This document shows positions 1-46,182 of a stretch of 46,182 nucleotides of DNA, piece by piece. A program made the position numbers and the translations under genes. Each line of letters begins with the position of its first letter. Positions within the stretch are counted from its first letter, which is position 1. The DNA lies in the sequence record SRR31156797_11237. One strand, written 5' to 3'. The notes beneath the pieces are model-generated. The model saw nothing but the letters and a program-made list of their open reading frames with translations, was not told where the DNA came from and made no database searches.

Positions 1-81
1 TGTCCGAGTGGCTGAAGGAGCACGCCTGGAAAGTGTGTATACGGCAACGTATCGAGAGTTCGAATCTCTCACTCACCGCCA
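1..81 (+). tRNA. tRNA-Ser (anticodon GGA), 5' end truncated by the window edge
   Basis: Anticodon arm CACGC-CT-GGA-AA-GTGTG (anticodon 28-30), long variable arm ATACG-GCAA-CGTAT, T-arm GAGAG-TTCGAAT-CTCTC, encoded 3' CCA at 79-81. Confidence 0.97.
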
Positions 82-86
82 CATTC

Positions 87-114
87 AAAACCCTAGCAGA
101 AATGCTGGGGTTTT
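87..114 (+). terminator. Intrinsic terminator after tRNA-Ser, probably bidirectional
   Basis: AAAACCCTAGCA-GAAA-TGCTGGGGTTTT hairpin with flanking A and T tracts, between the tRNA and a convergent CDS. Confidence 0.8.
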
Positions 115-152
115 CTCGTTTTAGGAGCATGGCTTAAGAAAGAGTGTCCCTC

Positions 153-1010
153 TCACTTCGCGAGTGGTTTCATCAATGGTTCGCTGGAGTGCTTTGTTGG
201 GTTGTGAGTCATTTCATGTGAATAGAATACGTATGGCACAGAATCACCCTTAGTTTTTGCTTGATACATAGCGATATCTGCCGCTTTAATCAACTCAATA
301 GAATTTTTTATCTTGGTGGAAGACTTAGCAACGCCAATGCTGTACTTAACATCAAATTCTAGACTGTCGATAACATAAGGTTGGAGTTGCGTCTCGACGA
401 CTCTAGAAAGCAAGCTCTCTATATCCTCGTCTGAGTTTTTCTGAAAGGTAGCGATAATGAGGAACTCATCACCGCCGAGGCGTGCAACGGTCTCGTCTTC
501 TCTGATAACTTCAGATAAGCGAAAGCCAACTCGTTTAATCAGCTCATCACCTATGTTGTGTCCATAGGTGTCATTCACGGCTTTGAAGTTGTTAAAGTCG
601 AGGAAGGCAACCACAACTTGCCCACCATAACGGTTTACACGGAGTAATTGTTTATCCAGTCTATCTAATGCCAATATACGGTTGGGTAGTAGGGTGATTG
701 GGTCATAATAGGCATGCTTAATGATCTGTTTGTTAAGAGTCCTGATGTCTTTCATCCGTCGAATACCGTATATGATGGCACCAACACCAATCCAAAAACA
801 GCTGAGCAACACCTCATCCATCTCCCATTCTTCATGCTCTCTGGTAAAGTCATAGAGAATTTCGAATGCTTCAAACTCTAGATACATCGTGATTGCGATA
901 AGTACCACAATCGAAACTATCCCAATAACCAAATCTAATCGCGCAGACCTTTGCAACCGTGTTACAACGGATGGCTGAAGGTGGCTTGGAGTATTTGATT
1001 TGAATGGCAT
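153..1010 (-). CDS. Membrane-anchored GGDEF diguanylate cyclase
   Basis: Two hydrophobic N-terminal segments; DPITLLPNR, FLDFNNFKAVNDTYGH, RLGGDEF, SIGVA, ADIAMYQAK motifs. Confidence 0.92.
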   Translation of the reverse strand: MPFKSNTPSHLQPSVVTRLQRSARLDLVIGIVSIVVLIAITMYLEFEAFEILYDFTREHEEWEMDEVLLSCFWIGVGAIIYGIRRMKDIRTLNKQIIKHAYYDPITLLPNRILALDRLDKQLLRVNRYGGQVVVAFLDFNNFKAVNDTYGHNIGDELIKRVGFRLSEVIREDETVARLGGDEFLIIATFQKNSDEDIESLLSRVVETQLQPYVIDSLEFDVKYSIGVAKSSTKIKNSIELIKAADIAMYQAKTKGDSVPYVFYSHEMTHNPTKHSSEPLMKPLAK

Positions 1011-1308
1011 AGTTATACCTCAGAGTAATATACATTCAGTCACTTATAAGTATAACCTTACCCTCCAAATCCACCATTAATCAGAGGTAATGTCTGCGAC
1101 TTTAGATGCTTGCAGTTCATTTTTTTGAAGTGGGAAAGGTTTATATTTTTTTCTTCTTTGATCGGATTAATACTTTCTGCCCAAACTAAGGTTAGCACTT
1201 TTTATATTTCCTTAAACTAATGTAGTATTACCGTATATTATCTGTTTCTTGCTAAATATTGATTTGGTGAGTGTGTGGGTGTTGAATGAAGTCTGGGAAG
1301 TGCAATTG

Positions 1309-2517
1309 ATGAAGTTCAAAGCTTGGGGAATATCGGTTGCCGCTTTAATGGCTTCTCATTTCGCGTATTCGAGTACCGATGTGGTCGATGTGCGAGGGTT
1401 TGGCACGTTAAGTGGAACCTACTCGGATTCTGAACAATTGGCTTTTCGTCGTGATATGACCCAAGAAGGTATCACGCGACAGGTGAGTTTGAAATCGGAC
1501 TCCTTACTTGGTTTACAAACAGACATTCATTTTACCGAAGCGCTCAAAGCGTCAGTTCAAGTGGTTGCTAAAGATAGAATCAATAACAGCTTGAATGAAT
1601 CTATTACTTGGGCCAATTTGAGTTACGATTTTGATAATGCTTGGAACCTTCGTGCAGGCAGAATTGGCAGTGATCTCACGTTAATTGGTGATATAGGCAA
1701 TATTGGTTATGCCTATGATTGGGTAAGGCCACCCGCAGATTTTTACAGTGCTATCCCTTTTTATCATTTCGATGGTGCTGAGTTGCTATATCGTCACTCT
1801 CTTAGAGAAGGGCATATTTCCGCTAAAGTTTTTTACGGACGATCCGGCAGTTCCTTTAAGTATCATACCAGTGAGTCTGAATTTGATCTTGTGCCTTTCT
1901 CCGGTGCTGCGATTCGATATGAGAATGGCGGTTTCACCTATAGAATGGCTTACGCCAGAACTGAAATCGACTCGGTAAAGCAGTCTGGGATAGAGAAACT
2001 AACACAATCGTTAGCCGCCAATGTTTACTTACCGGGAGTGGTGGCTACTTTAAATCAGTTGGATAACAGAAACTCACCGATAGATTATTACGCAACCGGT
2101 TTTGAGTATCGCTATATGAGCTGGAAATGGTTGGCAGAAGCATCATTTATGGATACAGAGATGGCGCTAGTGCTTCCTTCTGTTTCTGCCTATACCGGCT
2201 TGGTTAAGCGTTTTAACAACTTTGCTTTGTTCGGGCTACTGGCTCATGCACGTACAACACAGTCCCCATACTCTGCTGACTCACAACTTCCAGAGTATTA
2301 CCGCTCAATTGTTCAACATGGATTGGATTCTACGGATTTTGAACAAACAACCGCGTCCATCGGCATGCGTTGGGACATCGCTACGAACATTGCCTTAAAA
2401 GGTCAGTGGGACAGAAGCTGGGTCACCGCAAACAAAGATTTGTTGTGGGACGGCGATCAGATATCAACTGACGAACAAGTTAATGTGTTCTCTCTCAGCA
2501 TGAGCTTTATTTTCTGA
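1309..2517 (+). CDS. Outer-membrane beta-barrel (porin-like) protein of unknown function
   Basis: Signal peptide from ATG 1309 (MKFKAWGISVAALMASHFAYS), amphipathic beta-strand pattern, C-terminal Phe (SMSFIF); ORF track starts at an upstream TTG (1249). Confidence 0.75.
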   Translation: MKFKAWGISVAALMASHFAYSSTDVVDVRGFGTLSGTYSDSEQLAFRRDMTQEGITRQVSLKSDSLLGLQTDIHFTEALKASVQVVAKDRINNSLNESITWANLSYDFDNAWNLRAGRIGSDLTLIGDIGNIGYAYDWVRPPADFYSAIPFYHFDGAELLYRHSLREGHISAKVFYGRSGSSFKYHTSESEFDLVPFSGAAIRYENGGFTYRMAYARTEIDSVKQSGIEKLTQSLAANVYLPGVVATLNQLDNRNSPIDYYATGFEYRYMSWKWLAEASFMDTEMALVLPSVSAYTGLVKRFNNFALFGLLAHARTTQSPYSADSQLPEYYRSIVQHGLDSTDFEQTTASIGMRWDIATNIALKGQWDRSWVTANKDLLWDGDQISTDEQVNVFSLSMSFIF

Positions 2518-2966
2518 TGCTTATGAAAAGATATTCTGTGTTACTTGCGGTGTTAATTATCTGCATTCCGTTGAAGGGATGGGGGCAAGAGTTGCTGGTT
2601 ATCGTCAATAAACAAAATCCGATGAATATCATCAGTAAAGAGCAAGTGATTGATTTGTTTATGGGACGTACCCCTTACTTTCCTTCAGGAGATCCGGTGG
2701 TAAAACTGGATGCGCCTAGTGCTTCTGAGGTAAGGAAAGATTTTTATCAAACGCTAGTTCAGATGTCTCTGCCTGAAATTAATGCTTACTGGGCTAGGCT
2801 GATGTTTAGTGGTAGAGCGACTCCACCAATGCAGGTGCCTCAAGAGCAGGATATCGTTAACTTGGTTGCTGATAATATCAACGCAATCGGCTATATCTCT
2901 AAGCCGTTATCTGGAGAATTGAATGACGACGTTAAAACGATTTTCGTTATCTCAATGGGCCAGTAG
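2517..2966 (+). CDS. Small periplasmic protein of the short 'phosphate-ABC substrate-binding-like' family
   Basis: Signal peptide; VIVNKQNP, IDLFMGR, YWARLMFSGRATPP, NAIGYI motifs; ATG overlaps the upstream stop (TGATG). Confidence 0.75.
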   Translation: MLMKRYSVLLAVLIICIPLKGWGQELLVIVNKQNPMNIISKEQVIDLFMGRTPYFPSGDPVVKLDAPSASEVRKDFYQTLVQMSLPEINAYWARLMFSGRATPPMQVPQEQDIVNLVADNINAIGYISKPLSGELNDDVKTIFVISMGQ

Positions 2967-4527
2967 CCGAATAGGGTTCAAGTTGATGGCCGCAATCGTG
3001 ATTGTTGCCATCATTTTTATCCCTATTACTAGCTTAGTCAGTTACCAATACACCTATATCGAAGAGCAGCAAGCGGCACAAGAGCGGGTGAGTCGTATTG
3101 TTGATATGGTCAGAGATAATGCCGCAATGGCGGCTTACCTAAGCGACAACTCATTGGCCTCGGATGTGGTGTCAAGTCTGTCCCGAAACCCTGAGATAAA
3201 AGCGGTTCGCTTTAGTATTGCAAGCGATGCCTTGTTTATATCGGGTAGTGTTCCTGATAGCGAGGGAAACATTGTTGAGAATTTGTCTCCCTCATTCAGC
3301 GACACTAAAGTCGGTAAGTTGGAACTATTTTTAGATTACTCATACATCAACAATTATGCGCAAGATAAGGCCGTTTCACTGGTTGTTTGGCAATCATTTT
3401 TGCTGTTGCTCATTCTTGTGTGCGTGTACATTATTTTTCGTCAGTTGGTTTCTAAGCCTCTTAATCATCTATTAGAGCAGATAAATAGTACGCCAGTTGA
3501 TGGCCTTCAATCAGAAAAAAACATTCATGTTTCTTCCAATGATGAGATCGGTTTTCTTGCGGAAAATACCAACAACTTAATGAACCGCATATCGAACTTT
3601 TATCGTAGTGAAGCGGAGAAAAACCAACAAATTGTTGAGTTGGAGAAGCAGTTTCGGATCATTTTTGAGTACTCGCATGCGGGTATTGCTTTGATCGGAG
3701 AAGATAATCGAATTTATATTGCTAATCAGTCATTTAAAGATACAACTCAATGTGGTGACAGTGAGCAAGACCCTATCTATTTGCCTCAGATCTTTGATAA
3801 CTCGAATGAGTTTGAATCTTTACTTCAAACGGTGCGTGAAAAAGGCAAGAGTCTGTTTAAAGATTTCCGTCTTAACAATGATCCAGACATCTGGCTACGA
3901 GTTCTGTTTTCTCACGTTGCGTATGAACAAAGCCGTGATACGGAGAAGTTTGTTGAGTTAGTGGTTTATGATATTTCAGATAGAGCTCATAAAGAGAAAG
4001 CGTTTGTCTATAACGCTAACCACGATTCGTTGACGGGGATATTCAACCGCCGAGGAGCTGAGACAAGGTTCAAAGAGCAGTGTAATTTGGCTCAGCAGCA
4101 AGGCTCTCACTTCGCGATGTTTTGGCTTGATCTCAATGATTTTAAAATTGTGAATGATGAATATGGTCACGAAGCCGGGGACATTGTGCTTAAGGAACTG
4201 AGTTCTCGTTTACGCAGTGTGTCTCGTCCTGATGATATTGTTGCGCGATGGGGAGGCGATGAGTTTGTTGTCGCGATTTGCTTGAATGATCTTGCAGTGT
4301 TACCCAGCATCTTAAAAGATATGCAAAATGCTTTTATCACTCCGATAGAAATCAGCGATAACCTTTCTGTTACTGTTGGGGCAAGTATCGGAGTCAGTAC
4401 TTCTTTGAACTTAGGGTACGATGTTGAAAAACTCCTGATCCGGGCTGATCAAATGATGTATCAAGTGAAACGCCAGGGAAAATCTGGCGTTAAGCTGGAT
4501 GGTTTATCATTCGAAAACTTGCCTTAA
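2923..4527 (+). CDS. Sensor diguanylate cyclase (TM-periplasmic-TM-HAMP-PAS-GGDEF)
   Basis: Two TM helices, HAMP (KPLNHL...NDEIGFLA), PAS-like (FRIIFEYSHAGIALI), HDSLTGIFNRR, RPDDIVARWGGDEF; GGAG upstream of ATG 2923. Confidence 0.92.
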   Translation: MTTLKRFSLSQWASSRIGFKLMAAIVIVAIIFIPITSLVSYQYTYIEEQQAAQERVSRIVDMVRDNAAMAAYLSDNSLASDVVSSLSRNPEIKAVRFSIASDALFISGSVPDSEGNIVENLSPSFSDTKVGKLELFLDYSYINNYAQDKAVSLVVWQSFLLLLILVCVYIIFRQLVSKPLNHLLEQINSTPVDGLQSEKNIHVSSNDEIGFLAENTNNLMNRISNFYRSEAEKNQQIVELEKQFRIIFEYSHAGIALIGEDNRIYIANQSFKDTTQCGDSEQDPIYLPQIFDNSNEFESLLQTVREKGKSLFKDFRLNNDPDIWLRVLFSHVAYEQSRDTEKFVELVVYDISDRAHKEKAFVYNANHDSLTGIFNRRGAETRFKEQCNLAQQQGSHFAMFWLDLNDFKIVNDEYGHEAGDIVLKELSSRLRSVSRPDDIVARWGGDEFVVAICLNDLAVLPSILKDMQNAFITPIEISDNLSVTVGASIGVSTSLNLGYDVEKLLIRADQMMYQVKRQGKSGVKLDGLSFENLP

Positions 4528-4655
4528 CTCATGTATGCCGTTGTTCCCATTTTGCAGTAATGCTGGATGTTTATGGGTCAGTTTGAGCAGGAACTCTTCC
4601 TCCAACGGAACCATTAATGGTAACGTTAAACTAAATAGCGTCAGGAAGAAAAACC

Positions 4656-5486
4656 ATGAGCAACGATCAGTTACTGCAAGAGTTACAAGAGAACGCCTGT
4701 TTAGATTTAGTAAAACTGTACCAAGCGGATACTCACCGTCATTTTTATGATTTAGTGGGAACGCTATATCAGTTAAAGAAACAGCAAGGTCTCGATACTC
4801 GAATATCTCGTTTTAAAACCGAAGTCGAAAACCTAACTCAAGGTTTAGATGCTTCAAATGTTACTCCACAGCAGTTTGAGCAGTTAGTTGAGACGTTAGA
4901 CTTAAATCAGAGAACCCAAAAAGTGGCGCGTTATATTCAAACTCAAGACAATCATCTCACGTTTGCCAAACCGGTAGACTTAGTGATGTTTGGCGACTCC
5001 ATTACCGAGTGGGGACCATGGCACGATGCATTGACGATACCACTAGCAAACCGAGGGTTAGGTGGTGATACGACCGATGGCATGCTTCGACGCATTGATG
5101 TGACCACCGTTTGCCAGCCAAAACTGGTCTGTATTATGGCGGGCATTAACGACCTTGCTCAAGGGTACAGCGTTGATGAAATCACTGCGAACTATGAACA
5201 AATGTTGAGCCATTGGCAGCAAGGTGGCATTGACGTGTGGGTGCAATCTACCTTGTACGTTGGCCAGCGTTTGTGCCAATTGAACCCTTTAGTGACACAA
5301 TTGAATGAGAATTTGCAATCACTGTGCGCTGAGAAAAATCTTCGTTTCATCGATGTGAACGCTATTTTATGCCCTGAAAAAGTATTGCCGTTAACTTGCA
5401 GCGCAGATGATCTTCACTTGAATGCTTTTGCTTACGGGAAGTGGATATCTCATTTGAACGATTTACTTGAAGAACATTTTCGGTAA
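4656..5486 (+). CDS. SGNH/GDSL hydrolase with an N-terminal extension
   Basis: Blocks FGDSIT, NRGLGGDTT, MAGIND and DDLHLN. Confidence 0.88.
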   Translation: MSNDQLLQELQENACLDLVKLYQADTHRHFYDLVGTLYQLKKQQGLDTRISRFKTEVENLTQGLDASNVTPQQFEQLVETLDLNQRTQKVARYIQTQDNHLTFAKPVDLVMFGDSITEWGPWHDALTIPLANRGLGGDTTDGMLRRIDVTTVCQPKLVCIMAGINDLAQGYSVDEITANYEQMLSHWQQGGIDVWVQSTLYVGQRLCQLNPLVTQLNENLQSLCAEKNLRFIDVNAILCPEKVLPLTCSADDLHLNAFAYGKWISHLNDLLEEHFR

Positions 5487-5676
5487 GCGCCAATATGAGG
5501 CTGTGTTGCACTAAGTTGGTGAAATTGAATAATTAAAATTTACGGTGAGAGCCTGTCTACATAGTTTTTTATGAACTAGCCTGATGGCAAGATTATTGCT
5601 TTGTTGTTAATAAAATATTAAAAATCCCAATCAAGGGGTTGCAATAAAGTTAATCTTGCTCGTTAAGGAATTTGAC

Positions 5677-6618
5677 ATGTCAACTAAGTTTACCCTGAAG
5701 CAACTTAGATATTTTGTCGTTGCAGGGGAACACGGAAGTGTTACCAAAGCCGCCTCGCTAATGTTTGTGTCACAACCATCAATTTCTGCAGCCATTCAGC
5801 ATCTGGAGCATGTTACAGGGCTTCAGTTATTCGTGCGCCACCATGCTCAAGGGCTGTCATTGACGCCACAAGGTTATCAGTTTTATTACAAAGCCAAATC
5901 CTTGTTGAATGATGCTGATAATTTGTCTCGTTTTGCAGAAACTTTGGGTACCGAGATCTCTGGAGTACTTAATGTTGTTGGCTTCCCGACTTTTACATCG
6001 TTAATGATGCCAATGATGCTGAAACAGTTTGTCGAAAAGTATCCCGCCGTTGATGTACTGTGTGATGAACTCCATCAGAAGGATATTATTTCAGGTATTA
6101 ACAATTGTAAGTACGAACTGGCAATTACTTATGATATGCAGCTTCCGGACAATATTGAATTTATTCCTCTGATGACGATGCCTCCTTATGTGGCCGTGTG
6201 TGCGGATCATCCATTGGCGAAGCACTCAATTTTATCGATAGAAGAGCTGGTGGACTATCCAATGGTGATGCTCGACTGGCCGATGAGTAAACAGTACTTC
6301 AGCTCATTGTTTTATAGCTATGGAGTAGAACCTAAAATCGCCTTTAATGCTCATTCTTTGGGTATGGCACAAGGGTTAGTCGAAAATGGGCTTGGTTATA
6401 CATTGCTTAACACTCCAATGCGTGATGACGGAGTAAACAGTAAGTTGGTTTCCATTCCGTTAAAAGGTAATTTGCTTCCGTTGACTATGGGTGTCGCTAA
6501 GCTCAAACAAACACGATTATCACCGGTCGGAAATGCATTTTTGAACGTGTTGAAGAGTATCAATACGCAACCACAAAAACATGCACCTTATTCTTTAGTG
6601 ACATCACTCGCATCATAA
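5677..6618 (+). CDS. LysR-family regulator (HinK-like)
   Basis: FTLKQLRYF...SVTKAA...VSQPSIS HTH; RHHAQGLSLTP; AAGGA RBS before ATG 5677; adjacent to hinFLH-like genes. Confidence 0.9.
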   Translation: MSTKFTLKQLRYFVVAGEHGSVTKAASLMFVSQPSISAAIQHLEHVTGLQLFVRHHAQGLSLTPQGYQFYYKAKSLLNDADNLSRFAETLGTEISGVLNVVGFPTFTSLMMPMMLKQFVEKYPAVDVLCDELHQKDIISGINNCKYELAITYDMQLPDNIEFIPLMTMPPYVAVCADHPLAKHSILSIEELVDYPMVMLDWPMSKQYFSSLFYSYGVEPKIAFNAHSLGMAQGLVENGLGYTLLNTPMRDDGVNSKLVSIPLKGNLLPLTMGVAKLKQTRLSPVGNAFLNVLKSINTQPQKHAPYSLVTSLAS

Positions 6619-6666
6619 ACCGTAATAGGTTCTTGTTGGTGTGTCAGTAAAAAGCACGCGATTGTT

Positions 6667-6706
6667 TAAACCACAAAGCCAGAGCACAAGCACTGGCTTT
6701 GGTTTA
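6667..6706. terminator. Hairpin between convergent genes, likely bidirectional terminator
   Basis: TAAACC-AC-AAAGCCAG...CTGGCTTT-GGTTTA inverted repeat. Confidence 0.65.
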
Positions 6707-6724
6707 TCTCACAAATACACTGAA

Positions 6725-7399
6725 TTATTCGTCTCCGGGAACACCATAACTGGCTGCAGTACTTGGGTTGTCAGCTCGCAACATATAATCTCTCATTTGC
6801 GGTTTATATACAGCCCAGGCTTCGCGAAGTTTCTGTAGTGGATCATCGTCCCAGTCAACACGTAAATCGACTTCTGGCCATGAATGTTCAATGCATACCA
6901 TTAACCCTGCTGATTTCAGTTCACCCAGTTCGCCACCTTGGTCGATACCTGCGGCTAGTGCTTCAATAAGCCGTTCAGCAAGTGCCATATCAGAGTTAGC
7001 TTCAAACGATTCTGTCATCGCCTGAGGAACGGCAACGTTATCCAGTAAGTTACCCATAGCGATACAGTTGAAACCGTGGCTGGTATTGAATATGCCAAGT
7101 GATTGCTGACCACTGAAGGCTGCTCCATTACCCATAGTATCAAGCACGCCAAGTTGTCGGTACTCAATATGTGGGTCAGCCAACTTAAGTTGCTCCAGTG
7201 CTTGGGTTGCTGTTGCCCCTTCACTGAGAAGTGCAAGTCCCAATGATCCTAGAGCCGGATTGGTAATGTTTTGTGTCAGTGTCACTCCGGTTTTAGCTTG
7301 AACAAAAGCGCAGCGACTTGCGACACTAATACTCGAAGAGGAGATGACACAGCCAAAGGTTTTGGTTTTCGAGCAATAGCCTGCAATCGATATTGTCAT
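6725..7399 (-). CDS. DUF1028 Ntn-hydrolase-like protein (HinH-like)
   Basis: Start MTISIAG with Thr2 and AAGGAGG RBS; SSSISVASRC, TQN, YRQL, GNLL, SAGL, VDLRVD motifs. Confidence 0.85.
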   Translation of the reverse strand: MTISIAGYCSKTKTFGCVISSSSISVASRCAFVQAKTGVTLTQNITNPALGSLGLALLSEGATATQALEQLKLADPHIEYRQLGVLDTMGNGAAFSGQQSLGIFNTSHGFNCIAMGNLLDNVAVPQAMTESFEANSDMALAERLIEALAAGIDQGGELGELKSAGLMVCIEHSWPEVDLRVDWDDDPLQKLREAWAVYKPQMRDYMLRADNPSTAASYGVPGDE

Positions 7400-7416
7400 A
7401 ATGACCTCCTTAAATA

Positions 7417-7827
7417 CTATTCCGGAATAACCGCAATAATGTCTATCTCCATCAACCACTCAGGTTGTGCAAGGCCCGCAACAACTACCCCTGTAGAGAT
7501 TGGGAACACACCTTTTAGCCACTTGCCAACCTCTCGGTATACCGGTTCACGAAAACGAGGGTCGGTAATATAGGTTGTCGTTTTAACGATATGGCTGAGG
7601 TCGGAACCACACTCTTCTAATAATTGCTTTACGTTTTGCATTGCTTGTTTTGCCTGGGCTTCAGGATCGCCTAAACCAACCAGCTTTCCTTCGAAGTCCG
7701 TACCGACCTGGCCACGAACATAGACGGTGTTACCAGCAACCACAGCCTGACATAAGTCATTATCAAGAGATTGATTCGGGTAAGTCTCTTTAGTGTTAAA
7801 CATACGAATACGATTATGTGTTGGCAT
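7417..7827 (-). CDS. RidA-family (YjgF/YER057c/UK114) protein (HinL-like)
   Basis: VYVRGQVG, QAKQAMQNVKQLLEE, VFPISTGVVVAGLAQPEWLMEID. Confidence 0.9.
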   Translation of the reverse strand: MPTHNRIRMFNTKETYPNQSLDNDLCQAVVAGNTVYVRGQVGTDFEGKLVGLGDPEAQAKQAMQNVKQLLEECGSDLSHIVKTTTYITDPRFREPVYREVGKWLKGVFPISTGVVVAGLAQPEWLMEIDIIAVIPE

Positions 7828-7920
7828 GCGTTAAATCCTTTTGAAGATAGTTAATTATTATGCCCAGACAACTTGTTATTAAATAAGTTGTCTGGTTTTA
7901 GAATGACGTTGTTGAATGAA

Positions 7921-9171
7921 TTACAGGGCGTAACCTTCGTAGTTACGTTGTGTGTCGATGTGACCGGCGATGTATTTAGCATCGTGCCATACACCCCAGA
8001 TGAAGGTTGAGCCACGGCGAGATAACCAAGGAAGGCCTAAGAAATAGATACCTCGAACAGGAGCAATACCGCGTTGATGTACAGGGTAGCCACGGTCATC
8101 AAGTACGTCACACTTCAGCCAGCTGTAATCGACGTTAAAGCCCGTTGCCCAAATGATACTTGTGATGCCATTACCTTTGAGGTCAAGCGTCAAAATAGGA
8201 TTTACCATGCACTCTGGTTGGTCGAATACTTTTCTCGCCTCTGGTTCTTGAGGGAAGTCTAACCCGTTACGTTCGATGTAAGCATCCGCTTCATCAAGCA
8301 CGGCAAGGTAGTTTTTGTCACCTTGCTCGACATTGGTGTTGAGATCAGATGCAAAGCTAAGAATGCCATTGCTGCATGACTCAGTACGTCCTAACAGCGT
8401 AATACCTTCGTGAGCCAGCTCTTTGAAATCTATTGTCTTCCCGCCGTCAGTACCACTGACAGCAATCGTGACATGTTCCATTCCTGGTTTCATTGCTGCT
8501 TCATCCCATTTACCAAGAACGCCTAGCCACCATACAAAGTCTTTGCCTCGATAGCTGCGTGGTGGACGATCATGAGGGCCAACAGAAAGGTAGACTTCTT
8601 TACCTGACTGGTTGAGTTCTTTCGCGATTTGTACGCCAGACGAACCTGCGCCAACAACCAGAACCGCACCGTCAGGTAGCTGTTGAGGGTTCATATATTC
8701 AGAAGAGTGCAATTGTTGAACTTCTTCTTCAGCAACAATCGCTGGAACCGATGGAAGCTGAAATGCTCCCGTAGCCGAAACAACACGCTGTGCTTGGATG
8801 GTTCCTTCTGAAGTCTCTACAATAAAGCCCGGAGCACCATGCTTTGGCGTTACCTGCGTGACTTCAACGCCGGTATGAACAGGAGCGTTGAATTTGTCCG
8901 CGTATTTTTCGAAATAGTCGGCGATAGCGTCTTTGTTGACGAAACTATCTTTATCAAACCCTGTGAATTCAAGACCTGGGAAACGGTCGTGCCAGGCTGG
9001 ACCATTTGCTACCAACGAATCCCAACGCTGCGTTCTCCAGCGCTCGGCAATACGGTCACGCTCAAGCACAAGGTGTGAAATATCAAGTGAGGTTAAATGC
9101 TCACTCATCGCAATGCCGGCTTGACCTGCACCAATGACAACGGTGTCAACTTTTGTATTTTCAAACTTCAC
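7921..9171 (-). CDS. Flavin-containing monooxygenase (HinF-like, putative imidazoleacetate monooxygenase)
   Basis: FAD motif VIGAGQAG, RWDSL, QLHSSEY FMO fingerprint, NADPH motif VVGAGSSG, IIWATGF; GTG start. Confidence 0.88.
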   Translation of the reverse strand: MKFENTKVDTVVIGAGQAGIAMSEHLTSLDISHLVLERDRIAERWRTQRWDSLVANGPAWHDRFPGLEFTGFDKDSFVNKDAIADYFEKYADKFNAPVHTGVEVTQVTPKHGAPGFIVETSEGTIQAQRVVSATGAFQLPSVPAIVAEEEVQQLHSSEYMNPQQLPDGAVLVVGAGSSGVQIAKELNQSGKEVYLSVGPHDRPPRSYRGKDFVWWLGVLGKWDEAAMKPGMEHVTIAVSGTDGGKTIDFKELAHEGITLLGRTESCSNGILSFASDLNTNVEQGDKNYLAVLDEADAYIERNGLDFPQEPEARKVFDQPECMVNPILTLDLKGNGITSIIWATGFNVDYSWLKCDVLDDRGYPVHQRGIAPVRGIYFLGLPWLSRRGSTFIWGVWHDAKYIAGHIDTQRNYEGYAL

Positions 9172-9263
9172 TATTTAATCCCTTTTATTATTCGTTTTAT
9201 CCGATGGGAGAAATAGTAGGTCAGCCTTTTTTATCGATAAAATACTATTAATTAAACCTCTGC

Positions 9264-9278
9264 ATAAGAAAATATTAT
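9264..9278. promoter_or_regulatory. Candidate LysR box in the divergent monooxygenase/aldehyde dehydrogenase promoter region
   Basis: ATAA-N7-TTAT dyad satisfying T-N11-A; the region is AT-rich, so a chance match is possible. Confidence 0.4.
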
Positions 9279-9392
9279 CCAATAAACCATCTTATTAAGT
9301 TTAACTGATAATTCATTTACGCTATTAATAACAGTCGGAGAAAGAAAGCTAATGATATTTCTATTTAAAGGATTAAAAATAAGGAGAATATC

Positions 9393-10880
9393 TTGGAGAA
9401 ATATACCAAAAGCTATTGGACAGATAAGATTTCAAGCATCGAACTGAGAAACAAAGCATTTATTGATGGACAATTTGTTGAAGCGTCTGATGGGGGCTCT
9501 TATGAGGTGCTTAACCCAGCGACAGGTAGAAAGCTGGCTGATGTTACCGCATGTACTTCAGCGGATGTCGATAGTGCGGTCAGCGCGGCAAAAGCAAGTT
9601 TTGAGCAAGGCGTATGGGCGAAGAAAGCGCCAGCTGAACGTAAACAAGTGATTAAAAAGCTTGCGCAGCTTATCGTCGAAAATCAGGAAGAGTTGGCGTT
9701 ATTAGAAACATTAAACGTCGGTAAGCCAGTGATGGACTCGTTTAATCTGGATATTCCGGGAGCCGCGGGTTGTTTTGAATGGTATGCCGAAGCTGTGGAT
9801 AAAATTTACGGCGAAGTGGCACCGACTGATGGCAATAATGTCGCGATGATCACGCGTGAACCTATTGGGGTTGTCGCTGCCATCATCCCATGGAATTTCC
9901 CTCTTGATATTGCCGCATGGAAACTCGCACCTGCACTGATTTCGGGGAATTCAGTTGTACTGAAACCAGCGGAACAATCTCCGCATACTGCACTTCGTCT
10001 GGCTGAGTTAGCGATGGAAGCCGGATTACCAAAAGGCGTATTAAGTGTCGTTACGGGGACAGGTGAAGTTGTAGGGCAAGCGCTGGGACGCCACAACGAT
10101 GTCGATTGCTTAACCTTTACCGGTTCAACGGCGACAGCAAAACGTCTAATGAGCTACTCTGCTGAATCGAACATGAAACCAGTGTGGCCAGAAACTGGAG
10201 GAAAGAGTCCTAACCTGATTTTTGCTGATTGCAATTTAGATGCAGCAGTAGAGCATGCGGCTGCCGGTATCTTTTTTAATCAGGGTGAAGTTTGCTCCGC
10301 TAACTCTCGAATTCTTGTTGAACGCAGTATTCAGCAACAATTTACTCAGAAGCTGATTGAACATACAAAACAAATGAAGTTGGGCGACCCTCTGGATCCG
10401 GACACACAAATTGGTGCTCTGATTAGCAAAGAACATGCGAGTAAAGTACGTAAGATGGTGGCTGATGCAGAAGAAGCGGGGGCAACATCAGCGTGTGGGT
10501 ATGAGCCAGCTGATCAGCAAAGTAATTTTGTTGAGCCAACCATTTTAACCAACGTCACGCCTTCGATGGCAATAGCTCAAGAAGAAGTGTTTGGCCCTGT
10601 TGTTGTGGTTATTCCATTTGATAGTAAAGAGCAGGCAATTGAAATGGCGAATAGCTCGATATATGGATTAGCCGCATCGGTCTGGACGCAGGATATTACT
10701 CGTGCGCACTCTGTTGCAAAGTCACTGCGAGCTGGCACCGTTTCAATCAATACCATGGATGCTCTCGACTACAGCACACCATTTGGGGGCTTTAAACAAT
10801 CAGGTTTTGGCCGAGATTTGTCACTGCACGCGTTTGATAAATTTACGCAACTAAAAACTACGTGGATTAAGTTGAGTTAA
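9393..10880 (+). CDS. NAD-dependent aldehyde dehydrogenase (PuuC/HinD-like)
   Basis: IIPWNFP, LKPAEQSP, FTGST, ETGGKSP (catalytic Glu), FFNQGEVC (catalytic Cys), EEVFGP, PFGGFKQSG; TTG start with AAGGAG RBS. Confidence 0.95.
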   Translation: MEKYTKSYWTDKISSIELRNKAFIDGQFVEASDGGSYEVLNPATGRKLADVTACTSADVDSAVSAAKASFEQGVWAKKAPAERKQVIKKLAQLIVENQEELALLETLNVGKPVMDSFNLDIPGAAGCFEWYAEAVDKIYGEVAPTDGNNVAMITREPIGVVAAIIPWNFPLDIAAWKLAPALISGNSVVLKPAEQSPHTALRLAELAMEAGLPKGVLSVVTGTGEVVGQALGRHNDVDCLTFTGSTATAKRLMSYSAESNMKPVWPETGGKSPNLIFADCNLDAAVEHAAAGIFFNQGEVCSANSRILVERSIQQQFTQKLIEHTKQMKLGDPLDPDTQIGALISKEHASKVRKMVADAEEAGATSACGYEPADQQSNFVEPTILTNVTPSMAIAQEEVFGPVVVVIPFDSKEQAIEMANSSIYGLAASVWTQDITRAHSVAKSLRAGTVSINTMDALDYSTPFGGFKQSGFGRDLSLHAFDKFTQLKTTWIKLS

Positions 10881-10895
10881 CGTGAGTTGAAATAA

Positions 10896-10927
10896 AAATA
10901 AGGGAAGAAAATATGCTTCCCTTATTT
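10896..10927. terminator. Bidirectional terminator
   Basis: AAATAAGGGAAG-N8-CTTCCCTTATTT between convergent genes. Confidence 0.75.
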
Positions 10928-10938
10928 ATGTGAACTAA

Positions 10939-12105
10939 TTAAAACTCTTCTTTTGATAATGAAGTAGCCAAGGCGGAAATAAACGATTCCGCTTTTTCTA
11001 ATTGTCCAAATGAAATAAATTCATTCGGTTTGTGACCTTGCTCCATATTACCGGGGCCACATACTAATGTTGGTATTTTTAATCGTTCAGAAAATAATCC
11101 ACCTTCAGTGCCAAAATTAATTTTGCTCATTTCATAGTCTTGAGCCAGATTTTGCACATAGGTAATGAGTTCGGTATTTTCAGAAGAGTCTAACCCTGGG
11201 TATTCAGTAAGAATATCGATGTGGATGTCACAATCTGAACTGACCTCGTGCATTTCCATAACTAGCTGTTCTGAGTATGTCTTTAACTCATTCAAAATGT
11301 GTTTCGGGTCATCGCTCGCAATGTTACGCATTTCGAAATCAAACTCGCAGTGATCAGGAACGATGTTCAGAGCCTGCCCACCCCGAATGGTACCGGTATG
11401 AATGGTGGTATATGGAATCTCATATTCGTCATTATACGGGCCGAAGTTACGTTTCGACAGCGCCATGTTCTCTAACCAATTCACCAGACGAGCCGCGTAG
11501 TTAACCGCATTCACACCGTAAGGGGCCATGCCTGAGTGACATGATTTACCCGTTACGGTAATTTTCGCTGCCAGCTTACCTTTGTGCAGACTGGCGACTT
11601 TCATCGAAGTGGGCTCACCAACAATACAGGCCGCAGGTTTTATGGTTAAGTGCTGCAGATGCTCAATGAGATCTCTTACCCCAAGGCAGCCAATTTCTTC
11701 ATCGTAAGAAAACGCAAAATGCACTGGTGTTTTCAAAGGTGTAGCTAAAAACTCAGGAATTGCCGCTAGAATCACAGCAATGAATGACTTCATGTCTGTC
11801 GTTCCGCGTCCATAGCAACGCTCATCTTTAATCACTAGCTCGAATGGGTTGGTATCCCAAGGCTGTCCTGTTACCGGAACGGTATCTGTATGGCCTGAAA
11901 GCATAACCCCCGCTTTGCCTTCGGGGCCGATAGAAGCGAATAAGTTTGCTTTGGTTTTCTCTTTATTGAACACTAATTTCGAAGTGATGCCGTGCTCAGT
12001 CAGATAGGTTTGAATAAAGTCGATCAGCGGCATATTGGAATGCGCGCTGGTCGTGTCATAGCTGATTAGCGTGGATAAAATATCCAGTGTTTTTTGATTT
12101 GGCAT
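10939..12105 (-). CDS. argE: M20 ArgE-like amidohydrolase (acetylornithine deacetylase family; HinG-like in this context)
   Basis: SGHTDTVP, GRGTTDMK, YDEEIG, IVGEPT, FGTEGG, GHKPNE metal-binding motifs. Confidence 0.88.
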   Translation of the reverse strand: MPNQKTLDILSTLISYDTTSAHSNMPLIDFIQTYLTEHGITSKLVFNKEKTKANLFASIGPEGKAGVMLSGHTDTVPVTGQPWDTNPFELVIKDERCYGRGTTDMKSFIAVILAAIPEFLATPLKTPVHFAFSYDEEIGCLGVRDLIEHLQHLTIKPAACIVGEPTSMKVASLHKGKLAAKITVTGKSCHSGMAPYGVNAVNYAARLVNWLENMALSKRNFGPYNDEYEIPYTTIHTGTIRGGQALNIVPDHCEFDFEMRNIASDDPKHILNELKTYSEQLVMEMHEVSSDCDIHIDILTEYPGLDSSENTELITYVQNLAQDYEMSKINFGTEGGLFSERLKIPTLVCGPGNMEQGHKPNEFISFGQLEKAESFISALATSLSKEEF

Positions 12106-12132
12106 TGTGCAAACCTGTTTGTGTTATTTTTG

Positions 12133-13749
12133 TTATTCTGTGTAATCCCGCTGTATAAAATCTGCGGCGCGTTCGCCAATCATGATACAAACAGCGTTAG
12201 TGTTACCACTGACCAGTTCCGGCATTACCGAAGCATCCGCAATGCGAAGCCCTTTCATACCATGAACTTTTAAGTCCGAAGAAACAACCGAAAGATCGTC
12301 AGTGCCTATCTTACATGTGCCTACAGGGTGGAAAACGGTAGCGCCATACTCACGGACGTAGTCCATTAACTGTTCGTCAGTCTGGCATTCTTCTCCTGGC
12401 AACATTTCTTTACCTCTAAACGGCGTAAATTCGTTGTCAGCAAGAATTTTACGAGCGTAGCGGATACCATCAATCAGCACTTTCGCGTCTTGTTCGTCTT
12501 CTAAAAAGTTATAGTCAATCTCAAGTTCTTTCGATGGGCTCAATGTTAATTGACCGATACTTTTGGGTTTCAGTACACAGGTATGAATAGCATAGCCGTG
12601 TCCCCATTCAAACAGACGACCTCTATGACTGCGATAGCCAGGTACAAAATGAAACTGGATATCGGGTTTATCACTATTGGTGGTTGAAGCAAAACCGCCA
12701 GCTTCAACATAGTTGGTTGTTAACCAACCTTTACGTTTAAGTAAGTAGCTAAAGGGCGCTTTGACGATACTCGGCAACGCACCCAAAGAAAAACCCAAGC
12801 TCTCTTTGGAAGATGATCTGACCGTAACGAGTCCGTCTAAATGATCCTGAAGATTTTGCCCCACGCCTGACAACTCATGTTTTACCTCAATGTTGGCTTT
12901 TTCCAGTTGTTGTTTCGGGCCAATACCTGATTTCATCAAAATATGAGGAGTTCCTAACGCACCTGCGGACAGAATAACTTCTTTGTTGGCGATGAGAGTC
13001 TTGATTTGCCCCTGATGAGTAATGGTCAAGCCAGTTATGTGCTTGTCATTAATCGTCAGATGTTCTACGTGTGCATTGGTAATGACAGTTAGGTTATTAC
13101 GTTTATCAAGGACTGAATCAACAAATGCTTTGTAGCTGGAAAGACGTTTGGCTTCTTTTTGAGTGACATCATAAATACCCACACCGAGCTGACTCTCACC
13201 GTTAAAGTCTTGGTTGCTCTTTAGTCCTAAAGCTTGATTGGCCGCTTTGACAAAACGGTAAGAAAACGGGTTAGGACTTTGCGGCTTATCAACCAGCAAT
13301 TCGCCCTCTGTTCCATGATATTTTTTGCTGTGTCCCAATAAGTTCTTTTCCGATTTTTTGAAGTATGGGAGAACTTCATTCCAGCTCCAGCCTTCTGCTC
13401 CAAGCTCTTGCCAGCGATCATAGTCATCCTGATTACCACGAATGTAGATCATACTGTTCATCGAAGAAGAGCCACCAACGGCTTTACCTCTGGGGCAGTG
13501 AAGCGAACGGTTATTCATGTTCTTTTGCGGAGTGGAGTAGTAGTTCCAGCTGTATTTTTCACTCTTGTAAAGTGTAATTGTCCCAGCTGGAACCTGAATT
13601 CTCGGAGAGTTATCCTTATCGCCAGCCTCGATAAGACAGACGGAAACTGCAGGATCTTCGGATAAGCGGCTTGCTATAACACTGCCGGCAGATCCTGCAC
13701 CAATGACGATGAAATCGAAACTGTCGGAAATCGATACCATATCTGACAT
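12133..13749 (-). CDS. GMC-family oxidoreductase (choline/alcohol dehydrogenase-like)
   Basis: DFIVIGAGSAG, GGSSSMNSMIYIRG, VGQNLQDH, FHPVGTCKIG, SGNTNA. Confidence 0.93.
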   Translation of the reverse strand: MSDMVSISDSFDFIVIGAGSAGSVIASRLSEDPAVSVCLIEAGDKDNSPRIQVPAGTITLYKSEKYSWNYYSTPQKNMNNRSLHCPRGKAVGGSSSMNSMIYIRGNQDDYDRWQELGAEGWSWNEVLPYFKKSEKNLLGHSKKYHGTEGELLVDKPQSPNPFSYRFVKAANQALGLKSNQDFNGESQLGVGIYDVTQKEAKRLSSYKAFVDSVLDKRNNLTVITNAHVEHLTINDKHITGLTITHQGQIKTLIANKEVILSAGALGTPHILMKSGIGPKQQLEKANIEVKHELSGVGQNLQDHLDGLVTVRSSSKESLGFSLGALPSIVKAPFSYLLKRKGWLTTNYVEAGGFASTTNSDKPDIQFHFVPGYRSHRGRLFEWGHGYAIHTCVLKPKSIGQLTLSPSKELEIDYNFLEDEQDAKVLIDGIRYARKILADNEFTPFRGKEMLPGEECQTDEQLMDYVREYGATVFHPVGTCKIGTDDLSVVSSDLKVHGMKGLRIADASVMPELVSGNTNAVCIMIGERAADFIQRDYTE

Positions 13750-13866
13750 AACTTTGAACCTTATAGCGAACGCTAGTGAAATACCGAAACGGCAAGTATT
13801 TCATTAGGTTGTTGACGATGGGGCAGCAACGACGCATGCGAGATGCGCCGCTACCAAACTTGGAGG

Positions 13867-14739
13867 CTAGTGGATTTCCTGCATATCATCATGCAGCAGA
13901 GATAGAATTTCCTTTTTAATTGACAGGAATTCCGGTTCCATTGCCAAGTCCAGTGATCTTGGGTGAGGGATGTCCACATCCAGTATTTTTTGAATTCTTC
14001 CGGGTTTTGAACCCATAACGAAAACGCGATCACCGAGCATGATGGCCTCATCAATATCATGCGTCACGAATACCACGGTTTTTTTACTTTTTTCCCAAAC
14101 CTGAAGTAACAACTGCTGCATTTGCAGGCGAGTCTGACTGTCTAGCGCACCGAAAGGTTCATCCATCAATAAAATCTTTGGATCGTTTGCCAGAGAGCGG
14201 GCTATCGCAACTCGTTGCTTCATACCGCCCGAAAGCTGTTTGGGAAAATGGTTTGCGAAGTTTTCAAGCCCAACTTGCTTGATGTAGTCTTCAACAATTT
14301 TCTTACGCTCTTTTGCTGGTATTTTTTTCTGCTTAAGACCGAACTCAATGTTTTGAGAAACCGTTAGCCAAGGGAATAGGGTATAGCTTTGGAAAACCAT
14401 GCCACGTTCAGCGCTTGGCCCATTTACCGTTTCGCCAGCAACACGGATTTCGCCTTCTGTCGGGTTGTTTAGACCGGCAGTTAGGTAAAGCAGACTAGAT
14501 TTACCACAACCAGATGGTCCGACGATTACCACAAACTCTTGGTCTTTCACTTCGAGAGACAGGTTCTCGATTGCTGTAAATTCGCCACCATTCTTGGTCG
14601 GGAATTTAAGCGTAATATTGTCTATATGCAGCTGAGTTTTTTTATCAGAGACAGGTTTCAGTCCATGATATTTATCAGTTACTGAAGTTTCTTCAATTGG
14701 TTCTTGAACTGATTTTGAATTTGTCGCTACTTGTCCCAT
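13867..14739 (-). CDS. NitT/TauT-family ABC transporter ATP-binding protein
   Basis: GPSGCGKS, VFQSYTLFPW, LSGGMKQR, LLMDEPFGALD, VTHD. Confidence 0.95.
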   Translation of the reverse strand: MGQVATNSKSVQEPIEETSVTDKYHGLKPVSDKKTQLHIDNITLKFPTKNGGEFTAIENLSLEVKDQEFVVIVGPSGCGKSSLLYLTAGLNNPTEGEIRVAGETVNGPSAERGMVFQSYTLFPWLTVSQNIEFGLKQKKIPAKERKKIVEDYIKQVGLENFANHFPKQLSGGMKQRVAIARSLANDPKILLMDEPFGALDSQTRLQMQQLLLQVWEKSKKTVVFVTHDIDEAIMLGDRVFVMGSKPGRIQKILDVDIPHPRSLDLAMEPEFLSIKKEILSLLHDDMQEIH

Positions 14740-15530
14740 GCGCTTAACCTCAATCGTAAAACTTTAAAGAACTGGTCAGTAATCAGGCCAAGTAAGCCGA
14801 TAATAACGATAGCTAGGAAGATAATATCAACCTGGAAGCCACGCATTGCTTTTAAGCTAATGTAGCCAAGACCGCTGTTCGCAGCGACGAGTTCAGCAAC
14901 CACTAAGTAAGTCCATGCCCAACCGATGGTGACGCGCAGTGCATCCAGTACACCAGGAACGGAAGCAGGCATGATGATTTGAGTTAGAACCTTTTTACGG
15001 CTTGTTCCTAGCGTGTAAGCTGCATGCAGAAGGTCTTTGGACACACCCCGTGAAACATCCGCAATCATGACCACCTGTTGAAAGAACACGCCAAAGATAA
15101 TGACAGTGACACGCTGCTCAATACCGATACCTATCCATAGAATGAACAGTGGTACGAATGAAGTCACCGGCAAGTAGCGAATAAAGTTCACTAACGGGTC
15201 TAAGAATGCTTGCACAATTCGGAAGCTGCCCATTAGAAGACCTAATGGAATGGCAACCAGAGAGGAAAGCCAGAAGCCGATGATAACAACTTCGAGACTC
15301 GCCCAAATGTGGGTTAGTAGGGTGCCATCTTCCGCTAAACGCATGCCTGTATTCAGGACCTCGAGCGGTGATGGAAGAAACATACTTGGCACCCAGCCAG
15401 TATAAGAGAGTATTACCCAACCAGTGAGCAGGACTAACCAACTGATTAGTCCGGCACTGATAACGAATTTGTTGGGAATATCCTCTTTAGGTGCAGTCAA
15501 TTGATGCAAAGAGAATGATTGATTAGCCAC
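14727..15530 (-). CDS. NitT/TauT-family ABC transporter permease
   Basis: FLPSP, multiple TM helices, AAYTLG (EAA-like loop), AWTYLVVAEL...GLG. Confidence 0.93.
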   Translation of the reverse strand: MANQSFSLHQLTAPKEDIPNKFVISAGLISWLVLLTGWVILSYTGWVPSMFLPSPLEVLNTGMRLAEDGTLLTHIWASLEVVIIGFWLSSLVAIPLGLLMGSFRIVQAFLDPLVNFIRYLPVTSFVPLFILWIGIGIEQRVTVIIFGVFFQQVVMIADVSRGVSKDLLHAAYTLGTSRKKVLTQIIMPASVPGVLDALRVTIGWAWTYLVVAELVAANSGLGYISLKAMRGFQVDIIFLAIVIIGLLGLITDQFFKVLRLRLSAWDK

Positions 15531-15543
15531 AACAAATCCTTAC

Positions 15544-16542
15544 TTATTGTTTCACAAAACGGTTGTCTACCAGTTCTTCGAAAGTAACGCTGTACTCTTC
15601 TTTTTTCAGCTCGCTCCATGTTTCATTGGCAAGCTTAATAACCGGAGAAATTTCACCTTCTTTACCCAGTTCACCCAGTAACTTCGTTGCCATTTTCTGA
15701 TCGTAGAAACGAACAGTTGATGCAGCTTCCGCTAAGTCTTTTGGATCTGAAAGGTAACCGCCCAGCTCTTTAGCCATGATTTCGTACGCTTTTTCCGGGC
15801 TATCTTTAGTAAATTGAACGGCACGGTATAAACCATCAACCAGTGCTGCAACATCTTCAGGCTGCTGTTCGATTACGTCACAACGAAGATTAACCACGTC
15901 AACAATGACGCCAGGCGTTTTACTGCTGTCGACCAATACTTTGCCAGCGTTATGAGAACGAGCGTAAGACAGGTTTGGTTCCCATGTTACCGCTGCAGGA
16001 ACACGGCCAGAGATAAATGCACTCGCGGCATCGTCTGCTGTCATATTTTGCACGGTAATATCAGACATGCTCATCCCGGCATCTTTCAGCAGGTTTGAAA
16101 GCCAGAACTGAGAAACAGAACCTTCGTTTACTGCCACTGTTTTACCTTTCAGGTCTTGCATAGAATTGATGCCGTCCTGAACTAAGATGCCGTCACCACC
16201 GTAGCTGTCATCTAGTACAGCCACCGCTTTGAAACAGAATTTCGGGCGGTATTTAAGGATTTCATCAATCGTTGACGCTGAACCGTCAAGGTGGCCTGAC
16301 GCTGTAGCAGCCATGTACATTGATGCTTCTTCAATAGTTTGAAGATCAACTTCCAGTCCTTTTTCTTTGAAGTATCCCAGCTCTTTAGCCAGATAAAGCG
16401 TACCGTAGCCAACCCAAGTCGTCATACCGATAGAGAGTTCACCAGCGTTAGCAAGCTGTGTTGTTAACGCAAGTACTGAAAGCGTTTTTGCTGCTGTCTT
16501 CGTGTGCTTTTTAAATTTACTTTCCTGTTTACGCATATCCAA
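15544..16542 (-). CDS. NitT/TauT (SsuA/NMT1-like) ABC transporter substrate-binding protein
   Basis: Signal peptide; WVGYGTLYLAKELGYF, DDSYGGDGI, DLKGKTVA, AAVTWEP. Confidence 0.9.
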   Translation of the reverse strand: MDMRKQESKFKKHTKTAAKTLSVLALTTQLANAGELSIGMTTWVGYGTLYLAKELGYFKEKGLEVDLQTIEEASMYMAATASGHLDGSASTIDEILKYRPKFCFKAVAVLDDSYGGDGILVQDGINSMQDLKGKTVAVNEGSVSQFWLSNLLKDAGMSMSDITVQNMTADDAASAFISGRVPAAVTWEPNLSYARSHNAGKVLVDSSKTPGVIVDVVNLRCDVIEQQPEDVAALVDGLYRAVQFTKDSPEKAYEIMAKELGGYLSDPKDLAEAASTVRFYDQKMATKLLGELGKEGEISPVIKLANETWSELKKEEYSVTFEELVDNRFVKQ

Positions 16543-16729
16543 TGTCCTTTTGAATTAGAGGGCTTTAATTGAGCAATACCAGTTAAGCATGTGTGAAATA
16601 TGTGAACAATTATTAAAAACTTTGCTTTTGAATAGGTTTTTTTAATCCACTCTGAAATGGCTTTAGTTTTTGGTATGAATTGGTGAGTAAGTGCGGCAAT
16701 GATGGGCTGATTTATATACAAACGGGATC

Positions 16730-16758
16730 AAAAAACGCCAGAAGTATTCTTCTGGCGT
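16730..16758 (-). terminator. Intrinsic terminator of the aap-iaaA operon
   Basis: ACGCCAGAAG-TATT-CTTCTGGCGT stem with a U tract on the minus strand. Confidence 0.85.
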
Positions 16759-16787
16759 GAATAAGTTAGTCATTAACTTTGGGGGAG

Positions 16788-17717
16788 CTATTCGTAGATC
16801 TTTGATTGAGCAGGTTGGTTAGAGCCTCCCCAGCCGCGGTACATACCTTCCGTGTTAAACGGCAGAGTGATATTCCCTTTGTTATCAACAGCGATAATAC
16901 CGCCACTGCCGCCTGTACTTGGTAAGTCTTTAAACACTACATGATTGGAAGCTTGCTCTAAGCTTTCATTGGCCAGCATCATGCGTGATGAAATGTTATG
17001 AGCGACGACATGACGCAGAAAATGCTCGCCATGACCTGTTGCTGAAACCGCGCAAGTCAGGTTATTCGCGTAAGTTCCTGCTCCAATAACAGGGGAGTCA
17101 CCAATACGACCGTATTGTTTATTGGTAATACCGCCGGTTGATGTCGCAGCTGCTACGTTACCGTGCTTGTCGAACGCAACAGCACCCACTGTGCCATATT
17201 TATAATCGTTATCGGTTGGCTCTAAAATCACTTCCTGAGCTTTCAACGCAGATTGAAGCTGTTGATAACGCATCTCGGTAGAGAAATAGGTATTGTCTAC
17301 TTCAACTAGACCGACATCACGGACGAATTTTTCTGCGCCTTCTCCGCCAAGATAAACATGAGGGGAATGATCCATAACAGCCCGAGCAACATTGATTGGG
17401 TTTGGACTGAAACGTATTCCGGATACCGCACCCGCATCAAGCGATTTGCCACACATGATGGAAGCATCAAGTTCGTGCTTACCTTCGTGGTTAAATACAG
17501 CACCTCTGCCAGCGTTAAACCAGGTACAATCTTCTAAGTGATTAACCGCTACCTGAACCACATCCAGTGCGCTTGAGCCTTCTTTCAGGCTTGCTAATCC
17601 CTCTTCAATGATACCTTTTAAAATGTTGGTAATTTCCATTTCCTGTTCGGGAGTCAGTTTCCCTTTGGACATAGCACCTGCGCCACCGTGAATAGCGATG
17701 GAATATTCGTTTGACAT
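16788..17717 (-). CDS. iaaA: Isoaspartyl peptidase / plant-type L-asparaginase
   Basis: IAIHGGAG, FNAGRG, autoproteolysis site G/TVGAVA, AATSTGG, GRIGDSP, SATGHGE. Confidence 0.93.
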   Translation of the reverse strand: MSNEYSIAIHGGAGAMSKGKLTPEQEMEITNILKGIIEEGLASLKEGSSALDVVQVAVNHLEDCTWFNAGRGAVFNHEGKHELDASIMCGKSLDAGAVSGIRFSPNPINVARAVMDHSPHVYLGGEGAEKFVRDVGLVEVDNTYFSTEMRYQQLQSALKAQEVILEPTDNDYKYGTVGAVAFDKHGNVAAATSTGGITNKQYGRIGDSPVIGAGTYANNLTCAVSATGHGEHFLRHVVAHNISSRMMLANESLEQASNHVVFKDLPSTGGSGGIIAVDNKGNITLPFNTEGMYRGWGGSNQPAQSKIYE

Positions 17718-17725
17718 ATATTTCC

Positions 17726-18460
17726 TTAATGGTGAATCAGCTGATTGAGAAACTCGCGGGTGCGAGGTGATTTCGGTGCTGAGAAAAATTCTTCTGGATT
17801 GTTCTCTTCAACAATTTGCCCTTGATCCATAAAAATGACGCGGTCTGCAACTTTACGGGCGAACCCCATTTCATGAGTGACACAAAGCATAGTCATGCCT
17901 TCGCTTGCAAGATCGGTCATCACATCCAGTACTTCCGAGATCATTTCCGGGTCGAGCGCAGATGTTGGTTCGTCAAAAAGCATCACTTCTGGGTTCATGC
18001 ACAGTGCTCGAGCAATGGCGACACGTTGCTGCTGGCCGCCAGAAAGTTGGCTCGGATACTTATTGGCTTGCTCTTGGATCTTAACTTTTTCAAGTAAACC
18101 TAACGCTTTCTCAATCGCGATATCTTCTTTGGTTCCCAGGTTCGATGTTTGCGGCAATACGCAGTTTTCTAAAACCGTTAGGTGAGGGAAAAGATTGAAC
18201 GATTGGAAACACATGCCAACTTGCTTGCGCAGTTCTATAAGATCTTTTGGTGTATCACTGACTTCTTGTCCAAAGACATTAAGCGAGCCGGACTGGTGTT
18301 TTTCCAGTTGGTTTATACAGCGGATAAGCGTTGATTTACCTGAGCCAGAAGGGCCACAAATAACAATACGTTCACCTTTCTTAACGCTTAAATTGATGTC
18401 GCGCAGAGCATGGTATGAGTCGTACCATTTATTCAAATTTTTAGTATTGATGACTTCCAT
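17726..18460 (-). CDS. aapP: Polar amino-acid ABC transporter ATP-binding protein (AapP/BztD-like)
   Basis: [38 protein letters not shown]. Confidence 0.9.
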
Positions 18461-18484
18461 GTAGTTACTTCTCCTAAATGGTCA

Positions 18485-19573
18485 TTATTTTAAGCGGCGT
18501 TCTAAATGCGCTGCGTATTGGGAGAGTGAAAAACAGCAGACGAAGAAAAAGACTGCTAAAAATGCATACATTTCGTTTTCCAACCCTACCCATTTCGCGT
18601 TTGATAGTGTGCTTGAAGCAATACCTACGATATCAAGTACACCAACGATCATTACCAGTGTGGTCTCTTTCAAAATACCGACGAAATGATTAAGCAGAGA
18701 CGGAATCGAGTTCTTTAAAACTTGTGGAAGAATGATCTGTCCCATCATTTTCCAGTATCCGAACCCCAGTGCTTGAGCTGCCTCAAACTGCCCTTGCGGG
18801 ATCGATTGAAGGCCACCGCGGATAGTTTCAGCCATGTAAGCTGCCGTAAACAGAACCAATACCGCAACAACGCGCAGTAGTACGTCGAACTCCTGACCTG
18901 GTGGCAGGAACAACTGAATCATGAGTGATGCCATGAACAGCAAGGTAATAACAGGAACCGAACGAACCAGCTCAATGTAAGCCACGCTTAACCAATGAAT
19001 GACTGGGCGTTTTGAGCGTCGGCCTAACGCCAGTAATATGCCAAGCGGAAGCGCAAATACCATACCGAATATGGCCAAAAACAGAGTCAGCATGATGCCG
19101 GCGAATTTCGTGGTAGAGATAGACTCTAAACCAAAAGTCCCGCCTTTTAACAACATCCACATTGCGAATGGTAAGACTGCGATATAACCAAGCATCAATA
19201 GCTTATTAAAACGCTTAATGTATAGCATTGGGATTGCGATAGCCGCGAGCCCGAATGCCACATCAACTCGCCACTGTTGTTCATCGGGATACATACCGTA
19301 AGTGAACAACTCGATTCGGTTTACCACCGGCAGCCAGCAAGCTCCGCCAGATACACAGTTCGCCTGAGAGTCACCAACAAAGGTGGCATCAAAAATAAAC
19401 CAGTTGAGTAGAGTCGGAACAAGCCACAGTACAAACAATGAACCTACTATTGTCAGGATGGTGTTGAATATTGAAGAAAACAGATTTTGACGGCACCAAT
19501 TCTTCCATCCTGCTTTGATTTCAATTGCAGGGCGTGGCTCAATATATTCCATGATATTTTCGCTTTGCATCAT
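18485..19573 (-). CDS. aapM: Amino-acid ABC transporter permease (AapM/BztC-like)
   Basis: NLFSS, GACW, YGMYP, AYMAETIRGGLQSIPQGQFEAA. Confidence 0.88.
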   Translation of the reverse strand: MMQSENIMEYIEPRPAIEIKAGWKNWCRQNLFSSIFNTILTIVGSLFVLWLVPTLLNWFIFDATFVGDSQANCVSGGACWLPVVNRIELFTYGMYPDEQQWRVDVAFGLAAIAIPMLYIKRFNKLLMLGYIAVLPFAMWMLLKGGTFGLESISTTKFAGIMLTLFLAIFGMVFALPLGILLALGRRSKRPVIHWLSVAYIELVRSVPVITLLFMASLMIQLFLPPGQEFDVLLRVVAVLVLFTAAYMAETIRGGLQSIPQGQFEAAQALGFGYWKMMGQIILPQVLKNSIPSLLNHFVGILKETTLVMIVGVLDIVGIASSTLSNAKWVGLENEMYAFLAVFFFVCCFSLSQYAAHLERRLK

Positions 19574-20742
19574 TATTTCCCTACTGCCACGTGTGAGTTG
19601 TACCAGTTCATCAGCAAGCTTGTAACTAAGCTAAATAGGCAATAAGTCCACATGACAATAAGGATGCACTCAATTGCCTGACCAGTATTGTTTAATGTTG
19701 TACCGCCCGTTGAGGACACGAGTTCCATGAAACCGATAACCACACCTAAGGACGAGTTTTTGATGATGTTCAGATATACGCTGGTGATCTGAGGAACCAT
19801 AGGATAGATAGCTTGAGGGACGATCAGCTTCCACATAATAGCGGAGTCATTGAAGCCTAGTGCTTTACCTGCTTCGTGTTGTCCTTTGGAAATAGACTGA
19901 ATACAGCCCCGAACGATCTCCGCGATGTAGCTGGCACTATAGAAAGAGAGTGCAATCCATAATGCGACTAACTCAGGGATAACGATCATGCCGCCCTGAA
20001 AATTAAATCCGGTCAGTTTTGGTGTGCTGTAGTCAAAATTTCCTGACATCAGAGTAAAGATAAAAACCAGTATTGGTAGCGATACGATGATAGCAATCAC
20101 GCGAGGCCAAAGAACCGGATTAAACCCTGTCCATTTTGATTTCTGAATCACCGAACGGCGATAGAAGAACGCAAAGCAAGATGAGACAACAAGCGCTAAA
20201 AATACGTATCCACCCCAGCCGGCTAAAGACAGGTGCGGAATTGCCAGACCACGGTTTGAAAGATAAATATTGTCTGCTAGCTGAATGCTGTTACGTACCG
20301 CAGGTAAGCTAAGAAACAGTGCGTACCACCAAACGAGTTGAACCACCAAGGGAACATTTCGCACGAATTCTACGTATGAACGGCATAATCGGTTTACTAC
20401 CCAGTTATTCGAAACGCGGCCGACACCGATAATAAAACCGAGAACAGTAGCCAGAATAATACTTAAGAAAGAGACAAGTAGCGTGTTAGCAACACCGACA
20501 TAATAGGCCTTTAAGTAAGTATCGTTTTGGTTGTAATCGAGTAGGCTAAACGTAATGTCATAACCAGCACGCTCGCCAAGAAAGTCGAAACCTGTAGTTA
20601 TGCCCAATTTAGCAATGTTTTCTGAAGCGTTTGTACCCAAGTACAAGAATAATAGAGTAACCGTAATTAAGAGTAAGGCTTGCTGGCCCCAGTCAATTAA
20701 GGTTCCTTTGGTCAATTTCATTTTTGATCCTAGCCTATCCAT
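19573..20742 (-). CDS. aapQ: Amino-acid ABC transporter permease (AapQ/BztB-like)
   Basis: GFDFL, YVEFVRNVP, LSNRG, GFNFQGG, YIAEIVR, KNSSL. Confidence 0.88.
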   Translation of the reverse strand: MDRLGSKMKLTKGTLIDWGQQALLLITVTLLFLYLGTNASENIAKLGITTGFDFLGERAGYDITFSLLDYNQNDTYLKAYYVGVANTLLVSFLSIILATVLGFIIGVGRVSNNWVVNRLCRSYVEFVRNVPLVVQLVWWYALFLSLPAVRNSIQLADNIYLSNRGLAIPHLSLAGWGGYVFLALVVSSCFAFFYRRSVIQKSKWTGFNPVLWPRVIAIIVSLPILVFIFTLMSGNFDYSTPKLTGFNFQGGMIVIPELVALWIALSFYSASYIAEIVRGCIQSISKGQHEAGKALGFNDSAIMWKLIVPQAIYPMVPQITSVYLNIIKNSSLGVVIGFMELVSSTGGTTLNNTGQAIECILIVMWTYCLFSLVTSLLMNWYNSHVAVGK

Positions 20743-20786
20743 GGAACATCAGCCCACTCAATTGTGGGCTGATAATTTAAAGAAGA

Positions 20787-21812
20787 TTAACGGAAAGGAG
20801 GTGCGTACATTAGGCCGCCATTTGTGTAAAGAGCGTTAGCGCCGCGCTCAAACTTTAACGGTGAGTTAAGACCAACGTGGTGAGAAAATATTTCGCCGTA
20901 GTTGCCCGTTGCTTCAATCGCTTTGAGAGCCCAATTCTGATTTAGACCTAAATCCGAACCCAAGCTACCTTCGCTTCCAAGTAGACGTTTTACTGCAGGT
21001 TTAGCTGATGAGGATTTAGCAAGCTCTTCCGCATTTTGTTGAGTTACGTTTAACTCTTCTGCCTCAATTAGTGCGTTACCCACCATCGTCACAATGTCAC
21101 GCCACTCATTGTCGCCCTGTTTTACGTATGCACCTAAAGGTTCCTTAGAAATAACTTCAGGAAGGATGATATGTTCATCAGGATTTTTAAATAGGGTGCG
21201 ACGTGCTGCCAGGCCAGTAACATCGTTGGTCAGAGCATCGCAGCGACCTTTTTGATATGCCGCATATAGCTCTTCTGTTTTTTCAAATACAACAGAGCGG
21301 TATGTAAGGCCCTTAGACCCGAAGTAATCAGCAAGGTTGTGTTCAGACGTTGTGCCCGGAGACAGACAGAAAGTCGCCCCATCAAGTTCAGCTGCAGATG
21401 TTACACCCAGAGATTTACGTGTCATAAAGCCTTGGCCGTCGTAAAACCAAATGGTTGTAAAATCGGCACCAAGCTTGGCGTCACGAGAAACAGTCCAGGT
21501 AGTCGAGCGAGATAGAATATCGATTTCACCTGAAGCTAAAGACGTGAAGCGGTTTTTCGACGTTGTTGTAATGTATTCAACTTTTTCTGGGTCACCTAAA
21601 ACGGCTGCTGCGACAGCACGACAGTAATCCACATCCATCCCAGTCCATTTGCCCTGGTCATTGATGTACGAAAAGCCCATTTTATCGCTTGAAATACCAC
21701 ATTTCAGCGTACCACGTTGAATAACGTCATCTTTAAGATTTGCATAACTGCTGGTTGATAGACCAACTGACAATAATCCTGAAACAACGAGTCCTATAGC
21801 TTTTAGCTTCAT
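20787..21812 (-). CDS. aapJ: Amino-acid ABC transporter substrate-binding protein (AapJ/BztA-like)
   Basis: Signal peptide from ATG 21812 (AAGGA RBS); RGTLKCG, DVDYCRAVAAA, TTWTVSRD, YDGQGF, ISKEPLG, GGLMYAPPFR. Confidence 0.9.
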   Translation of the reverse strand: MKLKAIGLVVSGLLSVGLSTSSYANLKDDVIQRGTLKCGISSDKMGFSYINDQGKWTGMDVDYCRAVAAAVLGDPEKVEYITTTSKNRFTSLASGEIDILSRSTTWTVSRDAKLGADFTTIWFYDGQGFMTRKSLGVTSAAELDGATFCLSPGTTSEHNLADYFGSKGLTYRSVVFEKTEELYAAYQKGRCDALTNDVTGLAARRTLFKNPDEHIILPEVISKEPLGAYVKQGDNEWRDIVTMVGNALIEAEELNVTQQNAEELAKSSSAKPAVKRLLGSEGSLGSDLGLNQNWALKAIEATGNYGEIFSHHVGLNSPLKFERGANALYTNGGLMYAPPFR

Positions 21813-21925
21813 AATAAGTCCTTTTATTTCTAACGGTTTGATAGATTTGTGATTAAATAATTCCATTTCTTTGTTTACAATCTATGCGTTTATCAGGGTG
21901 AATTGAAAGTATTTGATGTCTTGTA

Positions 21926-21955
21926 TTTTGCATCACTTATGCAAAAATTCGATAA
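21926..21955. promoter_or_regulatory. Candidate LysR operator in the aapJ/LysR divergent region
   Basis: Perfect inverted repeat TTTTGCAT-N5-ATGCAAAA (21926-21946) overlapping TTAT-N11-ATAA (21937-21955). Confidence 0.5.
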
Positions 21956-21978
21956 TGTATATTTTAAGGAAGTAATGA

Positions 21979-22881
21979 ATGAACGTTCGTTGGTTGAAGG
22001 ATTTTATCACTCTGGCTGATTGCCAAAAGTTTTCTCTGGCGGCTCAACTAAATGCGTCATCTCAGGCAGCTTTCAGTCGGCGCATACAGCAGTTAGAGCA
22101 ACACTTGAACGTGGAATTGTTTGATAGAAGTCGTACGCCAGTAAAGTTGACCCCAGAAGGAAAAAGGCTTTACCCGATTGCGGCAGAAATGGTTCAAATG
22201 GCTGAGCGTTGCGAGGAGATGGTAGCCAATAAACCGAACCCAATGGTGTTCGCTTCTTTGCATACATTAGCTTGTAACTTCTTCCCTCAGTGGTTTACTC
22301 AGGTTCTGAAACGTATGACGACGCCATTGGTCAGCAGTATTGATTCAGGTGTCCGTTCGGTTACAGGTTATCAAGCAGCATTACAGTCACAACGAGCGGA
22401 TTGTTTGCTGTTTTATCAAAGCGATCAGGCTGCTCGTTATTTTGAATCGGATGAGTATGAAGTACTTAAGTTGGCTGAAGATGCTCTTATTTGGGTATGT
22501 GGTGCTACGTTCCCACTAGAATTGTTAGAAGATTCGACGATACCGCATCTTACTTATGCGCCATCTTCTCAGCTCTTGGAACTATCATTACCGCTTTTAG
22601 ATACCACACCCGAGGCGAAAAAGTTGTCTGTCGTTTTTCAGTCAACGATCTCTGAATCGTTATTGCCAATGGCGATTCATGGTAATGGCGTGGCTTGTAT
22701 CCCGTACTCTGTTGCCAAGGAGTACATCGATGATGGAAGATTGATTCATATTTGGCAGCAATACAGTGCGCCGCTGGAAATCGTATTAATTCGTCTGTCA
22801 GACTCTAAAAATCCGCACCCTTATGTCGGTGAGTTATTTGAACATGCTAAGGCATTAACTCAGGAAGCAACAGGCTCGTAA
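21979..22881 (+). CDS. LysR-family regulator (HypT/YjiE-like subfamily)
   Basis: RWLKDFITLA...FSLAA...SQAAFSRRIQQLE...LFDRS; divergent from aapJ. Confidence 0.9.
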   Translation: MNVRWLKDFITLADCQKFSLAAQLNASSQAAFSRRIQQLEQHLNVELFDRSRTPVKLTPEGKRLYPIAAEMVQMAERCEEMVANKPNPMVFASLHTLACNFFPQWFTQVLKRMTTPLVSSIDSGVRSVTGYQAALQSQRADCLLFYQSDQAARYFESDEYEVLKLAEDALIWVCGATFPLELLEDSTIPHLTYAPSSQLLELSLPLLDTTPEAKKLSVVFQSTISESLLPMAIHGNGVACIPYSVAKEYIDDGRLIHIWQQYSAPLEIVLIRLSDSKNPHPYVGELFEHAKALTQEATGS

Positions 22882-23028
22882 CGCTCTACTATTGGGGAAA
22901 ACTTGGCATCAGCATCTAAATTTGTTGATTTAGATGTATCACAATTGAGGAATCAAAGATTTCACTGCGCTATTTCGTTAAACCCCGTGTAATTATCCGG
23001 TTTTTCGATATAGCAACAGGGATAAACA

Positions 23029-23745
23029 ATGAGAAAGACGTTAGTGGCTGCGGCGATGATTTTGGCTTCAATGAGTCAAGTACAGGCTTCAGAGTGGGGA
23101 TATCACGGAGAACATGCTCCAGAGTTCTGGGGTAAAGTATCAGCGACTTGTGCTCAAGGACAAAACCAAAGTCCAATTGATATACAAGGCACAGTCAAAG
23201 CTGAGTTAAAAGATATTAAATTTGACTACTCTGGTCAGGCTGTCTCTATCACTAACAATGGGCACACGCTGCAAGCTTCAGTCACTGAAAACAACACCAT
23301 CTCGGTCGATGGTAAAACTTTCGAACTGAAGCAGTTCCATTTTCATACTCCATCAGAAAACCATGTAGACGGACAATCTTATCCGCTAGAAGCACATTAT
23401 GTTCACTCTGACGCTGCCGGTCACTTAGCGGTGGTTTCTCTGTTTTTTAAACTTGGTAAATCGAATCCTAACTTAGAAAAGTTGTTAGCGGTGGCGCCTA
23501 AAGAAGAAGCTAACGCAGAGCTGGCTAAACCCTTTGACGTAGCAGCACTGTTACCGAAGCAAAAACAGTATTATCGATTCAACGGTTCTCTGACGACGCC
23601 TCCATGTTCTGAGGGCGTTCGTTGGTTGGTATTGAAGCAGCCTTTAACGCTTTCTGCCACTCAGTTTGAACGTTTTGAGCAACTGATGGGACACAATAAT
23701 CGCCCAATTCAACCAGTCAATGCTCGTAAGGTTCTGAGTCAATAG
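23029..23745 (+). CDS. cah: Periplasmic alpha-class carbonic anhydrase
   Basis: Signal peptide; WGY, QSPIDI, NNGHT, QFHFHTPSEN (Zn ligands), EAHYVH, GSLTTPPCSEGVRW. Confidence 0.96.
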   Translation: MRKTLVAAAMILASMSQVQASEWGYHGEHAPEFWGKVSATCAQGQNQSPIDIQGTVKAELKDIKFDYSGQAVSITNNGHTLQASVTENNTISVDGKTFELKQFHFHTPSENHVDGQSYPLEAHYVHSDAAGHLAVVSLFFKLGKSNPNLEKLLAVAPKEEANAELAKPFDVAALLPKQKQYYRFNGSLTTPPCSEGVRWLVLKQPLTLSATQFERFEQLMGHNNRPIQPVNARKVLSQ

Positions 23746-23762
23746 TCAGTAATCAGTAATAT

Positions 23763-23793
23763 GCCTACTTAATGCAAGCGTTAAGTAGGCTTT
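23763..23793 (+). terminator. Terminator-like hairpin after cah
   Basis: GCCTACTTAA-N8-TTAAGTAGGC followed by TTT. Confidence 0.7.
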
Positions 23794-23877
23794 ACCTTTG
23801 TTCCGTTCAATCTCAGCTTGCTCCTTTCCGAAATACTCTCTGAATTAGCGGTGGGAAATTAATGCATTTTCCACAAG

Positions 23878-23972
23878 TGTGAACAGCCTAACGCTAACTT
23901 TGAAATAATGACCGGTTTGATGCTCAACCGTTAAAAATCTTAAAGGTTGTTGATTTCAATATCTCCTAATTT
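23878..23972 (+). promoter_or_regulatory. rha operon promoter: CRP-like site, RhaS/RhaR-like inverted half-sites, -10 element
   Basis: TGTGA-ACAGCC-TAACG (23878-23893), 3 nt, ACTTTGAAATAATGACC (23897-23913), 16-17 nt spacer, half-site ending AAGGT (23947), 19 nt, TAATTT (23967-23972); same layout as recalled for E. coli PrhaBAD. Confidence 0.6.
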
Positions 23973-23997
23973 GATTAACAGAATAAGGAGAATTGGT

Positions 23998-25443
23998 ATG
24001 AAACATCTGGTAGCGGTAGATTTAGGCGCATCGAGTGGACGAGTGATCTTAGGTCGTTTTGACCAAGGTAAACTGAGCCTAACTGAGTATCATCGCTTTA
24101 GTAACGGAGTGTTTAGTGATGAAGAGAACCAGCTGTGCTGGGATCTTGATGCGTTACTTGCGGAAATAAAAACCGGTATCGCTAAAGTGCAATCAGACGG
24201 TATCGTCATAGATTGCATGGGCATCGATACCTGGGGCGTCGATTTTGCGCTACTGGATAAACATGGCAACACGCTTGGCAAGACGGTTTCATACCGAGAT
24301 AGCCGCACCAACGCCACTTTTGATGAGGTAGTAAACCAAATTGGTAAAGATGTGATTTACCAAACTACCGGCATTCAGTTCCTTCCTTTCAATACTATTT
24401 ATCAGTTAGCCGCAGTTGTTAATAGCCAACCAGAATGGTTAGGTGACGTTAACCGTTTGCTGATGATTCCGGATTATCTTGGATTCAAACTTACTGGTGT
24501 GGCGTACTGCGAATATACCAATGCCAGTACAACTCAGCTATTGAACTGCAAGACTGACGACTGGGATAAAAACCTGCTTGATAGCATCGGAGTGCCTGCC
24601 AACTGGTTGTTAAAACCCCGCTTGCCAAATCAAGTGATTGGTTGCTATAGCCCTGACGACCAACAATCAATCCCTCTTGCTTCTATTGCTAGCCATGACA
24701 CAGCGTCAGCGATTCTGGCGTTACCCCAAGGGGGTGAAGAGTGTGCTTATATCAGCTCAGGTACCTGGTCTTTAATGGGTATTGAAAGCGATGAAGCGAT
24801 GACTCATGAAGTCGCGCAACGTTTCAATATGACTAACGAAGGCGGGGCAGAGCACCAGTTCCGTGTGCTGAAGAACATTATGGGCTTATGGCTTATTCAG
24901 AATGTTCAAAAAGAGTTGGGCGATTACAACTTCCCTCAGCTGGTGGAACTAGCACAAGCATCAGAGCCATTCCGAAGCCTGATTAATCCAGACGAACTCT
25001 GTTTCTTAAGTCCTGACTCGATGATCGAGGCAATACAAGCGTATTGCGCTAAAAGCGCCCAACCGATACCGACAACCCCCGGAGAGCTTGCGCGCTGTGT
25101 ATTCGAGAGCCTAGCGTTCCAATACAAAAAAGTGTGGATCGAACTTAATGAGCTACGTCAGGGACGACTACAAAAAATCCAGATCATTGGTGGAGGCAGT
25201 CAAAACGAATTTCTCAATCAGTTATGTGCGGATGCCTGTGAGTGTGAAGTGTCTGCAGGCCCGATAGAAGCATCGGCATTAGGCAACCTTTGTGGGCAGC
25301 TTATTGCGATAAATGAAATCAATAACGTGAAACAAGCAAGACAAATCGTACGCGATTCTTTCCCTATGAAGACTTATACCCCTGTTGCCAGCAACAGTGC
25401 TTCATTTGGCGAGCATTGGAACCGATTCATGTCGTTAATCTAA
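23998..25443 (+). CDS. rhaB: Rhamnulokinase
   Basis: [88 protein letters not shown]. Confidence 0.96.
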
Positions 25444-25480
25444 AAAGGTCAAAAGACCAATAAACCAAGAGTGTGAACTG

Positions 25481-26740
25481 ATGAACGCAGAGCAAATCAA
25501 TTCAAATTATGAGTTAGCCAAGCAGGCTTTTAGTGAGTTAGGTGTCGATGTTGATAGTGCGCTAGCAACATTAAATAAAATTACGATTTCTATGCACTGC
25601 TGGCAGGGGGATGACGTATCCGGTTTTGAAAATCCAGATATGGCGCTGACTGGCGGTATCCAGACAACCGGTAACTACCCTGGTAAAGCGCGTACTCCGG
25701 AACAGCTACGTAGTGATATTAACGAAGCTATGAGACTGATTCCCGGTGCACTTCGTTTGAACTTACATGCATTGTATTTAGAAGCTGACCAACCGGTTGA
25801 TCGTGACCAAATCAAGCCTGAACACTTTAAGAACTGGGTTGAATGGGCGAAAGAGCGTAACGTCGGATTGGACTTCAACCCTACCTGTTTCTCGCATGCG
25901 TTAAGCGATGACAATATGACGCTGACTCACCCAGATGAAAAGATTCGTCAGTTTTGGATTGATCACTGTATCGCCAGCCGCAAAGTATCAGAATACTTTG
26001 GTAAAGAGTTGGGTACGCCTTCTGTCATGAACATCTGGATTCCTGATGGTTATAAAGATGTGCCTGTGGACCGTCTCGCTCCTCGCCAGCGTTTGATGGA
26101 CTCGCTCGATAAAATTATTGCTGAGCCAATTTCTAAGGAGTACCACAAGGACGCAGTGGAATCTAAGCTGTTTGGTATTGGAACCGAAGCTTATACCGCA
26201 GGTTCGAATGAGTTTTATCTCGGTTATGCAAGCAGCCGCAACATCATGCTTTGTCTCGATGCCGGTCACTTCCACCCAACGGAAGTTATCTCAGACAAAA
26301 TCTCCTCAGCGTCACTGTATGTTGATGAAATGCTGCTGCACGTCAGCCGTCCTATTCGCTGGGACAGCGATCATGTGGTCCTTCTTGATGACGAAACACA
26401 AGCGATCGCGTTTGAAATTGTACGCAATGACTTACTTGACCGAGTCAATATTGGTTTGGACTTTTTTGATGCGTCTATCAACCGAATTGCTGCATGGGTT
26501 ATTGGTACACGAAACATGCGTAAAGCATTGCTAAGAGCATTGCTAGAGCCAAGTGAGCAAATGAAACAAGCTGAGCTGTCTGGCGATTACACCACTCGAT
26601 TAGCCATGATGGAGGAAAACAAATCTTTACCTTGGGCTGCAGTATGGGACTACTACTGCATGAGCCAGGATGTTCCTGTCGGATTGAACTGGCTGGAACA
26701 AGTTAAAGAGTATGAGAAGGAAGTACTACTCAAACGCTAA
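25481..26740 (+). CDS. rhaA: L-rhamnose isomerase (enterobacterial type)
   Basis: [64 protein letters not shown]. Confidence 0.98.
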
Positions 26741-26828
26741 AAACGTCCCTAGTTACGCAGTGGCTAGGGATGATTGCACTAACCCCTACAACGTGAAACA
26801 CAATAATAAAAGAACGGAGTTCTATAAA

Positions 26829-27830
26829 ATGAAAAAGAACATCAAAACAATTCTAAAAGGTGCATTGATCGCTTCAAGCGTCGTTGCAAGCTTTGCTGCC
26901 GCTGCTGATGAATTACGTATTGGTCTGGTTGTTAAAGCACAAGGTATCGGCTTCTTTGAAGCGGCTAACGTGGGTGCACAACAAGCCGCTAAAGAAATCG
27001 GTGATGTTAACATCATCTACACTGGACCAGTAACGCCAACCGCAGAAGGTCAGATCGAGGTGATCAACTCACTGATCTCCCAAAAAGTGGATGCAATTGT
27101 TGTCTCTGCCAACGACACAGATGCATTAGTGCCAATTCTCAAACGTGCGCAAAAACGTGGTATTAAAGTTGTTTCGTTTGACTCAGGTGTTGCACCTGAA
27201 GGTCGTCAAGTTCACCTAAATCCATCAAGCAATGAACTGATTGGTTTGATGAACGTTGAACTGGCGGACGTTGCTGTTAAAGCAACAGGCAGTGAAAAAG
27301 GTGATATCGCTATTCTTAGTGCGTCTCCAACCGCAACCAACCAGAACATCTGGATTGGTGAGATGGAAAAAGATCTAAAACAATTCCCGAACCTACACCT
27401 TGTCGCAACCGTTTACGGCGATGACTTAGCGGATAAAAGTTACCGTGAAACCAAAGGCTTAATTGACTCTTACCCTAACCTAAAAGCGATTGTTGCGCCG
27501 ACTTCAGTCGGTATTGTAGCCGCAGCACAAGCCGTCAGTGATATGGGTAAAGTTGGCGAAGTTTATGTAACAGGTTTGGGCCTTCCTTCAGAGCTAGCGG
27601 GCCACGTTGATTCTGGCGCAGTGAAAAGCTTCGCTATCTGGAACCCGATTGATTTGGGCTACGCAGCGACAACGATCGCAGTTAACTTAATCAAAGGTGA
27701 CTACACAGAAACTGAAGTGGACATGGGGCGAATGGGCAAAGCGACATTAGATAAAGATGGTAACGCAGCGATGGCTAAACCGTTTGTTTATGACGCAACT
27801 AACGTTCATAAATTTGCAGGTATCTTCTAA
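26829..27830 (+). CDS. rhaS: Rhamnose ABC transporter substrate-binding protein (rhizobial RhaS-type binding protein, not the AraC regulator)
   Basis: Signal peptide from ATG 26829; YTGP..PTAEGQIEVINSLI, SFDSGV, ATNQNIWI, VYGDD, TGLGLPSE, FAIWNPIDLGY; located inside the rha operon. Confidence 0.88.
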   Translation: MKKNIKTILKGALIASSVVASFAAAADELRIGLVVKAQGIGFFEAANVGAQQAAKEIGDVNIIYTGPVTPTAEGQIEVINSLISQKVDAIVVSANDTDALVPILKRAQKRGIKVVSFDSGVAPEGRQVHLNPSSNELIGLMNVELADVAVKATGSEKGDIAILSASPTATNQNIWIGEMEKDLKQFPNLHLVATVYGDDLADKSYRETKGLIDSYPNLKAIVAPTSVGIVAAAQAVSDMGKVGEVYVTGLGLPSELAGHVDSGAVKSFAIWNPIDLGYAATTIAVNLIKGDYTETEVDMGRMGKATLDKDGNAAMAKPFVYDATNVHKFAGIF

Positions 27831-27921
27831 AAATTCGCAGCTTAACTTGCGTTTTTACTGATGAATGAGCGCCTCAGGCTCGAGGTGTAGGGGCGCTCTA
27901 ATAACAAAAGAGAAGATTATT

Positions 27922-29427
27922 ATGTCTGAATTAGAACCCATTTTTTCTCTGCGCAATGTCAGCAAGCATTTTCCGGGCGTTAAAGCGTTGGACAATGTTC
28001 AGCTTGATCTCTATCCAGGGCAGGTGACAGCACTGATTGGTGAAAATGGTGCAGGTAAGTCTACGTTAGTCAAAGTGATGACTGGGATCCACGAAATCAC
28101 TGAAGGCCACTTAGAGTTGGATAACCAAACAATCGAATTAAAAACACCGGATGATGCGCGTGCGTTAGGTATTACCGCAATTCACCAGGAAACCGTGTTG
28201 TTTGATGAGCTGAGTGTTGCTGAAAACATCTTCGCTGGTAACTATATGCTTCACCCTTCAGGTCGACTCGACTGGAAAGGAATGGAAAAACGTGCTGATG
28301 AGATATTGAAATCTATCGATGCGCCAATTAATCCGAAAAAATTGTTGAAAGAATTAAGTATTGGTCAGCGCCATATGGTTGCGATTGCACGTGCGCTGTC
28401 ATTTGATGCAAGAGTGGTGGTATTGGATGAGCCAACCGCTGCACTGTCACACCGCGAGATTGAAGACTTTTATCAAATTGTCGAAAGACTAAAGAATAAA
28501 GGCTGTGCAATTTTGTTTATCAGTCATAAGTTCGATGAAATTTTCAGAATTGCAGACCGCTACAACATATTCCGTGATGGTTGCTACGTTGGTAGTGGCT
28601 TTATCAATCAAGTAGAAGAACAAGAACTGGTCGCCATGATGGTTGGCAGAACGATTGAAAACGCCTATCCGAAAATCGAAGTAGAAAGAGGCGTTAAACG
28701 TCTTGAAGTTAAACAGTTTAGTCACCCAACCGAGTTTGATGGTATCAATTTTGAACTGCACGAAGGTGAAATTTTAGGCTTTTACGGCCTTGTCGGCTCC
28801 GGTCGAACTGAGCTGATGCAATCCCTGTTTGGCATTACTAATGCCGCTAACGGTGAAATTCGAATTGACGACAACAAAGTGTCTATTCGTTCACCCAAAG
28901 ATGCAATTAACTCTGGCATCGTTTATGTCCCTGAGGAGCGTCAAAGTCAGGGGGTCGTTCTTGAGTTCCCAATCTATCAAAACATCAGCTTACCGAAACT
29001 CAGCGAAATCAATGACAATGGGCTTATTCACGAAGATGCAGAATATTCTCATGCCGATACCTACGCGCAGAAATTGCGGGTAAAAGCGCCTAACTGGTCA
29101 GAAAAAGTCGAGAATTTGTCCGGCGGTAACCAACAAAAAGTAGTGATAGGTAAATGGCTATCAACCAAACCGAAAGTAATCATTCTTGATGAACCTACCA
29201 AAGGTATTGATATCGGTTCGAAAGCTGCCGTCCATCAGTTTATGTCTGAGTTGGTACAAGAAGGCTTAGCGGTAATTATGGTCTCTTCCGAGTTGCCAGA
29301 AGTGATGGGCATGGCTGACCGAATCATTGTGATGCGTGAAGGTTTGATGGTCAAAGAATTCCAGCGTGAAGAATTTACTGCTGAAAACATCGTTGGAGCG
29401 GCGACAGGCCTAAGGAGTGCTTCATGA
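27922..29427 (+). CDS. Rhamnose ABC transporter ATP-binding protein (two ABC domains; RhaT-like)
   Basis: GENGAGKST, LDEPTAAL, ISHKFDE, LSGGNQQK, LDEPTKGID. Confidence 0.92.
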   Translation: MSELEPIFSLRNVSKHFPGVKALDNVQLDLYPGQVTALIGENGAGKSTLVKVMTGIHEITEGHLELDNQTIELKTPDDARALGITAIHQETVLFDELSVAENIFAGNYMLHPSGRLDWKGMEKRADEILKSIDAPINPKKLLKELSIGQRHMVAIARALSFDARVVVLDEPTAALSHREIEDFYQIVERLKNKGCAILFISHKFDEIFRIADRYNIFRDGCYVGSGFINQVEEQELVAMMVGRTIENAYPKIEVERGVKRLEVKQFSHPTEFDGINFELHEGEILGFYGLVGSGRTELMQSLFGITNAANGEIRIDDNKVSIRSPKDAINSGIVYVPEERQSQGVVLEFPIYQNISLPKLSEINDNGLIHEDAEYSHADTYAQKLRVKAPNWSEKVENLSGGNQQKVVIGKWLSTKPKVIILDEPTKGIDIGSKAAVHQFMSELVQEGLAVIMVSSELPEVMGMADRIIVMREGLMVKEFQREEFTAENIVGAATGLRSAS

Positions 29428-30404
29428 AAAGTTTACTAAAACAGAGGGAAGCGTTACTGGCGCTTGTTATCGTAGTTATTGTCGGCCTGATATCGGTCAT
29501 CGTCCCGGACTTTCTGGGCCTAGGTAATATGCTGTCGGTGTATAACGATACCTCGATCCTTATCATTCTGGCTCTGGGGCAGATGCTGGTCATTATTACC
29601 CGTTGTATCGACCTGTCTGTGGCAGCTAACGTTGCTTTAACAGGAATGGTGGTTGCCACACTGAACAATACCTATCCGGAAATGAGCGTGCCACTTATCA
29701 TTTTGATTGGTGCTTGTCTGGGGACAGTATTAGGCATGATTAATGGCTTTTTCGTTTGGAAAATGAATATTCCGGCGATTGTGGTCACTCTGGGTACCAT
29801 GAGTATTTATCGCGGTATTGTGTTCCTGATCAGTGATGGGGCATGGATTAACGCGCACCAAATGACAGAAACTTTCTTAAGCATTCCTCGCTCAAGTGTA
29901 CTTGGTTTACCGGTACTGAGCTGGTGTTCAATTTTTGCTATCGGTGCGGTGTATTACTTGATGCGTCATCGTCAATTAGGTCGCAAAGTGTATGCCGCAG
30001 GTAACAGCCCAACCGCAGCTTTCTACACAGGCATCGATGTAGGCAAAATTCAATTTGTTGCATTTACCATTTCGGGGTTATGTGCAGGTCTATCAAGTTA
30101 TCTATGGATCTCTCGTTACGCAGTTGCGTATGTCGATATTGCCAATGGTTTTGAACTACAAGTCGTCGCCGCGTGTGTTATTGGTGGAGTCAGTATCGCT
30201 GGTGGTACAGGTACAGTTCTGGGTTGTGTATTAGGGGCGATATTCCTTGGTGTGATTAACAACGCACTGCCTGTTATTGGTGTCTCTCCATTTTGGCAAA
30301 TGGCCATTTCGGGTTCGGTCATTATTATTGCCGTTGTCGCCAATTCTCGTTCGGAGCGCAAGCTTGGACGCATCATCTTGAGAAAAGCGGTGCAGAACGC
30401 GTAG
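29424..30404 (+). CDS. Rhamnose ABC transporter permease (RhaP-like)
   Basis: IDLSVA, IVVTLG, GFELQVVAACVIGG; ATGA overlap with the upstream stop. Confidence 0.9.
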   Translation: MKSLLKQREALLALVIVVIVGLISVIVPDFLGLGNMLSVYNDTSILIILALGQMLVIITRCIDLSVAANVALTGMVVATLNNTYPEMSVPLIILIGACLGTVLGMINGFFVWKMNIPAIVVTLGTMSIYRGIVFLISDGAWINAHQMTETFLSIPRSSVLGLPVLSWCSIFAIGAVYYLMRHRQLGRKVYAAGNSPTAAFYTGIDVGKIQFVAFTISGLCAGLSSYLWISRYAVAYVDIANGFELQVVAACVIGGVSIAGGTGTVLGCVLGAIFLGVINNALPVIGVSPFWQMAISGSVIIIAVVANSRSERKLGRIILRKAVQNA

Positions 30405-30428
30405 CCGGAGCCGATGGGAGATTGAATT

Positions 30429-31439
30429 ATGGAAAACGTAAATAACAACTTGTTGAACAATGAAATGAAGCCAAAGTCCAAAACGACATGGTTATCTAAC
30501 CTAAAGTCATGGGAAGGATTTTTGCTACTCACTGTGGTGTTTGTCTTTATTCTCAACTGTTTCGCATCACCGTATTTCTTAGACCCTTGGTCTTTGTCAG
30601 ACGCGACGTTTAACTTCACCGAAAAAGCGATTATTGCTCTGCCTTTGGCGTTGGTGATTATCGTCCGAGAAATTGATATTTCGGTGGCAGCGATCATTGC
30701 TCTTTGTTCGGTTGCGATGGGGATGGTGGCTCAGCAGGGCTTCGGCGTAGAGATTGTCTGCTTAACCGGTTTAGTGGTTGGTACGCTTTGTGGTTTGTTT
30801 AATGGCCTGTTAGTGACTCGCATGAACATTCCTTCGATTGTGGTCACTATCGGTACCATGAGCCTGTTCCGTGGTATTGCGTATATCGTGTTAGGCGATA
30901 AAGCGATTCGTGAATATCCGGATGGTTTCGACTTCTTTGGTCAGGGCTATGTCTATTCATACTTTAGTTTTGAATTTGTCTTCTTCTTAGTGATGGCAGT
31001 GGTGTCCTACTTCCTGCTACAAAGAAGTAACTTTGGCCGCCGCACCTATGCGATTGGTAACAACCCTACTGCAGCTTATTACTCAGGCATCAATGTTCAG
31101 GGGCATAAACTGCTGTTGTTTGCTCTGGTTGGTCTGTTTAGCGGTATCGCTTCGATTATGTTGACTTCTCGTCTAGGCAGTACGCGTCCAACCATCGCGA
31201 TGGGTTGGGAGCTGAACATCGTCACTATGGTGGTCTTAGGTGGCGTTAGCATCATGGGTGGCTCAGGCACAATCGTTGGGGTAGTTCTGTCGATATTCTT
31301 AATGGGATTAGTAACCACAGGATTAGGCCTGCTAAACGTTCCGGGTATCGTTATGTCGATCATCATCGGCATGATGTTAATCAGTGTAATTGCTTGTCCG
31401 GTTATCCTGAAGCGCTTGGCTAATAAAAAGAAAGCGTAA
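30429..31439 (+). CDS. Rhamnose ABC transporter permease (RhaQ-like)
   Basis: EIDISV, IVVTIGT, YAIGNN, GWELNIVTMVVLGG. Confidence 0.9.
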   Translation: MENVNNNLLNNEMKPKSKTTWLSNLKSWEGFLLLTVVFVFILNCFASPYFLDPWSLSDATFNFTEKAIIALPLALVIIVREIDISVAAIIALCSVAMGMVAQQGFGVEIVCLTGLVVGTLCGLFNGLLVTRMNIPSIVVTIGTMSLFRGIAYIVLGDKAIREYPDGFDFFGQGYVYSYFSFEFVFFLVMAVVSYFLLQRSNFGRRTYAIGNNPTAAYYSGINVQGHKLLLFALVGLFSGIASIMLTSRLGSTRPTIAMGWELNIVTMVVLGGVSIMGGSGTIVGVVLSIFLMGLVTTGLGLLNVPGIVMSIIIGMMLISVIACPVILKRLANKKKA

Positions 31440-31516
31440 TTTGAGTGCGGTGGGCTGTAACGTTGGCTCACCGCGAATGAAAGAGATCTCAACATCTCAA
31501 TGTAAAGGAAGTTTTC

Positions 31517-32341
31517 ATGAAAACCATACAACCGAATGAAGCCGTATTGGATGAAATCAGTAAAGTTTCAGAGGTCGGCGAATATCTGTGGCAACGCGAG
31601 TGGGCAGAGAGAAATGGCGGTAACATCTCTGTTGATGTGACAGAAATTTTTGGAGAAGTACCCCAAGATTTGTCCGGATTTGCACATAACATTCTTAAAT
31701 CAGTCGGTGAATTTGCTTTTCCTAAAGAGAGTGCAGGGCACATATTCTTTGTTAAAGGCACAGGGCAACGTATTCGGGAACTGCGTAATCCTGAAAAGGC
31801 GGGTTGTATCTTACGAATTGATGATGAAGCGAAAGGCTACCATATCCTTTGGGGAGGCAACGGTGATGAAACCTTTGCACCAACCAGTGAATTCATTTCA
31901 CATGTGGAAATCATCATGTCGAAAATCAAACAGGGCTCCAAGGATCGCTGTGTGGTTCATACCCATCCATTGGAGTTGATTGCACTATCTCATCATTCCG
32001 ATTATGGCCATAACGAAGAAGAGTACACTCATGTGTGCTGGCAGATGATTCCTGAAGTGAGAGCGTTTGTTCCCCGTGGCATCGGTATTGTGCCTTACTG
32101 CATGCCAGGCAGTCAGACTATGGCAAATGGCACGACGGAGAAGCTACTTAAGCATGATGTGGCCATTTGGGAAAAACATGGTGCTGTAGCAACCGGTAAG
32201 GATGCATTAGAAGCATTCGATTATGTCGATGTGGCCAATAAAGGCGCGAAGTTATTCCTGATGTGTTTATCTAGTGGCTATGTCCCAGAAGGCGTGAGTA
32301 AAAAAGACATGCAGGAACTGAAAGAGACATTTGGTTTATAG
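31517..32341 (+). CDS. rhaD: Rhamnulose-1-phosphate aldolase
   Basis: WAERNGGNIS, PTSE, HTHP and WEKHG Zn-binding motifs; last gene of the rha operon. Confidence 0.93.
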   Translation: MKTIQPNEAVLDEISKVSEVGEYLWQREWAERNGGNISVDVTEIFGEVPQDLSGFAHNILKSVGEFAFPKESAGHIFFVKGTGQRIRELRNPEKAGCILRIDDEAKGYHILWGGNGDETFAPTSEFISHVEIIMSKIKQGSKDRCVVHTHPLELIALSHHSDYGHNEEEYTHVCWQMIPEVRAFVPRGIGIVPYCMPGSQTMANGTTEKLLKHDVAIWEKHGAVATGKDALEAFDYVDVANKGAKLFLMCLSSGYVPEGVSKKDMQELKETFGL

Positions 32342-32377
32342 CAATCGTTGAGTGTAGTGGGTTAAACCCCAGCAGTT

Positions 32378-32406
32378 AGCCTCAGTCTTCGACTGAGGCT
32401 TTTTTT
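32378..32406 (+). terminator. Intrinsic terminator of the rha operon, overlapping the 3' end of the convergent gene
   Basis: AGCCTCAGTC-TTC-GACTGAGGCT followed by a T run. Confidence 0.85.
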
Positions 32407-32657
32407 GTGTCAGTGTCTAGTTGAACCCATTTTAGTTGGCCGTTAGTTTCAAACTTATTGGCCGCCTGACAAATCATGTACAGCTCACCGACTTGCAATA
32501 AAGCACCTTCTGAGTAGGCTTGATCCTGATAATAACAAACTCGCTTAACGACATCACCATTGACCACAACTGGCGCGGCTGCGGGTATAGAGACCGTTTT
32601 TGCCACAGCGAATGGGCAGATAAAGAGTACGCAGCAAGTTAAAAATTTGTTCATCAT
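32382..32657 (-). CDS. Small exported protein (DUF1496/YnjH-like)
   Basis: Signal peptide; CYYQDQAYSEGA...C...W pattern. Confidence 0.75.
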   Translation of the reverse strand: MMNKFLTCCVLFICPFAVAKTVSIPAAAPVVVNGDVVKRVCYYQDQAYSEGALLQVGELYMICQAANKFETNGQLKWVQLDTDTKKASVED

Positions 32658-32678
32658 TTTCTTCCTTTACAGCCAGAA

Positions 32679-33575
32679 TTACAGTTCTAATAAGCGCTGG
32701 TAACGAGGCAACATACTCTCATTACCCAATAGCCCACCTTGATGAATATAGATGACGGATGGTTGATTTTCTTGTTCAAACCAAGGAGACAAGCAGCGCC
32801 ACATCAAAGGATCGTAGAGTAAATCAAACTCAACATGCGTTTGTTCCAGTAGCTGAAGCCAAATCTGATAGTCTTCTTTATACAGGTGTCCGAAGTAATG
32901 TTTGTTAGGCAATGACAATATTTCCGGATGGTGGGATTCACCCAATTCATTAAATTGTTCGATTAAGTATTCTGCTCCACCGACACATGCACAGGTTAAA
33001 ACACGAATGTTATGGGGTGACAGTGCTTTGTGTAAGTACAAAGCCGTAGTGCCGGTTCCTGCAGGCAAAGCAATACACCATTCCTGCTTCGGCTGCATTC
33101 TGATCCATTCTAACAACTCCGTTGCGAGTTGCTTTACCCCTAACTCAGCCAGAGTAAAACGCCCACCTTCGGGCACGTAGAGGCATTGGTCATCGGGTTT
33201 GCGTATCTGAGAGATATGTTCCGCCGGATGCAAACCACTGATTGGACGGGTTTCAATAATCGTCGCGCCAAGTTCCAGCGCGCCTCGGTAGTTTCCTATT
33301 GGGTTTTGCTTCAACCAGTTTGGAATATGATCGACGTAAAACTCCAATTGCCAACCTCGAATGTTGGCGAGTGCTGCCATAGAGTAAAGCGAATTCGCCT
33401 GCGCGGAGCCATAACCAAGCAGGGTATTGACTTGCGGAGCCTCGATGTCGAGTAACGCCATAAACTTACGCGCTTTGTTACCACTAAATTGACTGTGTAA
33501 TTGGTCATCACGTTTTAGATAAAAACGATGACCGTTGAACTGATGCTCGGTAATAGGGCTTTGGGCTAGTTTCAT
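32679..33575 (-). CDS. PLP enzyme of the ACC deaminase / D-cysteine desulfhydrase family
   Basis: LKRDD...SGNKARK (PLP Lys), VPEGG, AGTGTT, FDLLYD, IHQGG. Confidence 0.88.
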   Translation of the reverse strand: MKLAQSPITEHQFNGHRFYLKRDDQLHSQFSGNKARKFMALLDIEAPQVNTLLGYGSAQANSLYSMAALANIRGWQLEFYVDHIPNWLKQNPIGNYRGALELGATIIETRPISGLHPAEHISQIRKPDDQCLYVPEGGRFTLAELGVKQLATELLEWIRMQPKQEWCIALPAGTGTTALYLHKALSPHNIRVLTCACVGGAEYLIEQFNELGESHHPEILSLPNKHYFGHLYKEDYQIWLQLLEQTHVEFDLLYDPLMWRCLSPWFEQENQPSVIYIHQGGLLGNESMLPRYQRLLEL

Positions 33576-33709
33576 GAAAATGAGTGGTTAGGTGCACATA
33601 GTGGGCGGGATTATATACCTAAGTTGCTCTTAAATGCAGGTTTGACCGTTGATCGGGCGCTGTAGATTGTGGTTTAGGTCGGAGAAAAAATAACGCGATT
33701 CCGTTTGTT

Positions 33710-33844
33710 AAAAAAAAAGCCCAGAACATAGAGAACTGGGCTGATACAAAAAAATAGGAGTTAATTAGAAAAGCAGTGGTTTGGTACTGTTAGTTAAAAA
33801 AGCAGTTCGACGGCCGTGAAACTCTTAATGCGCTAACTGTGTAC
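33710..33844 (-). ncRNA. vrrA: VrrA-like sigma-E-dependent small RNA (about 135 nt)
   Basis: Between the ACC-deaminase-like gene and the TetR gene, as for V. cholerae vrrA; sigma-E promoter upstream; GAGTTTCACGGCCGTC, seed CCACTGCTTTTCT, ATTAACTCCTAT; terminator AGCCCAG...CTGGGC plus U tract; 5' end estimated from promoter spacing. Confidence 0.88.
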
Positions 33845-33850
33845 ATAAAT

Positions 33851-33877
33851 TCAGACCGGAGGGTTGCTATTTAGTTC
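33851..33877 (-). promoter_or_regulatory. Sigma-E (RpoE) promoter of vrrA
   Basis: Minus strand GAACTA-N16-TCTGA versus consensus GAACTT-N16-TCTRA. Confidence 0.85.
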
Positions 33878-34028
33878 CACGATTAACGAAAAAATTAGAA
33901 TATTTTTTATAGAGAAGCGCTTTCAATAACTTAATCGGCTTCTGAACGTTGCTCTGGTGCATTTAGTTCATTGTCGCTTAGAAATGTGATGTTGCGCGGT
34001 TGTTAATTTATTGTGTCGAATGTATATT

Positions 34029-34044
34029 TCAAACAGGTGTTTGA
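34029..34044. promoter_or_regulatory. PsrA-type operator upstream of psrA-fadE
   Basis: Perfect dyad TCAAACA-GG-TGTTTGA matching CAAAC-N4-GTTTG. Confidence 0.75.
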
Positions 34045-34073
34045 TTTAAAGATTAGGTGCAGGTAGCCGCTCC

Positions 34074-34703
34074 ATGATGTTAAAAAGCAGTACCAAAGAG
34101 AAAATATTAAACGTAGCCGAAGGTTTGTTTGCTGAGCAGGGGTTCAAGGATACCTCGCTGCGCACCATTACCAGTAAAGCGGGGGTTAACTTAGCATCGG
34201 TGAATTATCACTTTGGTGATAAGAAAACCTTAGTGCGAGCGGTACTGAACCGCTATCTGGAAGCTTTTATGCCGGAAGTTCATAACGCACTGATTGGACT
34301 CAATCAGAGAGACTCATACAGCATGGAAGATGTGTTTGAATCGTTGCGCGAACCGTTAAAAAACTTAAGTAAGGTCAACAGCAATGGCACTAGCCGCTTT
34401 ATGTTGCTGATTGGTCGAGGTTATACCGATGTTCAGGGCCACTTGCGCTGGTTTATCACCACACGTTACAGCGAAACGCTCAATCTATTTACCCAATCTG
34501 TGATGAAGGCAAACCCTGAATTAACCAAGGAGGCACTGTTCTGGAGACTACACTTTACGTTAGGAACCTGTGTTTTCACTATGGCTTCCAGTAAAGCACT
34601 AGCGGAAATTGCGGAAAATGATTTTGGAAGTAAGGTCGATGCAAAAGTCGTTGTCGACCAGATCATTCCATACCTTGCTGCGGGCGTAGCAGCAAAAATA
34701 TAA
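34074..34703 (+). CDS. psrA: TetR-family regulator, PsrA-like (fatty-acid degradation)
   Basis: TKEKILNVAEGLFAEQGF, TSLRTIT, VNLASVNYHFG, FWRLHFTLG; upstream PsrA box, downstream fadE. Confidence 0.85.
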   Translation: MMLKSSTKEKILNVAEGLFAEQGFKDTSLRTITSKAGVNLASVNYHFGDKKTLVRAVLNRYLEAFMPEVHNALIGLNQRDSYSMEDVFESLREPLKNLSKVNSNGTSRFMLLIGRGYTDVQGHLRWFITTRYSETLNLFTQSVMKANPELTKEALFWRLHFTLGTCVFTMASSKALAEIAENDFGSKVDAKVVVDQIIPYLAAGVAAKI

Positions 34704-34798
34704 ACAAAAAGGCCAACAGGCCAAAAATAATAATAAAGAATAAATCCAAGTAGCTTTATACCCATGGGTATAACAAACGTGAACAAAAGGATCTGACA

Positions 34799-37081
34799 AT
34801 GAGCTCTCTACGTAGAAAATGGATAAGCGACCCCGCTTTCAAGCTATTCAAAAAAGTGCTTCCACCTCTCTCCAGTACAGAGAAAGAGGCGATGGAAGCG
34901 GGTAGCGTATGGTGGGACGGTGAGCTTTTCTCTGGTAATCCAGATTTTACCAAGTTGCACCATTACCCTAAACCAACCCTGAGTGAAGAAGAACAGTCGT
35001 TTATCGATAACGAGCTGGAAACCTTACTTGCGATGCTCGATGACCACAAAATTGTTAAGGAAGACAGAGACCTTCCAAAAGATGTGTGGAACTTCATTCG
35101 CAAGGAACGCTTTTTCTCTTTGAATATCTCAAAAGAGTATGGCGGCCGTGATTTTTCAGCCTTAGCCAACTCGACTATTGTGTCTCGAATTGCTACTCGC
35201 AGTATCAGTACCGCTGTTACTGTCATGGTGCCAAACTCACTGGGGCCGGGTGAGCTTTTGTCTCATTACGGCACTCAAGAGCAAAAAGACTACTGGTTAC
35301 CCCGTTTGGCGGACGGTACTGATATTCCTTGTTTTGCACTCACAGGCCCAGAAGCAGGCTCTGACGCTGGTGGTATTCCTGACCAAGGTGTTGTTTGTTA
35401 TGGCAAACATGAAGGAAAAGAAGTGCTTGGTATCCGTTTGAGCTGGAATAAACGCTATATCACTTTAGCGCCAGTTTCTACTGTATTGGGTTTGGCATTT
35501 AAGCTGAAAGATCCAGACCAACTACTGGGTGACAAAGAAGATATTGGTATCACGTGTGCGCTAATTCCAGCCGACCATGAAGGGGTCGTGATTGGTGAAC
35601 GCCATGACCCGCTTGGTTCCGCATTTATGAATGGTCCGACACGCGGCGAAGATGTGTTTATCCCAATGGATTGGCTCATCGGCGGTGCAGATTACGCAGG
35701 CAAAGGCTGGCGAATGCTGGTGGAGTGTTTGTCTGCGGGTCGAGGTATTTCGCTTCCGGCGCTGGGTGCTGCGATTGGTCACCTTACTTCACGTACCACA
35801 GGTGCTTACTCGTATGTACGTAAACAATTTGGTATGCCGATTGGTAAGTTTGAAGGTGTAGCAGAGGCGTTAGGCCGTATTGGTGGTTTAACTTATTTGT
35901 TAGAAGCAACACGAACGCTAACGACGACTTCATTAGACTTGAAAGAGAAACCCGGGATTGTTACTGCGATTGCTAAATATCACATGACAGAAATTGCCCG
36001 TACGATTCTCAATGATTCAATGGATATCCATTCTGGTCGCGCGATTCAGGATGGCCCAATGAACTATCTGGCATCGCATTACCTGGGTATTCCGGTTGCG
36101 ATTACGGTTGAAGGGGCAAACATCCTCACTCGTAATTTGATGATCTTTGGTCAAGGTGCAACACGCTGTCACCCATATGTTCTAAAAGAGATGGAAGCGG
36201 CGGCGAACCCTGATGAAAAAGAAGGGGCGAAACAGTTTGATGAGCTGCTGTTCAAGCATATTGGTCATGGTACTAAAAATACCTTCGGTGCGCTGTTTGC
36301 GGCTTTAACTGGCTCTCGATTCATTAAAGCGGATATGAGTGGGCCGACTAAACAGTACTACAAGCATTTGACACGTTTAAGTCGCGCTTTGGCAGTGAGT
36401 TCTGATTTCGCCATGTTAACCTTAGGTGGTGATCTCAAACGTAAAGAGATGATCTCTGCACGTTTAGGTGATGGTTTGAGTTACTTGTACATGGCTTCTG
36501 CGGTACTGAAAAAGTACGAAGATGATGGTCGCCAACAAGCAGACTTGAATTATGTTCATTACGCGATTCAACACTGTTTCTACCATGCTGCCAAATCACT
36601 GAATGAAGTTTACCGCAACTATCCTATGAAAGGTGTAGGTCGATTGCTGAAAGGGTTGTTGTTCCCGCTGGGTAATCATTTTGAGTTGCCGAGTACCGAT
36701 TTAACTCTGGATGTGGCGAAAAGCATTATGACTCCGGGTGCTCACCGTGATCGTTTAACTCACCTTTGTTACATCGGTGAGAGTGAAGATGACAGTGTAG
36801 GTTTGATGGAGCGAGCATTCGTGACGCTATACAGCGTTCATGGGTTGGAAAGAAAACTGTTACGTGGCATTAAAGAAGGAAAGATTGCCCGTAAAGCGGC
36901 ACTTGCGGATAAACTGCTTCAAGCCAAAGAAAGCGGTGTACTGACTGCTGAAGAAGTTGATTCCATTCTGGAAGCAGAAAAGCTGCGCTACAAAGCGATT
37001 CAGGTGGATCATTTTAGCCATGATTTTTCACAAGTTTTGACCAATCAAACGGCTAAACCTAAGCTAAATAACGTAGCTTGA
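34799..37081 (+). CDS. fadE: Acyl-CoA dehydrogenase (FadE-type, lacking the N-terminal TM anchor)
   Basis: VMVPNSLGPGELL, CFALTGPEAGSDA, WNKRYITLAP, ECLSAGRGISLP, ITVEGANILTR. Confidence 0.93.
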   Translation: MSSLRRKWISDPAFKLFKKVLPPLSSTEKEAMEAGSVWWDGELFSGNPDFTKLHHYPKPTLSEEEQSFIDNELETLLAMLDDHKIVKEDRDLPKDVWNFIRKERFFSLNISKEYGGRDFSALANSTIVSRIATRSISTAVTVMVPNSLGPGELLSHYGTQEQKDYWLPRLADGTDIPCFALTGPEAGSDAGGIPDQGVVCYGKHEGKEVLGIRLSWNKRYITLAPVSTVLGLAFKLKDPDQLLGDKEDIGITCALIPADHEGVVIGERHDPLGSAFMNGPTRGEDVFIPMDWLIGGADYAGKGWRMLVECLSAGRGISLPALGAAIGHLTSRTTGAYSYVRKQFGMPIGKFEGVAEALGRIGGLTYLLEATRTLTTTSLDLKEKPGIVTAIAKYHMTEIARTILNDSMDIHSGRAIQDGPMNYLASHYLGIPVAITVEGANILTRNLMIFGQGATRCHPYVLKEMEAAANPDEKEGAKQFDELLFKHIGHGTKNTFGALFAALTGSRFIKADMSGPTKQYYKHLTRLSRALAVSSDFAMLTLGGDLKRKEMISARLGDGLSYLYMASAVLKKYEDDGRQQADLNYVHYAIQHCFYHAAKSLNEVYRNYPMKGVGRLLKGLLFPLGNHFELPSTDLTLDVAKSIMTPGAHRDRLTHLCYIGESEDDSVGLMERAFVTLYSVHGLERKLLRGIKEGKIARKAALADKLLQAKESGVLTAEEVDSILEAEKLRYKAIQVDHFSHDFSQVLTNQTAKPKLNNVA

Positions 37082-37104
37082 AGGTAACAATTGACACTCA
37101 CATT

Positions 37105-37132
37105 AGAAGGCTTCCATGGTGAAGCCTTCTTT
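37105..37132 (+). terminator. Terminator after fadE
   Basis: AGAAGGCTTC-CATGGT-GAAGCCTTCT-TT. Confidence 0.7.
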
Positions 37133-37258
37133 GCTTGGGTAAGAAAAGAGCAAAGCAGTGCTCCAACCACTTGCAAAATATGCGTATTTTTAAAGAAATA
37201 GGATGCGAATTGTGGTTGAAACTTTTATCCTAGCGAAGATTTTTGAAGGAAGTTGAAT

Positions 37259-38461
37259 ATGATCATCAAACCTAAAATTCGCGGATTTATCTGTACAACA
37301 ACCCATCCAGTGGGTTGTGAAGCTAATGTAAAAGAACAAATTGCTTACACTAAAGCACAAGGTCCAATCAAAAATGCACCTAAGCGTGTACTTGTTGTGG
37401 GCTCATCAAGTGGCTATGGCCTATCATCTCGTATCGCGGCTGCTTTTGGCGGCGGCGCTGCAACTATCGGTGTTTTCTTTGAAAAACCGGGTACTGAGAA
37501 AAAAACAGGTACTGCTGGTTTCTACAACGCGGCGGCTTTTGACAAGCTAGCACACGAAGAAGGCCTTTACGCAAAAAGCTTGAACGGCGACGCTTTCTCT
37601 AACGAAGCGAAGCAAAAAGCGGTTGAGCTGATTAAAGAAGACCTTGGTCAAATTGACCTAGTGGTTTACTCACTGGCTTCTCCAGTACGTAAAATGCCAG
37701 AAACGGGTGAGTTAGTGCGTTCTGCACTGAAACCAATTGGTGAAACTTACACGTCAACAGCAGTAGACACGAACAAAGATGTGATCATCGAAGCAAGTGT
37801 TGAGCCAGCAACCGAAGAAGAAATTCAAGATACCATTACAGTAATGGGCGGTCAGGACTGGGAACTGTGGATGCAAGCGCTTGAAGAGGGCGGTGTATTG
37901 GCAGAAGGTTGTAAGACTGTCGCTTACAGCTACATCGGTACTGAACTGACTTGGCCAATCTACTGGGACGGTGCACTAGGCCGTGCGAAGATGGACTTAG
38001 ACCGTGCAGCTTCTGCTCTAAACGACAAACTATCCACAACAGGTGGCAGCGCGAACGTTGCTGTTCTTAAGTCTGTTGTGACTCAAGCAAGTTCTGCAAT
38101 TCCTGTTATGCCGCTGTACATCGCAATGGTATTCAAGAAAATGCGTGAAGAAGGCATCCATGAAGGTTGTATGGAGCAAATCTATCGCATGTTCAGCCAG
38201 CGTCTATACAAAGAAGATGGTGGTGAAGCAGAAACTGATGAGAAGAACCGTCTACGTCTAGATGATTGGGAACTACGTGAAGATATTCAAAAACACTGTA
38301 GCGACCTATGGCCTCAAATCACGTCTGAAAACCTAAAAGAGCTTACAGATTACGAACTTTACAAAGAAGAGTTCCTAAAACTGTTCGGCTTCGGTGTTGA
38401 AGGTGTGGATTACGATGCAGACGTTAGCACAGAAGTCGCATTCAACGTTATTGACATCTAA
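37259..38461 (+). CDS. fabV: Enoyl-ACP reductase FabV
   Basis: [35 protein letters not shown], catalytic Y-X8-K ([10 protein letters not shown]). Confidence 0.97.
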
Positions 38462-38477
38462 TATCGAAAGAAAAAAC

Positions 38478-38505
38478 AAAAGGCGCTGATTTCAGCGCCT
38501 TTTTT
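38478..38505. terminator. Bidirectional terminator
   Basis: AAAAGGCGCTGA-TT-TCAGCGCCTTTTTT between convergent genes. Confidence 0.85.
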
Positions 38506-38527
38506 GTGTCCGTTAAACGAGTGCCAC

Positions 38528-40210
38528 TTAACTTAGAATAATCAGAATCGTACCGGTTAACGTCATGAGTATGTTGGCAATCGCGTATGTTCCTGCATAA
38601 CCTAATGCTGGGATGGTCGATTTTGCGTAGTCGTTTACAATGTCCATTGCGGGTGCACAAGTACGAGCACCGATAATCGCGCCGAACAGTAATGCTCGGT
38701 TCATTTTCAGCAAGTAAGCCCCTACGAGGTAAGCGATAACCACAGGGACGAAGCTAACTAAGAATGCAAGACCGATAACTTGCACACCAACTTCAGACAA
38801 GTGCTGAAACATATTCCCACCGGCACTTAATCCGATCCCCGCCATAAAGAACATCAGACCGAGATCTTTGACCATATTCAGTGCGCCTTGAGGAACGTAA
38901 CCAAAAGTAGGGTGGTTGGCTCTCAAAAAGCCCAGAGTAATCCCTGCCAGTAATAGGCCAACAGCATTACCCAAGCCAAATGAGACCTGACCAAAGGTCA
39001 TTGTCACAAGTCCGAACATAATACCGAGAATAAAGAAGCTGCAGAACGCCAGCAAATCCGCCATTTGGCTATGGATAGAGATGAAACCGATTTTTTCAGC
39101 AAGGCCCAATACTTTGCTTTTTTCCCCGCTGACCTGAAGGATATCGCCTTTCGCTAACACGATATCCAAATCCATCGGCATTTCTACCTGAGCGCGAACA
39201 ACGCGGTTAAGGAAACAGCCATATTCGGACAGGTTTAAATCCGATAAACGTTTACGGGCAAACTTGTCATTCTTAACGACGATCTCTTCTTCAGAGATAC
39301 GCAAGTCTAGCAAGTTACGGTCAAAGACTTCTTTACCTTCACGGAAGCTAGAGTCCAAACGAGCATGGCTGTCTGGATAACCTACGAGAGCAATTTCATC
39401 ACCCTCTTGCAAAATAGCTTCGCCATCAGGGTGGGCCAAAATACCATTACGACGGATACGCTCGATATAGCAACCTGTCTGAGTGTAAATACCCAGCTCA
39501 CGTAAATTACGGCCATCAATCCAGTTAACCAGAGCTGGGCCCACTCGATAAGCACGGATGATCGGTAAGTAAACTTTACGTTGACCACTGCTACCTAATC
39601 CTCGCTCTTGAGCGATTTGCTGAGCCGAATCTGACAGGTTTTGTTTTTGCAGTTTAGGCAGTAGCTTAGCGAATAGAATCATGCTGATTAAGCCGATAAG
39701 GTAAGCCATCGCGTAACCCACGGAGACGTTTTCTAGAATCAGTGACAGATCCATATTGCGAGGGACAGTCGCAAGTCCCGAGTTCAACGCATCTTGCGCA
39801 CCTACCAGTACGGGAGTCGAAGTCAATGCGCCTGCCATCATGCCGGCGGATAGACCGAAATCCAGCTTGAGGTAATAGCCACCAAAATAGGTAATCCAGG
39901 TCGCGGTTGTGACAACAACAATACTTAAGATGAAATAGTTTTTACCGTCACGGAAGAAAATACTGAAAAAGTTGGGTCCCGCTTCTATGCCAACACAATA
40001 GATGAACAGCATAAAACCAATGGTTAGGGCTTCAGAGTTGAGTGAGAAGCCAAGGTGTCCCATCACTAAAGAAGTGATAAGTACGCCTATTGAATTGCCA
40101 AGCTGAAAGCTACCAAAACGAATTTTGCCAATGGATAGACCCAGTGCTAGCACGACAAAAATTAGCAATATAGGGTTTTGTTTTAGTAAAAGGACGACGT
40201 CGATGTTCAC
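38528..40210 (-). CDS. Aspartate:alanine exchanger family transporter with TrkA-C domains (YbjL-like)
   Basis: [20 protein letters not shown], central TrkA-C repeats, [21 protein letters not shown] start. Confidence 0.9.
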
Positions 40211-40312
40211 AATTTATCTCAAAATTTATGTGTGCAACAGAAGAGGGATAAAGTGTGATGATTCTAACGTAATAACAAAAAAAAATAAGTAAATAGTTGG
40301 ATAAAACGCAAC

Positions 40313-40341
40313 AAAAAACCCGCTGTTTAAAGCGGGTTTTT
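40313..40341 (-). terminator. Terminator after grxA
   Basis: AAAAAACCCGCT-GTTTAA-AGCGGGTTTTT. Confidence 0.8.
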
Positions 40342-40357
40342 CAAAATAAGATTTGTC

Positions 40358-40624
40358 TTACTCGTCAAACAAGCCTAAGTGCTCTTTTGCGTAAGCTTCA
40401 AACTCTGTACAACCGCCAATATGCTCTTGGTCTAGGAAGATTTGAGGAACAGTTTCAACTGGTTTGCCTACTGTTTTTTCAAGATCAGCTTTTGAAATGC
40501 CTTCTGCATGAATATCAACATAACGGTAGTTAAAATCGTCACGTTTTTCTTTTAGTGTTTCAGCATGCTCTTTAGCGCGAACACAATAAGGACAAGCCGG
40601 GCGACCAAAAATTACTGCGAACAT
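40358..40624 (-). CDS. grxA: Glutaredoxin 1
   Basis: CPYC active site, TVPQIF, IGGCT. Confidence 0.97.
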   Translation of the reverse strand: MFAVIFGRPACPYCVRAKEHAETLKEKRDDFNYRYVDIHAEGISKADLEKTVGKPVETVPQIFLDQEHIGGCTEFEAYAKEHLGLFDE

Positions 40625-40703
40625 ATCTTTCTCCTATAATTCATTTGAGACTACTATGCCCGATCCCACTGAGAAAATAAAGCGACAATTATCACTTGGT
40701 TTG

Positions 40704-40718
40704 ATAGGTAAAATCTAT
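40704..40718. promoter_or_regulatory. Candidate OxyR-like (LysR) box upstream of grxA
   Basis: Perfect ATAG-N7-CTAT; grxA is an OxyR target in E. coli; the second half of the full OxyR motif is not cleanly spaced. Confidence 0.45.
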
Positions 40719-40992
40719 TGTTCGTGGGGTTATGATTCTTGTTATTAATGAAGATATTTCACTAAGACTTTTATTTGCCCAGAGCGAATGAAAACTGTTC
40801 GAATATACTCTGATTAGAGAAGTGTCAAAGTTGAAGAGATTAAGCGGTGGCGTGATATTGAGCATATTCTCATATTAAAAGTAGGGATATTGTGAGCAAA
40901 TTGCCCTGAGTCAAAAAAATCCATCTTGTATCGGTGCAATCTAGGAGCAGTTTACCTTAATGCAACGCTTTGCAGAGGAATGGAGTTTTAAT

Positions 40993-42240
40993 ATGTTTCA
41001 GTTCATGACGTCGAATCGAATTGTTTTTGGCGAAGGCGCACTGGAAAGATCGCTCTCATTAATCAAGCAGTATGGTTATAGTGTCTTGCTGGTTTCTGGC
41101 AGGCAGAGTGAGCGTGCTCGTCCGGTGATCGATTATCTCAATGAACACAATATACGCTACCAACATGTAGCGATTAGTGGAGAACCCAATATTACCATGG
41201 TCGAGGAGACTGCGATTGTTGGTCGACGTTTTTCTCCAGGTCTTGTGGTTGCAATTGGAGGGGGCAGCGTACTTGATATGGGCAAAGCTTTGGCGGCTAT
41301 TATCCCAAATCAGGGAAATGTATACGATTATGTTGAAGTGGTTGGGCGCTGCGTCCCGCTAAAAACCAAACCATTGCCGATGATAGCGATTCCAACCACG
41401 GCCAGCACGGGCTCTGAAGTGACACGCAAAGCGGTACTTAAATCCGGCCAAGATAAAGTCAAAGTGAGTCTGCGCAGCCCTGACATGATTCCGGATGCCG
41501 CCATTGTCGATCCGACTCTAACTTATGGCATGGATACTTATACTTCCGGTCGCGGTGCAATGGAAACATTTACCCATCTTATGGAATCTTATGTGTGTGG
41601 TGATCCCAATCCGCTCACAGACATGATTTGCGAAGAGGGAGTGAGAAAATTATCAGGTGCCATTTTGCCGGCCTGCCTTAAAGATGATAAACAGGCGCGC
41701 TCCGATCTTTCGTTTGCGGCGATGCTCGGTGGTATGGCGTCAACGAACGCAAAACTAGGCGCAGCACATGGTCTGGCTTCTGCATTATGCGGAAAGTTAG
41801 AAGCGCCACATAGTGTGATCACTGCGCGTTTAGCACCGTATGTCATGCTGGAAAACGTCAATGCCGCACGTTTGGCGGGAAGAGGGGATATCCTCTTGCG
41901 ATATACCCATTTAGCGGAATTATTGACAGGCAATATCGGCGCAAAAATCGATGATGGTATTGCCTGGGTAGAAGATATGCTCGACACATTAAGGTTGCCC
42001 GATATCAGCAATTTTGGTGTTTGCAGAACCTCTTTTGAGACAGTGGCAGAAGATGCACTGAAATCCATCTCAATCAAAGGTAATCCTATTCCTCTGACCA
42101 AAGAACGTCTGGTCTATATATTAAATCAAGTATGCTCTTGTCAGGGTGAGTGTCAGGAACCGATGGAAATGCAAATGAGTGGCAGTGTTGAGCTGCTTTA
42201 CAACTCGATGTCAGAGGAGAGCTCTGAACAGGATGGGTAA
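40993..42240 (+). CDS. Iron-containing alcohol dehydrogenase family protein
   Basis: IVFGEG, AIGGGSVLDMGK, IPTTASTGSEVT, IVDPTLT, THLMESY, LGAAHGLA. Confidence 0.9.
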   Translation: MFQFMTSNRIVFGEGALERSLSLIKQYGYSVLLVSGRQSERARPVIDYLNEHNIRYQHVAISGEPNITMVEETAIVGRRFSPGLVVAIGGGSVLDMGKALAAIIPNQGNVYDYVEVVGRCVPLKTKPLPMIAIPTTASTGSEVTRKAVLKSGQDKVKVSLRSPDMIPDAAIVDPTLTYGMDTYTSGRGAMETFTHLMESYVCGDPNPLTDMICEEGVRKLSGAILPACLKDDKQARSDLSFAAMLGGMASTNAKLGAAHGLASALCGKLEAPHSVITARLAPYVMLENVNAARLAGRGDILLRYTHLAELLTGNIGAKIDDGIAWVEDMLDTLRLPDISNFGVCRTSFETVAEDALKSISIKGNPIPLTKERLVYILNQVCSCQGECQEPMEMQMSGSVELLYNSMSEESSEQDG

Positions 42241-42262
42241 CGGGTTAGGTTTGCTAGGATAG

Positions 42263-42292
42263 AAAAAACGGAGCGTTAAGCTCCGTTTTTTT
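42263..42292. terminator. Bidirectional terminator
   Basis: AAAAAACGGAGC-GTTAA-GCTCCGTTTTTTT. Confidence 0.85.
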
Positions 42293-43145
42293 AGTAATGT
42301 GATGATTTGTCGTAACGCGAGTCCTTTAACACTTCTTTGACGCGTTTTAGGTTTTCACGGAAACCTGATCCTCGGCGTAGCGTAAAGCCGGTTGCTAACA
42401 CGTCGATGATGGTCATTTGTACGACACGACTTGCCATAGGCATATAAACATCCGTATCTTCCGGCACTTCAAGACAGATAGAAAGAGACGCTGCTTTATC
42501 TAAAGGTGAATCTTTTGCTGTGATTGCAATAACCGTCGCACCGTTTTCACGAGCGAGATGGGCGATTTCAACCTGACTCTTTGTTCTGCCAGTATGAGAA
42601 ATAAGCACAATCACATCGTTGTCAGTACAGTTAATACAGCTCATACGCTGCATAACGATATCTTCAAAACAGCTGATTGGGATGTTAAAACGAATGAACT
42701 TGTTCTGTGCATCACGAGCAACTGCAGAAGACGCACCCAAACCGAAAAACGAAATTCGTTTAGCTTGAGTTAGCAGATCAACCGCTCGGTTAATTTGCAT
42801 TGGCTCTAGGCTGTTTTTAGCGACATCCAAACATGCCATCGTCGACTCAAAAATTTTGTGAGTGTAGGCATCTGGACCATCGTCTTCTTCGACATTGCGG
42901 TTAACGTATGGAGTTCCGTTAGCAAGGCTCTGGGCTAAATGTAATTTAAAATCAGGAAAACCTTTCGTATCTAAACGGCGACAAAAGCGGTTTACCGTTG
43001 GTTCGCTCACATCTGCCATTTTTGCCAAAGTAGCAATACTTGAATGAATTGCCGTTTGAGGTGAAGCCATAATTACTTCAGCTACTTTGCGCTCTGACTT
43101 GCTAAAGTTTTCCAGATTTTTTTGAATTTTTTCTAATGTATTCAT
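42291..43145 (-). CDS. hexR: RpiR-family regulator HexR
   Basis: SKSERKVAE, VSEPTVNRFCR, GFPDFKLHLAQSLANGTPY, SIS domain FFGLGAS, ISHTGRT, DTDVYMPM. Confidence 0.93.
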   Translation of the reverse strand: MNTLEKIQKNLENFSKSERKVAEVIMASPQTAIHSSIATLAKMADVSEPTVNRFCRRLDTKGFPDFKLHLAQSLANGTPYVNRNVEEDDGPDAYTHKIFESTMACLDVAKNSLEPMQINRAVDLLTQAKRISFFGLGASSAVARDAQNKFIRFNIPISCFEDIVMQRMSCINCTDNDVIVLISHTGRTKSQVEIAHLARENGATVIAITAKDSPLDKAASLSICLEVPEDTDVYMPMASRVVQMTIIDVLATGFTLRRGSGFRENLKRVKEVLKDSRYDKSSHY

Positions 43146-43399
43146 AGTGTTCACGCAGGCATAGAGAACAACTCGTTGGTTTAATGAAGTATGCATTTAA
43201 AGTTCGGAAATTCTTAGTTTCCGCAACGCTTACCATCACCAACGCCATGGATTCAGTATAAACCTAAGCGGTTAGAATCCCGAAACGAAAAATCCATTGG
43301 ATGGTGAGAATATGACAAGCCTCAAACTAAAATTTATAAAAACTACAGTTTTTAGCGGTAATTTACTCACACTTCGTGGATATTTCTCAACGATTGATG

Positions 43400-43449
43400 A
43401 AAAAGTTACAGCAAATAGAAAGTAATTTTCAATTTCACTGTAACTTTTT
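43400..43449 (-). terminator. Long inverted repeat after panP, likely terminator
   Basis: AAAAAGTTACAG (43400-43411) / CTGTAACTTTTT (43438-43449) immediately after the panP stop. Confidence 0.55.
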
Positions 43450-43455
43450 ATACGT

Positions 43456-45102
43456 TTATTTAGTGATTATATTTTTAGTTAATAGCTCGATTTTACCCAT
43501 TAAATTCGGCGCTAATTGAACGATTTTCCGTTGTTCTTCTAACACTGAGCTTAGAATTTCTTTTGTCGTTAATGGGTTTGCTAACACAACCCTAAATACG
43601 ATCGTATCTAGCTGATCCCAGCATTTAGGGTTTAAACGAGTACGTGAAACAAATGATTTACCGGTTTCACGCTGCGTTTTCTGAACAAACTTGGTGAGCT
43701 CATTAAGTAGTTCATTAAGCTCGGCTTTCTGACTAGCGTTAGCCAGCTCTAGTGCTTGCTTAATATGAGCGGGTAAGTAACGGTAGGTCAAAAGGCACAG
43801 CTCAGGCTCTGAGACTAACTCAAAGTCAGGTTGTGCTTTGATGAGATCGGCAAAATAGCGTGCTTTTGCGATACTTTGGTCAATGAGTAACTCATAACCA
43901 GCACGACTGATGATATGCATACTGGCGTAAACCAGCATTGCCATACCAGAACGCGAACCTTCAAGTGTATGACTGCCTAAGTCCTTAGAACCTTTACGCA
44001 ATATATATTGAGCGTGATGCTCAATAGATTTCATCGCCTCAGGATCTTTAAACAGGACCATTCCCGCGCCCATCGGAATATAAAGCTGTTTATGCGCATC
44101 AATGGTCACAGAATCCGCTAACTCGATGCCATCAAGCAGGTGACGATGATTGCTCGACATTAATGTTGCGCCGCCCCAAGCCGCGTCAACATGGAAATGG
44201 CAACCTTCGTCGTTACAGATTTCGGCAATGGTTCTAAGTGGGTCGACATTGCCCGTTTCTGTTGTACCAGCCACGCCAATAACCGCAAAAGGTTTGATAT
44301 TTTTCGCTTTTAACTCGGCAATTTTGGCTTTTAAGTCATCGGGGCAGATGCGGTTGTTGTCAGCTGTTTTTACTGGTACCAAGCCTTCTTGGCCAATACC
44401 TAATACATCCGCTGCTTTTTTCAAAGAGTAGTGACCACGCTCAGAAACAAGTACCGCTAAACCTTCGTAGCCATAATACTTCATAGCTTTAAAGAGGCCT
44501 TCTTTCTCAACGCCTTTGAAATCATTGTCAGCCTTTAAGGCTTTGTTACGTGCAACCCACAATGCCGTGATATTCGCAATGGTGCCACCAGAGCAAAATG
44601 CGCCTAATGAGTGCTCGGCACTGTGCATCCAAGAGGAATAGAAGCTATCGTCTTGAGCGTAAATAAGGCGATGCAACATCCCAAGAACTTGGCGCTCTAA
44701 GGGAGTAAACGCTTTGGAGGTTTCGATTTTGACTAGGTTCTGGTTCAAAGCGATCATGATTTTTGACAATGGCATCAAGAAATAAGGCAGTGCCGACGTC
44801 ATATGACCGATGAAGCTTGGAGATGCTGTGTGAACCGAGTGAGATACTAATGTATCAAGCAAGTGCTGAGTATGATCGGAAACGAACTCAGGCTGCTCAG
44901 GGATATGGGCATTAGAGAAGTCTTTCTCGATATCTTTAAGTGATTTTTCTTCTGCGACGATATGTTCACGCAAAAACTTATTTAAGTTGCGTGATAACTC
45001 TTCTTCAATTTTGGTCAGCGTAGAATCTGGCCCTTCAGGTACTGTGAAGATGCGAAGCAGAGAGTCAAAGTTCGCATCAGCAGTTCTTTGTTCTGATACC
45101 AT
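43456..45102 (-). CDS. panP: PLP-dependent aspartate 1-decarboxylase (group II decarboxylase)
   Basis: FIGHMTSALP, LNQNLVKIETSKAFT, SGGTIAN, HYS, HVDAAWGG, SVTIDAHKQ (PLP Lys); next to hexR as in Vibrionaceae. Confidence 0.92.
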   Translation of the reverse strand: MVSEQRTADANFDSLLRIFTVPEGPDSTLTKIEEELSRNLNKFLREHIVAEEKSLKDIEKDFSNAHIPEQPEFVSDHTQHLLDTLVSHSVHTASPSFIGHMTSALPYFLMPLSKIMIALNQNLVKIETSKAFTPLERQVLGMLHRLIYAQDDSFYSSWMHSAEHSLGAFCSGGTIANITALWVARNKALKADNDFKGVEKEGLFKAMKYYGYEGLAVLVSERGHYSLKKAADVLGIGQEGLVPVKTADNNRICPDDLKAKIAELKAKNIKPFAVIGVAGTTETGNVDPLRTIAEICNDEGCHFHVDAAWGGATLMSSNHRHLLDGIELADSVTIDAHKQLYIPMGAGMVLFKDPEAMKSIEHHAQYILRKGSKDLGSHTLEGSRSGMAMLVYASMHIISRAGYELLIDQSIAKARYFADLIKAQPDFELVSEPELCLLTYRYLPAHIKQALELANASQKAELNELLNELTKFVQKTQRETGKSFVSRTRLNPKCWDQLDTIVFRVVLANPLTTKEILSSVLEEQRKIVQLAPNLMGKIELLTKNIITK

Positions 45103-45249
45103 GGAGCGTCTATATAGTTATTGTTTTCGGGTCACAAGCCGGACAATTTAAACGAAAACGGGAACAAAGTCCCGTCTTAATTGTTCTGCTCGAGCCTATT
45201 AGGGTTACAAGCTTTAATTGCAAAAATTGAAGTACAAAAAGAGTGGTTT

Positions 45250-45759
45250 TTAGTTGCAATCAATCGTTTCTAATTTGGCAATAGCATCGTTGTAGCGGTT
45301 TAATGCCGTATCGATCTGTTTAGGATGGCTTAACAGCTCTGCAAACGCTGAACGCAGGTCATAGTTATTTTCGTGTGGCTTAGCCTGGCGATCATCAAAC
45401 GTTACTTTGGCAATTTTACCCAGTTCGTCACTTCGTGAAGCGAGCACTTTAATGTCTTGCTGTTCTAGTTTCAGCCATGCTTCAACTGGTTGACTGGTCG
45501 CGACTTTAGAGGCGTCATTTTTTAAGTAATAGTGAACCGCAGCACGGTTAAGTTCAAAGTGGTGTTTACGACCTTCTAAGAACCATTGACTGACGTCCGC
45601 CAGCTCTGGGTATTTTTCGGTGGTCAGTTTCGATAGGTCTTCGTACCAGCCAAGTGAAGCATCGATGTAAGCATCGTATTTGCCAGCCAGACATTGATCG
45701 TTGGCTGCTGCACTCATCGAAGTCGCTGTTAACAAGAACATAGTTAGAAGGCGTTTCAT
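45250..45759 (-). CDS. Exported hypothetical protein
   Basis: Signal peptide from ATG 45759 (AAGGA RBS); helical, with two Cys near the termini. Confidence 0.75.
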   Translation of the reverse strand: MKRLLTMFLLTATSMSAAANDQCLAGKYDAYIDASLGWYEDLSKLTTEKYPELADVSQWFLEGRKHHFELNRAAVHYYLKNDASKVATSQPVEAWLKLEQQDIKVLASRSDELGKIAKVTFDDRQAKPHENNYDLRSAFAELLSHPKQIDTALNRYNDAIAKLETIDCN

Positions 45760-45843
45760 AGTTTTTCCTTTGGGCTGATCATTTTTTATTATGTTATGTT
45801 TTTGGGTATATAGAACCCGTAATGTACTCTCTTTTGTCAACAA

Positions 45844-46182
45844 TTAGTGGGAGAGAGATACAAAAAATAGCATCAAAATGGGAACAAGTAGGCTCAGAAT
45901 AAAGCCACTAACAATGGCAACGGGGACACATCGTACTCCTCCAGTGGTTTGAATGACAGGAAGAGTAAAGTCCATCGCTGTCGCCCCCGCGTAGCCGATG
46001 GAGGTGCAAGGCTTGCGGCCGATGAACATTGGAATCAAAACCAGTGAAATAAGCTCTCTTAGTAGCTCGATCATGAATGAAGCCCCACCAAATACGGGAC
46101 CGAAAGCATCGCCCATCAGAATGCCCGCTAACGAGTACCAGCCAAAGCCAGAAGCCATGGCTAATCCTTGGTAGATAGAGAT
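45844..46182 (-). CDS. lysO: Lysine exporter LysO (YbjE) family, 5' part outside the window
   Basis: ASGFGWYSLAG, ELLRE, GATAMDFTLP, VSGFILS; frame open to the window edge. Confidence 0.88.
   Translation of the reverse strand: MSIYQGLAMASGFGWYSLAGILMGDAFGPVFGGASFMIELLRELISLVLIPMFIGRKPCTSIGYAGATAMDFTLPVIQTTGGVRCVPVAIVSGFILSLLVPILMLFFVSLSH

Follow-up and report, generated by a model that had tools for sequence, protein, structure and literature searches.

A predicted hin-type imidazoleacetate island in Vibrio carries a GMC flavoprotein where its nearest relatives have an aminotransferase

The window, a 46,182-nucleotide stretch of DNA, contains ten intact ORFs that fill positions 5656-16542. 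Their families were assigned with Pfam and NCBIfam (Table 1). The first-pass annotation had described LysR, DUF1028, RidA, monooxygenase, aldehyde dehydrogenase (ALDH) and ArgE-like genes clustered with an ABC transporter-GMC run, a description that holds for all ten genes. In a contig from another public run (X3), position 5511 is joined directly to 16715, and in a contig from a further run (X2), 5513 is joined to 16722 with nine other letters in between. Since the contigs of two public runs skip the 11.2-kb block, the whole block is a single presence/absence unit. No flanking repeats were found at the island ends. The junction between the M20 and GMC genes is bridged by contigs of three other runs at 92-98% identity, and the gene arrangement there is real. 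The clustering of the ten genes is not due to chance.

Table 1. Features of the island and its surroundings (window positions)
Feature	Position	Strand	Basis or remark
Island with the whole cluster (11.2 kb)	5512..16714	.	Missing as a block from some related DNA
LysR-type regulator	5656..6618	+	Pfam HTH_1 and LysR_substrate
DUF1028 protein, HinH-type amidase	6725..7459	-	Pfam PF06267, 195 bits, match from residue 22
RidA, HinL-type enamine/imine deaminase	7417..7827	-	Pfam PF01042 (Ribonuc_L-PSP)
Flavin monooxygenase (FAD/NAD(P)H), HinF-type	7921..9171	-	Pfam Pyr_redox_3
Divergent promoter region	9172..9392	.	Monooxygenase operon versus ALDH gene
Aldehyde dehydrogenase, HinD-type	9393..10880	+	Pfam Aldedh
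Terminator-like hairpin	10896..10927	-	3' of M20, between the convergent ALDH and M20 genes
M20 amidohydrolase (ArgE-like), HinG-type	10939..12105	-	Pfam M20 and M20_dimer; NCBIfam PRK07522
GMC oxidoreductase, hin-associated clade	12133..13749	-	Pfam GMC_oxred_N/C; clade and context
ABC ATPase (NitT/TauT type)	13867..14739	-	Pfam/NCBIfam; 85-86% identical in G354/G396
ABC permease (NitT/TauT type)	14727..15530	-	Pfam/NCBIfam; 95% identical in G354/G396
NMT1/SsuA-like periplasmic binding protein	15544..16542	-	Pfam/NCBIfam; 89-91% identical in G354/G396
Strong terminator of the upstream Asparaginase_2/amino-acid ABC operon	16735..16758	-	Sets that operon apart from the cluster

The genes for the binding protein, permease, ATPase, GMC protein and M20 amidohydrolase run in this order on one strand and are separated by short gaps (117 and 27 bp). 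The run has terminator-like hairpins only at its two ends, at 16758-16735 before the first gene and 10927-10896 past the last, with no strong one inside. The divergent promoter region shows a mean column identity of 83% with the two nearest Vibrio relatives (G354 and G396). No operator motif common to the two promoter regions was found. The LysR protein is the probable regulator of the cluster and would probably turn on three transcription units.

The closest known system is the hin catabolic pathway of Pseudomonas, reportedly described by de la Torre et al. in 2018 and Wang et al. in 2021. The hin genes of P. putida U and P. aeruginosa PAO1 (hinABCD, hinFLHG and hinK) have in common with the window the monooxygenase, RidA, DUF1028 and M20 families, probably in orthologous form, as well as a HinD-type ALDH and an adjacent LysR gene. 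The window differs in lacking the HinC aminotransferase and the HinA permease, in placing the M20 gene inside the transporter operon, and in carrying a GMC flavoprotein and a NitT/TauT ABC transporter. Its LysR protein has family and position in common with HinK, the LysR regulator that senses imidazole-4-acetate, but matches the LysR of Pseudomonas hin loci at only about 35% identity (34-37% for most loci), a protein that itself shows 75-87% conservation across most of those loci. The corresponding values are 83% in G354 and G396 and 64-65% in two further loci (L010 and L014).

The four genes of the lower pathway are encoded together and are well supported as a hin-type set. Pseudomonas loci have the order monooxygenase-RidA-DUF1028-M20, which agrees with hinF-L-H-G, given as PA5393-PA5390 in Table 1 of PMC8231116. 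The HinF, HinL, HinH, HinG and HinD family assignments used here are those in that table and in Table 3 of PMC6467879. Identities to Pseudomonas loci of this order are 63-69% for the monooxygenase, 81-90% for RidA, 41-50% for DUF1028 and 45-50% for M20, all of them forward best matches in Pseudomonas species other than those of strains U and PAO1. Across 80 loci centred on monooxygenase relatives, RidA is present in 78 (at least 50% identity), DUF1028 in 77 (at least 40%), M20 in 74, and all four in 74. The conserved order and this wide distribution together argue for the lower pathway proposed in the first-pass annotation. Few Vibrionaceae have the pathway, with the monooxygenase turning up in 6 of the 401 genomes searched.

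The monooxygenase is 63-69% identical over its full length across the 80 loci of named genomes, and its two GxGxxG motifs are invariant in the alignment (A1). By orthology, it is a predicted imidazoleacetate monooxygenase (EC 1.14.13.5). RidA is 81-90% identical in most gamma- and betaproteobacterial loci. The DUF1028 protein is assigned as HinH from its operon position. Its listed GTG start overlaps the RidA gene and probably lies too far upstream. The M20 protein would receive an automated ArgE (acetylornithine deacetylase) label because its scores exceed the NCBIfam cut-offs (PRK07522, 514.7 bits against 412; TIGR01892, 365 against 297.7). In two putida-group genomes (G002 and G078), its genome-wide best match is the hin-operon M20 gene. 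The genomic context and the assignment of HinG as EC 3.5.1.8 in PMC6467879 point to a predicted formylaspartate deformylase rather than ArgE.

The ALDH best matches in the same two genomes (58-59%) adjoin hinC and hinFLHG, and the next-best reach 53%. The proposed HinD-type identity thus agrees with the genome-wide comparison, and by orthology the protein is predicted to convert imidazole-4-acetaldehyde to imidazole-4-acetate. The betaine-aldehyde dehydrogenase BetB was rejected, with 515.8 bits against the TIGR01804 equivalog cut-off of 668.6. The cluster had been described as devoid of an aminotransferase, an amine oxidase and an APC permease, and both searches agree. Three different hin-associated class-III aminotransferase queries gave no tblastn match at E ≤ 1e-3 in the whole 46-kb window, and Pfam found no amine oxidase or APC permease domain in the ten cluster proteins. 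Two other loci (L197 and L198) have ALDH-ABC genes with neither aminotransferase nor GMC. The absence of an aminotransferase in cis is therefore no proof of its replacement by another enzyme.

The nearest relatives, G354 and G396, have the same flanks as the window, with identities of 81-84% for the monooxygenase and 89-91% for the binding protein. Their gene order is LysR-AraC-aminotransferase / DUF1028-RidA-monooxygenase / ALDH / M20-ATPase-permease-binding protein, without a GMC gene. The GMC region appears as a clean 1760-bp indel, and no GMC orthologue exists elsewhere in the two genomes (best match 44%). Thus, a class-III aminotransferase and an AraC gene are present in G354 and G396, and a GMC gene in the aminotransferase-free window. 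In this Vibrio lineage, the GMC gene stands where the relatives have an aminotransferase. The GMC gene would be ancestral to the Vibrio cluster and would have been lost from the nearest relatives, which now have AraC and an ω-aminotransferase.

The GMC protein missed both choline dehydrogenase (BetA) cut-offs, scoring 502.4 bits with TIGR01810 (cut-off 732.1) and 570.3 with PRK02106 (cut-off 605), and was rejected as BetA. Its nearest solved structures are choline dehydrogenase, chloramphenicol-alcohol oxidase and alcohol oxidases, along with fatty-acid photodecarboxylase. Orthologues of at least 57% identity occur in 14 of the 80 hinF-bearing genomes, with other best matches at or below 55%. 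Eight lie inside a hin cluster. Two (L083 and L084) belong to a bare binding protein-permease-ATPase-GMC unit, two (L085 and L086, the latter also with ABC genes) adjoin a HinD-type ALDH and a HinK-like LysR gene, and two (L087 and L088) adjoin an NCS1 permease. In a metagenome scan centred on the GMC protein, only 2 of 80 loci (L114 and L115) reach 54% identity. Both contain the full hin set, the ALDH and the GMC gene. The other 78 (47% or less) have no hin core genes.

In a GMC tree built by a quick method with SH-aLRT support, all 17 hin- or module-linked proteins and three others form one clade (support 100), with the window and L010 as sisters (support 99). In three of its members (L194-L196, at 52-55% identity), the partner is an unrelated ALDH, and hin genes are absent. 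The GMC-hin linkage recurs with different gene orders in Vibrio, Pseudomonas, Paraburkholderia, a Mesorhizobium MAG and the two metagenome contigs. The suggested GMC-hin association is therefore recurrent and confined to a single supported clade, which supports a functional tie of this clade to hin clusters. The suggested replacement of the aminotransferase by the GMC enzyme applies to the Vibrio lineage but not in general. The GMC gene coexists with a HinC-type aminotransferase gene in five Pseudomonas loci, so that it is generally an added entry and not a replacement.

The ABC transporter is more widespread. An undescribed Pseudomonas variant operon, LysR / hinD-hinC-binding protein-permease-ATPase(-GMC) (L089, L091, L199-L201, L203 and L205), shares the transporter (binding protein 68-73% identical) and the ALDH type with the window. 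Some of these operons also have a GMC of this clade (62-66%), but all retain the HinC-type aminotransferase that the window lacks. Orthologues of the binding protein occur in 24 of the 80 hinF genomes, in ALDH-aminotransferase-ABC operons. By tblastn, its identity is 68-73% in GMC-less Pseudomonas, where the transporter lies in LysR/ALDH-aminotransferase-ABC operons, versus 62-72% in GMC-bearing loci. The transporter had been taken as a mark of rewiring together with the GMC gene. That part of the claim fails, given these GMC-less operons and the 89-91% identity of the binding protein in the aminotransferase-using Vibrio relatives. The transporter is therefore a common hin importer that says little about a new substrate, and the distinctive feature of the locus is the GMC gene. 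The binding protein scores 51.6 bits with the TauA-type model TIGR01729 (cut-off 304.25) and 144.8 bits with the SsuA-type model TIGR01728 (cut-off 163.5); assignments as TauABC or SsuABC were rejected. Its relatives in the PDB are distant (E about 1e-7) and include sulfonate- and taurine-binding proteins and one named nitrate transport protein.

The hin-type lower pathway and the HinD-type ALDH are already known; the feature of note is the GMC gene in the aminotransferase position. In the proposed pathway, the NitT/TauT transporter would probably carry imidazole-ethyl compounds. Within the cluster, the GMC protein would be the sole enzyme able to make imidazole-4-acetaldehyde. GMC enzymes oxidize X-CH2-OH groups, and the most likely substrate is therefore a putative imidazole alcohol, 4-(2-hydroxyethyl)imidazole (histaminol) or a close relative. 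The ALDH would turn the aldehyde into imidazole-4-acetate, which the HinF-type monooxygenase would hydroxylate. RidA (HinL), DUF1028 (HinH) and M20 (HinG) would convert the opened ring to aspartate, formate and ammonia. The same logic of alcohol to aldehyde (GMC) to acid (ALDH), starting from X-CH2-CH2-OH, operates in the conversion of choline to glycine betaine by BetA and BetB. The GMC and ALDH proteins of the window, however, do not reach the equivalog cut-offs for BetA and BetB, and the genes that accompany them are those of imidazole ring opening. The GMC enzyme IseJ converts isethionate to sulfoacetaldehyde. A similar analogy is proposed here, in which taurine via an aminotransferase and isethionate via a GMC enzyme reach the same aldehyde. 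No description of histaminol catabolism was found in the literature searched. If correct, the proposal adds a second entry route into imidazole-acetate breakdown, from an imidazole alcohol. The reading as a whole, a self-contained hin-type island at 5512-16714 with a GMC protein that is probably the histaminol entry enzyme and an ordinary hin importer, is given an even chance of being right.

The cluster may instead serve an ordinary histamine pathway, in which the ABC transporter imports histamine, an aminotransferase acts in trans, and the GMC enzyme salvages histaminol formed by unspecific reduction of imidazole-4-acetaldehyde. The binding protein is shared with aminotransferase loci and lies beside HinC in GMC-less Pseudomonas. 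Plain histamine could therefore be what is imported, and no GMC enzyme is known to oxidize it. The GMC gene accompanies HinC, at the end of ALDH-aminotransferase-ABC operons, in L089 and L091, and its coexistence with HinC in Pseudomonas means that it could encode an accessory rather than an entry enzyme. A HinC orthologue (82-86%) is present at a third locus in three genomes (G064, G066 and G055), and L197 and L198 manage without either gene in cis. In contrast, the GMC gene travels with a transporter of its own, either an NCS1 permease (L087, L088, L114, L092 and L093) or the bare ABC-GMC unit, which favours an imported substrate. The window, L114, L115 and L086 have ALDH and GMC genes but lack a HinC-type aminotransferase gene within the stretch covered, and G036 and G076 lack a HinC orthologue above 50%. 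This reading appears unlikely.

It is quite unlikely that the transporter imports imidazole-4-acetate itself, with the GMC substrate entering otherwise and the two being neighbours rather than a functional pair. The transporter occurs with the aminotransferase, with GMC, with both and with neither, a distribution for which the only direct explanation is a ligand that every cluster type shares. Small anions or zwitterions are the usual ligands of NitT/TauT binding proteins, and the distant PDB matches also count in favour of this reading. However, the Pseudomonas transporter lies in the upper-pathway hinD/hinC operon, and an NCS1 type 2 permease adjoins hinFLHG. L083 and L084 also retain the transporter and GMC genes as an isolated unit.

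A flavin histamine dehydrogenase, by which the GMC protein itself would oxidize histamine to imidazole-4-acetaldehyde as a true replacement of the aminotransferase with the same imported substrate, seems very unlikely. The exact exchange between the window and G354/G396 beside a near-identical transporter fits this idea, as does the failure of binding-protein identity to separate GMC-bearing from GMC-less loci. Against it, the close solved relatives listed all act on alcohols except the photodecarboxylase, and Pseudomonas operons with HinC would have no need of a GMC histamine dehydrogenase. No amine-oxidizing GMC enzyme is known.

Finally, a chance location here of the GMC gene, and perhaps the ABC genes, from an unrelated choline-like or alcohol pathway is highly improbable: choline dehydrogenase is the nearest automated model and the L194-L196 subclade has no hin linkage, but both choline dehydrogenase cut-offs are missed, the GMC-hin linkage recurs across several lineages in varying gene orders, and the GMC gene shares an operon with a HinG-type gene.

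The cluster in the window comprises ten intact genes, assigned by Pfam and NCBIfam. The run from the binding-protein gene of the NitT/TauT ABC transporter to the M20 gene is flanked by two terminator-like hairpins and contains no internal hairpin of comparable strength. Class-III aminotransferases were sought by tblastn with three different hin-associated queries, and none matched anywhere in the 46-kb window. The gene content and the missing aminotransferase, both claimed by the first-pass annotation, are thus borne out. A search for an operator common to the two promoter regions, by 16-mers allowing 3 mismatches and by alignment with relatives, yielded only a weak common pattern, CTATCCAA...TAAGTTT, whose spacing differs and which was not taken as evidence.

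Features of the window and of the compared loci
Feature	Sequence	Position	Strand	Remark
Ten-gene cluster	window	5656-16542		ORFs; Pfam/NCBIfam
LysR regulator gene	window		+	Pfam/NCBIfam
DUF1028, RidA, flavin monooxygenase genes	window		-	single run; Pfam/NCBIfam
Aldehyde dehydrogenase (ALDH) gene	window		+	divergent from monooxygenase; Pfam/NCBIfam
NMT1/SsuA-like binding protein, permease, ATPase, GMC oxidoreductase, M20/ArgE-like amidohydrolase genes	window		-	run; Pfam/NCBIfam
GMC oxidoreductase gene	window	12133-13749	-
Terminator-like hairpin	window	10927-10896		3' of M20 gene
Terminator-like hairpin	window	16758-16735		5' of binding-protein gene; end of Asparaginase_2 operon
Isoaspartyl peptidase/asparaginase (Asparaginase_2) and four-gene amino-acid ABC transporter	window	16788-21866	-
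LysR gene	window	21979-22881	+	divergent from and adjoining the Asparaginase_2/amino-acid ABC operon
Eukaryotic-type carbonic anhydrase gene	window	23029-23745
Rhamnose utilisation cluster	window	23947-32341		FGGY kinase, L-rhamnose isomerase, sugar ABC transporter, class II aldolase
First GGDEF diguanylate cyclase gene	window	153-1010	-
Second GGDEF diguanylate cyclase gene and two ORFs without Pfam match (422 and 149 aa)	window	1249-4527	+	syntenic with left flank of G354 cluster
GMC-adjoining NCS1 permease	L093	10587-11987	-
GMC-adjoining NCS1 permease	L114	8568-9962	+
GMC-adjoining NCS1 permease	L087	7559-8947	+
GMC-adjoining NCS1 permease	L088	about 10811-12154
Histone-deacetylase-family amidohydrolase	L087	6238-7401	-	flanks NCS1-GMC
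Amidase-signature enzyme	L087	10745-12160	+	flanks NCS1-GMC
Tandem binding-protein genes	L102 (G396)	5446-6441 and 6757-7752		89% and 81% identity to the window protein
LysR and malonate decarboxylase cluster	L101 (G396)	9272-18226		inserted in hin cluster

At least 598 species genomes encode full-length relatives of the monooxygenase (63–69% identity), and 80 loci from them were kept for the neighbourhood counts. Homologues of RidA (at least 50% identity) occur in 78 of these loci, of DUF1028 (at least 40%) in 77, and of the M20 enzyme (at least 38%) in 74. All four core genes are found together in 74 of the 80, and the misses are mostly short contigs. The order in Pseudomonas, monooxygenase-RidA-DUF1028-M20, matches that of hinF-hinL-hinH-hinG, which are PA5393-PA5390 in PMC8231116. 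For strain U, Table 3 of PMC6467879 lists HinF as a FAD monooxygenase (EC 1.14.13.5), HinL as an enamine deaminase, HinH as an amidase, HinG as an amidase of EC 3.5.1.8, and HinD as an aldehyde dehydrogenase. The P. entomophila locus (L059) has the classical hin arrangement, in which the genes after the hin operon encode a LysR protein, ALDH, a binding protein, a regulator of the LuxR type, and a class-III aminotransferase.

In two putida-group genomes, the genome-wide best matches of the window ALDH (58–59% versus 53% for the next paralogue) and of the window M20 protein (47–48% versus about 31%) lie at the hin locus. The orthology to hin proteins is predicted from Pseudomonas species other than strains U and PAO1 and from position within the operon. 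Together with the four-gene core, these best matches support the lower-pathway assignment of the first-pass annotation, although the intermediates it names were not found in the literature consulted, and the window cluster is very likely a hin-type imidazole-acetate catabolic island. A family search among named control genomes detected DUF1028 only in Thermus, Deinococcus, Haloferax, and Sulfolobus, and it yielded no Pseudomonas control.

Contigs of four other public sequencing runs were compared over window positions 5400-17000. A contig of run X3 joins position 5511 to 16715, and a contig of run X2 joins 5513 to 16722 with nine other letters in between. In some DNA, the GDSL-lipase gene therefore stands directly next to the Asparaginase_2 terminator. 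The 11.2-kb cluster is one presence/absence island, missing as a block in the X3 and X2 DNA. It has no flanking repeats of note and no mobility genes. The M20-GMC junction is bridged by contigs of X2, X4, and X12 (92–98% identical), so the GMC arrangement is real and common to relatives. Contigs of the X12 RNA library cover most of the cluster and were rejected as evidence of transcription, which they cannot show, because they belong to a relative of about 92% identity. The Asparaginase_2 and amino-acid ABC operon was rejected as a part of the pathway: it has no homologue in the 80 loci, is separated by a strong terminator, and lies outside the island.

The GMC protein has orthologues of 57–72% identity in 14 of the 80 hinF genomes. 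One further genome has a match of 55%, and the remainder reach at most 47% among the first 40 genomes, for which all matches were listed. The gene lies inside the hin cluster in eight of the 14 (L010, L004/L092, L008/L093, L034, L037/L091, L023, L079/L089, and L076/L090) and forms an isolated binding protein-permease-ATPase-GMC unit in two (L083 and L084). It adjoins a HinD-type ALDH and a HinK-like LysR gene in another two (L085 and L086, the latter with the ABC genes as well) and an NCS1 permease gene in the last two (L087 and L088). A GMC-centred metagenome scan, whose alignment relied on generic GMC motifs, returned only two loci of 80 at 54% or more (L114 and L115). Both carry the full hin set and ALDH, in L114 in the order DUF1028-monooxygenase-ALDH-RidA-NCS1 permease-GMC-M20, and neither has a HinC-type aminotransferase. 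The other 78 loci hold paralogues of at most 47% identity, and no hin core gene is found near any of them. Among 400 randomly chosen genomes of the class there was no further GMC orthologue, only two matches at 54–55%, so the sample is useless for co-occurrence statistics.

The NCS1 permeases adjoining the GMC gene are 58–100% identical among L092/L093, L087, L088, and L114, and about 30 Pseudomonas and Burkholderia loci have a paralogue (43–47%) next to hinFLHG-LysR. The GMC gene therefore often travels with its own transporter, which is related to a hin-linked one. The two permeases probably transport related imidazole compounds. In the Paraburkholderia locus L087, the NCS1-GMC pair lies far from hin genes; an amidase gene and a deacetylase-family gene flank it, as checked in this locus only, and an acylated precursor is a possible substrate.

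Of the 80 hinF-bearing genomes, 24 encode an orthologue of the binding protein (58–77% identity in a genome search). Fifteen of these 24 have no GMC gene, and nine of the fifteen were fetched for context. Five, from the Pseudomonas genomes G030, G045, G020, G073, and G009 (L199, L200, L201, L203, and L205, respectively), show the arrangement LysR / HinD-type ALDH-HinC-type aminotransferase-binding protein-permease-ATPase. Two (L197 and L198) show ALDH-binding protein-permease-ATPase with neither aminotransferase nor GMC, and the last two (L202 and L204) have only the transporter genes, accompanied in one case by a LysR gene. A search of all nine loci for GMC remnants found none. Loci with the transporter thus hold the aminotransferase, the GMC, both, or neither of them. 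This distribution points to the NitT/TauT ABC transporter as a common importer of the hin upper pathway that seems not to have been described. No mention of this ABC importer of the histamine upper pathway was found in the literature consulted, and variants called undescribed here may already be listed in the supplements of published papers.

The first-pass annotation had taken the transporter as a sign of a new substrate, a reading that is not supported, given its presence in operons with a HinC-type aminotransferase and without GMC. The transporter may carry histamine, a broader range of imidazole-ethyl compounds, or, as a rival reading has it, imidazole-4-acetate; against the PDB, the binding protein matches only distant sulfonate- and taurine-binding proteins in sequence. 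The tandem binding-protein genes in G396, a near Vibrio relative, possibly reflect a split of ligand specificity.

A search of 401 Vibrionaceae genomes located the monooxygenase in only 6. The nearest relatives of the window, G396 and G354, share its left flank and gene order, with identities of 81–84% for the monooxygenase, 84% for ALDH, 82–83% for M20, and 89–91% for the binding protein. Between LysR and DUF1028 they carry an AraC regulator and a class-III aminotransferase gene, and the site of the window's 1760-bp GMC segment measures only about 100 bp in them. No GMC orthologue is found elsewhere in either genome (best match 44%). In L010, a more distant Vibrio cluster, the GMC gene occupies the same position, and its product is 72% identical to the window GMC, with which it forms a sister pair in the tree. 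The more parsimonious reading is thus that the G354/G396 lineage lost the gene, not that the window gained it. The replacement of the aminotransferase by the GMC, as originally proposed, stands for the window against these relatives, but five Pseudomonas loci keep both genes (L089 and L091 in the order ALDH-aminotransferase-ABC-GMC), and there the GMC is an addition. The aminotransferases of hin clusters fall into three groups of 31–35% mutual identity with different best NCBIfam models. The upper step has therefore been replaced repeatedly.

The GMC enzyme would supply imidazole-4-acetaldehyde to the HinD-type ALDH, the sole role that would fit all cluster types. Its nearest solved relatives are alcohol oxidisers (choline dehydrogenase, chloramphenicol-alcohol oxidase, and alcohol oxidases), and the window protein falls under the cut-offs for BetA. 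Histaminol, 4-(2-hydroxyethyl)imidazole, is a fusel alcohol of histidine, and its oxidation would give this aldehyde. An imidazole alcohol such as histaminol, as first suggested, is a credible though tentative substrate. Mentions of histaminol in the literature searched come mainly from wine papers; we found no paper on its breakdown by bacteria, nor any that connects a GMC enzyme with hin genes.

A rival reading keeps histaminol as the substrate and has the GMC salvage alcohol formed internally; against it, two of the 14 genomes carry the gene in an isolated unit with the transporter genes. Another has the GMC oxidise histamine directly, the aminotransferase being replaced with substrate and transporter unchanged. 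The shared transporter is consistent with this reading and the alcohol-oxidising relatives speak against it; we consider it improbable. Less radically, the enzyme would be a dedicated histaminol dehydrogenase, for which no described gene is known. Chance adjacency to hin genes, a further rival, is very unlikely. In a quick maximum-likelihood tree, all 17 hin- or module-linked GMCs fall in one clade with support of 100; this clade also takes in L194-L196 (52–55%), which are paired with an unrelated ALDH. A functional tie between the clade and the hin-type cluster is likely.

To our knowledge, the first enzyme in every described bacterial route to imidazole-4-acetate is an aminotransferase, an amine oxidase, or a histamine dehydrogenase. 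The tie of a GMC clade to hin clusters in several orders suggests that either the substrate, probably histaminol, or the reaction has gone unrecognised. With a histaminol dehydrogenase, imidazole-acetate catabolism would have a second entry, fed by an alcohol and present in Vibrio, Pseudomonas, Paraburkholderia, Ideonella, and at least one alphaproteobacterial (Mesorhizobium) genome. A histamine oxidase would be the first glucose-methanol-choline family member acting on a primary amine. Histamine and its breakdown products are relevant to seafood spoilage and to host-microbe signalling, and annotation as 'choline dehydrogenase', 'acetylornithine deacetylase', and 'taurine/sulfonate ABC transporter' hides the genes. 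The window cluster is a variant of the hin pathway for which a clear and cheap experimental test exists, and the close Vibrio pair, one with the aminotransferase and the other with the GMC, is a ready-made natural experiment.

Two other Vibrio genomes show further rearrangements. In G396, the aminotransferase and DUF1028 genes are separated by an insertion that holds a LysR gene and genes for malonate decarboxylase (MdcA, CitG, MdcD/E, MdcG, and an acyltransferase) together with an amidase. The uncultured Vibrio G001 carries two hin clusters, on contigs C3 (L010) and C2 (L105/L106); one is of the GMC type without ALDH, and the other is of the aminotransferase type with the only HinD-type ALDH found in the genome.
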